NCBI RefSeq assembly: GCF_003918875.1
Contig: NW_025765461.1
Location: forward strand, 62,001 to 126,000
DNA: 64,000 nucleotides
Reading direction: 5' to 3'
Source of the DNA: Haliotis rubra
Taxonomy: Eukaryota
Part shown: piece after piece, positions 1 through 64,000 of the stretch
Layout of the letters: every line of letters begins with the position of its first letter
Position numbering within the stretch: position 1 is the stretch's first letter
Program-made: the position numbers and the translations under genes
Notes under the pieces: model-generated
What the model was told of the DNA's origin: nothing
Seen by the model: only the letters and a program-made list of their open reading frames with translations
Database searches by the model: none

Positions 1-1101
1 CCTGGTTGAACCTTCTCTCTTGTCGTCAACGCGCATCTCTGACTCCCTCTTGTCACTAACTGTCATGCCATCAGCCTCGTCCATGCCATCAGCCCGATTG
101 TCTGAGCCTTCTGGCTTGTCATCCTTGTTCACGTTAGAATCTGTCTCTGACACGTTATTGATAACCTCGGTGACGTTCCACAAGCATCGCGATGTATCAC
201 CAGGCCTTGGTGCTGCAGCCGCAGAATGATATCCATGTTCACCCTCCTGACGGTGCGTGTCCGAGTTTCTGGGATGTTTTGGTACATTAGATGTGTCTGT
301 GTCCTGGATCATATTTGTACAGGAATCTGACACCTGATTTCTGCTTTTCATATCTGACTGGTTTTTCAGCTCGGAACCAGCACCGCTGGACGACACACAA
401 GGTTTCTTTGAAGCAAAATCCGTTTCCCAATTCACCATGTTTCTGAAAGACGATCCATGCGCATCGGTCTTGAACTCCGGGTCCTGAATGTTTCTGAAAT
501 TTATCATCTGAAGCTCGTATATTGCCACCATTGCAATGCAGTTCAGGAGGAACCACTGCATACACCTCTCCGGCAAGGCAGGCACGTCTTCACAGGCAGA
601 CATCAAGGTACAGGCATCGCCTGGAGGTACCATGTGATTCTTCCGAATAGTGTCACGGAACGAGCGGATGCTTTGATAACCAGTATGGGATTGATCGTCA
701 TCTATTCCTGCCTTGCAATGCATACATTTAATTTCCGAAATGGGTTGTTCGGTGATTATGTCATGGCCATTTTCCGCGATGCCATAGTAGTCGGCCGCAT
801 TCCATTTCCCTTCCGACATATTGAAGACGTTATGCATTTTTAATGGTGAACCTTTCAGAAATGACCGCAGACTTTCAACTCTCACCACCCGAGAATTGTT
901 TACGACTACATCGTCGTTACTTATCATTCCATATACGCTTCCGTGACATGTAGCATGTTGGACAAGCCATGTGAGCATATTCTGACAGACCCCGATCCCC
1001 CTGGATGCAGCTAGTAGGATGAGGTACAGCCCCAGTGTAACCCACTGTATAAAGATGTGCGACAGACTGCGTCTGCTGGTGGGTGACTCCTCAACAAGCA
1101 T
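1..1101 (-). CDS. Orphan protein, at least 367 aa, running off the window start; N-terminal hydrophobic segment and acidic low-complexity C-terminal part
   Basis: Manual translation is open from ATG 1101 to base 1 (MLVEESPTSRRSLSHIFIQWVTLGLYLILLAASRGIG...RSFLKG...DDKREGSTR). It is absent from the ORF track because there is no stop in the window. Splice acceptor gttttatgttgtccag lies at about 1163-1178. Confidence 0.65.
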   Translation of the reverse strand, partial: MLVEESPTSRRSLSHIFIQWVTLGLYLILLAASRGIGVCQNMLTWLVQHATCHGSVYGMISNDDVVVNNSRVVRVESLRSFLKGSPLKMHNVFNMSEGKWNAADYYGIAENGHDIITEQPISEIKCMHCKAGIDDDQSHTGYQSIRSFRDTIRKNHMVPPGDACTLMSACEDVPALPERCMQWFLLNCIAMVAIYELQMINFRNIQDPEFKTDAHGSSFRNMVNWETDFASKKPCVSSSGAGSELKNQSDMKSRNQVSDSCTNMIQDTDTSNVPKHPRNSDTHRQEGEHGYHSAAAAPRPGDTSRCLWNVTEVINNVSETDSNVNKDDKPEGSDNRADGMDEADGMTVSDKRESEMRVDDKREGSTR

Positions 1102-1377
1102 CTTCGTCTTGAGTCTGGCAGCAGGTTCTGCGCAGTGTCGTCAGCGTGAAGGATCGGACACCTGGACAACATAAAACAGATATCCGCTCATAATAGTAGC
1201 CACTAGTCTGACTTAATACCTCACAGACCCCCGTGATGCTGCTAGAATATTGCTGGTAGAACAAAAAAACACTAATAAAGCGAATAAATGGAGCGAGAAT
1301 CTCAAGAAACCTCATTTCTTTTGTGGGATTGGCTTAACTCAAAGAAGTTACTCTTATGTCCGGAAGCCGCGTTGAAA

Positions 1378-1607
1378 NNNNNNNNNNNNNNNNNNNNNNN
1401 NNNNNNNNNNNNNNNNNNNNNNNNNNNNNNNNNNNNNNNNNNNNNNNNNNNNNNNNNNNNNNNNNNNNNNNNNNNNNNNNNNNNNNNNNNNNNNNNNNNN
1501 NNNNNNNNNNNNNNNNNNNNNNNNNNNNNNNNNNNNNNNNNNNNNNNNNNNNNNNNNNNNNNNNNNNNNNNNNNNNNNNNNNNNNNNNNNNNNNNNNNNN
1601 NNNNNNN
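1378..1607. other. Assembly gap (N run)
   Basis: Run of N. Confidence 1.
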
Positions 1608-1749
1608 CTCTTGAAGATAATTTTTAAAAAAGGGTACGTATGTTTTAACCACATGATATAGTTCCATGCGCAAGCTGAATGTTTATTATTAGCATTAACA
1701 TTGTATAATGAGATAGAAGCAGTGACCTAATCATTTGATGTCTCCAGGC

Positions 1750-2533
1750 CTTTGACCCCCGCTGCTCTTCCATCACCCAATATATGAGGGGTTTATTAAA
1801 CTCCCAGCCTTGGCCCCCCTCTGCTCTTCCACCACCCTCACACCAACCCCAATATATGATGGGTCCTCGCGGGTTTTTATTAAACTCCATGCCTTGGGCC
1901 CCATCTGCTCTTTCACCACGCTCACACCCACCCCAATATATGATGGGTCCTCGCGGGGTTTTATTAAACTCCATGCCTTGGGCCCCATCTGCTCTTTCAC
2001 CACGCTCACACCCACCCCAATATATGATGGGTCCTCGCGGGGTTTTATTAAACTCCAAGCCTTGGGCCCCATCTGCTCTTTCACCATCCTCACACCCACC
2101 CCAATATATGATGGGTCCTCGCGGGGTTTTATTAAACTCCCAGCCTTGGGCCCCCTCTGCTCTTTCACCACCATCCTCACACCCACCCCAATATATGATG
2201 GGTCCTCGCGGGGTTTTATTAAACTCCATGCCTTTGCCCCATCTGCTCTTCACCACGCTCACACCCACCCCAATATATGATGGGTCCTCGCGGGGTTTTA
2301 TTAAACTCCATGCCTTGGGCCCCATCTGCTCTTTCACCACCCTCACACCCACCCCAATATATGATGGGTCCTTGCGAGGTTTTATTCAACTCGAAGCCTT
2401 GGGCCCCACCTGCTCTTCCACCACCCTCACACCCACCCCAATATATGATGGGTCCTCGCGGGGTTTTATTCAACTCGAAGCCTTGGGCCCCTCGGCTCTT
2501 TCACTTATCTCACACCCACCCCAATATATGATG
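1750..2533. repeat. 84-bp minisatellite, about 9 copies
   Basis: cccaatatatgatgggtcctcgcgggg recurs at about 1848, 1932, 2016, 2100, 2187, 2269, 2353, 2437. Confidence 0.95.
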
Positions 2534-2927
2534 AATCCTTGTGTTGTTATTACAAAACATTCTCCAACTGCGTACATCGATGCTCATAATGTCAATCACG
2601 AGATTATCGAGTCTAGAGTCGATTAATGCATGACATTGCGGGCTGACACAAGGAACAAACAGCAACACAGCCATTCGTCTTGATCTGCCAAGCGTACATA
2701 AAATTCCCTTTGTAATTAAATGTCTCAGTAAACCGACTGGGTGGAGTGGAGGGAATTCGAAGATACTGTTGTACTCACTTTGCAAGAATGAGAGAGAGAC
2801 TTAAGATGGGGTCGTTAAACCCCATATAAGATCGTATATAGCCGTGGCTGTATTAAACTGCACTATATATAGCACTACGAGGATGTTATATGACGCTTTC
2901 TTGTTCCTATTAGTGATATATGTGACC

Positions 2928-3124
2928 ATGGGCGGATCCAGGAAGTTTGAAAGGGGGTGGTGGGGGTGGGGGTTTGGTTCAGGGGTTTCGAACCCCCTAT
3001 AGGCTCCGCCAACGCAAAAAAAGTCTTCAATGTAGTCTGAAGTCATTTTTAAAAGGGCGTGTGTGTGAGTGTGTTCGAACACACACACACACACACGCAC
3101 ACCACACCCCCGGATCCGCCAATG
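2928..3124. mobile_element. MITE with short TIRs and internal (CA)n
   Basis: catgggcggatcc ... ggatccgccaatg inverted ends; no clean TSD. Confidence 0.65.
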
Positions 3125-4581
3125 TGTCACGCAGTTAATCTCTACGACATTTCGCAAGAGTTTAATCACCTTTGTTTCATCACTAAAGCACTAATTACAC
3201 AAATATTTAGCATGTTACTCACGACAAACCAACGGGCAGGCAACGAAGAAATCCCCTATGAAATTCCCGCGATCTAATTTTAGACCAACTTCGGGACATT
3301 ACGGAAAGTCACGAGACGTGCCGATATTACTTCAGGTGTGAAGAGTGATCATGCTGGGGCTGAGGTTGAGGTGGATCATTCAGATGAATCCAGATTAGGG
3401 ACTAATTATGTCCTTCCGGAATTTCATTAAACTTAAATCTGTGGTACATGTGAATAGCATCTCATAATATCTGATATTCTAGTGTTTTCAAAGATGATAA
3501 TAAATGATCACCTGCTAATCAGTGTTAAATTTGTGATTATGTTTTGCTCGGAATGGGTTAGTCCTCGTTAAGTCAAATTGTCTCTGTCAGAGAAACATAT
3601 TGTATATAAAGCAAATTGGAAGTGGAAAAATCAAATATTGTCCACCAACGATTAATATACATTCCCTTATGTGACGGTTTAGGGACATATACATACTACA
3701 GCTTGACAATCAGTCTGACCAGATGAAGTATTGTTTTTCACTGAATGAAGTGATTTTTGCTTGACGAATCTGCCCGACTAGGTGAAGACATAACTTTGAA
3801 TATAATGCTTGTTTCTGAGTAGCTGCAGTAATACCTTTCAGTTGTTTCTGACTTCTTCAGTGCTTGAGCCAGATGTTATGACCTCCCGGACACAATACAG
3901 ATATGTGAAATTTCCCCTTTGTGTAGCCCTATCAGTATGTGTTTAAAACCCTACATATTAACAGTGAGATCGATATTAATCAAACGTATTAATAGTTATA
4001 AGTGCGCACACAAGTTTCAAACAGCTACAGAAATATCGTTGTCCTTCTTTTCAACACCAAAATTACAAATAATTTGAAGGACTTTATTTTCACTATTTCG
4101 GTAAAATGACACTAATCTAGAACGTAATAGTTAGAAAATATTTCATCAGAAATATATGTCAGTTGTAAAGTTGTCTTTCCATACCGCAGGCTCACTAACA
4201 AAGACTATTCATAAGGTCGGCTTCTAACAAAGACAATATAATCTGGCAAAACGAAAGACATACCCTGTGCAGATACCAAGATATAAACCCCCACCCCCAC
4301 CCCATCATTAGTGTATCATAGGCATCAACTATATCCCCACCCCCCTACCAGCATGGTCCCCACCAGCATGGTCCCTACCAGCAGACAAACCACTGATATG
4401 TACACTGAGCTACACAACCACTTTCAACACAGTCAACCAGATCACAGCATTCTTGAGTTATACCCAGGTTACAGCCCTATTCCACCTATGGTAGTTGCAC
4501 AGTCTGGGGTCATGATTGTAAGTTGCACCGTTGCCTCAGTACAAGCTACTACTAATTTATTCTCTTCTTTTAAGGAAGTTG

Positions 4582-4740
4582 TGAGTGAGTTTAGTTTTAC
4601 GCCGCTATCAGCGATATGCCAGTAATATAGAGGCGGGGGACACCAGGAATGGTCTTCACACATTGTACCCAAGTTGGGAATCGAACTCGGGTCTTCAGCT
4701 GGACGAGAGCGAATACTTTTATCACTTGGCTATCCCACCG
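4582..4740 (-). mobile_element. tRNA-derived SINE, family A (head ...tagtggttaaagcgttcgctcgtc..., tail ctcactcac)
   Basis: Same sequence as the copies at 6508, 7318, 12859, 20122, 28203 and 57160; tRNA A/B-box-like head. Confidence 0.85.
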
Positions 4741-4789
4741 CATCAAGTGGCGGAATAGCTTCTTCGGTGATGTTAAAGGCGATGATAAT

Positions 4790-5375
4790 AGCTAAGAAGG
4801 TTCTGATATGTGGATAATACTGGTTAGAATGCAGCAGATGGAATGTTCAAACGGATATTCCAGGTAATACACATATTTCCAGTCTTGTATTCCAAACTGG
4901 GCGATCCTTTTTATGTTGTGAATTGCCGAGTCTACATCAGTTATGATCGTATTCATCTTAATAATAATAATGAAGACAAAATCATTAACAGATCTTTTGA
5001 AGATGATAAGGGTGGAGCTACGGTCTCCCCAGCATCCCCGGGTACGTCTACTACAGCAGCCTCAGCCATCACTGAGGGCAGAAATACAGGGGAAATTGTA
5101 TCTGAATCATAGGTACATCCTGGCAACACCTTTCAGAAATGAGCGTCTCTTGTGTCTCTCTGATAAAATGTCAGGTTACAGAACTGTATATCGTCTCACA
5201 GAAGTCACATTTATCGTGAATCTTTTGGATCAGCCGAATAATATCCAACCGCTTGCTGTGTTCCAGCGAGAAATATTCCACGATGTGGCCTATCTTCTTA
5301 TTGTGGTGATCCAGTTCCTTGAGGACGTTGTGGACGCCGGCCTCAGACACGTTGCTGTCTGCAGTGCAACTACTC
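4790..5375 (-). pseudogene. Degenerate exon paralogous to neighbouring minus-strand orphan genes
   Basis: Acceptor ttcttttttctag at about 5376. Encodes RSFLKG (shared with the 1-1101 ORF) and ARMYL*FRYN (cf. ARMYLCFRYN at 12056). DNA match gccaggatgtacct...cagatacaat to 12030-12065. Contains stops and frameshifts. Confidence 0.5.
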
Positions 5376-5440
5376 CTAGAAAAAAGAATAGAATAACTAA
5401 TAGTAAGAAGTTCATATTTTCTGATTTGAATTGCAAGATA

Positions 5441-6130
5441 AACAAGAAGACAAAGTCATCAATATCCCCCGCAATGGCAAAATACTCTTCATGATTATGT
5501 CTACGAGTTATGATTATGTCAAATATTTAGGTGTGTATATAGAAAAAGTTGGAAAGAAAGAGCAGTATCACCAATTCAGTCTAAGTCAAACTTTTTAAAT
5601 GGAAATGCAAAACTATTTTGCTCCAGAAGAAATCCAAAAGGTAAACCAAAAGCACCAGTCACCACCAGATCTATCTATGTGCCAAGTTTGGTGAAGAAAT
5701 ATTGAACGGCCAGTTCTGGAAAAGCACTACCACTAAATTCATTCTAAGTCGAACTTGTTGCCATTCAAAAATGTTTTATTCAGAAATCCAAAACTACCAA
5801 AGGCACCAGTACACCACCAGATCTATCTATGTGCCAAGTTTGGTGAAGAAATAGTGAACGGTTTTAGAGTTCTGTTCCGGAAAAGAGCACAACCACTAAT
5901 TTCATTCTAAGTCGAACTTGTTGCCACAGAAACGCCAAAAATGTTTTATTCAGAATTCCAAAACTACCAAAAGTCACCAGTACACCACCAGATCTATCTA
6001 TGTGCCAAGTTTGGTGAAGAAATATTGAACGGTTTAAGAGTTCTGCTCCGGAAAAGACAAATGTGCACGGACGGACGCACGGACGGAGTCCATTTTAATA
6101 CCCCCCGCAAAACGTGTTGCGGGGGATAAA
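5441..6130. mobile_element. Non-autonomous Helentron/HINE-like element
   Basis: Starts aacaag; subterminal tatcccccgcaa is inverted to the 3' ttgcgggggata; internal tandem repeats (gtgccaagtttggtgaag x3); (GGAC)n; 3' hairpin cccccgcaa..ttgcggggg. Confidence 0.65.
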
Positions 6131-6507
6131 AAATTTTATCGCAACTATCACAGCTAGAAAAGTTATTACACTTTATCATGCTAGAGAACGACATCGACCT
6201 TCAACTCTTGATATTCACACTGTCAGTATATCTGTAAAAACAAGATGGGAATCATTATACACTGCCATCTATATATATGATCCGTTTCATACCATAGTTT
6301 ATCAGTCTTCCATGTCTGTTGTTTCAGCACATGAACAGCCAGTCCATGGGCCGTCTTGTTCTGGAACACCTGGCGACTACCTTGTGACATCTCATGAATG
6401 ATGTGCTGGAACAAAGGGGTGACTTGGTGTCATATAAACGCGCGGATTTACTGTTCCTAAGAATGTATATGGAATAAATTCCAATAACGATAAAGGTCAT
6501 ATATGAA

Positions 6508-6652
6508 TGAGTGAGTATGCTTTTACACCGCTTTTAGCAAGGTTCCAGCAATACCACGGCGTGGGACACCAGAAATGGGCTTCACACAATGTACCCATGT
6601 GGGCACTTGACATGACGAGCGAATGCTTTAACCACTAGATTACTCCACCGAC
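6508..6652 (-). mobile_element. SINE family A copy, internally deleted
   Basis: Homology to the other copies. Confidence 0.8.
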
Positions 6653-7317
6653 CCTGTGAGCGAGCGAGTAACGGGTTAATCACCAACATAATCCTCTATC
6701 ATAGGTTGTCAATTTGTTGTGGACACACCGTCCAAGGATCAAGGATCAAGGATCATAATCGGTTTCGAATTTAGGGTTCGATCGCACTACCAGTGAATGT
6801 ATTGATCAAACCAAAACAAACGAACAGTTCACCCACGCAAAACACGGATAGATGCACCACCATTACGCGAAGACAGCTGAATCCCTTGCATCAGCTACGT
6901 CCACAGTGTACGTACCTCCTTGTGTTCAATCGTCTGGGCATCATTCCCAGAATGGTCCAATAACAGATTCACAGACGCTCTGCATCTTTCGGCATCTAAA
7001 AGAATATATTTTCAAACTTCAACACCATCCGTAAAACACAATTAAAAATGTTACGTGTCCGTCGCAAGTGGAACTTAGAGATCACGAAACAATGTTCAAA
7101 GGCCAATCCTAGGTTTTGCAGACCTGGGCAATAGATTACAAAACACGTGTATTTTCATTCTGGTGATGGGTAAACCTTTCTGTATGGACCGCTAACATGT
7201 TGATATGCTTGTCCCATATTTCCACTATCAAGGGGGGCGTGTCGAAACTACCTGTCATGATTTAATTTCAGCTGTGATGTCACTGGTTCTACAGATGTCC
7301 TACATCTATATCTTTTG

Positions 7318-7470
7318 GACAGGGGTAGCCTTGTGGTTAAAGCGTTCGCTATTCGCGCCAAAGCCCCGGTTTCGATTCCCTACATGGGTACAATGTGTGA
7401 ATCCTATTTCTGGTGTCCCCCGCTGTGATATTGCTGGAATATTGCTAAAAGCGGCGTAAAACCACACTCA
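7318..7470 (+). mobile_element. SINE family A copy
   Basis: ggggtagccttgtggttaaagcgttcgc...ggaatattgctaaaagcggcgtaaaac. Confidence 0.85.
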
Positions 7471-7479
7471 TTTTCCCGC

Positions 7480-7940
7480 TAGCTGCCGGAAGATACAAGA
7501 ATATTCCTCGCATGGACAACTGTCCACCAATTTGTTGAGGAGGCGTTTGTGTCGCACCAGAAGAGGCAGGTTTTCTACGTTTGAGAAACAGTAGGGGATC
7601 GCGATTTCTTCCGGAACCTGGGGTGTATAGTCTATCGCTTTGCCTTTCCAGAATGCAGTGGTCGATGGCGTCGCACTTGCGAGGATGGGTAGTTCCGATA
7701 TAGATGAGAGGCAGTCGGTGCATCGGTTGTGTCCCTTGTTTCCGGGCAGTCGCTGGCAAGATCGATTCGGAGTTTGCCGGCTGCAGGTCGAAATAGGTTG
7801 GACGGGTAGAGGTAGACAAAATCGACTATTTTACCGTCTTCTACGAACTGGCGAAAGCACAGCAAATAGAGTGCAAGAAACTGTTGAGGGATCTGGTATC
7901 GCTTGTAGAAGGTGTGTCCCTAGACTAACAACTAGTCACT
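7480..7940 (-). pseudogene. Possible degenerate orphan exon
   Basis: Acceptor atatgttcatttcag at about 7940; LYLLCFRQF resembles MYLCFRY of the neighbours; early stops. Confidence 0.25.
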
Positions 7941-8383
7941 GAAATGAACATATTTTACTGAAAAATGTTCATAGTAAAAAAATATATAATATAATGAAAA
8001 GGAGCCCTGAGACTTTCTTCATTTTCAGAGACTAAACAAATCTGCAGAGGGATAATTTCTTGGAATTTCACAACATGTACAAAGGTTCTTATCACCCATT
8101 ACTGCTTTAATTGTGTGTGACAGGAATATTTACTGCCCCCACCGCCTCCAGGTCCTACTGTCAGTGGTGTGGGCCGATGTGGGGTAATGAGTATCAAGTG
8201 TCGCCAAATCTATTTTGAGAGCAAGCAGGGATACCAGCTAAGGGTAGCATCTCTTGATATTCCTATGGCTGGACAACTGGATCTCACCCAAAAAAATTCC
8301 AAATTTATTTATATTCTCCAAAATCCAAAGGTTGTGTCTGCACTATATGTGGAAGTTTAATTGATGTCGCATATATATAATGT

Positions 8384-9005
8384 AACAAGGAGAAAAAGTC
8401 ATCAATATCCCCCGCAATGACTCTTCATGTATATGTCAGTTAGTTACGACTATGTCAAATGTTTTGGTGTGTATATAGCAGTGAGTGAGTGAGTTTAGTT
8501 TCATGCCACACTCAGCAATATTCCAGCTGTCTGTAAATAATAGAATGTGGACCAGATAATCCAGTGATCAACAGTATCAGCATCAATCTACACAAATGGG
8601 ATGCAATGATATGTCTCAACCAAGTCTGTGACTATATTACAAAGTGGAAGGAGAGTATTGAAAGGTTTTTTAAGTTCTGCTCCAGAAAAGAGCACTACCA
8701 CCAATTTCAGTCAAAGTCAAACTTGTTGCCATGGAAACGCAAAATATGTTTTCTTCAGAAATCCAAAACTACCAAAAGGCACCAGTATATCGTCAGACCT
8801 ATCTATGTGCCAAGTTCAAAATAAAAATCATATCTGGGTCTAACCCCCAAAAGGCACATCTAGGGATCATGGTTCACATGCGTACCAAGTTTGGTTAAGC
8901 TATCACAAATAGTTTAGGAGATATGCTTTGGACAAAGCGTGACGGATGCACGGACGGACGGAACACGTTTCTACATTCCCCGCAACTTCGTTGGTGCTGG
9001 GGAAA
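8384..9005. mobile_element. Second HINE-like copy carrying an internal SINE fragment (about 8482-8630)
   Basis: aacaaggagaaaaagtcatcaatatcccccgcaatg start, GGAC repeat and ccccgcaac..gctgggg end match 5441-6130. Confidence 0.65.
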
Positions 9006-9579
9006 ACAATATGCCATCAGATCTTTTCAAAGTTTATGGATAAAGTCACAAATGCCTACATCGTTGAGGTACACTGCTTTGAGCCTAATGATTTATATAT
9101 CTCTGTTTGTTTTTCATCATGCAAATCAAGGATGACACAACAATAACAATAGCATGGCTTGTATTTTCTACTGACTTGTATGAATAGGGAGAATTTCGAA
9201 TGTCAGTGATTTTCCACTCCTGGATGGAGAACAATACAAGACATTTTCACCACTTAAGTACTTTTCAATCACTATATTCTGATTTGGACAAATGCTATGT
9301 ATATTTGCTTTCATCCTCATCAAAGTTCCAATTCATTTTTACCCTGAGACGGAAAACTTTTCGAAATGATCCCCTCTCCTCACCAGTGTAAAATGAAACA
9401 GTTAAAGAAAATACTCAGATTTTATAAGTCATCAGGTCTCTAGTGTAATCACACATGTTGTTTGTCTGGAGTGAGAGGACAGGCAAAAGCAGGAGGTCTT
9501 GGCTCAGTGTGGGGTCTTGGGGAGTGGTGGGGGAGGCTCCCCATGAGTTAATATTAAACACTAGTGACAGCTAGAGATC

Positions 9580-12472
9580 AACTGATAATTACAAGCCATA
9601 TTCTGGCTTGTGAATTCAGCAGATTGGTACAGACCCTGAAGCTGAGGAAATCTAGACTTGCCACATTTTCTAGACTTGAGTGGGCTTTCTTGGATATATT
9701 TGCTTCAGGGTCTGTACGACAGACTAGGTGTGTCCCGATCGCTCCAGGATTTGTTTCTTTCTGTCGGAAAGCAAGACATGGGGACACTTCTCTAGCAGGG
9801 TCTCGAAGACTTCTGTCATGTCTTTGTTTGTGGCTCGGGGTCTATACTACTCAGAACCGTGTATATCTGGCTTGGTACTTCTTCGCCTCCCGAAGGGACA
9901 AACGACCCGAACGGATCTCAACATAGGCATCGGGCGATAGTTTGGTTCCTGGCATTTTTTTTCTATATCCATACACCTACATATCTCTAATTGGAGAGCA
10001 CTTCAACCGGGACACTTTTTGTCTTCCGATATAGTTTTGTGAAAAAACTAGTGTTTCTGGGAACCCAACTGGGCCGTTTGGAGCTCCTAGGCATGGTGGC
10101 CCGTTCCACCATTCCCTATACTACTGATGCGCTCAACATGGTCTATACCGCGGTTTATGCGCTTTGAAGACCTACACACGATCACCTTTGTACTACGATT
10201 GTAGTCATGTCTATAACTGTAAATAGCAGCAAGTAGTTGAAGCTGGTTTGTTAATAATAGGGCAAATACAGGCATCAGAAATTGCCTAAACCTTGTCAGA
10301 AAATACCTGCTACCTCTCATATTCTTTGTCAGTATCGTTTTTGGAAATAATTCAGTATTTGGTGTCATGTCCCGTGAACCGAGAACTATAGTTTCCTCTC
10401 TGCTTCGTGTATGAGTTTTTAATATAATTTATATCATTTTTCCAATCTATAATCAGACACAATTTAAAGTTTTCAATTATTCCAAGGAGTATTCTTCCAT
10501 CCAGTGGTACACTGAAGCCACAAGGTATATAGTTTCGAAAACATGAGACAACAATATCACATCCTTCTATTGCTGCTATTACATCATTTAGGTTGTAGAC
10601 TCCACCAGTATATTGGGAATCAAACATGACAGAAACTGCACATTAGAATCAAAGACTTACTAATTTCTGTCTGTGTTCCAACAGATGTATGAACGCTCTC
10701 GGCTCTTTCGGGTGGCCTGGTCTCGGCATCTACACCTCTGTTTTGTCCCAGCTGTAACCTGTCTGTCGTCTGCCCCTGGTTCTCCTCCCTGTCTCCCAGC
10801 TGGAACCTGTCTGTCGTCTGCCCTGGTTCTCCTCCCTGTCTCTCAGCTTGAACCTGTCTGTCGTCAGCCCCTGGTTCTCTCTCCCCCTGTGTCCCAGCTT
10901 GAACCTGTCTGTCGCCAGCCCCTGGTTCTCCTCCCTGTCTCTCAGCTTGAACCTGTCTGTCGTCTGCCCCTGGTTCTCCTCCCTGTCTCCCAGCTGGAAC
11001 CTGTCTGTCGTCTGCCCCTGGTTCTCCTCCCTGTCTCCCAGCTTGAACCTGTCTGTCGTCAGCCCCTGGTTCTCCCTCCCTGTCTCCCAGCTGGAACCTG
11101 TCTGTCGTCTGCCCCGGTTCTCCTCCCTGTCTCCCAGCTTGAACCTGTCTGTCGTCAGCCCCTGGTTCTCCTCCCTGTCTCCCAGCTGGAACCTGTCTGT
11201 CGTCAGCCCCAGGTTCTCCTCCCTGTCTCCCAGCTGGAACCTGTCTGTCGTCAGCCCCTGGTTCTCCTCCCTGTCTCCCAGCTGGAACCTGTCTGTCGTC
11301 AGCCCCAGGTTCTCCTCCCTGTCTCCCAGCTGGAACCTGTCTGTCGTCAGGCCCTGGTTCTCCTCCCTGTCTCCCAGCTGGAACCTGTCTGTCGTCAGCC
11401 CCAGGTTCTCCTCCCTGTCTCCCACCTGGAACCTGTCTGTCGTCAGCCCCTGGTTCTCTCTCCCTGTCTCCCACCTGGAACCTGTCTGTCGTCAGCCCCA
11501 GGTTCTCTCCTCCCTGTCTCCCACCTGGAACCTGTCTGTCGTCAGCCCCAGGTTCTCCTCCCTGTCTCTCAGCTGGAACCTGTCTGTCGTCAGCCCCAGG
11601 TTCTCCTCCCTGTGTCCCACCTGGAACCTGTCTGTCGTCAGCCCCAGGTTCTCCTCCCTGTCTCCCACCTGGAACCTGTCTGTCGTCAGCCCCAGGTTCT
11701 CCTCCCTGTCTCTCCAATGATGTTTCCTTTCTATGCGTTTGCTGACGTTCATAAACAACAGTTAGAGCCGGTGGATTTCCAAGAGGCATTGCCTGTGGGC
11801 TGGATTCTTGTATAGGCAGATGGTACTGTGGCCCTAGTGTACCAAATGCTCCTTGTCTGGATACTGGCACGTCCAGTTCCCCGTATCGAGCTCCTGTGGT
11901 CCCTTCTGATAAACAATAAGTATTCTCAGCACTGTGTTTATGTTGGTGCTTACCAATTCTCTTTAACATCAGAAATCTCCCTGAATGACAATTGAGGAAT
12001 GAATAAGGAACATTTCCAGAAATACAGGAGACATTGTATCTGAAACACAGGTACATCCTGGCAAAATGATACGGATGGAGCTAAAGTCTCCCCAGCTTCG
12101 TGATACGTGAACGCCACCACTGAACGAAGAAATACACCAGCGTTATGAAGATTTAGTATTCAGCTGTCCAACTTTAAATGTGAAATGTGTAAATATTCTC
12201 AGTCTTTTAACAACGACCAGAGCCAAGCTTTGATCCTTTTGTCAATACATCCTTGAGAAGCTAGGAGCATTAAAGTCCCTATTCTGTAGATTGTAGAGCA
12301 TGAGACGATTACCTGTCGTTAATTGCTCAGGTAGGTCAGCATAAGCTCTGGTTTTCTCATCTGCGTACGTCTGAGTTTCAACCGACTTCATTTCCTGCAC
12401 CACTAAACATGACGAACAAATATAATGTTGAATGTAACATTCTTCTCTGTTTATTCTGTAGATAATCTCCAT
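9580..12472 (-). pseudogene. Large disrupted orphan exon including the 478-codon ORF 10620-12056 with a 16-aa repeat
   Basis: Chain of abutting minus-strand ORFs in shifting frames (12242-12472, 10620-12056, 10352-10627, 10087-10368, 9578-9787); TQT motifs KSVETQT and SVGTQT. Confidence 0.45.
10745..11715. repeat. 48-bp tandem repeat, about 20 copies
   Basis: Unit cctggttctcctccctgtctcccagctggaacctgtctgtcgtcagcc with occasional 1-2 bp indels. Confidence 0.95.
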
Positions 12473-12858
12473 ACATATAAATGTAAGTATTTAATGAAGA
12501 AATATCAGCCTGACTTAGCAACGTGACACTTTATAACAAAGAATTCAGTTGTGTCCCAAGTAAAACATAGCACAACAGCTGTTTCTCCACATATCGCAGC
12601 TTAAACCAAGCTTTAAATACGGAATAAATTAACGGAGTTTTGTTAAGTGTTCCTAAGAACAATATGCATGCACAAAATATCATGTACAATATTAAAGATA
12701 ACTTCATTATACCATAACTTACTCAATAACTAAAGTGTTCAATTCCTCACATGGAGCACCTTCCTACCGAGGAGCTTATTAACACAATGATATAATTCAG
12801 ACAGTATACTGCAAAACAAAAGACAACATACGCCCGTATTTGACGGTAGCTAAAATGA

Positions 12859-13028
12859 CTGACTGACTGACTGAGTTTGGTTTTACGCCGCTTTTAGCAA
12901 TATTCCAGCAATATAACGGCGGGGGACACCAGAAATGGGCTTCACTCATTGTACCCATGTGGGGATTCGAACCCGGGTCTTTGGCGTGACGAGCCAACGC
13001 TTTAACCACTAGACTACCCCACCGCCCC
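12859..13028 (-). mobile_element. Full-length SINE family A with TSD
   Basis: TSD agctaaaatga at 12848-12858 and 13029-13039. Confidence 0.9.
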
Positions 13029-13137
13029 AGCTAAAATGAACAAACAGGTAATGTTTTCGATGGTGATATGTTTGATACAATTATCACCGTTATGTTTCTG
13101 ACATTAAGTTTGCACCATTTTGCGTAGTCTCTACTCT

Positions 13138-13184
13138 TTAACGTTTAAATAACGTGTGTAAGTTTTGGGCAAAATCCAGATTTG

Positions 13185-13241
<57 letters not shown>

Positions 13242-13566
13242 GTAATGATGATGATTTTGAGATCATCAAAGCGTATTTCGCACACGGGTTCTGTATTGAA
13301 GTGCATAATTTCTTACAAAGGCTCCTACCTTGATCCCCGCTGTGTCCATCCACAATGGTTCGTGCTGCATGCGGGACCTGACCTTCAGACCTTGTCGGTC
13401 TCTCTGCATCAACCGGAGACCCACCACTTTGACCAGCCAGAACCCTCTCCTGTCCTTGCCTGGACTCAGCTGCTGCTTGACTTCCTGGGCGCTCATCTCG
13501 TCTTTCCTGTCTATCTCCTGGACCGCCATCAGACCGGCTGTCTGTGGTCCCCATCTTGCTCCACAT
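13138..13566 (-). CDS. Possible small orphan protein (142 aa, Ser tract from the microsatellite)
   Basis: ORF; acceptor ccatttaatccgcag at about 13613; TATA box and donor upstream at about 14490-14625. Confidence 0.35.
13182..13256. repeat. (GAT)n microsatellite
   Basis: Seen directly. Confidence 0.98.
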
Positions 13567-13799
13567 CTTCTACTGATGCTTCCGTCACCAGTCTACGCCA
13601 TGCCGATCAGAACTGCGGATTAAATGGAAATAGTATGTACACACTGTGAGTGACTGATTTCGGTTTAACTGAACACTGAAAACAGTATGTCAGTTTCGTG
13701 GTGGAGGAAAGACGAAAGCGATAAAGTTGTTTATCAAATGATAATTATCTTGTTGTCACTTTCGCTATTTCTTATGAGGGGGACCACTTGCTGGTAGAA

Positions 13800-14145
13800 A
13801 CCGCCTCCGTGGTGTAGTGGTTCGGAGTGCGGAAGGTCGCGGGTTCCATCCCCGACCGCGTCATACCAAAAGACGCTAAAATATGGTACTTGTTGGTCCC
13901 TGCCTGGCGCTCGGCATTAATAGGTACAACAAGGACTGGTCGGCTTGGAGTCAGTATAATGTGTCTGAGTGGGGTATTCATGCTTCACTGCGGCATGGTA
14001 TCTCAGTGGGCTAGCACTATAAAACCAGCTTCAGTCTGGGCTTGTACAAGCAACCGCGCATACACATACACACACATGCACGTCGTCATATGAGCGAAAT
14101 ATTCTCAAGCACGACGTTAAACCCAATTCCACCACCACCACCACC
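13800..14145 (+). mobile_element. tRNA-derived SINE with Meta/MESC-like central domain
   Basis: tRNA-like head; gtcataccaaaagacgctaaaatatggtacttg core (family from recall); (CCA)n tail; 17-bp TSD accacttgctggtagaa at 13783-13799 and 14146-14162. Confidence 0.85.
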
Positions 14146-14488
14146 ACCACTTGCTGGTAGAACAGCCAGGTGTGCGAGGTGCACGTGTGAAACTGAAATT
14201 TCAATACACACGCTTGTTGATTACCTGGCTGTTCAACAACAAGCAAGTGGCCCCCCCATCGTCAAAAATAGCGGTATGTGACAACAAAATAATGATCGCT
14301 TGTCAAACAACTATTTTATTCTGGCGTCTAGAATTATGAGAGAAATCATTCGACACCCCCACCCCCGACACTTCCCCACACCCCAACACACACACACGCT
14401 TCCTCATTAACCAATGTATCAATAAATCGTTGAACATATTCGTCCAACTATATGTTTACTTGCAAGGTTACATACTCTTCACACGTCA

Positions 14489-14650
14489 CCTGCAGTATAC
14501 CTCACTCAAGGCGATCTACCTCGCCTACAGTCGCTCACATTGATTAAGTCCTCACAACCATTTCAATGGAAGAGAAGTTTTCCAGGAAACAGCCCTGTTC
14601 TCGGAAGTCGTCTGGCTATTTATAGATCATTGTTACGCGAGACGTCTCGA
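14489..14650 (-). promoter_or_regulatory. Putative promoter and non-coding first exon
   Basis: Minus-strand TATAAATA at about 14616-14623, gacgtc just upstream, donor ctgcag|gtgacg at about 14489. Confidence 0.35.
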
Positions 14651-17600
14651 TGTGGTGTCTTTGCTTCGTGCAGTAATAGAATGTGATCAACACAACGTTG
14701 TCTAATCGCTGAATCGTTAAAAAATACAAAAAACACCACACAGGGACCATGCGCCATACCGTGTCAGGTGTCTGCCCACCATCGTGCAGCAACAACTAGT
14801 CGGTGTGCAGTAATAACCAGTATACACGCAATCGGTGATGCTGCAGTGCCATTTCATCTGTAAATATTCAACGACCTTCCCAATAATATGTCTAAAAACT
14901 TCTAAACTCACATACATAAATATGCTCACCTGTTATTGACTGAATTCGGAGCTCATTCAATGCAAATGGCGTCCAGTGTAAAACGAAAGTAGAAAAAGGG
15001 AGACAACTGATGTTTTTCTTCATTTCATTTAATCTAAAATAACATTAGCAGCAAATCCTTCCAACATTTATAGAATTGTATTGCTACTTGCCCTTTGACA
15101 ATTGCCCCTATATACACTACACCCATACATACATTGTATGAACAAGATGGGTTAAATTAGATAATGTAGTATTGTTTTATGGCTGTAGCAGTGACGAAGC
15201 TTTCCCTGTTGCAATTCCAAATGTCAAAGGGCAAGCAAGTTTTTGTACTTTTTGTGATATGTTAGTTATCGTGAAATGTTGTTGAATCGTTTCAGTATTA
15301 CAGTGTTGTTGTTTTTTATATGTATGCATTTGCTCGAGTTACATTGGTTTTCTATAAGGTTTCCGAATGTAAGCAGCCATCTCACTTGTCCGGTGGATAG
15401 AGCACTTCCTCGGAGAGGTTATGATGGGTATTATAAGATGGTACTTATTGTTGACCTGCCTGCCCGAGTGTTAAGGAGATAAAAGATGCACCGGTCGGAT
15501 CGATCATAGTCGGCGAACTGTCTTTAAGCATCATAACCTCGTTACACACACAAACGCACGCATGCACGTTAGTACGCACGCACACAAAGGCAATGAGAAG
15601 GACCAGTGTTAAAGCCTTCGCACACTACACCGAAGACCCGGGTTCGATTCCTCACATAGGTACATTGTGTGAAACCCATTTCTGATGTTTCCCATGGTGA
15701 TATTACTAGAGCATCCTCTATAATCTCCAGGGTATGCGTTACGAGAAATCTCCACTATATCCTGGATGCATCTACGGCTCGGCCCGATGATTTTATTACC
15801 TCGAGGATGGAAGGAATGATTGTGACTCATAGCTATGTCATGACACTAGAGTAATCGAGATGTCACAGTCACAGGTATACCACAGTTAGCCATCTCTACA
15901 CCCGATGGTCATGTACCCGGCAATCCGCACTCAACACATTCAAATCCTGGAGTACCGGGGCACGTATACTGAGCCTCCACTTCAGACAGGACATTAACAC
16001 GGGTAGCAGGTCTGATCTGTGATATCAGTACATCCATTCAGGTGGTCTTATCAACGTGAATGATGCGCGCTTATCGCCACCCCGTCACACATTAATATAC
16101 ACAGTCCCTGACACTGTGCCAATATATGAATCAATTTATTACATTGTCACAATCAATTTACAAGGAAACATACGTATTTTGTAATGTCACTGATAAGAAA
16201 CTCGGGCTTTAATGTTCACAATCACAGCCCTCGTTACTCACTGAAAACTCGTAATATCGATGCATAGAATAGATATAACTAAATCGAGCAGCTGTTTCAA
16301 TACATACCCACAGGGCCAGGTAATTCGAGATCAGACCAAACTAAGGATGTCACAGGGTGAACAGGTTGAGTCATTGTATTGGAATTAGGTTCAAGAGGAT
16401 ATTTTTTTCCAAACATGGTGAGTTGTTTGTAATGTGTACGGAAATTACTACAGCACTTGCTCTGAAAAATGAACATTAATTGTACTGCTATAGTATTCTA
16501 GTCATTATATCTTGTACTAATCGCGAAAGGATTGTTCTATCTGGCTTTGAGTGTATAGAACAGCTATTGTTTCCTATTGACATAGACACAAACCGTATTT
16601 TAACATTAAACAATGTATTACATATGTTCCTGACTGCGCGTGAGACAATTAATATGCAATTTCTGATATTTTGTAAATTGTCTCGTGTTAGGTAATGATT
16701 AGGTTACATTAATATGTAACTGTAATAGGTTACATTAATATGTAACTGTTACAGGTATCAGCTCTTACTGTGTCATCAGATATATAGCTGTATTTCGTTT
16801 TCTCGATCTCTTATATTTTTAAGGATTGTTTTAAATTCACTCGCATCCACATATTGTCAAATAATATGTCCACGTTTTATTCTAGATTGACACTGAGCAT
16901 AATTGTTTATGCGTAATTGAGAATATTATATTCGGGCTCAGTAAGTATTCCTTGCATTGCTAGACCGATCTCACACATGTCTAAATGTCCATCGATACTT
17001 TAGAACCAGACTGACAGACGTTGGTACTTGTCAACGTTATTGTGCACTGTTTATCTTAACACATTATGTTATGTACCAGACTAACTTCTAAATGTAGCAC
17101 AGCTTATTTAATATTCACACCTAAACATAAGCTGCGCCACACATATAAACGCACACTGGACGCAAACACACACGCACGCACGCATATACACCCAGGGGCA
17201 AAAGAAACGATACCATATTATTGAGGCTAATTAATAAAAGATGACAAAAGATAAACAGAAAATCAAAGTTGTAACATGGAGCATGGAAATGGAGCATGGA
17301 AAATCAAATTCATCAATCAAGGCCAATAATTGATTGAGATAACTGCAAAATTTGTCTTTTCACTGGGGCGGCCTGTCTGGCACGAATCTGTCTCCCAAGA
17401 TGGCCCCACAAATGCTCAATGGTTGAAAGATCCGGAGAGCGTGATGGTCATGGCAGGACAACAACGTTGTTGGCGCTGAGAAAGCCTTGAACACGTTGAG
17501 CTGTATGACATGGGGCGTTGTCCTGTTGAAATACAGTTCTTGGATTCTGTTGTAGGAAGGGTAGAACAACTGGCCGAAGGACTTGGTCAGCATAACGCTG

Positions 17601-17919
17601 CCCATTCAAATTCCCATCGACAACAACCAGATCTCTCTGTCTGTCACATCCACCTCCCCACACCCCCCCCCACACACACACCATAACACCACCTCTCCCA
17701 AACTGCTCAACCTCTTGCAACGTGCCGTCCGCTCTCCTCTGCGTCGATGCACCCGTGTCCTACCGTCAGGTCTGTTCAGGGGGTATCTTCTCTCATTGCT
17801 TGCGCTGCCAACCTTGAACGATACGTGTCCATCTCACACGTCGACGTCGATGTAGGCGCCTCAGTGCTACACCACGGTAGGGTCTGTAGGCTCGGATACC
17901 ATGCTGATGAAGTCTCCTG

Positions 17920-19353
17920 GGTGCCGTTCCACTAGCCGATCTTAGCCCTATGCCAATCGTAAACCCCTAAAATCCCAACCTTAGCGTGACGTTACGATCG
18001 GCATACCGTTCCACTAACCAATCTTACCTAAGTCAATCGTAAAGTTAAGATTCAAAGTCTAAGTTGCTCATGACCAACTTAGGATAGCTAAAATCAATCG
18101 TAGAGAAACCAAAATAGTGGCTTTCCTATTCTATGTGAAAAATAAGAGCGAGCATTTCACCGTGAGCTTCCCCTAAAGTCCCCCATGAAATGAATTTGTA
18201 TATTTCTGTGATGTAAACAAACACTGCACTGAAGCCTTACAAATGTCAGGCCAGTCTGACCACTGTCGTCATGGGAACACAACCGAGCGAATCGGTGTAA
18301 CACATTTGTACAACAATATTGCAACGTCATGGTTAAGAATAGGGACAGCCGTGAAGTGAACAATGTTCTGAAGCAAAAAGATACAAATATGCTTGATTTC
18401 ACTGCGCATATTTGGTGGGGGATTCTAAAGGCAGGCCGCGTGTTATTCAAGACCACTGACAGATTCTACATACGTTATAGCCTCGTCACGCCTTGTTTAT
18501 TCTGACTGACAAGCTCTGACACAATTGACATTTTTAAAGTCCAGACTTTAAACCTGTTCTCAGTATATTACTTATAATCTCGTTGAGATTCTCGTATAAT
18601 TCTCGTGTAAATTATCTGTACACAGCGCTTTGAGCATGCCCAGAGATGTGGAATAGACGCACTATAAATATGCATTTATTATTATTATATTATGCTTGAT
18701 ACCCAGCGTTCTCACGCACTTGCACCTGAAACCAAGGTGCTCACTACCCTAATATTTTGCTCTAGGTTTTTTCTCCACGTTTACACTTGGTTGGAAAATT
18801 ACCCATGAAGGCCCGGGTTAGAATATTGAACATCAATAACCCATGCCTGTCGTAAGAGGCCACTAACGGGATCGGGTGGTCAGGCTCGCTGACTTGGTTG
18901 ACACATGTCATCGGTTCCCAACTGCGCAGATCGATGCGCATGCTGTTGATCACTGGATTGTCTGGTCCAGACTCGATTATATATAACTAAGATACATAGC
19001 GTTCACTAACATGAACTATCTTAGCTAGATTATTTACAGACCGCCGCCATATAACTGGACTATTGCTGAGTGCGGCGTAAATCTAAACTCACTCACTCAC
19101 TCAGTTGGTTCGTAAACTACTTTCTATCATTTGCTAGACTATGCACAAGGAGATAACTCGTGCCACGCATTCCTCTATCTCTCGCACGAAAGAGTTTCGA
19201 TCTAAGCTTGGATCGGATCGTAAGATCGGGACCGGCTACGATCGGCCTAAGATCGGTTAGTGGAACGGGTGTAACTTTTAGCTAAGACGATTGTAAAATT
19301 GGCATAACTTGCTGAGATTGATCTTAGATAGGATCGGTTAGTGGAACGGCACC
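17920..19353. mobile_element. Harbinger/PIF-type non-autonomous element inserted in the Tc1
   Basis: TIRs ggtgccgttccacta / tagtggaacggcacc; CTG duplicated at both ends; removing it restores the Tc1 peptide RTVSRRLHQHG. Confidence 0.85.
18801..19102 (+). mobile_element. SINE family B (cccgtgaag..gtcgtaagaggcgactaacggg..)
   Basis: Homologous to 23962-24202 and 53278-53520; ctcactcactc tail. Confidence 0.85.
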
Positions 19354-20121
19354 CTGGACACCGTCCTTCGGCTGATACGATGACCCAGCGCAGTCGATGC
19401 TGATGATGTCAGTTGCGCAAATGCAGAGTACGCAAGTAACGGTCGTCAGCTGGGGTCGTCACCCGAGGTCTGCCACTCCTCGGCCTGTCCTGTGTCCTGC
19501 CTGTCTGTTTGTAACGGGTCATCAGCCTGGTTATTGTCAGGCGGCTACAACCGAAGATCCTGGCGACGTGATTGTGGGTAGCGCCAAACTGAATCATGCC
19601 AATTACCCTTTCTCTCTCTTCTTGTGATAATCTCGCATGGTCGCAAATGATATCGTAAAATGTGGATGTCCAAAAACATTTTCACGAGCTTTTATACCGA
19701 ATATTTGTCACGTGTGTCATGTGTGCACGTGCACGAAACTATCGTGAATAAGTTCACTTTTATGAGTTCTTGCTTTGCACGTGCATCACTGTTTCATTGA
19801 GTCAGCTTAGCTGCGTTCTGCTGAATGTTCCTAGCCATAAATACTCAAAATATTAAAGACCACACATACACGCACAAATACACGCACGCCAAACACAGAT
19901 TCCTGCACTGTACTACTGACTACAGTAAAGGTTAACGATGTGTTATGTTACTATGGGAAGCCCGAAGTCAGACACTGGAAACGTTTATGATTTTGTGAAA
20001 CAAACTGTGAACATCAATCAGACGAGTCTGGGATTCGAACCGGCGGTCACACGTGGCGAACCTTATTCTCCATAGCCACCAACAACGGCTTGTCATATAC
20101 TGTGATGACATACTGATCAGG

Positions 20122-20272
20122 GGTGAGTGAATATGGTTTTACTCCGCTTTTAGCAATGTTCCAGCAATGGACACTAGAAATGGGCTTCACACATTTTCCC
20201 CATGTTGGGAATCGATCCCGGGCCTTCGGCGTGACGAGCGAAAACTTTAACCACTAGGCTACCCGACCGCCC
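20122..20272 (-). mobile_element. SINE family A with TSD
   Basis: TSD tactgatcagg on both sides. Confidence 0.9.
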
Positions 20273-20662
20273 TACTGATCAGGAAGGATCCATTTGATTT
20301 GTGTGGGGGTAGAGGGAGGAGAGCTCCGTCCAACAAACTGTTTACTTAGCATCATCAAACAATTAATTCTCACTATCAACACAAACATTTACATTTGGGG
20401 AGTGGTTTTCACGCCGAAACATGAAGTACAATGTGTGAAGCCCATTTCTTTCTCCTGATTATTAGTAAAACCAAACTCAGTTTCAGGGAAATTTTCTGGA
20501 CAAATTAATCTGGGGAATTTTTCTGTATATAACCCCTACGAGAGAAATCTATTGGATGATCCCTTACTGTTGGTAGTTGTCGTGAAATCTTTTCAGCCTT
20601 AAGGACGAAGTGTGTATTTTTGGCAGCTGTATCGAAGGGAACTGAAACATTTATCATGTTTG

Positions 20663-20992
20663 TTAAGTTACATGTGTGACACACAGAAAGACGTAAACCA
20701 AAACCGCACAATAACACACATTACAAGCACACACCACATTCAAACATACACAGAGACATGTAGACACCCACACCCACATCACATCCCTTAGAAACGCCAG
20801 GATCCGCTGAAAACGTGTCGCACTTCCCCTGATCATAACCCTTTGTCTAACCGCAACATTCCCGTGGTAGTAGGTTTCCACCATATGGCTCACGATCTGA
20901 GACCGATATCCGTCACCAGGTCCTCCACACATACAACAGAAAAGCCATGCCAACAAAAATACTGTTGAAAGCACGTAAAACCCGATGCTCAC
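20663..20992 (-). pseudogene. Possible remote paralog of the N-terminus of the 1-1101 ORF
   Basis: Hydrophobic stretch FLLAWL..., then YHGNV and RILAFLRD, parallels ILLAAS...CHGSV...SLRSFLKG; no in-frame ATG start. Confidence 0.25.
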
Positions 20993-21602
20993 TCACTCCT
21001 GTCCTCAATACATTTGCCCTCGCGATCACAGCTACATGTGAGAACCAGGCTGTAACGCCAGTGATCAAAGAGTCCCGGGATAAATGTCCCCCGCAATATC
21101 AGTTCATTAATTTCATATGCCATGTAGACCATTAACATATGTATTAAAATATTAGTTGTAGTTCAATCTACTAGAGAAGACTAAGTAAACATGTCAGCTA
21201 TACAGCTATATAGAAGTGTCAAAACCCTTTTCATATTCTTTATTAGCCTTTGCGTGTGTTTATGACGGGTGTTATATTGGGGCGAACACCTGGTAACATC
21301 ACTATTTGAAAGTGATTTACAAACATGCTCTGCCATCTTGGTGTCAATTACTGGATTGTGTTAATGTCATAACGTATGTTCGTAAAGAGGTTCGCGTATC
21401 CTGCTAAATGATAGCATCCGTTACAAACATATGTCTATTTTGTCTTATGTGTTCGTTGACAACAGTTAACCAATGATACTGTAGAATGGCGATTATCAAG
21501 TCATGTCATACATGTTGTATTGACTATTCTGTCATTGTAGGACATTCTCGATATTCCCAATGACGACATCGTGGCAGTGTCTTGAGTCCAGAGACGTTCA
21601 TC

Positions 21603-23003
21603 ATGGTCAACTACTACGTCAAACGTTTGTCTTCTGTGGCGTTCCTACTGGCCTGTGTCTTCGGATATATGACGTCACAAACCTGCCCTAGCAACTGTAT
21701 CTGTGCTGTTTCAGATTATGTGACGTGTCAGCCAAAGATGACGTCATTTCCGATAGGTCTACCTGCAAACACCACCAGCATTAACCTGCTTGGCTCCTTT
21801 AATAACAGAAACTCTCTATCAACATTGAAACACTCAGCTTTGTCAGCGTTCTCGAATCTTGAAGATTTCTACGTTACTTACAGTGAGGTGACAAAGTTAG
21901 ACGATGACTTGTTTCAAGGATTAACTAAACTAAAACGTATTGCCCTACAACATAATAAGATCTCCCAGATAAACACTGGCATCTTCCATGGCTTAAATGA
22001 TGTTGTCTTCGTGGATCTGACTGGAAACACGGGATGTAAGATCGCCGATGACGCATTTGCTTCCTTAAAGAACCTGCATGATCTATTTCTGGGTGACCTC
22101 AACCTTGGACGTGCTTCCAGTGCCATATTCACTGGGCTGACAAATCTCAGAAACCTTGATCTCCATGGAAACAATTTTGAAAAGGTATCTGTGCAATTAT
22201 TTCAACATTTGACAAGCCTTAAGACTCTAGACCTGTCCGACAATAAATTAGCAACTATTCCTGATTCGTTCGAGCTGATCTTCCAGAAGCTGCAGATCAT
22301 CCATCTTTCAGACAACCCCTGGAGATGTACATGCGACATTCAGTGGCTGAAGAACCTCAACCAGAGCGTGATGTACTCCGTGTACTCGGGAAATGTTCCG
22401 GCATGCGCTGCTCCAAGTGTACTGAAATACCATACGATTTACCATGCAGAAGATAAGGACTTCACTTGTATTCCCCCCAAAATTCTAAAGTGCGGGGATC
22501 TCTATACCGTGAAACAGGGAGATCTGCTACACATTTCATGTCAGATTGAGGGTGATCTGTTTCCGAATGTGACCTGGATGAGACCCGACGGGACCATAAT
22601 CTCAGCTTCAAGTGTCTCCATCTTCGACCCCCGGTATACGACAACAAGGGATGTCAGCACTGTTTTGACTGCTGAGGCTTCTTATGACGGGTTATGGACA
22701 GTTCAGGCTGCCAACGATAAAGGAAAGGACGAGAAAACATTCCGCGTTCATGTTCAAATTCCCACAACTACGTCAACGACTACAACTGCAACTCCGGTGG
22801 AGTCAGCTGACGTTCTTGGCAGCGGGTTCCTGGTGGCGGTCGGCGGGTTCGGGAGCACGGTGCTCCTTGGACTGATTATATTTGGAAGTGTGGTGTGCTG
22901 CAGTCAGGCTAAGAAAGGCCAGGTGGAACCGACCGACACCATGGAGTCTTTGAAGAAAGAACACATTGACACAATAACATTTATTGTTACACCACCGACT
23001 TAG
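21603..23003 (+). CDS. Leucine-rich-repeat and Ig-domain single-pass membrane protein (LIG-type), 466 aa
   Basis: Signal peptide; LRRNT CPSNCIC; LxxLxLxxN repeats; LRRCT NPWRCTCDIQWL; Ig I-set (ISCQIEG..VTW..AAND); Thr-rich stalk; TM; short tail; acceptor ctgtcattgtag at 21540. Confidence 0.93.
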   Translation: MVNYYVKRLSSVAFLLACVFGYMTSQTCPSNCICAVSDYVTCQPKMTSFPIGLPANTTSINLLGSFNNRNSLSTLKHSALSAFSNLEDFYVTYSEVTKLDDDLFQGLTKLKRIALQHNKISQINTGIFHGLNDVVFVDLTGNTGCKIADDAFASLKNLHDLFLGDLNLGRASSAIFTGLTNLRNLDLHGNNFEKVSVQLFQHLTSLKTLDLSDNKLATIPDSFELIFQKLQIIHLSDNPWRCTCDIQWLKNLNQSVMYSVYSGNVPACAAPSVLKYHTIYHAEDKDFTCIPPKILKCGDLYTVKQGDLLHISCQIEGDLFPNVTWMRPDGTIISASSVSIFDPRYTTTRDVSTVLTAEASYDGLWTVQAANDKGKDEKTFRVHVQIPTTTSTTTTATPVESADVLGSGFLVAVGGFGSTVLLGLIIFGSVVCCSQAKKGQVEPTDTMESLKKEHIDTITFIVTPPT

Positions 23004-23961
23004 TAGTGCGATGAGGATAGGTGACTTGTTGTATTAAACTGGGCTTGGATTTGGGCCTCTTGTCATGGGTTCGAGTCCCAGATTGGAACTGATTATGATT
23101 CGTCGTGATTCAGCAGCAGGTTCAGATAGGTGGTAGTCGTTTACACTTCTGTACATTAACTTGGGGATTAACTGAAATATTACGGAATATATGCAACTAA
23201 CGAAGGCAATGCAAGACATGATTGTATGAAATTTAATATTTTAAAATATTTGTTCCGCCCTAAAATATATGGAACATAACATGCATCATGCTTTGTTATT
23301 TTTAGGACGTTCGTATGAAAATTGCAATTACAAACCCTTTTAAGATCAAGCTGAATGAAACTGAAAGAAACACATAATTCTCGTCATTACGTTCTCAAAA
23401 CAACCCGTTGATAAGTTCTACTGAAAAGAGCCTTATAGGGTAAAGATGTACCCTGAACAACGGTACACGTGTTACAGCAGGTCTGGCTCTGACCCCAACC
23501 TCTCAAAGGTGGTTCACCAATGTCTGGTTTGATGTCTTTGGCAATCCCAGAATCTGCTGTAGTCGATGATTCAGCTGTGTAGCCATGGTGGAGATAGGGT
23601 TGTCGCAGGATGACGTTGTGACGCGGGATCAGTCTGATTTAGGTCGGTCACGTGACGTACCATGCCACAGGTTCACTTACCAAAGTGTAGACACACCGAA
23701 TGCTCTCGCCACGATTCTATTTCTTCCAGTCATGCAGCAAGTTTGCATAATGTTTTTTAGTTGGCTGTGACTTTGTTTAAAGAGTTAACAGTTATGTTGG
23801 GTTATTAATTTGGTCGTTGATGAGTACTGATGATTCCAAAAATACCATTGTTGTTTTGGTATCAGATGGCATCAGATAATGCTTCTTATATAGCATATGC
23901 TCTGATGTAGATAAAAAAAAAATCCCTTTGTGTTTCACTCTGCAGGATTATTGATTACCCG

Positions 23962-24202
23962 AACCCGTGAAGATCCGGGTTAGAACTGGTCTTCAGTAAT
24001 CTATGCTTGTCGTAAGAGGCGACTAACGGGATCGGGTGGTCAGACTCGCTGACTTGGTTGACACATGCCATCGTATCCCAATTGCGTAGATCGATGCTCA
24101 TGATGATGATCACGATATTGTCAGGCCCAGACCCGATAATGTACAGAGCGCCGCCATATAGCATGGATATTGCTGAGTGCAGTGTGACGAACCAACAAAC
24201 CA
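23962..24202 (+). mobile_element. SINE family B
   Basis: cccgtgaagatccgggttagaa...gatattgctgagtgc...caacaaacc; also present in the duplicate at about 53278-53520. Confidence 0.85.
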
Positions 24203-24621
24203 ACGAAATGGTTTCCCGGACATCAGTCTCTAACACAGCTGTGATGGAGTTATGTTGGATACTTCAGACAATCGTTTTTATCGGTCCATGAGTACATTTT
24301 AGCTTGCACCATGTGTGATATATGAGATATATCCAGTGAGATATCGATCAAATACAAAGGTTTTAGCAGCACCGTTAGTTATATATACCCAAGATGTACC
24401 AATGCGATGTTCTACTGTGTGGTTGCAATATAGGTACAATGTCAAGATGTTTGTTTGAAAGGACTTGGACCTATATGTCTCAATACAGATAGTTTTAAAT
24501 AATAGAAAAACAATGATATAGATTCATTAGACATTTTATTCATGTACACAATGTCTAAATGTGTGTCACATGTGCAAATGGTGACACACATGTTCTCTTT
24601 GTGGCATAGATTTCAACTAAA

Positions 24622-25187
24622 GTGGTACAACGAGGCTTTCAATTTGACAGCGGTACAACGAGGCTTTCAATCTGACCGTGGTACAACGAGGCTTTCAATC
24701 TGACAGTGGTACAACGAGGCTTTCAATCTGACAGTGGTACAACGAGGCTTTCAATGTGACAGAGGTACAGCGATGCTTTCAATCTGACAGTGGTACAACG
24801 AGGCTTTCAATCTGACAGTGGTACAACGAGGCTTTCAATGTGACAGAGGTACAGCGAGGCTTTCAATCTGACAGTGGTACAACGAGGCTTTAAATCTGAC
24901 AGTGGTACAACGAGGCTTTCAATGTGACAGAGGTACAGCGAGGCTTTCAATCTGACAGTGGTACAACGAGGCTTTCACTCTGACAGTGGTACAACGAAGC
25001 TTTCAATCTGACAGAGGTACAACGAGGCTTTCAATGTGACAGTGGTACAACGAGGCTTTCAATCTGACAGAGGTACGACGAGGCTTTCAATCTGACAGAG
25101 GTACAACGAGGCTTTCAATGTGACAGTGGTACAACGAGGCTTTCAATCTGACAGTGGTACAACGAGGCTTTCAATCTGACAGAGGTA
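24622..25187. repeat. 28-bp VNTR, about 20 copies (about 8 copies in the duplicate at 53936-54165)
   Basis: Unit gtggtacaacgaggctttcaatctgaca. Confidence 0.95.
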
Positions 25188-25384
25188 AACTGTATATCAT
25201 CATGATTTTACATGTTTTTGTCTCACGATACGACTAAATTACAGTGACACGACTAAATTACAGTGACACACGTTAACATCCAGATCAGTGCCTTACCGAT
25301 GTAACACACTACAGTGGTACGGTGTAATATTAAGCACTGAAATGTGTGTTTTTCATAAGATTGAATATAAGACTATTTGCAGCC

Positions 25385-26030
25385 ATATGGCTTACAAGGG
25401 AACATAGTATATACAGGATATGTATGTATGTCATCTAGAAGTACAATACATATACTAGCATTGCAAGTTATGTATAGTATACTTACAGTTGTTATTGACA
25501 TAGCCAATATGGCGTACAGGAACACATTGTATATGATAAATATACATGTGTATATGTTATATAAGGTGGCAGTACAACATATACTAACATTGCAAGTTAT
25601 GTATAATATACTTACAGTTGTTATTGATATAGCCAATATGGTTTACAGGAACACATGGTATATGATAAATATACATGTGTATATGTTATATAAGGTGGCA
25701 GTACAATATATACTAACATTGCAAGTTATGTATAATATACTTACAGTTGTTATTGATATAGCCAATATGGCTTACAGGAACACATGGTATATGATAAATA
25801 TACATGTGTATATGTTATACAAGGTCGCAGTACAACATATACTAACATTGCAAGTTATGTATAATATACTTACAGTTGTTATTGATATAGCCAATATGGC
25901 TTACAAGGGTACATAACATATGCTTAATATAAATGTGCAATATATTTATACTAACAAGTATGCCTGTATGCCTGCAAGTTATGCCTAGGGAATGTAAAAA
26001 TGTCTTAGACTTGAGCCAATATGGCTTACA
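25385..26030. repeat. About 120-bp AT-rich satellite units
   Basis: tactaacattgcaagttatg at 120-bp spacing (about 25582, 25702); same family at 54340-54850 and 60210-64000. Confidence 0.9.
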
Positions 26031-26169
26031 AGGTATCCCTAACTGGAATATGCGTTTTTTTCGAAAGGGTCTGTGAATATATCTCTATTTCTGATAAGAG
26101 AAGCCACACAGGGTTCACGGTTTTCTGGTGTCCTTGACCCCGATGGGATGAAGAAGCGGGTATTTCCTA

Positions 26170-27723
26170 CTATGAGGTTTCAATCTTCTTCTTGTGAGTC
26201 GCCATCCAGCCGCTATGCTTGATGGTCACGACATCGCAGTCCCCGGGAGTCAACGGCTTGTGACGGTCCGCAGCTGACAAGATGGAAACATATTTATACA
26301 CGTTTCGAAAAAACCAATGTCTACACCAATGGCTATTATGTTGGTTCAGTGTTCATATATTTTGCTCTTCTTGAGTGAGTGAGTGAGTGGGTGAGTGTTA
26401 GTGGGTGAGTGTGTGGGATGAAACTGGATTAAATCAATGGTCGATCATCTGCGCATCAATTCCTAGTTTTGGATTACCATGACAAGGATTTTCTTTGAGG
26501 GTCCCTTGGACTCATACTCTGAATTTTCAGGGGTCCTGGACAACAAAATGGGGGTCCCAGACACTTAAATAGCATTATTAATACAATGTTGTAATAGTGT
26601 TGCAATTCGGTTACTGTTATTGTATTGTGTATCATGATCATGACATTGTTACAGTAATTAAAATGCAAATGATACCATAACCCGGCTAGGAGCAAACTCA
26701 GTGATAACGTATTGTGACATGATTGAAATTTTACTAAAAGTACTTAGACATTTTTTTAAAGAGACCTAACAAAATACTCATCAGTATTAAGAATTTGAGA
26801 ATTTCAAACTAGGAAAACAAAAGCTTGGCTCGCCGGAGGGTATTGTTTGAAACATTACATGTTATCCTTTTAGAAAATACATTATAAAGACGAGTTACAT
26901 TTTATGTCAGTGTGCCCTATGTACAATGTTTTCACACACAAATATTTTTCAAATACCATTTTTTAAAAACAAATGTACACTCTCTCAGAACATTACTGCA
27001 AACTTCTATATCTTTATTATTGTCATGTTCTTGACTCAGGGAACCCATGCAAAACGTTTTGTGGTAGACGCATACGGTACTGTTATGTGCGATATAGTTC
27101 TAAGATGTCATCCGTCCATGGCAACACTTACCTTTCTTTCTGGAGCCGGAAGCAGTTGGCAGCAGGACAGATCTGATCATGTGACAGTATCGTGACCGGA
27201 AGTTTCCGAATGTCTGTCGTTCAAAGATCCGTGGCGACTTGTGGCGACAGTGGGTGACGATCTGGTTGTCAGGTCCTCTCTGTTCGCAGACAAACACCCG
27301 GGGCCTGCCGTCACACCCAGGGGGGACGTACACGACGACCGTGTCTCCTAGCAGTATGTTCGTGGGGAGTTTGTCATCTAAGTATATATATACAATGTTG
27401 TTGTGCCCGAGTTGTACAATAGTTGTATTGCTAAGGCTAGCATTGGAGTCTTTCTTTTGAATAAAGGAAATTGTGTTTCTATTGTGCCCGATTTGTACAA
27501 TGCGCAGTATATCGATTTGAGGACGATTACAGAGACGCATCTTACAGCTGTCTGGCTTTTGGTCAGATTGTAAAGACTGGTTGGCATGTTTCATCTTTCC
27601 TTTTCTACCTTTCTCTGAAAGACATGTATTTTGGTCATTCATATGCTGAGAACTGTACTCTAATTGTTTGTTTGGCTCGAAGCCAGACGGTGCGACGTGG
27701 TGCGCCCCCCTAGCTTCAGACAT
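26170..27723 (-). CDS. Tandem-RHIM protein, copy 1 (join 27723-27132, 26273-26170; about 231 aa)
   Basis: IVQIGHNRN (VQIG 27498-27487) and LSNTTIVQLGHNNIVYI (VQLG 27417-27406); acceptor catcacag before 27777; donor AAG|gtaagt at 27132/27131; acceptor cttgtcag before 26273; all sites conserved in copy 2. Confidence 0.75.
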
Positions 27724-28202
27724 TGCCCCGGAGTTTGAACAGATCCCTGGTTCGTATGTCACCACTCGCCGTTGTCTCTGTGATGAAATGTAGAAAGAAT
27801 TATATCAGCTTTACAAAGACAAATCTTAAAACGATTTCATGGAATAGTAACTTATATTGCATACCAAAGGTCTTGCGAAGGACATCCAATACTCTGATTG
27901 AAGTAAGTCACTCTATAATTGTTAGAAATCTACGTACATTTTTACCCTTAATATAAACGGACACACGTAATTTGACCTGTATAAATTACATGTTAAAAAG
28001 GCAGCAACCAGGACAGACAGGAGTTCACTTCATCAGCTGTTTGCTGCAGCCTTTGCAGTGGGTCAATCTATAGTATTGATGTATGCCGTAATGCTATATG
28101 TGTATGCATACGAGGGTGTATGAGAGTTGCCGTGTCTTCGCATGTGTTTGTGACGAGTGCCAGGATACGCTGGAAAACGCCATATGCCAACACAGTTTGA
28201 TA

Positions 28203-28365
28203 GTGAGTGAGTTTAGTTTTACGCCGCTTTTAGCAGTATTCCAGCAATATCACGGCGGGGGAACACAAGAAAAGAGCTTCACTCATTGTACTCGAACCCG
28301 GGTAGGGAGTCGAACCTAGGTCTTCGGCGTGAACGCTTTAACCAACAGGTTACCCCACCGCCCCC
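28203..28365 (-). mobile_element. SINE family A in intron 1 of the RHIM gene
   Basis: TSD-like tttgatagtga on both sides. Confidence 0.85.
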
Positions 28366-28409
28366 AATTTGATAGTGAATCACTGTCAAATGCCTTTGTT
28401 ATGGTCGTA

Positions 28410-28822
28410 AGGTGGGCGGTGGGCGAGCTGGCTAAGGCGCCAGGCTAGTGATCCAGCGAGGTTGAGGTGCCGGGATCGAGCCCACCTGTGAGCGGGTGTA
28501 AAAACCTTGGAGTCAACTTTGTGTGCAGACTCTTTCCGTGTTGTCACAACCCCTAGTGTACAGTACACAACCCTGTGCACTTAAAAGAACCCACCAATCC
28601 GTTGGTATATGACCAGATGGTGGCCACATCAAGATGAGAAAGCCACAATAACTCGGTGCGCCTAGTGGCAGCAAGAGTTGTATACTCCCCAGGAGATGAG
28701 ATTGATAATACGATGTACCGTTGAGATTGACATCCAATGATCGAGGGAAAAATACCAGTGCCTTGAGCATGCTCTAGTTGCGTGGATATGTGCGCTATAT
28801 AAATATACTATACTATAATAAT
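28410..28822 (+). mobile_element. tRNA-derived SINE, probably Nin-domain type
   Basis: tRNA-like head; gagtcaactttgtgtgcagactct..gcacttaaaagaaccc core (family from recall); gcgctatataaat plus short-repeat tail; absent from the duplicate. Confidence 0.65.
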
Positions 28823-28916
28823 ATAACTGAGATATTGAAACACTTGTCGGTAACTTTCATGACGGAATTCAGTCTTGGACAAGCTAGGAAAGTAAAGTGA
28901 AGAAAGTGACACTTAC

Positions 28917-29115
28917 CTGTCCTGCCTACCACAGAGCCTGGTCGAAACAACGTTAGCTGCAAACCCCTCTCTGAATAAAACACCACGAATTAAGGGTGAC
29001 TGTCAGCTCTTATATACTGTCCTGTTTCAAATAGCTACGTCATTGTTAAGCAATCAGCTAGGTGCATTCCGAGGTGTGCATGTTACCGTGCAGGCTTGTA
29101 TAATGTCACGTGATG
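28917..29115 (-). promoter_or_regulatory. Promoter and non-coding exon 1 of the RHIM gene
   Basis: Minus-strand TATATAA 29016-29010; donor acag|gtaagt at 28917/28916; equivalents in copy 2 at about 57810-57906. Confidence 0.6.
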
Positions 29116-29299
29116 CTATCTGCCTCAAGTTTCGTAGGGGCCGGCAATTCAACATGGAGATATTATCGTGATTCCTCACGTGTCATTGTCAACCATCCAT
29201 TCATACTTTACCAACCATGACTAGTGACAATCAATAAATAATGCAGATCGGTGTAGATTGCTGTAGATCGGTGTTGATTTAACATATGGGTCATTGATA

Positions 29300-29870
29300 T
29301 GCATGAAACTCATTAATATGCAAATGAATGCATGACGTCATAGGTCGGCGAGGTTAATGAATCGTAGATATATGTTGATTGGCTCATCCAAATCCCGTGA
29401 CCTTAGTGAAGGCATGAAAAACCCATGAATATGCAAAATGAATGCCGGACGTCATAGGTCAGCGAGGTGGTGAACGAATCAGAGCTATGACGACGACGAC
29501 AAGATAAGAAAACTCGTGAATATGCAAATGAATGCTATATATAGTCACAGGTCAGCGTGGTTAATGAATCGTAGATATGACGACAGTAAGGTAAGAAAAC
29601 TCATAATATATATTCAAATGAATTGCCGTATGTAATAGGTCGGCGAGGTTAATGAATCGTAGCTATGACGACAGACAATGTGGTAAGAAAATAAACATGG
29701 ATATGCAAATGTATCTTCAGATCCTGATAAGGTGTCCCATAGGGGTCCTCCAATCCTCCTTTTGCCGGATCAACCCGGATCAGACGTTGATTGGCTCATC
29801 CAAGTCACGTGATCGTAATAAGGCATGAAAACACATGAATATGCACATGAATGCATGACGTCATAGCAAA
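29300..29870. promoter_or_regulatory. Degenerate repeats carrying octamer (ATGCAAAT) and CRE (TGACGTCA) motifs
   Basis: aatatgcaaatgaatg..gacgtcataggtc.gcgagg recurs about 5 times; perfect CRE at about 29333 and 29856. Confidence 0.55.
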
Positions 29871-30566
29871 GCCGCAGTATACGAAGCAGATTTTTGTTTA
29901 ATTGTGAATCATTTGCAGCGCAGAAAGCCTCCGGAACCACACTGAAAGTTCCTTCCTTATTTCTCTTCAATATCTTAAAGAATATAATACTATGTTATGA
30001 GAGTGTGTGTTTTGTAATTTGTAATAACACATTGATTAAGTTATAATTAAACAACCTTCAATCAGTATATGTGTTCTCGCCGTGAATGTTAAGACTCTGG
30101 TGAGTTAATATTTTATATTTGTGACCCAATATTTTAGATTTGTGACTCAATTGCATTGTACTAGAAATCTATATTGCCATTCTTTGTAGCTTGCTGATTG
30201 TTGTTCAATATATTATTGAATATTTTAGACTTGTCTTTGTTGTATTTTGCTGGTTCAAAGGGGACTCTTAAACCTTTTGTCACGGCAAATTATTAACCGT
30301 AACAGCTATCATGTACGTGACCATCGAAGAGAAGCAATTCTTGGAAATTCAGGTATGTCAAGGTCCCTGATAAGCTCTCTTTATCACAAGAGCGTAGTTG
30401 TTCCTTTGCCACTCAGTGGCGTATACAGATGAATCGTGGTTTAACACATACATCGCTCTAGAGGCGCTATGGCAAACAAAATCTACCTATTTCAGCTAGC
30501 GACCTCAGCTTCTGCATTATTTTTACCTGTGAGCACCGACCTAATTTCTCCCAGCTATCTACTCCA

Positions 30567-30605
<39 letters not shown>

Positions 30606-30874
30606 TTGAAAGTACTTAAATGCCACCCGAGCGGACGGGCTTGTGTCACAACGGTTTGGGGGCTGTTGAATGTACAATCTTATGTCCGCGAGAAACATCC
30701 TCAAGAACACCACCCCTAAATAACAGAGAGTCATTCCAGCCTCAACAACCAGCGACACAACATTAACTTCGAGTTCTATTCGGGACACACGCGTTTGTTT
30801 AACCATGCAGTGAAGCGATAAAACGTTTACCGTATGTATTACATTATAGGTAAGAGTAGATGTATTGTACATTT

Positions 30875-31804
30875 TTATATTTTGAAGTCCCATAAGAGTA
30901 GTTTGCTTGTGTTGCCTATATATCCGATTTTCTTGGCGAACTGGTCCGTCAGCAGGTCGGGTTCGGACTGTGCTGTTGCTCTCCCGTTGTCATCATTTAT
31001 GAGGTTGACATGCAGTCGATCCTTGTCTTTCGTGCTAAGTTTCAGATCGATGGTGAGTTGTCCAAAGGGTTTTTCGGCTGCTTTTTCATACATGGCCATA
31101 AAGTGATCCATGTTTTCGGGGAAAGTTCTCCAGGCAAAAACTTTGATTTGATGTTTATCTATGGGCGAATGAAATAAGCTGACATAATGAGCGTTCAAAG
31201 CAATGTCTCTCGAAACAGGGTTTGTAGTAGAAGAAAGATCAGTACATTTTTGTGATGGGAGGTTTGAATGAACAGCCGTGAAATACACTTGTCATACTTT
31301 GCTTCGGCCAGGAAATCATCCAACACCAAGACGTTCCGTTGACGAGCATCAAAGTAATCCCCGTCCAATATATCGTAGGGAATTCCTTTCACAAACGTCA
31401 CATGAGGCAGCTGTTCGCGGATGTGTTGATATAATGGCCATGTCGTATCAGATGAAAGGTAAACACAGACTTTCCACAGCCACTGGCTCCCACCACGAGC
31501 ACATTGGAGGGAATCAGGAATTTGAATCGTTCTCGAACATCCGACGTACTGGGTAAATGAGGCAGCGACGAGTGGACTTGCGGCGGCGGAGATAGTGGGT
31601 TGACTTGTAACGGCAGGTGGACTTGCGGCGGAGGAGATAGTTGGTATACTTGTAACGGCGGGTGGACTTGCGGCGGTGGTGGCTGGACTTGTGGCGGCGG
31701 CGGAGAAGGGTGTAACTGAGATGTCTTATGTTATGTATATTTCTTCTGTGTCGTAACATGACATCTCTCCTTGAAAATATTTTCTCACAGGTGGCATCCC
31801 CCAT
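30875..31804 (-). pseudogene. Polinton/Maverick/adintovirus-type A32-like packaging ATPase with upstream C2H2 finger; frameshifted
   Basis: Walker A GASGCGKS 31490-31467; Walker B VLVLDD; LF..SHHKN; IALNAHY..LF.SP.D..QI; PFGQLTIDL; zinc-finger-like CEKIFSRRDVMLRHRRNIH. Confidence 0.85.
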
Positions 31805-31991
31805 GGTGATCTAATACGGTATGCAATTAGAAGGTCTGAAGCTTTCTTTTATACCCTTCACCCATGCGATAGTTTAAGGCTGCTTGTTGACGCTTCAAGA
31901 CAGCTAGTTCCCGTTCCACCACAGCCCTCATCTCCGACGCATGTTGTATTTTCACAGGCTGTATATTCAGTACAGTCTTTTGGTCCTTCTT

Positions 31992-32351
31992 CTAAGGTGC
32001 AACCTGTCTCTTCTTCTTCTAAGGTGCAACCTGTCTCTTATTCTTCTTCTTAGGTGCAACCTGTCTCTTCTTATTCATAGGTGCAACCTGTCTCTTCTTA
32101 ATCTTAGGTGCAACCTGTCTCTTCTTAATCTTAGGTGCAACCTGTCTCTTCTTATTCTTAGGTGCAACCTGTCTCTTCTTATTCTTAGGTGCAACCTGTC
32201 TCTTCTTCTGCGGCTTCCTGTTTGGTGCCCTTGTTTTCTTCAAGGGTGGTTTTCTCGACTTTGACTTGGTCTTGTTAAACTTGGCTAAAATGTCTCTAGG
32301 TATATCATCTAGAACTCTCTTTACGTTGAAAGAGGACGTCTTATCCGTCAT
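31992..32351 (-). repeat. 27-bp repeat encoding a basic KKRQVAPKx array; probably part of the viral/Polinton remnant
   Basis: ORF 32019-32351; about 8 units of aggtgcaacctgtctcttctt. Confidence 0.6.
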
Positions 32352-33955
32352 GTGGCATGAGTGAAACTGTCAGTCGCCCATCTTGCACTTTCCTGTGACA
32401 TGCACAGGAGGGAATCTGGAAACACACTTTCTTCTTCACGGCACACATGTCGGTATGTGTTAGAAAATGGTGGTACGTGTATTTTGAGTTCCTCTTACAG
32501 TAAACACAGGTAAATAAAGCCTGGCCATCTTAACTGTTGGCGTCAACTGGTAGCAGGCCGAGGCATGTGTCACAGAGGTAGGACATCTTGTACTGAACTG
32601 TGGAGTAGCTCTCAATCCGACGTCTCAACGGTAACCATTAGCATGCTCTATAGAAACCTATGGAAGTCACAATACTGTACTAAATACACAGTCAACATGC
32701 ATACAGAGCTATTGACATGTTATATCGGATTATATATGCGTTGACAAGACGTCAAAGTGATGACTGCCACACCTTGAATGATTCGGCTTGGCGAGGCCAC
32801 TCAGGTCATCGTGGGATAATGACGCGTGTATTTAGGGGAAACAGTTGGGAACATCTGGTCCATACTGGTAGTTCGAACCCTGATTCGATTACGATCATTG
32901 GTTAGTTTGTCGACACCATGCATGTGGTCACGAGGTTCACTAAAACAGGCAACCGACAGTGACTAAATGGCAGCTGATTCGTGAAGCTGATATGCCGCCA
33001 TGTTTGTCAAATTCTGTTATGACGTTTTAGATTCCAAATGACGGCATCTATTCGCCACTGAAACAGAATCCAGACTTTGTTGTGCATTACTCCGTTCATC
33101 ATATGGAGAGATCCTTAAATACACATCTAAATATTATCATACACATATAATACACAGAAAGGCTTTCTTTTCGACTGTTTTATTGTGAGGTACACAGTAT
33201 AAAGGGTTACACTATGCAGTTCGTTGACAAGCTGATAACAGTACATGCTTAAAATTGGCATGACAAATACTTGCTAAACATCTAGAAGTATCTACAAAAT
33301 TCCTCTTTGAGGATACGGAATCTGTTCCGGTGCTAAATAATGTGTTATTTAACAACAGGAATACAATGTACTGCACACGCAGTGATTTAGCCGATGCGGC
33401 TTACACTTGTATTCCATACAGGAATATGTTAACCCACCCACCCTGACCCACAAGAGCCACCCAACCCACTCCCCCACTCCCTCGTCCCCACCCCGGCGTG
33501 CGCAGAATTGATGCCGGGAACGTGTGACAGTTGTTTCAGTTGAAATAGGACACATTGATTTTGTTTAATATTATAAAAATAAAATTTAGAGTGAATTCTG
33601 TCCTTCTGAAAATATATTTCCGAGATTCATGTTTAACTGGGTGATCTAACGTATTTGTAAACTATATTTGCAAGTTTAACATTTCATTGGAAGATATCCA
33701 GGCAAAATGTTGAACTTGAAAATGTGGTTTACAAATACGTAGATCACTTAGTTGAACATAAATCTCATAAATATTTTTTCGGAAGGTATGAATTCAATCT
33801 GAATTCTATTTTCATAATATTACTTGCAAAATCTACGTGTCGTATTCCTATTTCAAGTAAACAACTGTTTTACACATTTCCGGCATATAACACACTCTTG
33901 AATTGTTATACACCCTCCTGCGCACGCGTATTTTGCAGCAAATGTTCGGATTGAA

Positions 33956-36900
33956 TTAATGCTGCATGAACATCATCACGATCAGGACCACCAGGATCTC
34001 GATTTGAACTAAAACGTGGAACCAAATCGTGAGATTTTCTTTGACCTTCTGATCTTGGCAGTGTGGCCTCAAGTAGCGTCTCACAGACTTGGTTTGACGT
34101 GTGACCTTGGCCACCTCCCCAACAGTCTGTGTATGTCGCGTGACCTTGGCCACCTCACCGAGAGTCTGTGAACGTCGCGTGACCTTGGACACCTCACCGA
34201 GAGTCTGTGAACGTCGCGTGACCTTGGCCACCTCACCAACCGTCTCTGTATTTCGCGTGACCTTGGCCACCTCACCAACAGTCTGCGTACATCTTGTGGC
34301 TACCTTCCGTGACCTTGACCGAAGCTTCCTACTTCTTCCAACACGTCTTGGCATTACTGAAACAATAATCAACAGAGGACCTTTAGGCTATCTAAATCAC
34401 CTGACTTTGTTTATAATTGCATTAAAACCTAATTCTGAGTAATTACAATTCTACCATGTATGACCCTTTCCATCAACACAATGTCATTCATGGGAGATGT
34501 TGAGTAAAGAAACATCCAGAGATTCAAACAAGCAGATTTACACAATTTCAAAATTGTGAAGTCATTTTTAGCGAAACGCATTTCTTGTATATCAAAAGGA
34601 GAAAAGCATATGTACTATCTGAAATATATGGGTCTAGATGAACAGATATTCTATTCAACAGGTTATTTCCGTCAACATTATAAAATATTAACACTCTGAA
34701 CATCTGTTGTCGCGCTAATGACATGTATCATATAAAGAGAATGGATCTACAGTTAACGCATACGGTAAATCATAACGAAAATACCTACCAATCAGATTCT
34801 TGACATGTACTGTTTGATGTACTATGATGTTGGAATGGCCGTTCTGCACATTGGTAACATCTGCAACGATGTCCACCATCAGGTTCTGTCCATCTCCATC
34901 AACAGCATCTGTTCTGTGTCTGTCGCCATCATCTACGCTCAGTCTTTGTCCTCTTTCGCTGTCCTGTCTTTTCGTAATTCTTTCTCTTTTGATGTAATCT
35001 CCTGTCCACATTCTGCCACCATCAACGTATTGTGGCTGCGCTGTTTTGACAGTGCCATCTACTTCTCTTCCTTCAGTACAACGATCTCCTCTCCTTTTTT
35101 CTTCATTGCTATCACATTTTCCCTGCATTCCCAACACAGCACCATCTCCGAGTCCTAACTCTATTCCTGCACAAACGTCATCGTTTCCTTTATCAATTTC
35201 TTCAGTGTTGTAATGGTATTTCTTCCATATTTTACCACCGCCATCACCACAATCGCCCTGTTTTTCACCAACAGAGCCATCTCTGAACCGTCTTTCTCTT
35301 CCTCCACCGACAACAGCGCCTCCTCCACCTCCAAGGATGTACTCATCTCTCTCCCATCTGGCTCCAAACCTCTCATATTCTCCCTGCTTTCCATCAACAG
35401 TGAGATTTTTGTCTCGTCTTTTTCTTCCTCCACGAAGAACAGTTCTGTCTCCACCTCCAGTCATATACTGCAATCTCTCCCACCTTCCTCCCTGATTTCC
35501 ATCAACAACGTCTTCTCCTCCACTTTCGTCATCAATGTCTCCTCTATCTCTATCTCCACCTCCAAAAGTATTTTGATCTCTCCTCCATTTTCTTCCACCA
35601 CCAAAACAATTTCCACGCTCCTCTCCAAAAGCCTTGTCTATTTTCCTTTTTTCAGCTGAACCAGCACCCCGACCCCTGTCCACCTCAGTTTCCACCACAC
35701 CTGCACACCGACTTCTTTCCTTCTCAGTATCGGAGACACCAGAGCCCTGACCTGTTTCCTTCTCAGTTTCCAGGACACCAGTACGCTGACCTCTTTCCTT
35801 CCTCTCGTACTCTCCCTGCTCTCCACCCACAGAGCCATTTCTGCCTCTTCTTTCTCTTCCTCCACCGACAATAGCGCCTCCTCCACCTCCAAGGATGTAC
35901 TCATCTCTCCCCCATCTTCCTCCAAACCTCTCATATTCTCCCTGCTTTCCATCAACAGTGAGATCTTTGTCTCGTCTTTTTCTTCCTCCACGAAGAACAG
36001 TTCTATCTCCACCTGCAGTCACATAGTGCAATCTCTCCCAACTTCCTCCCTGCTTGCCATCAACAACGTCTTCTCCTCCACTTTCGTCTTCAATGTCTCC
36101 TCTATCTCCACCTCCAATGGTACTTTGATCTCTCCTCCATTTTCTTCCACCACCAAAACATTCTCCCTCCTCCTCTCCAAAAGCCTTGTATATTTTCCTT
36201 TTACCAGCTGAACCAGCACGCTGACCTCTGTCCACCTTAGTCTCCACGACACCAGCACACCGACTTCTTTCTTTCTCAGTATCGGAGACACCAGCACGCC
36301 GACTTATTTCCTTCTCAGTATCGGAGACACCAGCAGCCTGACCTCTCTTCTTCTCAGTTTCGGAGACATCATCACCCCGACCTCTTTCCTTCTCAGTTTC
36401 GGAGACACCAGAACCCCGACCTCTTTCCTTCTCAGTATCCAAGACACCAGCACCTTGACCTTTTTCCGTCTCAGTTTCGGAGACACCAGCATACCGACCT
36501 CTTTCCTTCTCAGTTTCGGAGACACCAGCCCCCCGACCTCTGTCCTCAGTTTTCGAGACACCAGCATCCTGACCTCTTTGTTTCTCAGTTTCGGAGACAT
36601 GAGCACCCCGACTTCTTTCCTTTTCAGTTTCGGAGACACCAGAACCCCGACCTCTTTCCTCCTCAGGTTCGGAGACACCAGCACCTTGACCTATTTCCGT
36701 CTCAGTTTTGGAGACACCAGCATACCGACCTCTTTCCTTCTCAGTTTCGGAGACACCAGCCCCCCGACCTCTGTCCACAGTTTTCGAGACACCAGCATCC
36801 TCACCTCTTTCCTTCTCAGTTTTGGAGGCATGAGCACCCCCACTTCTTTCCTTCTCAGTTTCGGAGACACCAGCACCCGGACCTCTGTCCATCTCAATAT

Positions 36901-37030
36901 CCGAGACACCTTTATTCCTGCCGCAGATGGCACCAGGCTGTAGTAGCTTTGTACCATCTCTTACAGGTGTAGCATTCCTTCTCTCTCCACTCCTATTATG
37001 TCTTTGTCTGTCACCAAAACACCGTCGCAT
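33956..37030 (-). CDS. Predicted 880-aa spliced protein (join 37030-34789, 34356-33956): charged/Gly repeats, RHIM-like motif, TQT array, hydrophobic C-terminus. Unspliced, it reads as a 771-aa ORF and a 132-aa ORF.
   Basis: 2.3-kb ORF; acceptor ttttggtttcag 6 nt before the ATG; donor TTG|gtaggt at 34789 and acceptor attgtttcag before 34356 are phase-compatible; minus-strand AATAAA at about 33179-33184. Confidence 0.65.
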
Positions 37031-38153
37031 CTCTTTCTGAAACCAAAAGATGGTATTCTGAAACGTATTGCAATGATCTGCACTGTAATCTCGAATATTT
37101 TAGTTGTTTCTATATTCTAACATTCTGCATCCTCTATTCCCGTATACCTTCATCCTAAACCCCAATCGAGTGGTACCTGCTGTGTTAAAGAAGTATAGGC
37201 AAATACGGTAGAATAACCAACTAACAGTGAGTGAGTGAGTGAGTGAATTTTAGCATTTCAATCAGCAAACTCCAGTACAACCTCCACGAAATCCAGATCA
37301 GATAAACCGGTGATAGGAACCCGATAACGCGCCATCAGTCTAACATCACAATCATCACCGTGTTATCGAACGTTTATTGTATCAAAGGCCATAGGCCCAC
37401 ATTCATGAAGTGCATATGCGTCAATATTTTCACAAAGATTCGCATTTCATTTCTGCTCTTGAAGAAATATTTGAAGCATAACATAACAAATCTTAAATCT
37501 TGATAGTTTGTGGTTACCATGGGCATATGCATTGTTGTGCTGACGGTCAAATTGAATGTTTATTTGGTATGTATTGCTGTCGAACGTTAAAGATAGACAT
37601 ATAGAGTGAAATGGTACAGATCTTCGAAACTGTTTAACTTACATGTACATACTATTTCAGACTTTGCAAGTTTATGAGGTCTCCTTGTATCAATATTTAG
37701 CCTTGTACATCCTCGAGCACGAGCAAGGTCGTTTGCAAATATACACAAGGTCGAATCTATTACATATTTCCCTGCTTCAATGCAAATCTTTAAACGTGCA
37801 TGTCTAGTGCTATGGGCTAATATATTTGTCCATTCTTGGGTGTACGTATATCTTAATCTGGTTTGAAAAATGTTAAGCTAGCTATACATCCAACGTCTGG
37901 GTAGACCCAAATATGACCAGGACCTGAACTAAATAAAATATGTCTAACATTACTTGCTCAATTTAGTCTACCTACTGAATCAACTGAATAAAGATTAACC
38001 AACGTTCTGTAGCCTTATCAGCTCTCCGTGACACCACCAGTGGAGTACATTACACAACAGGTACACGGCGTTTTCACTCAGTCTCAGTCAGAGATAAACA
38101 AAGAGACGTGTGTACCAGTAAGTATTAATTGTACAGAAATTATTTTGACTCAC

Positions 38154-38310
38154 CCAGGAAACACAAATTACTAAAAATGCCAGACATGTCGGTGACAACA
38201 CTGCAGTCAGTGCATTAAAATACAACGCGTTCAATGCCCTGCCTGTTTAAAGTCTGAAGTACACGTAGATGGTACATAGATATAGAGTATACGTTATAGG
38301 TATTATAAAG
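38154..38310 (-). promoter_or_regulatory. Putative non-coding exon 1 and promoter of the 37030 gene
   Basis: Donor cctgg|gtgagt at 38154/38153; TA-rich motifs at about 38245 and 38303. Confidence 0.35.
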
Positions 38311-41300
38311 CTATAATCCAGTCTAAACGTCAACTCAAACATCTCTCACTCCTTCCATCGTACCTTCGGAATTCCAGTGTATTTTCACACATTTGTATTT
38401 TCAGAAACAACTACATTTTATTTAATTTGAAAAAATATACAGACAGAATATTTCGTTTTATTTAATATTCAGTCAGTATGTACATGATATACAAGTGGAA
38501 TAATATACTTTTTCGTATTTTCAATAAAATACATTCGAGGTCCTATGACGCATATGATTCCGCGAATAGCCTCTGAAAAGTTTCCTATTTTCGCTTTCGC
38601 TCTTTAGTGTCGTGTTATTGATCAAAAGTTTTACTGTAAATAGGAAGGAGACAACCCGTCCATAATCATAATTTACGACAAAATCTGATTGTATTGTACG
38701 ATTCCGACCGAACCTCTGAAAAAGCCCACAATCCCAAGTCAGTGCATGCAACAAACATGGCCGTCCTGTCAGTCTATTGTAAATGCATGTAGGACCATGT
38801 CCTTTACAGTGCTTCTAAACAATGTTTTAACGAAATACACCCATTATCGATTTACACACATTCTTCTATGTCCGTCAGTGGGCAAAAATGCTCTGTGAAA
38901 TATTGATACATGTACTAACCTTGTTTGGACTTGAAAGTATATGCGGCTGCGAGCATAGAATTGTCACCAGAGCTATGACGTGTTCATATGCACTGCGCAT
39001 GCGCAGGGCGAGCTCTGTTGCTGACTGTTATGCAATACTACTAGACTTACGCTTTGTCTCTGAAAATACATAATTTTGATAGAAATACCTTCCAAGCTCA
39101 GGGGCAATACATCGAGTTTATTTCTTTGCGTAATTTGATAGACCTCCAGACATAAATACTTGCTTGGTGGTTAAGGTGGAGTTTAATAACATAAGTGAAC
39201 AGGTCGTTCGGGTGAAAAATACCACACAGCCCAAGACTGACCTAAAATACTATAAACACCACAGGCACCATAATCACAGCATGTCTCAAAATAATAACAG
39301 AGCTGTGAGTCAAAATGAAAAAAAACAAGATAAAATAATGTGTCATGAGGCTGAGTATTATTATATTTAAATACAAAAAAACGAGGGCAGGGACGGAGGG
39401 AGGGTGATTAAGAAAATTATATAAGTTGGGAATAAAAAAGAAAGCTGCACATGCATGACAGGAAAGGAGAGGACGCATGCGTGGTAGTGAACAAGACAGA
39501 CAGTTCCGGTTTATATGCAAATTAGACATCATGACACATGATTTTGCAATTTGCTAGACCTCCATATACACAGTTAAGAAGATAACAAACACTTGTTTGG
39601 TGGTTTAGGTGGAGTTTAATACGATAGGTAAACACGTCGTTTAGGTGAAAAATATCACACAGACCAAGACTGACCTAAAATACTATAAACACCACAGACA
39701 CCAAGGCAAAGCCCGCCAAACAGGAGAGAGAATAAAAAAACCCAAACTGAACAGTAAAAATGTCTACAAAACATCACTTCACCACTTGTGATATTAACCA
39801 TATAACTGTAGGCAGAAACTAACATTGAAGGGGAAACTAGATTGTAGACTAAGGAAATCGCCACCGACAGATCCCAAAAGGTAACACACTTGAAAGATCG
39901 AGCACCATTCTGTCCATATATCTATTTCTCAAAACAGGTTGAAAAGTAAAAATGTGAAACATAACATCTAAACCAAAATGAAGCCACGTTGAAAATATAA
40001 GTTCAAACAGCTACGCAGATCCATCATTACAAGAAAAAACATTTTCTGATGAGCAGTCGTTAAAAATTAAATTAAAAGGTTTTTCAGCCTGAAAGAAAAC
40101 CAAGGAAATACAAAAACTGGAAATGGGTGAATATAGATGTGACAAGTTAAGAATAAAAATTCGAGTGACGACATGGGAAGGTACTGTACACTGACTGTTC
40201 GAAGTATTCCCCAGCCCGGAGGCCCAGCGCCGGTTGTTATTGTATCAGGCCGGAAGTTTCACATATGTGCAGGCCCTTGTGGCCTTCAGTAAATTATGTC
40301 ATTTTGTTTTTCAACTGGAATTTTTCCCATAATTGTTCTCTTTATTAACGTTCGTGAATCCTCCATAATCCACCATGTTACGATAACTTACAGTTTCACT
40401 TCCTGGCTTTGTGCATAGAAAAGTCAACACCAGCCTTTAACAAATAAAAACCTCTCTCTGCGCCATAGGCTTCGCAAACTGATTTTGTAGAAACAGTGAG
40501 AAAAAGTGTACAGTGTAGTATAGTTTGATTTTATTGATTTGACTTTAACAAAATGGGCCTGGAGATTTCGCCCTTTGCCTGTAGATTTTATAGCCTGCAT
40601 TTTACAACCCAAAAGTACTAGAATCTGAACTTTACTAAGAAAGTGTAATCCCAAATAGAACATATGTTACATTTGACCACTTTCTAAAATGGGCCTGGAG
40701 ATTTCACCATGGGCCTGGAGATTTTATAGCCTGCATTTTACAACCCAAAAGTACTAGAATCAGGTACTTTACTAAGAAAGTGTAATCCCAAATAGAACAT
40801 ATGTTACATTTGACCACTTTCTAAAATGGGCCTGGAGATTTCACCATGGGCCTGGAGATTTTATAGCCTGCAGGCGGCAGCAGGCCATGAAGGCCATAGG
40901 GAAAATTTAAGCACCGCAAACACTGCATTCACCAAGTTATTTAAATGTTTTTGCCATTCTGGCAGAAACTCGGGACAGAATGAGTGGTGAGTGTTTGACA
41001 TATCCCTTTTTAGACGACGATGGCCAAAAGACGATTGCACAAAAGCCACTGTAGCTGCATCCAGCAAAGCACCACTCTTTCTCAAGCTGTGGAACGAGTA
41101 TAATTGAGAGTCAAGGCTACATTTGTGTAGAAGGCTGTTAAACTTTTGATCCCAATTGCTGTCGAGACCAAGGACGTAGCTGCCCCTTGTAGCACTGAAC
41201 GAAGGCTGGATCAGAAGGTCTGGCTAGTATGGCACTCACCATACAACAATAAGCACGCACAGGGCAGCATAATGAATGAGGCATTCTTTTTATAGGCACA

Positions 41301-41559
41301 TATTTCACTGATCAACGTGACTGTAGAGATTTAATCCATTAATCCGAATGGTCAATCCTGACACACCCAAATAAATGCCATCTCTTGTAAACTGTTTAGA
41401 ATGGTCAACAAGCTTCCAGTTGACCCAACGAAGTGTGATTTTATGAGCAGAGCAAAAGATGCAAGTAAAATGATCGCCCATAGGGATAAACCTTCATTGT
41501 TGTGATGATCAATATGATAGAACATGGCTTCCAAGTGCCAAGGCCATACAGGTAGGCGA

Positions 41560-44500
41560 CATTGTTTAAGTTGTACATACGCTTTCAGACTTTGCAATTT
41601 TATGTCTGAATATCAATAGTTAGCTTTGTACTTACAACCCGAGCAAAGTCGGTTGCAAATGTACACAAGATTGAATCTATTACATATTTCTCTGCTTCAA
41701 GGCTATTCATAATGTTCTAGATGCTAATATATTTGTCCATTCTTGGGTGTACGTATATTTAAATCTGGTCTGACAAATGCTAAGAAAGCTCGGTATACAT
41801 CCGGCGTCTTGGTAGACCCAAACATGACTAGGACCTTGACTAAATAAAATATGTGTAACATTTACTTGCTCAGTTCAGTCTACCTACTGAATCAACTGAA
41901 TAAAGATTAAGCAACGTTCTGTAGCCTTATCAGCGCACCGTGACACCACCAGTGGTGTACATTACACAACAGGTACACGGCGTTTTCACTCAGTCTCAGT
42001 CAGAGATAACACAAAGACGTGTATACCTATACCAATGAATTGTACAGCAATCATACTGACTCACTGAGGAAACAAAACACAGTAACCCCTCATTCTACCA
42101 TGGCTACGTGAAATGCTCGAATTTGATTGGTCAAGCCATAAAATAAGACGGTATCAATTTGGATTGAAAATGCGTCTGATTTCACGGCGTTTCACTGCTC
42201 ACGCATACAACACTGCCGCACTACTTCAGCTTGGCCACCAACATGACTAATATCAACACAACAGACGTGATGGAAATGCTGATGAAACATTTATTAAAAC
42301 TCGAAAAATACAATTATACGATTTCTCCTCCACAATTATTAGGGGACCTCACTATCATAATTATTACCTCCTATTATAAAAATATTCAAAAACAATTACA
42401 ATACACAGCCCCAAACATACACAAACATATAAATCAGAAAACCTTGTAAAAATACATCCATATCTATCCCTATTTGTGCGGCAAACGTTCGTAAACATTT
42501 ACCTACTTGGTAAATGGTATATTTGTTTCCGTTTAGAATGGGAAATTCGCAAGACAACGGTCAGGCGAAACACAAAATTCGCCACTCATACTCCATCATG
42601 TCCCGTTGCATCGTTCAAAATGTCAAAAACTGAACCATGTAAATTCAGTTCTCTGCCACCTTCCCCGAAGGCTGTCACTGCTATGTTCGTACACTTTGAA
42701 AAGCTTGGCCACAATCCAGTCCCAAATGATGAGAACAATGTTCCAAGGAATCCCAGGTCAGTCGCATGTACACAAAGCTGCACTGTCACTCTTCCTTGCA
42801 TGCCGGGGTGGAGGTACGTACGTGAAATCATGATCGACACCCGCCGGTCATTAAAATCAACAGTCTTTGATGAGTTACAGGTTATAGGTCGATCAGAAGA
42901 GGATCTATTCTTCGATTCTGCAGGTCTCAGGTTCGACAGTCAGTCAAGTATTTTCCACTGTCACGTCGAATTTCAACCTTTCGCAAAATGTAAACACTGG
43001 CTCGTCCGCCATTTCAAACTGTTGCGTAACTGTCTACTTCCAAGAAAATAAGTAGGTCAGACGATTCCATTATAGTGTGGCCAGGGGGATACAGTAATAC
43101 GGCACACAAAACAATAGGCTGGTTTCGGTCTTGTAGAGTTATGATTATAAAAACCAAGCTCTTAGGTGTTACATTATTGCATTGAATAAATAGTAGTTTG
43201 TTTTCTTTTGACCGAATATTTTTTATGTTGCAATGTTAAAAAAAATTAGAACGGAACCTACCACTCCTTTATCAGACGAGTTCAATTCGTCTCTCATCCC
43301 ATGCCGGATTACGCAGTGTCTTCCGCAGGGCGAGGAAGTTCGATGTTAAATCGGTTATGGTAGAATGGAGATAAACATACTGTGTTTGGAAATTAGATGA
43401 ATGTTAGACCGAATTGATAGTCTCTAAATTAATCATTTGAAACCTCACGCTACGCGTTCGGCTTCAAATAAAATTTAGAGACTATCGATTCGGTCTAACA
43501 TTCATCTAATTTCCAAACACAGTACGTTTATCTCCTAATTTTACCATGAATCAAGAAAATACTAGATTCTGATTGGTTGTTCAGAAAAATCAGACGGCAT
43601 CAATTGTGGATTGACGCTCATCTGATTGTAAGGCCGCTTCACCGCGCATTAACAAATCTTATTGTGAGAACTACTTCCGTTTGACCACAATGATGGCGGA
43701 TCATAACAACAACTCCATGGATTTTGACGCTGACTTTCGAATTTTCCACACAGGCAATTGGAAATTTTTGGATTAAAAATGCGTTTGATTTCATTGCGCT
43801 TCACTGCGCACGTATAGAACACTGCCGCACTACTTCAGTTTGACCACCAACATGACTAATATCAACACAACAGACGTGATGGAAATGCTGATAAAACATT
43901 TATTTAAACTCGAAAAATACAGTTATATGATTTCCCCCCCAACAATTATGAGGGAACCTCACTATCATATTACCTTCTATTATAAATATTCAAACTCAAT
44001 TACAATACACAGCCCCAAACATAAACAAAACAATATCTAACATATAAATCAGAAAGCCTTGTAAAAATACATCCCTATTTATACAAAATATGCAGCAAAA
44101 CATTTTTAGTAAACTTTTACCTACCTGGTAAATGGTATATTTAATTCCGTTTAGAATGGGAAATTTGCAAGATAGATCTAACGGTCTGGCGAAACACCAC
44201 ATTTATGCCACTCATAGTCATACTCCATCATATCCCGTTGCATCGTTCACAAAATAATTCTGCTCTCTGCCAGTTTCCCCGCAAGGTTGTCACTGTTATT
44301 TTCATCTACTTTGAAAAACGCTTGGACACAGCCCAGTCCCAAACGATTAATACAAAGTTCCAAGGAATCACAAGTTAGTCGCATGTACAATAAGCAGCAG
44401 TACTGTCACTCTTTTGTCGCATGCCGGAGTGGAGGCAGTACGTGAAATCATGATCGGCCGGTCATAAAAATCAACAGTCTTTGATAAGTTACAGGTCGTA

Positions 44501-45450
44501 GGTTGATCAGGAAAGGATCTATTCTTCGATTCTGCAGGGTTCAGATTCAACAGTCAGTCAAGTATTGTCCACTGTCACTTCAAATTTCAACCTTTCGCAA
44601 AATGTAAACAACACTGGCTCGTCCGCCATTTCAAACTGTTGCGTAACTGTCTACTTCCAAGAAAATACGTAGGTCAGACGATTCCATTATAGTGTGGCCA
44701 GGGGGGTACAGTTTCACGGCACACAAAACAATAGGCTGGTTTTAGTCGTGTGGAGTTGGTATTACTCGGGTATTACCTAATTGCATTGAATAAACAGTAG
44801 TTTGATTTCTTTGGACAGAATATTGTTATGTTGTAATGTTAAAAAAATACGAACAGCATCTACCACTCCCTTCACAGACGAGTTCAATTCGCCTCTCGTC
44901 CCATGCCGGATTACGCAGTGTCTTCCGCAGAGCGAGGAAGTTTGATTTTAAATGGGTCATGGTAGAATGGAGATAACCCTAGTGTGTTTATCTCCTAAGT
45001 GGCCCCTCAGTTTTCACGCCTTGTTAACAACCCTTCCCAGAGTGGCCCCTGAACCCTTAGGTATTAGGAAGGTGACAACCCATCCATAATCATACTGGAT
45101 GGCAAAAGCTGATTGTCTTGTACGGTTCCGTCTGATCCTCTGAAACAGTGCACAATCCCATGTTTCTGCATGCAACAAACATGGCCGACTTTCCAGTCTA
45201 TTGTAAATGCATGTAGGATAACGTCCTTTACTGTGCCTCAAATCAATGTTTAACGAAACACACACATAAACGATTTACACACATTGTTAGTCGTTAGTAG
45301 TCAAAAATACGCTATGAAATATTCGTACTAACCTTATTTGAGACTTGAAAGTATGCGCGATTGTAAGCATAGAATTGTCACCAGGCCTATGACGTGACCA
45401 TTTGCAAGGCGCATGTGTAAAGTTGTTCTGTTGCTGACAGTGTATAAGGG
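41560..45450 (+). repeat. Diverged duplicate of about 37630-39030, interrupted by two palindrome-ended elements
   Basis: 41560-42080 matches 37630-38165; 45060-45450 matches 38620-39030. Confidence 0.8.
42091..44998. mobile_element. Two head-to-tail copies of a 1.45-kb non-autonomous element (42091-43538, 43539-44998)
   Basis: Copies are homologous; short IR cattctaccat/atggtagaatg; terminal palindrome 43368-43537, reduced in copy 2. Confidence 0.7.
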
Positions 45451-46273
45451 CTGTTTCCAAAGAATTTTACTGTTGTCATTTTCCTTGACGCCCTCCTCAT
45501 ATTATGGGTCGTATTTTGGTTGAACCACAAGCATTGCAAAGACGGTAATAAAACGACGGTTGCATGCAATTACTTCACTTAGATTACTTGTCTTCGTGCC
45601 AACGCTAGGAATCCTCTGACTGTTGGACAGACTCGTGAAAATCTTTACATCATCTACATTTCATATTTACATTATAAATCACATATTGAGGAGAAAGTGA
45701 CTGGCCCTTACCAACAACCAGAAAATCTTTTGTTTCACTTACCAGACCAGCCAGACGTCATCCAAGCGAAGAAGTCGGCATGGTTGCCGTTCTCCTCAAC
45801 ACACTGCACACATCAGTGCAAGTTGATATGACTTATATCGCATACTGTTCAAACTAAATCAGGTGAAAAGGTGAATGGGGTTTAACGTGAGGTAGCTGTT
45901 TTGTTTGAGCTACACAGCAACACATCTATTATAGGCGGATGCAGAGGGGGGTTGGGGTGCTCCCCTCTTTTGTCCTGAAAGTTGATATGACCATTGAAAC
46001 TCTCTCGTGAAAACGGGTGATACTGAACTGTGCACTGCACCTTTCTCGAAATGCTGTATCCGCCCCTGCCACATATATGTCCGACTACCCGTAGTTGTCC
46101 GGACTTCTGTATTTTTGTGCCTGTCAACCGATTTTTACATTAATAATGTACTCCAAATTTGTCAGTTCTTGGGTTATTCCCCTCCATCCGAATGATGGCG
46201 GGGTAGGTAGAATCTTTTGAGACGACGCACACAGGTGTTTGAATAGCATTCTGGTTATCAATGACTAGATCAG

Positions 46274-46379
46274 GGTCCCGATTCACAGAGCGTTCGTAAA
46301 GTTACGACAGGTCGTAATCTATAGTTTATCATAGGCTTACGAATGTCGTAGCGCTATGGATGTTTTGTGGATCGGGACC
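46274..46379. mobile_element. Small Harbinger-type MITE
   Basis: TIR ggtcccgattcaca / tgtggatcgggacc; CAG duplicated. Confidence 0.75.
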
Positions 46380-46404
46380 CAGAAGCGACATTTATATATA
46401 TATA

Positions 46405-48384
46405 ATGCCCCCATTTCACTGGGCTACGACCTATCAAGACTACCCCGACTAGTGCCGATTCGTCACCTACGATGTTATCGTTCTCAAACGGCCAGTTTTT
46501 GTTTATATTTTCCTTTTCTACGCAGTATCTACGGTAAACCTACGTAATGGACTGTAATCTTACGTGTATAAACGCCGATAACACTGCGATTGAGCACCCG
46601 TTGTTGATACGGTTTCCCCCAGTATTGGCTGATTGGCTACGTTTAAATCACGTTTCTGCGGCGATATATCTACGATTCACTCCCTGTTCCTCACCGACAC
46701 AGTGATGTAAAGCTTACAATATTGAAGACCCATTGCCGTAATTGCCGATTACACGCGAAGGTTACCGATTGACGCCGAGTAAAGTACGTACATAATTGCC
46801 GAGGAAGACATAAAATCAGCCTCCAAACCACAAAATGGACCCGTTTCTGGGCCATAAAACCTGACGATTACAGCCGATTCTAATTATCTAGCAACCTGCT
46901 CACAGCTGCACAACTACTTCTTCTGCTGCAACAACGTATGGGATTGGAGATAGATATCTATGAATATGAACCAGACACCAAAAAAAGAAGAAGAAAACAG
47001 AAACGGTTTTGGGTACGTCCGTGGTTGAGGTTGGAAACTATGACAATTTCCTATCTGAACTCAGATTCGAAGACACGTCTTCTTCTTAAACTATCTGCAA
47101 ATGCCTCCTACTATGTTTGATGAACTGCTTAATTCGCTGTCTCCTAGACTTACCAGGAAAGACACCAACTTCAGGTTAGCTCTGCACCCTGGTCTGTTAG
47201 CAGTTAGCAGTTACCATAGCCTCTGGACACCTAGCCTCTGGAGACAAGCACCCCCTCCCACTCAGAGTGTCAAGACATCCCAAAGCCATCTTTCTCCTAA
47301 AGGTGTGCCAAGCCATCGTAGTCCACTACAAGGATACAGTGATGGCATGTCCTGTCACTCAAGGGGATTGGAAGATCATCTCTCTGGAATTCGAGCTGAG
47401 ATGGAATCTCGCTCATGCTGTTGTTGCCCTCGATGGAAAACACATCGCGATTCGTAAGCCACCTGGTAGTAGACGCCTCCACCACAATTACAAGGGTTTC
47501 TTCTCCATTGTCCTGTTGGCCCTTGTAGATGCTAATTACAGATTTCTGTGGGTGGACGTCGGAAGGGGTCGTATGTCAGATGCACAAATCTTCAATGCCG
47601 CAGAGTCGAAGGAGTGCATAGAAAATGACAACAAATGCTTGCCCAAACCTGAACCATTGCCAAATAGTTATCTGGATATGCCTTTCTTTATACTTGCAGA
47701 TAATGCATTTGTCCTTCGTCAAATGAAACCCTACTCAAGAAGAGGTCTGTCAGAAGCTGAACTGATTGCCAACTACAGGATCTCCAGTGCATGAGAGTCG
47801 TTGAGAATGCCTTTGGTATTCTTGCTAATCGATGGCAATGTCTTCTCAACACTTCGCAACAGGGTGGTGGGGTGGGCGATCTCACCCTCTTCCTGTTGGC
47901 TGTTCTCTTTGTTCTGGCCATGTTTCAAAGTTTCCATTACAGCAGTTGCAATTGGAGTGATGTTGACTTTTATCGCCTGTGCTTTTATACTTTTTCTGTC
48001 AGTCTGATGTGAATCGTGCAAATCGTGAGTATAGCCTGAACTTTATGTAAGTGGACCTTGTCTTATTTGGGAGGAATCGTGCTGATTCGTGGCTTTTGAC
48101 AGCTCTGCTTTGTTAGGCAATCAGCTTGTCGGTTCCATGTTGGAGATGTATTAGGCGTTAATCGTGGTTGATCGGGTGTGAAGCCTGGCATTACGAGGAT
48201 GACACGTGGCCGTTTCTGCCTCTCAATAATGGTAGGACTCGTTCACGCTTACTATGCAGACACACTCACGTATCTTGCTTATCTCTGCCGACTACTCCAG
48301 GTATATTTCCGACATTATGCAATCGCTGGCGATTTTTTTTACAAATGCAATCGGACCGATCGCAGCCAAGTGAAATGGGGGTAT
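46405..48384 (+). mobile_element. PIF/Harbinger transposon, internally deleted, with a pseudogenised transposase (about 46835-47865)
   Basis: TIRs cccccatttcact / agtgaaatggggg; RFWVRPWL; ALDGKHIAI; NYKGFFSIVLLALVDANYRF; ADNAF; RVVENAFGILANRW; frameshifts and stops. Confidence 0.92.
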
Positions 48385-48599
48385 TACAACATAAGAACCC
48401 GATGAAGACATTTTTTAAACAAATATTCCTTGCAATATATTTAGCAGTGTCAGCTATGACAGCGCACCACTCAAACTGTCATTCTTTGAGATGAAAAACA
48501 AACGATTTATATTGTCTTTTTTCGTGTGCTTTGTACATCTGGACATAGTACATAACAAGTTGAAGCTAATGCTTTTGCGATTCTGTATGGAATCCTGGA

Positions 48600-49030
48600 A
48601 GGGACATTGTCGCGTTGTCGCATTGTCGTGTTGTCGCCCCTCTCAAATACAAGCAAAATTAAACAAAACGCGCGATGTGACATCGCAACAACGCAACATT
48701 TCGCCCATTTGTCGCATTGTCGCGATGTCGCGTGTCGCGTTTTGAATAATATATTTTTCATTCCTCCAAAGGGCGACACGCAACATAGCGACAACTTTCA
48801 AGGTCAAAATATGTCGCATTGTCGCGCATCGCCCTATGTAAGATGTGTAAAACAGCCTAAAAAGGACAATGCGACAACACAACATTTTGATGAAATGTCG
48901 CGTTGTCGCATTGTGCGTGTCGTCTTTGTTATTGAGTATAGTATGTATTATAACATGCCTAAGACGCGACAATGCGACATATTTGTCGCGATTGTCGCGA
49001 CAATCGCGTTTTCGCCCTTTCGATTACCGG
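48600..49030. repeat. Dense ttgtcgc/gcgacaa motif region, probably DNA-transposon subterminal repeats; related piece at about 50505-50610
   Basis: Many short direct and inverted tgtcgc motifs. Confidence 0.55.
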
Positions 49031-49866
49031 TGTGCATGTGTAGAAAGTCAATTAGTCTACGCATGTGCAGACAATATTATACTCTATTTCAGACTTCACT
49101 GGCCTTTTGTTACCTCTAATGGTTTTTACAATGTAGTAGTGCTCGTAATTGCAATGGGGCTGCTTTTCTTGAACTTAATGGAAATCTTTCATTGTTGCTT
49201 CATTATTTTATATATTGTAACTGTGTTTAGCCAATCAAGTGTGTTTCAGCAGCCAGACAAATTATTAGCGCTACTATTCATTGTAATCACGGCACACGGT
49301 GGCCCTGTCATTCAAGGCGAGGCAATTTGCTATGCAGGGTTGTGTCTCTTAGTCACACTAGATAACTATGATCATAGGTTCGAGTCCCAGCACCATACAT
49401 ATTCATCACTTTGAACATTTCACTTATATCAAGCTCACAGGTTGTGAAAAAACTCAAATATTGTTAAAATTCAGGCCACATCGGCATAAACATCAGGTGA
49501 AGTCCTCCAATGGGTCACTATGTTCGACAGTGTGGCTCCTGACAGAGTTTCTTGGTACAGTCCTGTCCGACGCTGATGAATTTGTCCGACATCTGCCTCT
49601 GTTCAACCAGCAGTGGATGGATACCAGGTAGAATGAGATGGTAATATCACTTAACCATCCAGCACCTCAAAGACAGTTTAGGTCGGCTTTGAACGTGATA
49701 TTCTACTTGGGAAACCGCCATACAAATGGACTATTATCATTATGGTATTAGAAACGATGAAATCGCTTAGCAGAGTTGCGTACCCTTGGAGTGGCAGAAA
49801 CCAACCCTCCCTCTCTCACTCCTCTCACTCCGCCCCACTCTGCTCTTCTCCACCCCGCTCTTCTCC

Positions 49867-50046
49867 NNNNNNNNNNNNNNNNNNNNNNNNNNNNNNNNNN
49901 NNNNNNNNNNNNNNNNNNNNNNNNNNNNNNNNNNNNNNNNNNNNNNNNNNNNNNNNNNNNNNNNNNNNNNNNNNNNNNNNNNNNNNNNNNNNNNNNNNNN
50001 NNNNNNNNNNNNNNNNNNNNNNNNNNNNNNNNNNNNNNNNNNNNNN
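49867..50046. other. Assembly gap within a CT-rich simple repeat
   Basis: N run flanked by (CTCT/CTCCA)n. Confidence 1.
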
Positions 50047-51133
50047 TCCGCTCTCTCCTCTCCTCTCCGCACCTCTCCTCTCCGCTCCTCTCCTTTCCAC
50101 TCCACTCCACTCCTCTCCTCTCCGCTCCACTCCACTTTCACTCCTCACTCACTCAAGGTTTAGTGAACTTGGTAAATTAGCAAGATATTTCATTACAATA
50201 ATGTGTTGTGATGTCTGTTTTTGAATTCTATTTGAATCCTATATTATTTATAATAATAATAATATACCAAGCGATACACATGTATTTGTATCGTTTCAAA
50301 CATACACCTACTCAATCAAAATAATTTTCAGCAAAATGGCCAGTTTCAACATATCCATTCCATTAACCAAGAACTCTTAACCCACAGACTTCACGGCCAC
50401 ATTTATTATTACTCTGAGTTCCATCCCTGTGTATCTTAGCCCTTTAAAAACATCTAAACATAATCATCCTTAGTTATAATTTTGAAATTCCGCGGTAACT
50501 AATAAAACGCGACACGCCAATGCGATAATGCAACATTTTGATGAAATGTCGCTTTGTCACATTGTCGCGTGTCGCGCTTTGTTAAAATATTGATTATAGT
50601 ATGCATTATATAACCACAGGAGTTCGAATCACTGTTTGGACAATACAAATAAAAATCTAGACTTTTGCAATCGTATATTGTTCTTTTTTATGTTATAAAT
50701 AACCTATATTTCAAATTTGAACGAGATCTGTGAAGAAATGAATTTTTAAGAAAATTCTACCGCTACACTCATTACATACAATACTCAAAGGGTGACACTC
50801 GCGATGCTCAAAGACTTATCGAAAACCGGACAGCCCGACTATTTTAACGTGCGGTGCAATCAAAACTTACGTTTTTCACAAAACATTGTTTTGAGCTTGT
50901 AGGTTATTCTTTTACCTTTCTGCTCATTGTATTCAATTTGTCTACCCGCTTTTGATATTTGAACACTCACCCTCGCATAAGCACTACCCTCTGCTTTGAA
51001 TAAATGTCTGGCCTCTCTTCGGTAAACATCGACAGTTTTCGTAAATCTTTCCGTGTACGCAAACGTTATTTATGTAGATTCGAGACACGAAAATCGTTAC
51101 AATAACAAAGACCCCATTTTCAACACCGACATG

Positions 51134-52322
51134 TATCAACATTGAAACACTCAGCTTTGTCAGCGATCTCGAATCTTGAAGATTTCTACGTTACTTACAG
51201 TGAGGTGACAAAGTTGGACTATACTTGTTCCAAGGATTGACTAAACTAAAACGCATTGCCCTGAAACATAATAAGATCTCCCAGATAAACACTGGCATCT
51301 TCCATGGCTGAAATGATGTTGTCTTCGTGGATCTGACTGGAAACACGGGATGTAAGATCGCCGATGACGCATTTGCATCCTTGAAGAACCTGCATGATCT
51401 ATTTCTGGGTGACCCTAACCTTGGACGTGCTTCCAGTGCCATGTTCACTGGGTTGACAAATCTCAGAAACCTTGATCTCCATGGAAACAATTTTGAAAAG
51501 GTATCTTTGCAATTATTTCAACATTTGACAAGCCTTAAGACTCTAGATCTGTACGACAATAAATTAGCAACTATTCCAGATTTGTTCGAGCTGATCTTCC
51601 AGAAGCTGCAGATCATCCATCTTTCAGACAACCCCTGGAGATGTACATGCGACATTCAGTGGCTGAAGAACCTCAACCAGAGCGTGATGTACTCCGTGTA
51701 CTCGGGCAATGTTCCGGTATGCGCTGCTCCAAGTGTACTGAAATACCATACGATTTACCATGCAGAAGATAAGGACTTCACTTGTATTCCCCCCCCCAAA
51801 TTCTAAAGTGCGGGGATCTCTATACCGTGAAACAGGGAGATCTTCTACACATTTCATGTCAGATTGAGGGTGATCTGTTTCCGAATGTGACCTGGATGAG
51901 ACCCGACGGGACCATAATCTCAGCTTCAAGTGTCTCCATCTTCGACCCCCGGTATACGACAACAAGGGATGTCAGCACTGTTTTGACTGCTGAGGCTTCT
52001 TATGACGGGTTATGGACAGTTCAGGCTGCCAACGATAAAGGAAAGGACGAGAAAACATTCCGTGTTCATGTTCAAATTCCCCACAACTACGTCAACGACT
52101 ACAACTGCAACTCCGGTGGAGTCAGCTGACGTTCTTGGCAGCGGGTTCCTGGTGGCGGTCGGCGGGTTCGGGAGCACGGTGCTCCTTGGACTGATTATAT
52201 TTGGAAGTGTGGTGTGCTGCAGTCAGGCTAAGAAAGGCCAGGTGGAACCGACCGACACCATGGAGTCTTTGAAGAAAGAACACATTGACACAATAACATT
52301 TATTGTTACACCACCGACTTAG
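51134..52322 (+). pseudogene. 5'-truncated, frameshifted copy of the LRR-Ig-TM gene
   Basis: Homology starts at tatcaacattg (equivalent to 21817), so signal peptide and LRRNT are absent; -1 at about 51222, +2 at about 51790, +1 at about 52080. Confidence 0.88.
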
Positions 52323-54909
52323 TAGTGCGATGAGGATAGGTGACTTGTTGTATTAAACTGGGCTTGGATTTGGGCCTCTTGTCATGGGTTCGAGCCCCAG
52401 ATTGGAACTGATTATGATTCGTCGTGATTCAGCAGCAGGTTCAGATAGGTGGTAGTCGTTTACACTTCTGTACATTAACTTGGGGATTAACTGAAATATT
52501 ACGGAATATATGCAACTAACGAAGGCAATGCAAGACATGATTGTATGAAATTTAATATTTTAAAATATTTGTTCCGCCCTAAAATATATGGAACATAACA
52601 TGCATCATGCTTTGTTATTTTTAGGACGTTCGTATGAAAATTGCAATTACAAACCCTTTTAAGATCAAGCTGAATGAAACTGAAAGAAACACATAATTCT
52701 CGTCATTACGTTCTCAAAACAACCCGTTGATAAGTTCTACTGAAAAGAGCCTTATAGGGTAAAGATGTACCCTGAACAACGGTACACGTGTTACAGCAGG
52801 TCTGGCTCTGACCCCAACCTCTCCAAGGTGTTTCACCAATGTCTGGTTTGATGTCTTTGGCAATCCCAGAATCTGCTGTAGTCGATGATTCAGCTGTGTA
52901 GCCATGGTGGAGATAGGGTTGTCACAGGATGACGTTGTGACGCGGGATCAGTCTGATTTAGGTCGGTCACGTGACGTACCATGCCACAGGTTCACTTACC
53001 AAAGTGTAGACACACCGAATGCTCTCGCCACGATTCTATTTCTTCCAGTCATGCAGCAAGTTTGCATAATGTTTTTTAGTTGGCTTTGACTTTTTTTAAA
53101 GAGTTAACAGTTATGGTGGGTTATTAATTTGGTCGTTGATGAGTACTGATGATTCCAAAAATACCATTGTTGTTTTGGTATCAGATGGCATCAGATAATG
53201 CTTCTTATATAGCATATGCTCTGATGTAGATAAAAAAAATTCCTTTGTGTTTCACTCTGCAGGATTATTGATTACCCGAACCAGTGAAGATCCGGGTTAG
53301 AACTGGTTTTCAGTAACCCATGCTTGTCGTAAGAGGCGACTAACGGGATCGGGTGGTCAGACTCGCTGACGTGGTTGACACATGTCATCGTATCCCAATT
53401 GCGTAGATTGATGCTTATGATGATGATGACGATATTGTCAGGCCCAGACACGATAATGTACAGACCGCCCTCATATAGCATTGATATTGCTGAGTGCAGT
53501 GTGACGAACCAACAAACCAACGAAATAGTTTCCCGGACATGTCTCTAAAACAGCTGTGATGGAGTTATCTTGGATACTTCAGACAATCGTTTTTATCGGT
53601 CCATGAGTACTTTTTAGCTTGCAGCATGTGTGATATATGAGATATATCCAGTGAGATATCGATCAAATACAAAGGTTTTAGCAGCACCGTTAGTTATATA
53701 TACCCAAGATGTACAATGCGATGTTCTACTGTGTGGTTGCAATATAGGTACAATGTCAAGATGTTTGTTTGAAAGGACTTGGACCTATATGTCTCAATAC
53801 AGATATTTTTAAATAATAGAATAACAATGATATAGATTCATTAGACATTTTATTCATGTACACAATGTCTAAATGTGTGCCACATGTGCAAATGGTGACA
53901 CACATGTTCTCTATGTGACTTAAATTTCAACTGAAGTGGTACAACGAGGCTTTCAAACTGACAGCGGTACAATGAGGCTTTCAATCTGACCGTGGTAAAA
54001 CGAGACTTTCAATCTGACAGTGATACAACGAGGCTTTCAATCTGACAGTGGTACAACGAGGCTGTCAATCTGACAGCGGTACAACGAGGCTTTCAATCTG
54101 ACCGTGGTACAACGAGACTTTCAATCTGACAGTGGTACAACGAGGCTTTCAATCTGACAGAGGTAAACTGTATATCATCATGATTTTACAGGTTTTTGTC
54201 TCACGATACGACTAAATTACAGCGGACGTTAACATCCAGATCAGTGCCTTACCGATGTAACACACTACAGTGGTACGGTGTAATATTAAGCATTGAAATG
54301 TGTGTGTCTTTCATAAGATTGAATATAATACTATTTGCAGCCATTATGGCTTACAAGGGAACATAGTATATACAGGATATGTATGTATGTCATCTAGACG
54401 TACAATACACATACTAGCATTGCAAGTTATGTATAATAAACTTACAGATGTTACTGATACAACCAATATGGTTTACAGGATCACAGTGTATATGATAAAT
54501 ATACATGTGTATACGTTATATAAGGCAGGACAATATATACTAACATTGCAAGTTATGTATAGTATACTTACAGTTGTTATTGATATAGCCAATATGGCTT
54601 ACAGGAACACATGGTATATGATAAAGATACATGTGTATATGTTATACAAGGTGGTAGTACAAAATATACTAACATTGCAAGGTGTTATGTATAATATACT
54701 TACAGTTGTTATTGGTATAGCCAATATGGCTTACATGGGTACATAACATATGCTAATATACATGTGCAATATATTTATACTAACATTGCAAGTTATGGCT
54801 AGGGAATGTACAAATGTCTTAGACTTGAGCCAATATGGCTTACAAGGTATCCCTAACTGGAATATGCGTCCATTTTAAATGGACACTGGGTTCACACATT
54901 ACACAGGGT

Positions 54910-56593
54910 TCACAGTTTTCTGGTGCCCTTGACCCCGATGGGATGAAGAAGCGGGTACTTCCTGCTATCAGGTTTCACTCTTCTTCTTGTGCGAGTCCGA
55001 TGAGAGCCACCATGCTTGATGGTCACGACATCGCAGTCCCCGGGAGTCAAAGGCTTATGACGGCCCGCAGCTGACAAGATGGAAACATGTATATAAACAA
55101 TTTGAAAATACTCAATGTCTATATGTTGGTTAATGGTTCATATATTTTACTCTTCTTGAGTGAGTGAGTGAGTGAGTGAGTGAGTGTTAGTGGGTGAGTG
55201 TGTGGGATGAAACTGGATTAAATCAATGGTCGATCATCTGAGCATCAATTCCTAGTTTTGGATTACCATGACAAGGATTTTCTTTGAGGGTCCCTTGGAC
55301 TCATACTCTGAATTTTCAGGGGTCCTGGACTACAAAATGGGGGTCCCAAACACTTAAATAGCATTATTAATACAATGTTGTAACATGGTTGTAATTCGGT
55401 TACTGTTATTGTATTGTGTATCATGATCATGACATTGTTACAGTAATTAAAATGCAAATGATACAACAGCCCGGCTAGTAGCAGACTCAGTGATAACGTA
55501 TTGTGACATGATTGAAATTTTACTAAAAGTATTTAGACTTTGTTTAAAAAGACCAAACAAAATACTCATCATTATTAAGAATTTGAGAATTTCAAGCTAG
55601 GAAAACAAAAGCTTGGCTCGCCGGAGGGTATTGTTTGAAACATTACATGTTATCCTTTTAGAAAATACATTATAAAGACAGTAACATTTTATATTAGTGT
55701 GCCCTATGTATGATGTTTTCACACACAAATATTTTTCAAATACCATTTTTAAAAACAAAATGTACACTCTCTCAGAACATTACCACAAACTTCTATATCT
55801 TTATTATTGTCATGTTCTTGGCTCGGGGAACCCATGCAAAACGTTTTATGCTAGACACATACGCTACTGTTATGTGCGATATAGTTCTAAGATGTCATCC
55901 GTCCATGGCAACACTACACAATATCTTGTTACTGTGCCACCTCTTCGTATATGATACATGTATCTACACTGTACTTGGGCCGTTAGCCTTGTTGATTTAT
56001 TATTTTACTTTACTAACAGTGTAACATAACTGACAACGCCAGACGCAAAGTGCCCTCCGTCCATAGCAACACTTACCTTTCTTACTGGAGCCGGAAGCAG
56101 CTGGCAGCAGGACAGATCTGATCACGTGACAGTGTCGTGACCGGAAGTTGTCAAATGTCTGTCGTTCACAGATCCGTGGCGACTTGTGGCGACAGTGGGT
56201 GACAATCTGGTTGTCAGGTCCCCTCTGTTCGCAGACAAACACCCGGGGCCTGCCGTCACACCCAGGGGGGACGTACACGACGACCGTGTCTCCTAGCAGT
56301 ATGTTCATGGGGAGTTTGTCACCTAAGTATACATATACAATGTTGTTGTCCCCGAGTTGTACAATAGTTGTATTGCTAAGGCTAGCATTGGAGTCTTTCT
56401 TTTGAATAAAAGAAATGGTGTTTCTATTGCGCCCGATTTGTACAATGCGCCGTATATCGATTTGAGGACGATTACAGAGACGCTTCTTACAGCTCTCTGG
56501 CTTTTGGTCAGATTGTAAAGACTGGTTGGCATGTTTCAACTTTCCTTTTCTACCTTTCTCTGATCGTAAAAGACGTGTATTTTGGGCATTCAT
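54910..56593 (-). CDS. Tandem-RHIM protein, copy 2 (join 56593-56077, 55070-54910; about 225 aa from the downstream ATG)
   Basis: IVQIGRNRN (56443-56432) and IVQLGDNNIVYV (56362-56351); same splice sites; the upstream ATG is out of frame because of a C8 versus C6 run at about 56656. Confidence 0.65.
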
Positions 56594-57159
56594 ATGCTGA
56601 GAACTGCACTCTAAGTGTTTGTTTGGCTCGAAGCCAGACGGTGCGACGTGGTACGCCCCCCCCTAGCTTCAGACATGGCCCCGGAGTTTGAACAGATACC
56701 TGGTTCATATGTCACCACTCGCCGTTGTCTCTGGGATGAAATGTAGAAAGAATTATATCAGCTTTACAAACGATTTCATAGAATAGTAACTTATATTGCA
56801 TACCAGAGCCAGAGAGGTCTTGCGAAGGACATCCAATACTCTGATTGAAGTAAGTCACTCTATAATTCTTAGAAATCTACGTACATTTTTACCCTTAATA
56901 CAAACGTACACACGTAATTTGACCTGTATAAATTACATGTTAAAAAGGCAGCAACCAGGACAGACATGAGTTCACTTCGTCAGCTGTTTGCTGCAGTCTT
57001 TGCAGTGGGTCAATCAATATACGTATTGATTTGAGTTATGCCGTAATGCTATATGTGTATGTATACGTGGCTATATGAGAGTTGCCGTGTCCTCACATGT
57101 GTTTGTGACGAGTGCCAGGATACGCTGGAAAACTCCATATGCCAACACAGCTTGATAGT

Positions 57160-57612
57160 CAGTGAGTTTACTTTTACGCCGCATTTAGCAGTATTCCAGC
57201 AATATCACGCCGGGGGACACAAGAAATGGGCTTCACACGTTGTTACCATGCGGGGAATAGAACCCGGGTATTCGGCGTGAAAGCTTTAGCTACTAGGCTA
57301 GCCCATCTTCCCCAATTTGATAGTGAGCGAGTGAGTTTAGTTTTTCGCCGCTTTTAACAGTATTCCAGCAATATCACACCGGGGGACACAAGAAACGGGC
57401 TTCACACGTTGTTACCATGCGGGGAATAGAACCCGGGTAGGCTACCCCATCGTCCCCAATTTGATGGTGAGCGAGTGACTTTAGTTTTTCGCCGCTTTTA
57501 ACAGTATTCCAGCAATATCACGGCGGGGAACACAAGACGTGGGCTTCACACATTTTACTCATATGGGGAATCGGGCCTTCCGCGTGAACGCTGTAGTCGT
57601 CCCCAGTTTGAT
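57160..57612 (-). mobile_element. Three tandem SINE family A copies
   Basis: gtgagtttagtttt..cgccgc..agcaatatcac x3, separated by aatttgat.gtgag. Confidence 0.85.
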
Positions 57613-58452
57613 AGCGAATCATTGACAAATGCTCTTGTTATAGTGATAAGGTGGGGTCGGCCTTAGGGTAGATTTCACAGGATAACAGAAATATTGTTTT
57701 GCTGTTGTTCAATATTTGTGTGTTTCCTTGTAGAATTATTGAAGGTAACCTTCATGGCGGATTCAGTCTTGGACAAGCTGGGAAAGTAAAGTGAAGAAAG
57801 TGACACCTACCTGTCCTGACTACCACAGAGCCTGGTCGAAACAACCTTAGCTGCAAACCCCGTGTTGAATAAAACACGCAATAAGTGCGATGTCAGCTCT
57901 TATATACTGTCCTGTTTCTAACAGCTTCGTCATCGTTAACCAATCAGCTAGGTGCATTCCGAAGTGTGCGTGTTACTGTGCAGGCTTGCAACATGTCACC
58001 TGATGCTATCGATCTCAAGCTTCGCAGATGCCAGCCATTGAACATAATCAGTATTGTCATGCTGCATTTGTCCTTGTCGTTTCTGTTCATACCTTAGCAA
58101 CACATTAGTGACAATCAGTAAATAATGGAGATAGGTAAAGATTTAACACATGTGGTGTTTTAAAGGACTGCCCTTGCTTTTAGGGGTCCCGGATGCTTGC
58201 TGTACCTTCAGTCGGAATGCAGATAACGAACGAACTAGGAGGTGGTCCCTATTTGTTATTACCGTAGTAAACTCGATTAGATCAGCGACATTACTAAGAA
58301 AAGCTGGTATGTTTTAATTCCTTGCATTTTAATTGCCACAGTTTGACTGACAGTATGAGCGATGACACTTAATAGGTCACGGTGACAGTAACTATCTAAA
58401 AGATCCCGACGACTAGATGCCACTGGCAGACTCCTAGGTATGTCGTACTTAC

Positions 58453-58787
58453 CAGGGCTGGGACGGTTGGGTAATGAGTTGGACCCGGGTACCCGTCTCC
58501 ATACCCGGACCCGTTATGATCATGTGACGAATAGATTAAACAATGTGATATGTTATTCTCTCATTATCGAAAGTCTGTATTGTCTTTGAACATTTAGACA
58601 TTATTTACAGTCACTAGTTTTGAATATAATACATGATTAAAATACTGAAAAACTCGAAATTTTAGCTTCCGAGATAAAGAATATGTTGTCATTTCTGACA
58701 AATTTGATGTCAGGAATTAACATATTGGGTATCCGGGTAGGGTAGGGTAATAGGGCGGGTAGAAAATTTGGACTCGTCCCAGCCCTA
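58453..58787. mobile_element. hAT-type MITE
   Basis: TIRs cagggctgggacg / cgtcccagcccta; 8-bp TSD gtacttac at 58445-58452 and 58788-58795. Confidence 0.85.
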
Positions 58788-60879
58788 GTACTTACCAAAC
58801 CCGTTGATCGGTGGGAGAGTTTGTTGTATCGGAGCCCGAGGCGGGTGGTTCCACTTGCAGGGTATTGGGAATAATGTGTGTCTGGGTTATGGTCCGTTAC
58901 GTATATTGTTAGGGTATAGGGACATTTAAGCTATGTCTACAAACGTGTGCCACATGGACCCACCCGATCGACTGGTTCCGCTCAAAGTTTCATCCTGCCA
59001 CCAAGGGGTGGTACAGATACCCGAGGATCTGCTGCTAAACCACATCTGACTATAAAGAATAATGAATAAGTCTGTGTAAATTATGTTCGTGTGTTTACAG
59101 CTGGTTGACGGCGTTCTGTAAATAATCGGGGCTGGACCAGACAATCCTGTGATTGACATCATGAGATAATGACTCGTGTATTTAGGAGGAACAGCTGGGA
59201 ACATCTGGTCCATACTGATAGTTCGAACCCTGATTTGATTATGATCCTTGGTTAGTTTGTCGCCACCATGCATGTGGTCAGGAGGTTCACTAAAACAGGC
59301 AACCGACCGTGACTAAATGGCAGCTGACACGTGAAGCTGATATGCCGCCATGTTTGTCAAATTCTGTTTTGACGTTTTAGATTCGAAATGACTGCATCTT
59401 TTCACCACTGAAAAAGAATCCAGACTTTGTTATGCATAATAAAGATTACTCTGTTCATCATATTGAGAGATCCTTAAACATATCTAAATATTATCATGCA
59501 CATATCATAGACAGAAAGGCTTTTTTTCTTCGACTGTTTTATTGTGAGATACAACGGTATAAAAGGTTACAATATACTGTTCATTGACATGCTGATAACA
59601 GTACATGCTCGTAGATATGAAAAAAAATACTTGCTAAACAAGTGGACGTGTCTACAAAATTCCTCTTTGAGGATTCGGAATCTGTTCCGTTGCTAAATAA
59701 TGTGTTATTTAACAACCGGAATACAATGCAAGCACACGCAGTGATGTAGACGATGCGGCTTACACTTATATTCCATACTGGAATATGTTAACCCACCCTC
59801 CTGACCCACAAGAGCCGATCCCACCCAAACCCACCCATTCCCTCGTCCCCACCCCACCCACTCCACTCCCTCGTCCCCACCACGGCGTGCGCAGGTGAAA
59901 TGATGCAGGGAACTAGTGACAGTTGTTTCAGTTGAAATAGGAGTGCGACACACTCATTTTGTTTAATATTTTAAAAATAGAATCTAGAGTGAATTCTGTC
60001 CTGAAGAAAAAAATATTTACGAGATTCATGTTCAACTGAGTGATCTAACTTATTTGTAAACTATATTTGCAAGTTTAACATTTTATTGGAAGATATTCAA
60101 GCAAAATGTTGAACTTGTGAATATGGTTTACAAATAGGTAGCTCACTTATTTGTACGTGAATATTTTTCGGAAGGTATGCCTTCAATCTGAATTCTATTT
60201 TTAAAATATGCAAGTTAGCTATGCAAGTTATGTATAGTGAATGTGCAGTTTTCATTGATATAACAAATATGGCTTACAGGAACACATGGTATATAAGTAA
60301 TATACATGTGCATATGTTATACAAGCTGATAGTACAATATACATATATACTAACATTGCAAGTTAGGTATAGTGAACTTACAGCTGTCATTGATACAACC
60401 AATATGGCTTACAGGATCACATGGTATATAAGTAATATGGATGACTATATGTTATACAAGCTGAGAATACAATATACATATATACTAACATTGCCAGTTA
60501 GGTATAGTGAATGTACAGCTGTCATTGATACAACCAATATGGCTTACAGGAACACATGGTATATAATTACTATACATGTTTAAATGGTGTACAAGCTGGC
60601 AGGACAAAATACAGTCGAGCACCGTTGTGTGGAACTCTGATAACTCGATATCTCGGTTGTCTAAATATAACATCTCGGCCCCGGCAAAATCCTTCATAAT
60701 TTATCATTATTCAAGCTCTTTTAACTCGTTACGGATGTCTCGATATAATTTCATGGTCCCAACAAGCAAAATTACCCTTTTAAGTTGACATATATACTAA
60801 CATTGCAAGTTATGTGTATTAAACTTATACAAGCTGACAATACAATATGTACATTCTAACATTGCAAGTTATGTGTATT

Positions 60880-62175
60880 ATACCCCACTTCCGGTCTCGT
60901 TGCCATGGTTTCCTTTGTTAAAAGTGTAGGTGTATTGACCGGTACACCTGTCAAAAGTGTAGGTGTATCAATGATACACCTACACTTTTTCACTAGGGTA
61001 TACCGAAGCAATAAAGACACAACAAACGGCGAAATATAATTTTATTTCAATGGACTCACATTGAGATTTCGATTGTTTCAAAATCTTCCTTATCATCCAG
61101 GTCGAAATGTGACACTAACGAACTGTCAATTTGAGAAAGAAAATCCTCTGTCCACTCTTCAGCATCCATGGCCGACGAACGTGTGATCTTCCAAATGTTT
61201 TCTATGCCACATGCGAGTCAGAGAACGCATGCGCATTGGTCTGCCCCATACAAATGTCAATTATCAGTAATATTTCGCATATTTGGGGCTACTTGAAATC
61301 ATTCTCGCGCCCGAACTGGTTTTAAAATCGTGTGAAATCGTGCAAGCCCGTGCATGCACGTGCAATCGACTGCTTATAGTCTGTTTGCAGTGAAAACGTA
61401 CCGATGAATATCACTTAAAAAAAGTAAATCAAATAAAGTGAAACTAAGGTGCAAATCCCCATAATTTTACATTGCCTATTGAACATTTAAATCTCAGAAT
61501 TATATTCAGCTTAGGATAAAAGTTATTTAACAAACGATCATAGTTTCAAAGCGCTGTTATTGGTTTGTATTACAAGGGGGTATGCGCATTAAATGAAACA
61601 CCGATAACATGTAGGTTTGGTCGAAGTTAACGCTCATTACGTACCGCACGGGCATTTGTTTCACTGTTCCAACTACTGCGCTTACCCCCTTAAAATTGTA
61701 ATACAAACCAATAATATTGATTTGAAACTATGATCATTTGTTAAACAAATTTTATTCTTAGTTGAATATAATTCTGGAATGTTCATTTGCCAAGGTCAGA
61801 TTATGAGATTCACAATCTTAATTTCACTTTATTTGATTACTTTTTTGTTTAAAGTGAAATTGATCGGTACGTTTTCACTGCAAACAGACTATAGACGCGG
61901 GACATTTGAGGGTCTTAACCAGTGGGCTAAAATAAATGAAACAGATGGAAAACAAATACATTTTTGTCATTCTTAGAATATAAAGTGTTATAGTAAACTC
62001 GTATCTCGACCAGAAGTGAGGTATAAGTCAATATATACCCACACTTCCTCGGTCAATCGCTCAATACCCTACTGTTTGAGTCGTCGTGGTCTCCTCGGCT
62101 AGCGCCTCGGAGGCCACACGACTCAAACAGTAGGAGTATTGAGCGACACACCTCGGAAAGTGTGGGTATATCTAA
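60880..62175. mobile_element. Palindrome-ended element containing a nested foldback MITE (about 61375-61893)
   Basis: IR ttataccccacttccggtc / gaccagaagtgaggtataa; terminal palindrome 62033-62171; nested inverted arms tatagtctgtttgcagtgaaaacgtaccgat. Confidence 0.7.
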
Positions 62176-62464
62176 TACTTAAACTCATACAAGCTGACAA
62201 TACAATATGTATATTCTAACATTGCAAGTTATGTGTATTAAACTTATACAAGCTGACAATACAATATGTACATTCTAACATTGCAAGTTATGTGTATTAA
62301 ACTTATACAAGATGACAATACAATATGTATACGTATATTCTAACATTGCAAGTTATGTGTATTAAACTTATACAAGCTGACAATACAATATGTACATTCT
62401 AACATTGCAAGTTATGTGTATTAAACTGACATAACCAATATGATCTGTTTGATTGGCATTTTAG

Positions 62465-63172
62465 AAGTTGATGGATGATAGAAAATACTTTATGGATAAC
62501 AACTTCTTTATTTCTTTATTATTTATACGTTTCGGTATATCAATGATGGCTGGAGTGCTCTGTTCTATTGCTTTTATCAGTTCATTGTAGGCGGATGGAA
62601 TGGGGTATCCTTGATCTCTGTTGATTGAGGGTTTGTGTCGGCGGATGCGGACGCTTGTCCCGTCCCATAAACCTCAGAATTAAAAAAAACACATAATCAA
62701 CTGTCCTAGTCACAACATCGAATGGAACAATGTGGAAATATTATTAAAAAACCTCCAGGACTTCACCAAAAGAAAACTGACAGAAGCAGTTCAAATCCGC
62801 CGACACAAGCCCTCAATCAACAGAGACCAAGGATACCCCATTCCATCCGCCTACAATGAACTGATAAAAACAATAGAACAGAGCACTCCAGCCATCATTG
62901 CTACTTAATCCCATATGCTTAATCCCTTGTTCCGCCTCCTGAACACTGCCTTCCTCCCTTTGTTATTGCATTATTACCTATTTCATTGTTGTTGTTGTTA
63001 CTCCCTTTGATGTACTCCCCCATGTTGTCTTACTTAATCCCTGTTATATGGATATAAGTCGGTTCTGTGCTGTATTACTTTACTTTTGCTTGACAACGGT
63101 ATAAGAAGCTATACCGAAACGTTGCATCATAATAAATGAAGAAGTTGTTATCCATAAAGTATTATACTTTTC
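62465..63172 (+). mobile_element. Penelope-like retroelement 3' remnant with an inverted partial copy
   Basis: HNIEWNNVEIL..KRKLTEAVQIRRHKPSINRDQGY (GIY-YIG C-terminus) at about 62710-62907; 62480-62650 is its reverse complement; hammerhead-like core at 63089-63126. Confidence 0.8.
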
Positions 63173-63217
63173 TAATAACCAAAATGACTTACAGGAACAA
63201 ATTTATGTAATAAATAT

Positions 63218-63432
63218 ACACTCACGGTCGAAAGAAACGTCACCTCGCTTTTTTAACATGTCACAAAACAACAAACTCAGATTTGGGAAATTTAAAAATC
63301 ATATGTGGAGAATTAATGGATTTACAACATTCTGAATGATGAAAATGTGAACTACAGATATGAATAATCACTTAGTGTGCGATAAAAGATAAAAATATCA
63401 TTTTGGTGACGTTTCTTTCGCCCGTGAGTTTA
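63218..63432. mobile_element. Tc1/mariner-type MITE
   Basis: TIRs cactcacggtcgaaagaaacgtcacc / ggtgacgtttctttcgcccgtgagt, TA-flanked. Confidence 0.75.
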
Positions 63433-63591
63433 CATGTGCATATGTTAGTACAATATGTATACTAGCACTGCAAGTTATGCATGTTAAACTTACAGCTGTC
63501 ATTGATACAACCAATATGGCGTACAGGATCACATGTATATAATAAATATACATGTGTATATGTTATACAAGCTGACAGTACAATATCCATA

Positions 63592-63966
63592 TTTATTACC
63601 TACGAGGGGAGAACATATCGGGGTTCATATTTTTCATACGATGCCCTAGGGCAAAATATCACTTTGTCATAGTGACGTGACATCATGAACAAGGCTATGA
63701 CGTCACGTTTCTTCTGTGACGTTGCGTCCTACATGCGGCGACGACGGGTAGCCAGCCTGTGTTTAAAAGTAGATTTGGGATTATTTTCCTCAATTTGACG
63801 ACTTCGGTAATAAACAGAATATTATATTCGTGCCCATATCATACTATGTTTACGACACTCGTGCCTAAATATCGGCATATCCCTCGCTCTCGCTCGGGAA
63901 ATACCAACATTTAGGCACTCGTGTCGTAAACATAGTATAACATGGGCACTCATATAATATCCTCTA
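63592..63966. mobile_element. Short palindrome-ended element
   Basis: IR tttattacc / ggtaataaa followed by a palindrome at about 63817-63965. Confidence 0.65.
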
Positions 63967-64000
63967 TATACTAACATTGCAAATGATGTATATTAAACAT

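What the first reader, a model, noticed from the sequence alone, without database searches (positions are those of the whole stretch)
26170..27723. Small stand-alone protein with tandem RHIM amyloid-signalling motifs
Seen: a gene model with TATA, non-coding exon and two coding exons, all with canonical splice sites, encodes IVQIGHNRNTI and LSNTTIVQLGHNNIVYI 27 aa apart, followed by a degenerate third motif (NILLGDTVVVYV). No kinase, TIR, death or Z-alpha domain is recognisable. Established: RHIMs of RIPK1, RIPK3, TRIF and ZBP1 have the core (I/V)Q(I/L/V)GxxN followed by alternating hydrophobics and form signalling amyloids; viral RHIM proteins such as MCMV M45 act as decoys. Inference: a RHIM-only adaptor, amplifier or decoy in an invertebrate innate-immune or cell-death pathway. 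Both cores are unchanged in the diverged second copy while the adjacent residues vary (H>R, H>D).
Basis: partly seen in the sequence, partly recalled or inferred. Interest (0 to 1): 0.82.

Follow-up and report, generated by a model that had tools for sequence, protein, structure and literature searches.

The report
Abalone-only protein with RHIM-like motifs
This is a real, spliced and transcribed gene found only in abalone, whose small protein carries two strictly conserved motifs that look like the amyloid-forming RHIM of cell-death kinases next to an unknown conserved domain; no profile test confirms that they are RHIMs.

Summary
A minus-strand gene (ATG 27723, donor 27132|27131, acceptor 26274|26273, stop 26170) encodes a 231-aa protein identical to NCBI LOC124270394 of Haliotis rubra. 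RNA-like contigs from three runs of one study carry exactly this junction. The cores IVQIG and IVQLG lie 27 aa apart. They are invariant in 8 gene copies from 3 abalone species, with synonymous codon changes inside the cores.

- Pfam RHIM scores 10-14 bits against a cut-off of 20.
- A profile built from the abalone motifs finds no RIPK chain in the PDB.
- "RHIM-only" is wrong. The best-conserved part is a basic, Cys/His-bearing C-terminal module of about 105 aa with no relatives. An exhaustive profile search of 1.84 billion proteins found only abalone proteins.
- The second copy in the window belongs to a young ~29 kb duplication. Exons are 95.6% identical and the intron 94.5%, so its unchanged cores prove nothing.

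My best reading, at about 0.4, is a lineage-specific assembly adaptor or regulator that works through RHIM-like beta-arch motifs. The main rival, at about 0.35, is that the motifs are ordinary strands of a novel fold.

The scan already met this family on other DNA of this genome (s1-327960). This locus adds two more copies.

The parts
27724..27777 (-). 5' untranslated part of the first coding exon. The acceptor cag lies at 27780-27778. An upstream non-coding exon is implied but was not located.
   Evidence: RNA-like contigs end at 27777-27781 with unlaid letters beyond; sequence read
27132..27723 (-). Coding exon 1 (codons 1-197 plus 1 nt), donor G|GTAAGT
27463..27501 (-). Motif 1, I75-F87: IVQIG followed by x3-N-x-I-x-F. 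The Asn sits one residue later than in canonical RHIMs.
27379..27420 (-). Motif 2, I102-Y115: IVQLG-x-x-N-x-V-x-[IV]. It fits the RHIM pattern (core tetrad, Asn at G+3, alternating hydrophobics).
27132..27375 (-). Conserved C-terminal module, first part (D117 to the exon end).
   Evidence: no Pfam hit; no relatives outside Haliotis
26274..27131 (-). Intron (858 nt, GT..AG)
   Evidence: joint 26273|27132 in contigs of X1, X3 and X4
26170..26273 (-). Coding exon 2 with stop TAG (26172-26170). Residues to G219 (26209-26273) finish the conserved module. The last 12 residues are frame-shifted relative to all paralogues.
26000..26169 (-). 3' UTR (at least this far; contigs run beyond 26000)
   Evidence: table 8
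54910..56676 (-). Second copy of the gene (exon 1 56077-56676, exon 2 54910-55070). Both motifs and splice sites are intact. Two extra G in a poly-G run just after the ATG break the frame in this assembly, and there is a 6-nt in-frame insertion.

Best explanation
A real, low-copy, spliced and transcribed gene of a small family restricted to abalone (Haliotis). The 231-aa protein has no signal peptide. It has three parts: a polar, poorly conserved N-terminal tail (1-68); two internally duplicated motifs of the form IVQ[IL]G-H-N-(x)-N-x-[IV]-x-[FI], joined by a polar linker of variable length; and a basic module of about 105 aa with invariant Cys/His and unknown fold. Shown: the gene, its splicing, its restriction to Haliotis, and purifying selection on the motif cores. 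Inferred: the two motifs act like RHIM or HET-s pseudo-repeats. That is, they would be beta-arch segments that stack with themselves or with a partner's motif into an ordered, amyloid-type assembly, which would bring the C-terminal module into, or block, a signalling complex. That would make the protein an adaptor or regulator, probably in innate immunity. I do not file it as a RHIM family member.
For: Gene and transcript. Family only in Haliotis: the word search found 6 proteins. The exhaustive profile search of 1.84e9 representatives found 2, both Haliotis. There are no viral relatives. Synteny between H. rubra and H. asinina is conserved: a large gene without Pfam hits, then the small gene(s), then an LRR+Ig gene on the opposite strand. 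The cores are invariant in 8 copies of 3 species, while codons vary synonymously (V GTA/GTG/GTT, I ATC/ATA/ATT, Q CAA/CAG, L CTC/CTG, N AAC/AAT). The positions G+1 and G+2 change amino acid. dN/dS in the motif region is 0.15-0.49. The core-to-core distance varies (27, 32, 39 aa) and the N-terminal flank is polar and unalignable, as expected for motifs in a flexible region. In motif 2 the invariant positions (Q, G, Asn at G+3, hydrophobics at G+5 and G+7) are the key positions of the RHIM pattern. RHIM is the only Pfam family that P0001 touches at E<10, and it is matched by 4 of the 6 members. Curlin repeat, another Q-x-G-x-x-N amyloid, is the only other weak hit to a motif-2 piece. Tandem RHIMs joined by unfolded linkers are described for ZBP1 and invertebrate proteins (PMC4262963). 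RHIM-bearing RIPK1 exists in zebra mussel and other spiralians (PMC12119088).
Against: PF12721 scores are 10.1-14.1 bits against a cut-off of 20, and motif 1 gives no hit. At that score roughly one chance hit per proteome is expected. A profile of 11 abalone motifs finds no RIPK1/RIPK3 chain in the PDB; its top hit is a helical bacterial protein with the string IVQLGH. In motif 1 the Asn sits one residue later than in the canonical pattern. Motif 2 directly abuts the conserved C-terminal module, so it could be that module's first strand. AlphaFold models are uninformative (pLDDT 32 and 38.6). No partner, no induction data and no fibril data exist. Overall constraint is only moderate (omega 0.40-0.64 over residues 69-219).
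Confidence: 0.4

Rival explanations
1. The RHIM resemblance is coincidental. Residues about 70-220 form one novel beta-rich (possibly metal-binding) globular domain. The IVQxG segments are ordinary conserved strands and turns that arose by a small internal duplication. The function is unrelated to amyloid signalling.
For: All profile tests are below threshold. Motif 2 and the 'third motif' run straight into the most conserved region without a linker. Low-confidence AlphaFold secondary structure shows a run of strands from 70 to 204. About 1 in 55 shuffles of this protein has one tetrad, and several proteins per proteome are expected to have two. The string IVQLGH also occurs in a helical protein.
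Against: The distance between the two cores varies by 12 residues among homologues, and the linker is polar. That is unusual inside a compact domain. The pattern of invariant versus variable positions in motif 2 matches the RHIM key positions.
Confidence: 0.35
2. The small protein and its upstream neighbour (an 880-aa repeat protein with a hydrophobic tail) form a matched pair that shares a V-Q-x-G-H-x-N-I motif. This would resemble fungal NWD2/HET-S or bacterial amyloid-signalling gene pairs, in which one partner templates the other.
For: The best local BLASTP match between the two proteins is exactly motif 2 against the neighbour's VQNGHSNII segment (7 of 15 identical). The neighbour's motif and the gene order are kept in H. 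asinina.
Against: The match has E = 0.26 for a single comparison. The neighbour has Asn at the third core position, where RHIMs need a hydrophobic residue. In H. asinina the whole surrounding region is conserved, not the motif specifically. No convincing counterpart was found in the H. rufescens locus (E 2.1). The duplicated copy 2 has no such neighbour motif in the window.
Confidence: 0.07
3. The two motifs are leucine-rich-repeat-like units (LxxLxLxxNxI).
For: The only PDB match to the motif region is the LRR protein LRIG1, aligned repeat on repeat.
Against: E = 7.3, which is not significant. No Pfam LRR model matches at E<10. The two motifs would need different registers, and the invariant Asn of motif 2 falls off the LRR Asn position. 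Two units cannot form an LRR solenoid.
Confidence: 0.03
4. A decaying or functionless young gene family: transcribed but not doing anything specific.
For: This copy has a frame-shifted C-terminal tail, and copy 2 has a frameshift after the ATG. One H. rufescens copy has a non-canonical donor. omega is 0.40-0.64.
Against: ORFs are kept open in 3 species. There are significantly fewer non-synonymous than synonymous changes (32 N against 22 S differences over residues 69-219). The cores are invariant despite synonymous variation. Synteny is conserved, and spliced transcripts exist.
Confidence: 0.1

Closest known systems
RHIM (Pfam PF12721) of RIPK1, RIPK3, TRIF and ZBP1; ZBP1 in particular, with its tandem RHIMs
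   Same: Core tetrad [IV]-Q-[IVL]-G. Motif 2 has Asn at G+3 and alternating hydrophobics. Two copies sit in tandem, joined by a polar linker of variable length, as described for ZBP1 and several invertebrate proteins (PMC4262963).
   Different: Scores are below the Pfam cut-off (10-14 against 20 bits). Motif 1 has one extra residue before the Asn. There is no kinase, death, TIR or Z-alpha domain. Instead there is an unknown basic Cys/His C-terminal module. No homology is detectable outside Haliotis.
Drosophila Pirk (a small regulator of the IMD pathway with a RHIM-like region) and the cRHIM proteins PGRP-LC/LE and IMD
   Same: A small protein without enzymatic domains whose only recognisable feature is a RHIM-like region, in a protostome. 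This is a possible model for a regulator that binds motif-bearing receptors (review PMC13506858).
   Different: No sequence relationship. The insect cRHIM consensus differs (VxxG). The abalone cores are closer to the vertebrate tetrad. No IMD adaptor or RHIM-bearing PGRP has been reported in molluscs (PMC9835746).
Viral RHIM decoys (MCMV M45/vIRA, HSV ICP6/ICP10)
   Same: RHIM used without a signalling kinase.
   Different: Those are viral proteins with a ribonucleotide-reductase-like body. This one is host-encoded, syntenic between abalone species, and has no viral relatives.
HET-s prion-forming domain (two pseudo-repeats forming a beta-solenoid) and curli CsgA repeats
   Same: Two similar short repeats separated by a flexible loop. 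There is a Q-x-G-x-x-N signature and a weak Curlin_rpt hit of 13.3 bits.
   Different: No Pfam HET-s hit. The curlin score is below its cut-off of 20.7. Different kingdoms and contexts.

Membership tests
RHIM (PF12721) | Score at or above Pfam's gathering threshold (20 bits) | tested here: not met
   P0001 scores 10.1 bits (E 0.66). The best of all pieces is 14.1 bits (E 0.036, H. asinina motif 2). Motif 1 gives no hit. Four of six family members match at E<10.
RHIM (PF12721) | Core tetrad [IV]-Q-[IVL]-G, conserved among orthologues | tested here: met
   IVQIG and IVQLG are invariant in 8 copies of 3 species, with synonymous codon variation inside them.
   Met in motif 2 (invariant N109 and V111, hydrophobic residue at 113). 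Motif 1 has the Asn at G+4 and hydrophobics at G+6 and G+8.
RHIM (PF12721) | Motif embedded in natively unfolded flanks (PMC4262963) | tested here: inconclusive
   The N-terminal flank and linker are polar, indel-rich and poorly conserved, but motif 2 abuts the conserved C-terminal module. AlphaFold was uninformative.
RHIM (PF12721) | Reciprocal similarity: a profile of the candidate motifs retrieves known RHIM chains | tested here: not met
   The profile of 11 motifs searched against 177,635 PDB sequences found no RIPK1/RIPK3 chain at E<=10. The top hit is unrelated.
RHIM (PF12721) | Core-dependent amyloid formation and homotypic binding to another RHIM protein | not testable with these tools
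   Needs ThT/EM/SDD-AGE and co-IP with AAAA mutants.
Leucine-rich repeat | Match to LRR profiles; several LxxLxLxxNxL units in one register | tested here: not met
   No Pfam LRR hit at E<10. LRIG1 matches at E 7.3 only. The two motifs would need different registers.
Curlin repeat (PF07012) | Score at or above the gathering threshold (20.7 bits) | tested here: not met
   13.3 bits, E 0.08, for one piece only.

The most novel reading that the evidence does not exclude
Abalone evolved a lineage-specific family of host-encoded small proteins. Their tandem RHIM-type motifs would form, or poison, signalling amyloids together with motif-bearing sensors or kinases of the same genome, such as a mollusc RIPK1, the ZNFX1 noted elsewhere in this scan, or the adjacent 880-aa tail-anchored protein. 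The unknown basic Cys/His C-terminal module would be a new effector or sensor domain. This would be the first RHIM-type adaptor or regulator system described in a spiralian outside RIPK1.
Probability: 0.25. Interest if true: 0.75.

Novelty: new variant of a known kind. Interest (0 to 1): 0.45.

Why it matters
RHIM-type functional amyloids drive necroptosis and NF-kB signalling in vertebrates and IMD signalling in insects. For spiralians the literature read here reports only RIPK1 homologues with a RHIM tetrad (PMC12119088). [quoted passage not shown] A host-encoded, fast-evolving, tandemly duplicated family whose only recognisable feature is a conserved pair of RHIM-pattern motifs would point to a lineage-specific amyloid-signalling or regulatory layer. 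That is of interest in an animal that suffers herpesvirus and Vibrio epizootics. It would also supply a new C-terminal domain to characterise. If the motifs prove to be ordinary strands, this is simply one more orphan gene family.

Tried and rejected
1. AlphaFold2 on the full protein (pLDDT 32) and on the C-terminal module (pLDDT 38.6), each with the 6-sequence alignment. Both models were too poor, so I ran no fold search.
2. ESM Atlas search by features gave no usable hit.
3. The exhaustive profile search gave no relatives outside Haliotis, so no deeper alignment could be built.
4. The viral contig scan gave no relative.
5. The PDB sequence search with the motif region returned only a non-significant LRR match, so I rejected the LRR reading.
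6. The reverse profile search against the PDB found no RIPK chain.
7. The conservation argument from the window's second copy was rejected. Exon identity is 95.6%, intron 94.5% and flank 92.5%.
8. A putative H. rufescens counterpart of the neighbour's motif (L002 at about 21387) is an 11-aa match at E 2.1 with stop codons on both sides, so I treated it as chance.
9. I looked for Haliotis RIPK1 in the supplements of PMC12119088; nothing was held. The paper on necroptosis origins in Metazoa (PubMed 39947503) is not held.
10. I did not build a RHIM alignment from memory for an HMM-HMM comparison, because no tool supplied bona fide RHIM sequences.
11. I ran no further search on the motif alone. 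The length window (127-404 aa) and the database size make a short motif unsearchable.

Full report
**What is there**

The motifs lie on the minus strand, in ORF 27100-27765. Reading that strand gives this gene model:
- ATG at 27723, with no upstream ATG in the exon.
- Exon end at 27132, followed by GTAAGT.
- An acceptor ttgtcag before 26273.
- A TAG stop at 26172-26170.

The frame is kept across the junction and the product is 231 aa. The word-index protein search returned a 231-aa protein that is 100% identical: 'uncharacterized protein LOC124270394 [Haliotis rubra]'. It also returned five relatives, all from abalone: two more from H. rubra, one from H. asinina and two from H. rufescens. The window is therefore blacklip abalone DNA (assembly GCA_003918875.1, contig QXJH01001511.1).

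**Transcript evidence**

I laid contigs of four public runs on 26000-30000.
- Three runs of one study (X1, X3, X4) cover the exons and hardly the intron.
- Each of the three holds a contig joining 26273 to 27132. The joint skips 858 nt, with ends CT..AC on the plus strand, which is GT..AG on the gene's strand.
- One 662-nt contig spans 26000-26273 plus 27132-27440 with 6 differences and no gaps. So the unusual C-terminal tail of this copy is present in RNA.
- The fourth run (X5) covers intron and exons evenly and lacks the joint, as expected for DNA. There is therefore no processed copy.
- Contigs end at 27777-27781, beside a good acceptor (cag 27780-27778). A spliced non-coding leader is thus likely.

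**The protein**

Alignment of the six proteins (A1) shows three parts.
- Residues 1-68 are polar (60% disorder-promoting residues), poorly conserved and partly unalignable.
- Residues 69-116 hold the two motifs.
- Residues 117-219 are the best-conserved part (86% mean column identity, with a single one-residue gap, in H. asinina). They are basic (net +8) and have invariant C137, C146, C159, C180-H181, C210 and H217.

The description 'RHIM-only' is therefore inaccurate.

Pfam finds nothing in the module. The exhaustive HMM search of 1.84 billion representative proteins with the family profile found only two representatives, both abalone. The ESM Atlas gave no usable hit and viral contigs none. 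AlphaFold2 models of the full protein and of the module alone were too poor to use (pLDDT 32 and 38.6), so the fold is unknown.

**The motifs**

- Both have the form IVQ[IL]G-H-N-(x)-N-x-[IV]-x-[FI], so they are an internal duplication. Motif 1 carries one extra residue between the Gly and the Asn.
- The core-to-core distance is 27 aa in four proteins, 32 in one and 39 in one. The linker therefore tolerates insertions.
- tblastn found two further copies: the window's copy 2 and an unannotated tandem copy in H. asinina (L003:4642-5229 plus 6045-6134). That makes eight copies in all.
- In six of these eight copies, the ones whose DNA I held, both cores are unchanged while their codons vary synonymously (for example V GTA/GTG/GTT, I ATC/ATA/ATT, Q CAA/CAG, L CTC/CTG). 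The residues at G+1 and G+2 change amino acid: H/R/Q and N/H/K/Q in motif 1, H/D/N and N/E in motif 2. This directly shows purifying selection on the cores.
- Nei-Gojobori dN/dS is 0.15-0.49 for the motif region and 0.45-0.62 for the C-terminal module. Over residues 69-219 it is 0.40-0.55 between species and 0.64 between the two H. rufescens copies.
- Those two H. rufescens copies have nearly identical C-terminal modules but diverged motif regions. That suggests gene conversion or partial duplication.

**Is it a RHIM?**

- PF12721 is the only Pfam family that P0001 touches at E<10, and four of the six members match it. It scores 10.1 bits for this protein (7 residues aligned). The best score is 14.1 bits (E 0.036), for H. 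asinina motif 2. The cut-off is 20 bits. Motif 1 scores nothing.
- A weak Curlin-repeat hit (13.3 bits) shows only that motif 2 has the generic Q-x-G-x-x-N amyloid-repeat look.
- In the reverse direction, a profile of 11 abalone motifs retrieves no RIPK chain from the PDB. Its top hit is a helical bacterial protein containing the string IVQLGH.
- The motif region alone gives only a non-significant LRR match (E 7.3). No LRR profile supports that reading.
- Shuffling this protein yields at least one tetrad in 1.8% of trials and at least two in 0.01%. A few such proteins per proteome are therefore expected by chance.

Membership is thus not established. What remains is that the pattern of invariant versus variable positions in motif 2 agrees with the RHIM key positions. 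In addition, the architecture (tandem motifs, polar variable linker) matches what is described for ZBP1 and invertebrate RHIM proteins (PMC4262963).

**The second copy**

The window carries a segmental duplication of about 29 kb (about 21.9-28.3 kb matching 51.2-57.3 kb, 93-99% identical). Between the two gene copies, exon 1 is 95.6% identical, the intron 94.5% and the 5' flank 92.5%. The unchanged cores in copy 2 therefore carry no weight; the cross-species data do.

In this assembly copy 2 has two extra G in a poly-G run just after the ATG, which is a frameshift. It also has a 6-nt in-frame insertion. Its motifs, module and splice sites are intact. This copy (P0001) in turn has a frame-shifted tail after TIKH compared with all paralogues.

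**Context**

In both H. rubra and H. asinina the gene order is: a large gene without Pfam hits (880 or 747 aa), then the small gene(s), then an LRR+Ig gene on the opposite strand.

The large neighbour carries a VQNGHSNII segment, conserved in H. asinina. This segment is the best local match to motif 2 of the small protein. However, E is 0.26 and the third core residue is Asn. A matched-pair model like fungal NWD2/HET-S is therefore only a low-probability idea.

**Literature**

- RHIM-tetrad RIPK1 homologues exist in zebra mussel and other spiralians, and the mussel C-terminus activates NF-kB in a RHIM-dependent way (PMC12119088).
- RHIM-bearing PGRPs and IMD have not been found in molluscs (PMC9835746).
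- Drosophila Pirk is a regulator with a RHIM-like region (PMC13506858).
- No paper I found describes this abalone family.

**Earlier notes of this scan**

The scan already described this family on another piece of the genome (s1-327960), with the same conclusion that a RHIM function is unproven. It also noted RHIM-pattern motifs on an abalone ZNFX1 (s1-349418), which I could not examine.

**Verdict**

- The RHIM interpretation is plausible but unproven. My estimate is about 0.4 for a RHIM-like assembly function and about 0.35 for coincidental strands of a novel fold.
- The protein is not 'RHIM-only'.
- Interest is moderate.

Noticed in passing
window 33956-37030 (minus): The upstream neighbour is an 880-aa protein with acidic/basic 13-aa coding repeats (39-nt period), a conserved VQNGHSNII segment (at about 34849), an array of TQT-type motifs and a hydrophobic C-terminal tail. 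It has no Pfam hit. Its ortholog sits in the same position in H. asinina.
   Followed up: partly
window 21900-28300 and 51200-57300: A segmental duplication of about 29 kb (93-99% identical) carries the small gene and an LRR+Ig gene (window 21603-23003, plus strand; 466 aa), with minisatellites inside it.
   Followed up: partly
window 28144-28813: A very high-copy interspersed repeat. Summed contig depth reaches 1.6 million in the DNA-like run and about 80,000 in the RNA-like runs, with many loose ends at 28202 and 28262.
   Followed up: no
window 24565-25300, 25386-25953, 10837-11801, 1744-2575: Minisatellite arrays with periods of 28, 129, 48 and 84 nt. The 28- and 129-nt arrays recur in the duplicated segment (53879-54278, 54345-54764).
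   Followed up: no
window about 19594 (minus): An ORF fragment with a helix-turn-helix-like string typical of DNA-transposon transposases (…RLSQEERERVIGM…). It is probably a transposon remnant.
   Followed up: no
L003:4642-5229 and 6045-6134; L003:9710-9874: H. asinina has an unannotated second tandem copy of the small gene 5 kb upstream of the annotated one. A short pseudo-exon fragment with a degraded motif 1 (VVQIA) lies just upstream of the annotated copy.
   Followed up: partly
L002:14956-15480 and 29917-30117: The H. rufescens gene model for P0005 joins its main exon to a last exon 14.4 kb away across a non-canonical donor (G|GAAAG). It is possibly a chimeric model or a decaying copy.
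   Followed up: no

What the first reader, a model, noticed from the sequence alone, without database searches (positions are those of the whole stretch)
33956..37030. Two track ORFs splice into one 880-aa repeat + RHIM-like + TQT-array + hydrophobic-tail protein
Seen: the donor TTG|gtaggt at 34789 (phase 1) joins in frame to the acceptor before 34356 (G+TA ATG). The product has about 700 aa of Gly/charged repeats, the motif VADVTNVQNGHSNIIVH, an Arg-rich stretch, 13-aa TQT repeats and a terminal hydrophobic run (LTIWFHVLVQIEILVVLIVMMF). The exon plan matches the neighbouring RHIM gene: ATG near the acceptor, RHIM in the large exon, phase-1 intron, basic last exon. Inference: a possibly tail-anchored, disordered scaffold for amyloid-type signalling, conceptually like MAVS or TRIF. 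I do not recognise this architecture.
Basis: partly seen in the sequence, partly recalled or inferred. Interest (0 to 1): 0.75.

Follow-up and report, generated by a model that had tools for sequence, protein, structure and literature searches.

The report
Abalone-only disordered repeat protein, membrane tail
This is a real, spliced and transcribed abalone-only gene whose 880-codon reading frame encodes a mostly disordered repeat protein with a membrane-anchoring tail, but its "RHIM" motif fails the tests for that family and a close relative carries a broken copy.

Summary
The donor TTG|GTAGGT (exon ends at 34789) and the acceptor AG|TAATG (exon starts at 34356) join in phase 1. That exact joint, with GT..AG ends, is present in contigs of two transcript-like runs from two studies. 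It is also present in the only database relative, Haliotis rubra XP_046572512.1 (176 aa). A 5' exon ending at 38920 also exists, so the gene has at least three exons.

The 880-codon frame is not chance: 0 of 5000 shuffles of its non-repeated 1020 nt gave a stop-free frame. The product is as described:
- 17 copies of a 13-aa Gly/charged repeat
- two 184-aa units
- one uncharged, beta-prone stretch (VTNVQNGHSNIIVHQTVHV)
- a basic region with five 13-aa T/S-Q-T repeats
- a C-terminal hydrophobic helix (Kyte-Doolittle hydropathy, 19-residue window, 2.47; AlphaFold pLDDT above 90)

The motif reads VQNG, outside the RHIM tetrad, and gets no Pfam RHIM hit even at E of 10 or less. No known domain or fold was found.

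The H. rubra orthologue, 95-97% identical, has two nonsense codons and two 1-nt insertions in the long frame. dN/dS is 0.6 for exon 2 (not significant) and about 1.1 for exon 3.

I read it as a young, fast-evolving gene restricted to this abalone lineage, probably tail-anchored. A signalling role is unproven. The scan had already noted the neighbouring RHIM-like gene family.

The parts
38920..38963 (-). Exon 1 (minimum extent; 5' end not mapped), most likely 5' UTR. Donor is AAG|GTTAGT at 38920/38919.
   Evidence: The loose end of an X8 contig at 37038 (table 7) matches 38922-38951 exactly. The donor was read. The in-frame ATG at 39000 is not kept as an ORF in H. rubra or in the 45.3-kb copy.
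37037..38919 (-). Intron 1 (GT at 38919-38918, AG at 38038-37037 read as 37038-37037)
34789..37036 (-). Exon 2; coding from ATG 37030 (747 codons plus 1 nt)
   Evidence: ORF. Transcript-like contigs of X8 and X1 lie across it and stop at 37038. The frame is stop-free beyond chance.
36212..36910 (-). 39-bp minisatellite: about 17 copies of the 13-aa repeat GAGVSETEKERGR (with a 231-bp super-period)
   Evidence: Copy number differs in H. rubra.
35253..36353 (-). Two tandem 184-aa units (35811-36353 and 35253-35801), Gly/Arg/Asp/Glu-rich with aromatic residues and GGR/RGG-type runs. H. rubra has a single hybrid unit.
34802..34870 (-). RHIM-like, uncharged, beta-prone segment IVADVTNVQNGHSNIIVHQTVHV (VQNG = 34849-34838)
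   Evidence: It is the top beta-propensity window and the longest charge-free run (19 aa) of the 747 aa. It is identical in H. rubra. There is no RHIM profile hit.
34357..34788 (-). Intron 2, phase 1, GT..AG, 432 nt
   Evidence: Joint seen in X8 and X1 contigs. The same junction is in XP_046572512.1. A low-depth X8 contig at 34400-34581 (4.5 against 27.5) shows some unspliced RNA.
33956..34356 (-). Coding part of exon 3 (132 codons plus stop TAA 33958-33956); net charge +19
34101..34290 (-). 39-bp repeat, 4.9 copies: 13-aa units with anchors TQT, TET, SQT, SQT, TQT
   Evidence: There are 6 copies in XP_046572512.1 and 8 in the L001 assembly.
33968..34036 (-). C-terminal hydrophobic helix LTIWFHVLVQIEILVVLIVMMFM, followed by only QH (predicted tail anchor)
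   Evidence: Kyte-Doolittle hydropathy over 19 residues peaks at 2.47. AlphaFold helix 145-175 of the H. rubra protein has pLDDT 93-97. One substitution separates it from H. rubra.
33179..33955 (-). 3' UTR down to the first minus-strand AATAAA (33184-33179)
   Evidence: X8 contigs at 33635-34159 and 33300-33379; AATAAA; similarity to H. rubra falls off below about 33300.

Best explanation
This is a real, transcribed gene of at least three exons, found only in a narrow abalone (Haliotis) lineage. In this genome it carries an intact 880-codon frame.

Shown:
- The exon structure and the splice.
- The non-random open frame.
- The repeat anatomy.
- The lack of any known domain or any relative outside abalone.

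Inferred: the protein is an intrinsically disordered, highly charged chain built from expanding and contracting minisatellites. These are 17 copies of a 13-aa repeat and 2 copies of a 184-aa unit. Its last roughly 160 residues are the working end. They hold one uncharged, beta-prone 19-26-residue segment, then a strongly basic region with five 13-residue T/S-Q-T repeats, then a C-terminal transmembrane helix.

The helix would insert after translation (tail anchor) and leave the rest in the cytosol. Given its high hydrophobicity and non-basic C-terminus, the membrane is more likely the ER than mitochondria.

The most likely mode of action is a membrane-tethered, multivalent, self-associating scaffold. 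The beta-prone segment could mediate homotypic or heterotypic assembly, possibly with the RHIM-like small proteins encoded 7 kb away. The T/S-Q-T array could bind a dimeric hub such as dynein light chain LC8. Both steps are untested.

The gene is young and weakly constrained. Repeat numbers differ between close relatives, and the H. rubra assembly carries a disrupted long frame. The large N-terminal part is therefore dispensable or polymorphic for loss.
For: - Splice and expression: the joint 34356/34789 lies in contigs of X8 and X1, two studies. These runs cover 33300-37067 only, and a 5' exon is joined at 37038.
- Independent confirmation of the junction: NCBI protein XP_046572512.1 of H. 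rubra reads ...HVKNLT|VMPRRVG....
- Coding frame: 0 stops in 340 non-repeated codons against 10 and 26 in the other frames, and 0 of 5000 shuffles stop-free. Even the broken H. rubra copy has only 2 stops in that frame against 8 and 24 in the others, so the frame was open in the common ancestor.
- Synonymous differences are enriched only in the annotated frame. Between the two internal units pS is 0.14 and pN 0.08. Between species dN/dS is 0.62, against 0.85-1.1 off-frame.
- Disorder: G 20%, R 13%, E 11%, D 8%. Mean pLDDT is 34.6 for the last 340 aa of exon 2 and below 50 for residues 1-138 of the H. rubra protein. No Pfam family matches.
- Tail anchor: hydropathy 2.47, a confident C-terminal helix, only 2-3 residues after it, and a hydrophilic N-terminus. 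The exon-1 ATG is not conserved as an ORF.
- The beta-prone segment is the top-scoring window and the longest charge-free run.
- The intact allele is the one transcribed at 35002: X8 contig 34931-35062 has 0 differences from the window where H. rubra L001 has 8.
- Genomic setting: the gene lies beside an LRR-Ig gene and an abalone-only RHIM-like gene, and the order is the same in H. rubra.
Against: - No evidence of translation.
- Constraint is not demonstrable. dN/dS of 0.62 in exon 2 has p = 0.19. In exon 3 there are 14 non-synonymous against 4 synonymous changes, a ratio of about 1.15. Exons are no better conserved than intron 2 or the 3' UTR, all at 93-99%.
- In the H. rubra assembly the long frame carries four lesions: a 1-nt insertion 18 nt after the ATG, a 1-nt insertion in the 39-bp array, CAG>TAG and GGA>TGA.
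- A 2-nt deletion at 36073-36075 stands in about half the depth of DNA runs X5/X6 (table 4). This may be a frameshift allele.
- The AlphaFold runs used single sequences, so low confidence is weak evidence of disorder.
- Neither run that shows the joint is on record as RNA (X1 'RNA?', X8 '?'). Their transcript nature is inferred from coverage and from the spliced joint itself.
Confidence: 0.5

Rival explanations
1. Only the short C-terminal product matters. This would be a tail-anchored protein of about 162-176 aa starting at the conserved Met in ...NLMVDIVADV..., as NCBI annotates in H. rubra. The long repeat-rich frame upstream would be a leader that is open in this genome but not needed. The short protein would come from an internal transcription start or internal initiation.
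For: - The only annotated relative is exactly this 176-aa protein.
- All four H. rubra lesions lie upstream of that Met, and everything after it is intact.
- The Met and the following 26 residues are identical in both.
- The last 210 nt of exon 2 show the lowest divergence of the exon.
Against: - The upstream frame is far too open to be chance, in both genomes.
- RNA contigs cover all of exon 2 and join it to a 5' exon. Ribosomes scanning this mRNA would meet ATG 37030 and many others first.
- No internal start was seen (table 6: none), although contigs cannot show one.
- Exon 3 itself shows no purifying selection.
Confidence: 0.2
2. A decaying or non-functional locus. The gene, perhaps recently born from minisatellite expansion, would now be drifting: still transcribed, with an ORF that happens to be intact in this haplotype, and with no product that selection sees.
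For: - dN/dS is not distinguishable from 1.
- Exon and intron divergence are equal.
- H. rubra carries four disabling lesions.
- A possible 2-nt deletion allele exists.
- Repeat copy number varies: 5, 6 or 8 TQT units and 1 or 2 large units.
- No relative exists outside this lineage.
Against: - An 880-codon frame has zero stops where about 17 or more per 340 codons are expected.
- Splice sites, the C-terminal helix and the beta-prone segment are conserved.
- At only 3-5% divergence the test has little power to detect constraint.
- The transcribed allele in run X8 is the intact one at 35002.
Confidence: 0.17
3. One reading: a genuine RHIM amyloid-signalling adaptor, anchored on an organelle like MAVS. 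Its VQNG motif would nucleate hetero-amyloids with the neighbouring RHIM-like proteins to trigger an immune or cell-death response.
For: - The pattern [IVL]Q.G..N occurs in only 1.4% of composition-matched shuffles.
- BLASTP aligns VADVTNVQNGHSNII with LSNTTIVQLGHNNIV of the neighbouring gene (E = 0.033 for that single comparison).
- The motif is the most beta-prone and only long uncharged stretch.
- It fits the loose 'cryptic RHIM' VxxG of Drosophila (PMC13506858).
- Tail anchor is predicted, and the neighbours look immune-related.
Against: - The third tetrad residue is Asn, outside V/I/L/C.
- No Pfam RHIM hit at E <= 10 and no PDB sequence match.
- No kinase, TIR, CARD, death or Z-alpha domain.
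- The motif was found by eye, so the pattern statistic is post hoc.
- Weak or absent constraint, and a broken orthologue.
Confidence: 0.1

Closest known systems
Haliotis rubra XP_046572512.1, 'uncharacterized protein LOC124280577' (176 aa)
   Same: It is the orthologue of the C-terminal part. It has the same splice junction, an identical RHIM-like segment, the same Arg-rich start of exon 3, the same 13-aa T/S-Q-T repeats and the same hydrophobic tail. The locus is syntenic and 95-97% identical in DNA.
   Different: It is annotated from an internal Met only, because the long upstream frame holds two stop codons and two 1-nt insertions. It has 6 repeats (8 in the older assembly) against 5 here, and one 184-aa unit against two.
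RHIM proteins (RIPK1, RIPK3, TRIF, ZBP1, viral M45; Pfam PF12721)
   Same: A short, uncharged, beta-prone segment with V-Q-x-G-x-x-N followed by hydrophobic residues, set in a disordered region.
   Different: The tetrad is VQNG, not (V/I)-Q-(V/I/L/C)-G (PMC13506858). There is no profile match at all and none of the domains that accompany RHIMs.
Abalone-only small proteins with two RHIM-like motifs (neighbour at 27100-27765, paralogue at 56000-56593; earlier finding s1-344841)
   Same: Same gene cluster and strand, a phase-1 intron after the motif exon, and a motif resemblance of T-x-VQ-x-GH-x-NI.
   Different: No detectable homology outside those 15 residues. The neighbours have canonical VQIG/VQLG tetrads, no repeats and no hydrophobic tail.
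MAVS (tail-anchored innate-immune adaptor)
   Same: General layout: an assembly-prone element, a long disordered stretch and a C-terminal tail anchor (the layout is from established knowledge; the anchor is predicted here).
   Different: MAVS polymerises through a folded CARD at its N-terminus and recruits TRAFs. No CARD or other fold is present here, and the assembly-prone element lies near the membrane end.
Multivalent LC8 (DYNLL) clients such as ASCIZ/ATMIN, and tail-anchored Bim with its single LC8 site
   Same: Regularly spaced T/S-Q-T triads in a disordered basic region, 13 residues apart. This fits an 8-10-residue motif plus short linkers (motif definition from PMC12057147; array). Bim combining an LC8 site with a C-terminal membrane anchor is from my own knowledge.
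   Different: Only 2 of the 5 anchors here are TQT. The residues after the anchor (V/L-G-E) are not the usual acidic ones.
RGG/Gly-Arg-rich low-complexity domains (FUS, LAF-1, nucleolin-type GAR)
   Same: Composition: Gly 20%, Arg 13%, scattered aromatic residues, and 9 GGR, 2 RGG and 29 RG.
   Different: It is equally rich in Glu and Asp (net charge -3), has no RNA-binding domain, and would be tethered to a membrane.

Membership tests
RHIM (RIP homotypic interaction motif, PF12721) | Core tetrad (V/I)-Q-(V/I/L/C)-G | tested here: not met
   The sequence is V-Q-N-G (34849-34838). The strict pattern is absent from the real protein. The definition is from PMC13506858.
RHIM (RIP homotypic interaction motif, PF12721) | Match to the curated family profile (gathering score 20 bits) | tested here: not met
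   No hit at E <= 1 on exon 2. No hit at E <= 10 on a 44-aa cut-out, on the last 187 aa or on the H. rubra protein. Even the canonical-looking neighbour scores only 10 bits.
RHIM (RIP homotypic interaction motif, PF12721) | An 18-20-residue amyloid-prone segment in a disordered context | tested here: inconclusive
   It has the highest Chou-Fasman beta propensity and is the longest charge-free run (19 aa) of the 747 aa. These are crude scales, not an amyloid predictor.
RHIM (RIP homotypic interaction motif, PF12721) | Forms homo- or hetero-amyloid fibrils with other RHIMs | not testable with these tools
   Needs peptide fibrillation and co-assembly assays.
Tail-anchored membrane proteins | A single transmembrane segment at the extreme C-terminus | tested here: met
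   Kyte-Doolittle hydropathy over 19 residues is 2.47 at residues 108-130 of the 132-aa exon-3 product, with 2-3 residues after it. Exon 2 peaks at 1.02. AlphaFold helix 145-175 of 176 has pLDDT 93-97.
Tail-anchored membrane proteins | No N-terminal signal peptide | tested here: met
   The N-terminus from ATG 37030 is MRRCFGDRQRHNRSGERRN, which is hydrophilic. The mildly hydrophobic extension possible from ATG 39000 is not kept as an ORF in H. rubra or in the paralogous exon copy. The transcription start is not mapped.
Tail-anchored membrane proteins | Post-translational insertion with the N-terminus in the cytosol | not testable with these tools
   Needs localisation and protease-protection experiments.
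Multivalent LC8/DYNLL clients | Anchor triad T-Q-T (or a close variant) within an 8-10-residue motif in a disordered region | tested here: inconclusive
   The anchors are TQT, TET, SQT, SQT, TQT at 13-residue spacing. The region has pLDDT below 50. Motif definition from PMC12057147. Flanking preferences were not scored.
Multivalent LC8/DYNLL clients | Binding to LC8 dimers | not testable with these tools
   No complex prediction or assay is available here.
MAVS/TRIF-type adaptors | CARD or TIR assembly domain | tested here: not met
   No Pfam family on any exon and no confident fold.
Functional protein-coding gene | Open frame longer than chance, transcribed and spliced in frame | tested here: met
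Functional protein-coding gene | Purifying selection, and the frame kept in the nearest relative | tested here: inconclusive
   dN/dS is 0.62 (p = 0.19) in exon 2 and about 1.15 in exon 3. The H. rubra assembly has 2 nonsense codons and 2 single-base insertions. A run expresses the intact allele at 35002.

The most novel reading that the evidence does not exclude
A mollusc-specific, organelle-anchored assembly adaptor. The VQNG segment would be a divergent RHIM-type amyloid nucleator that pairs with the RHIM-like small proteins encoded next door. The juxtamembrane T/S-Q-T array would recruit LC8 dimers to zip two chains together and prime that nucleation. This would be an invertebrate counterpart of MAVS/TRIF signalling built from entirely different parts. 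Its variable and sometimes broken N-terminal repeats would reflect pathogen-driven turnover.
Probability: 0.08. Interest if true: 0.8.

Novelty: new variant of a known kind. Interest (0 to 1): 0.4.

Why it matters
If the protein is made, this is a lineage-restricted, minisatellite-built, membrane-tethered disordered protein sitting in a cluster of LRR-Ig and RHIM-like genes. It would be a tractable case of how new immune-type genes arise from repeat expansion and are lost again, since the alleles or species compared here include both intact and broken copies.

It also corrects the public annotation. H. rubra lists only a 176-aa fragment, whereas this genome holds a full 880-codon gene with a 5' exon.

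The amyloid-signalling idea would matter for the open question of whether RHIM-type signalling exists in molluscs. The tests possible here do not support calling this motif a RHIM.

Tried and rejected
1. Pfam on each exon and on cut-outs. Only sub-threshold noise on the repeats (Rpb5_C, ArnB_C), and no RHIM.
2. PDB sequence search with the motif region: nothing.
3. Word-index protein search with residues 560-747 of exon 2: no hit. The same search with the H. rubra protein found only itself.
4. Exhaustive phmmer with the last 487 aa of exon 2 found only the H. rubra 176-aa entry.
5. A paralogue of the coding region in the window: none, although the flanking LRR-Ig and RHIM-like genes are duplicated.
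6. Common origin of the two 39-bp repeat families (exon 2 against exon 3): 16 of 39 matches, no better than shuffles. Rejected.
7. Homology to the neighbouring RHIM-like gene beyond the motif: none.
8. An N-terminal extension or signal peptide from the exon-1 ATG at 39000. Rejected as unconserved.
9. AlphaFold on the H. rubra protein and on the last 340 aa of exon 2. No fold apart from the terminal helix, so no fold search was worthwhile.
10. Rfam on the window: nothing.
11. The bacterial-type promoter and terminator scan is irrelevant to an animal gene.
12. Literature: no paper mentions the locus or RHIMs in Haliotis proteins.
13. Not done: the 13-aa repeat region (residues 1-260) was not searched on its own. 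The joined exon-2 plus exon-3 protein of this window was not submitted anywhere.
Full report
**What is there**

The window is animal DNA. The only database relative of the gene is from Haliotis rubra.

On the minus strand a 771-codon ORF (37030-34715) and a 138-codon ORF (34372-33956) lie 340 nt apart.
- The large ORF meets TTG|GTAGGT, so the exon ends at 34789 after 2242 coding bases (phase 1).
- A pyrimidine-rich tract ends in AG at 34358-34357, so the next exon starts at 34356.
- G+TA makes Val and the frame runs on as MPRRVGRS... to the TAA at 33958-33956.
- The total is 747 + 1 + 132 = 880 codons.

**Is the splice real?**

Yes. Public runs were laid on 33300-38000.

- Runs X8 and X1 come from two studies. 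Neither is on record as RNA: X1 is listed as 'RNA?' (a guess) and X8 as '?'. They cover only 33300-37067.
- Both contain a contig that joins 34789 directly to 34356, skipping 432 nt with GT..AG ends on the gene's strand. In X8 the contig is 377 nt at depth 27.5, with 172 nt on the shorter side.
- I treat X8 and X1 as transcript data because of this coverage and the spliced joint. That is an inference.
- Runs X5 and X6 cover the intron and both flanks and hold the unspliced donor (contig 34659-34790). They behave as genomic DNA.
- A weak X8 contig inside the intron (34400-34581, depth 4.5) indicates a minority of unspliced RNA.
- An X8 contig also ends at 37038 in 42 foreign letters. Thirty of these match 38922-38951 exactly, just before a donor AAG|GTTAGT.

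The gene therefore has a further 5' exon, and exon 2 starts at 37036, six bases before the ATG.

That 5' exon contains an ATG at 39000 in frame with the main ORF. The ORF it would open is destroyed in H. rubra (deletions of 4, 4 and 1 nt, with a stop after 10 codons) and in a paralogous copy of the exon at about 45.3 kb. I take exon 1 as untranslated.

The first minus-strand AATAAA after the stop is at 33184-33179, where similarity to H. rubra also ends.

**Is the frame more than a by-product of repeats?**

The region is purine-rich on the coding strand. In the 39-bp array all three frames are open, so the array alone proves nothing.

In the 1020 non-repeated bases (34790-35809) the annotated frame has no stop, against 10 and 26 in the other two frames. 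None of 5000 dinucleotide shuffles produced a stop-free frame in any phase (mean best frame 16.9 stops).

Differences between the two internal 184-aa units are enriched at synonymous sites only in the annotated frame (pS 0.14 and pN 0.08, against ratios of 1 or more off-frame).

**Anatomy of the product**

- Residues 1-45 are unique and hydrophilic.
- Residues 46-260 are about 17 copies of GAGVSETEKERGR.
- Residues 259-626 are two copies of a 184-aa unit, 87-92% identical in DNA. The unit is rich in Gly, Arg, Asp and Glu, with Trp/Tyr/Phe and GGR-type runs.
- A unique stretch of about 170 aa ends in DIVADVTNVQNGHSNIIVHQTVHVKNLI.
- Exon 3 adds MPRRVGRSRKLRSRSRK, five 13-aa units with anchors TQT/TET/SQT/SQT/TQT, a basic linker and LTIWFHVLVQIEILVVLIVMMFMQH.
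- Exon 2 is 20% Gly, 13% Arg, 11% Glu and 8% Asp, with net charge -3. Exon 3 has net charge +19.

The hydrophobic end scores 2.47 on a 19-residue Kyte-Doolittle window, against a maximum of 1.02 anywhere in exon 2.

AlphaFold on the natural H. rubra protein gives one confident element, a helix over residues 145-175 of 176 (pLDDT 93-97), with everything else below 50. The last 340 aa of exon 2 give a mean pLDDT of 34.6. Both were single-sequence runs, so the disorder call is soft. It does agree with the composition and with the absence of any Pfam family.

**Relatives**

- A word-index search with the unique C-terminal part of exon 2 found nothing.
- An exhaustive phmmer of the last 487 aa of exon 2 against 1.84 billion representatives found one protein, P0001. 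This is XP_046572512.1, 'uncharacterized protein LOC124280577 [Haliotis rubra]', 176 aa.
- It starts at the Met of ...NLMVGIVADVTNVQNG... and crosses the same junction (HVKNLT|VMPRRVG). It carries six T/S-Q-T repeats and ends in the same tail.
- Searching with it found only itself.
- No paper mentions the locus.

**The H. rubra locus changes the picture**

Its contig (L001) is collinear with the window and 93-99% identical per 100 nt. Exons, intron 2 and the 3' UTR are all alike in this respect. The neighbouring RHIM-like gene follows in the same order.

The long frame is disrupted in four places:
- An extra A 18 nt after the ATG, giving a stop after 12 codons.
- An extra G inside one 39-bp unit.
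- CAG>TAG at the position of window 35494.
- GGA>TGA at the position of window 35002.

The two insertions sit in short homopolymers and could be assembly errors. The two substitutions are less likely to be. H. rubra also has a single 184-aa unit, a hybrid of this window's unit 1 start and unit 2 end. It has more 13-aa repeats in exon 2 and 6-8 in exon 3.

Two stops in about 330 codons are still far fewer than the 8 and 24 in its other frames. The frame was therefore open in the common ancestor and the lesions are recent.

The laid runs share H. rubra-type variants at 19 of 26 listed sites. However, the X8 contig 34931-35062 is identical to the window where L001 has eight differences, including the TGA. 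An intact allele at that site is therefore transcribed.

A 2-nt deletion at 36073-36075 stands at about half depth in DNA runs X5/X6 (table 4). It is either a frameshift allele or a mis-laid repeat unit, and I could not resolve which.

**Constraint**

Between window and H. rubra, dN/dS is 0.62 over 248 securely orthologous codons of exon 2 (10.5 synonymous against 23.5 non-synonymous changes, p = 0.19). The other two phases give 1.1 and 0.85.

In exon 3 there are 14 non-synonymous against 4 synonymous changes, a ratio of about 1.15.

At 3-5% divergence the power is low. No purifying selection can be shown, and strong constraint is unlikely.

**The RHIM question**

RHIMs are defined as 18-20-residue amyloid-prone segments with the tetrad (V/I)-Q-(V/I/L/C)-G (PMC13506858).

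- Here the tetrad is V-Q-N-G.
- Pfam's RHIM model gives no hit at E <= 10 on the exon, a 44-aa cut-out, the last 187 aa or the H. rubra protein.
- No PDB chain matches.

In its favour:
- The segment has the highest beta propensity and is the longest charge-free run (19 aa) of the 747 residues.
- The loose pattern [IVL]Q.G..N appears in only 1.4% of composition-matched shuffles, though this is a post-hoc pattern.
- BLASTP pairs it with the second motif of the neighbouring gene (7 of 15 identical, E = 0.033 for that single comparison).

It works like a candidate assembly segment, but it does not pass as a member of the RHIM family.

**The T/S-Q-T array**

LC8 binds 8-10-residue motifs anchored by Q flanked by Thr, in disordered chains (PMC12057147). 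Five anchors at 13-residue spacing in a disordered basic region fit that outline. Multivalent arrays are known from ASCIZ (PMC5963919, listed). Nothing here tests binding.

The two 39-bp repeat families of exons 2 and 3 are unrelated.

**Verdict**

| Question | Result |
|---|---|
| Observation | confirmed |
| Gene real, spliced as predicted | about 0.95 |
| 880-aa disordered, repeat-built, probably tail-anchored protein in this genome; the H. rubra assembly's copy is a recent loss-of-frame form | 0.5 |
| Only the short tail-anchored product matters | 0.2 |
| Drifting, non-functional locus | 0.17 |
| True RHIM adaptor | 0.1 |

It is an orphan with an unusual architecture and an interesting neighbourhood. 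Its function is unsupported by any test available here and its constraint is weak, so interest is moderate.

**Rule-bound omission**

Exons were searched by reference, and the junction was examined through the natural H. rubra protein.

Noticed in passing
window 21582-23003 / 51327-52129 and 27100-27765 / 56000-56593: Segmental duplication of an LRR-Ig-transmembrane gene and of the abalone-only RHIM-like small gene. The 880-codon gene has no second copy in the window.
   Followed up: partly
window 45280-45480 (-): An 80%-identical copy of this gene's exon 1 and promoter region, with the donor AAG|GTTAGT and a GCGCATGCGC-type palindrome kept. H. rubra has both copies (L001 5577-5689 and 2428-2540). 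It may be an alternative first exon or an orphaned promoter.
   Followed up: partly
window 36073-36075 and 37010: DNA-like runs X5/X6 show a 2-nt deletion at about half depth at 36073-36075, and a minor 1-nt deletion at 37010 close to the site of the H. rubra insertion. These are possible frameshift alleles or mis-laid repeat copies (table 4).
   Followed up: no
L001 7174-21042 (-), equivalent to the window + strand across about 24000-37800: The H. rubra annotation holds an LRR_8 gene model on the opposite strand whose span encloses both this gene and the RHIM-like neighbour. This is either a nested arrangement or an over-extended model.
   Followed up: no
window 10620-12056 (-), 1645-2626, 32019-32351 (-): Other long repeat-built ORFs: GGEPGADDRQVP units, 84-bp units, and KKRQVAPKN units. 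Several frames are open in each, the same minisatellite-with-ORF style as in this gene.
   Followed up: no
window 47267-47794 (+): A 175-aa ORF that looks to me like a Harbinger/PIF-type DDE transposase fragment. This is from memory only and was not scanned.
   Followed up: no
window 33300-33820 vs 59660-60209; 37625-38166 vs 41557-42077: Dispersed repeats, about 82% identical, flank the gene in the 3' UTR region and in intron 1.
   Followed up: no
window 35276-35494: An X1 contig that matches the window (1 difference where L001 has 9) ends exactly at 35494, the site of the H. rubra CAG>TAG. This may hint at a variant there in that sample.
   Followed up: no
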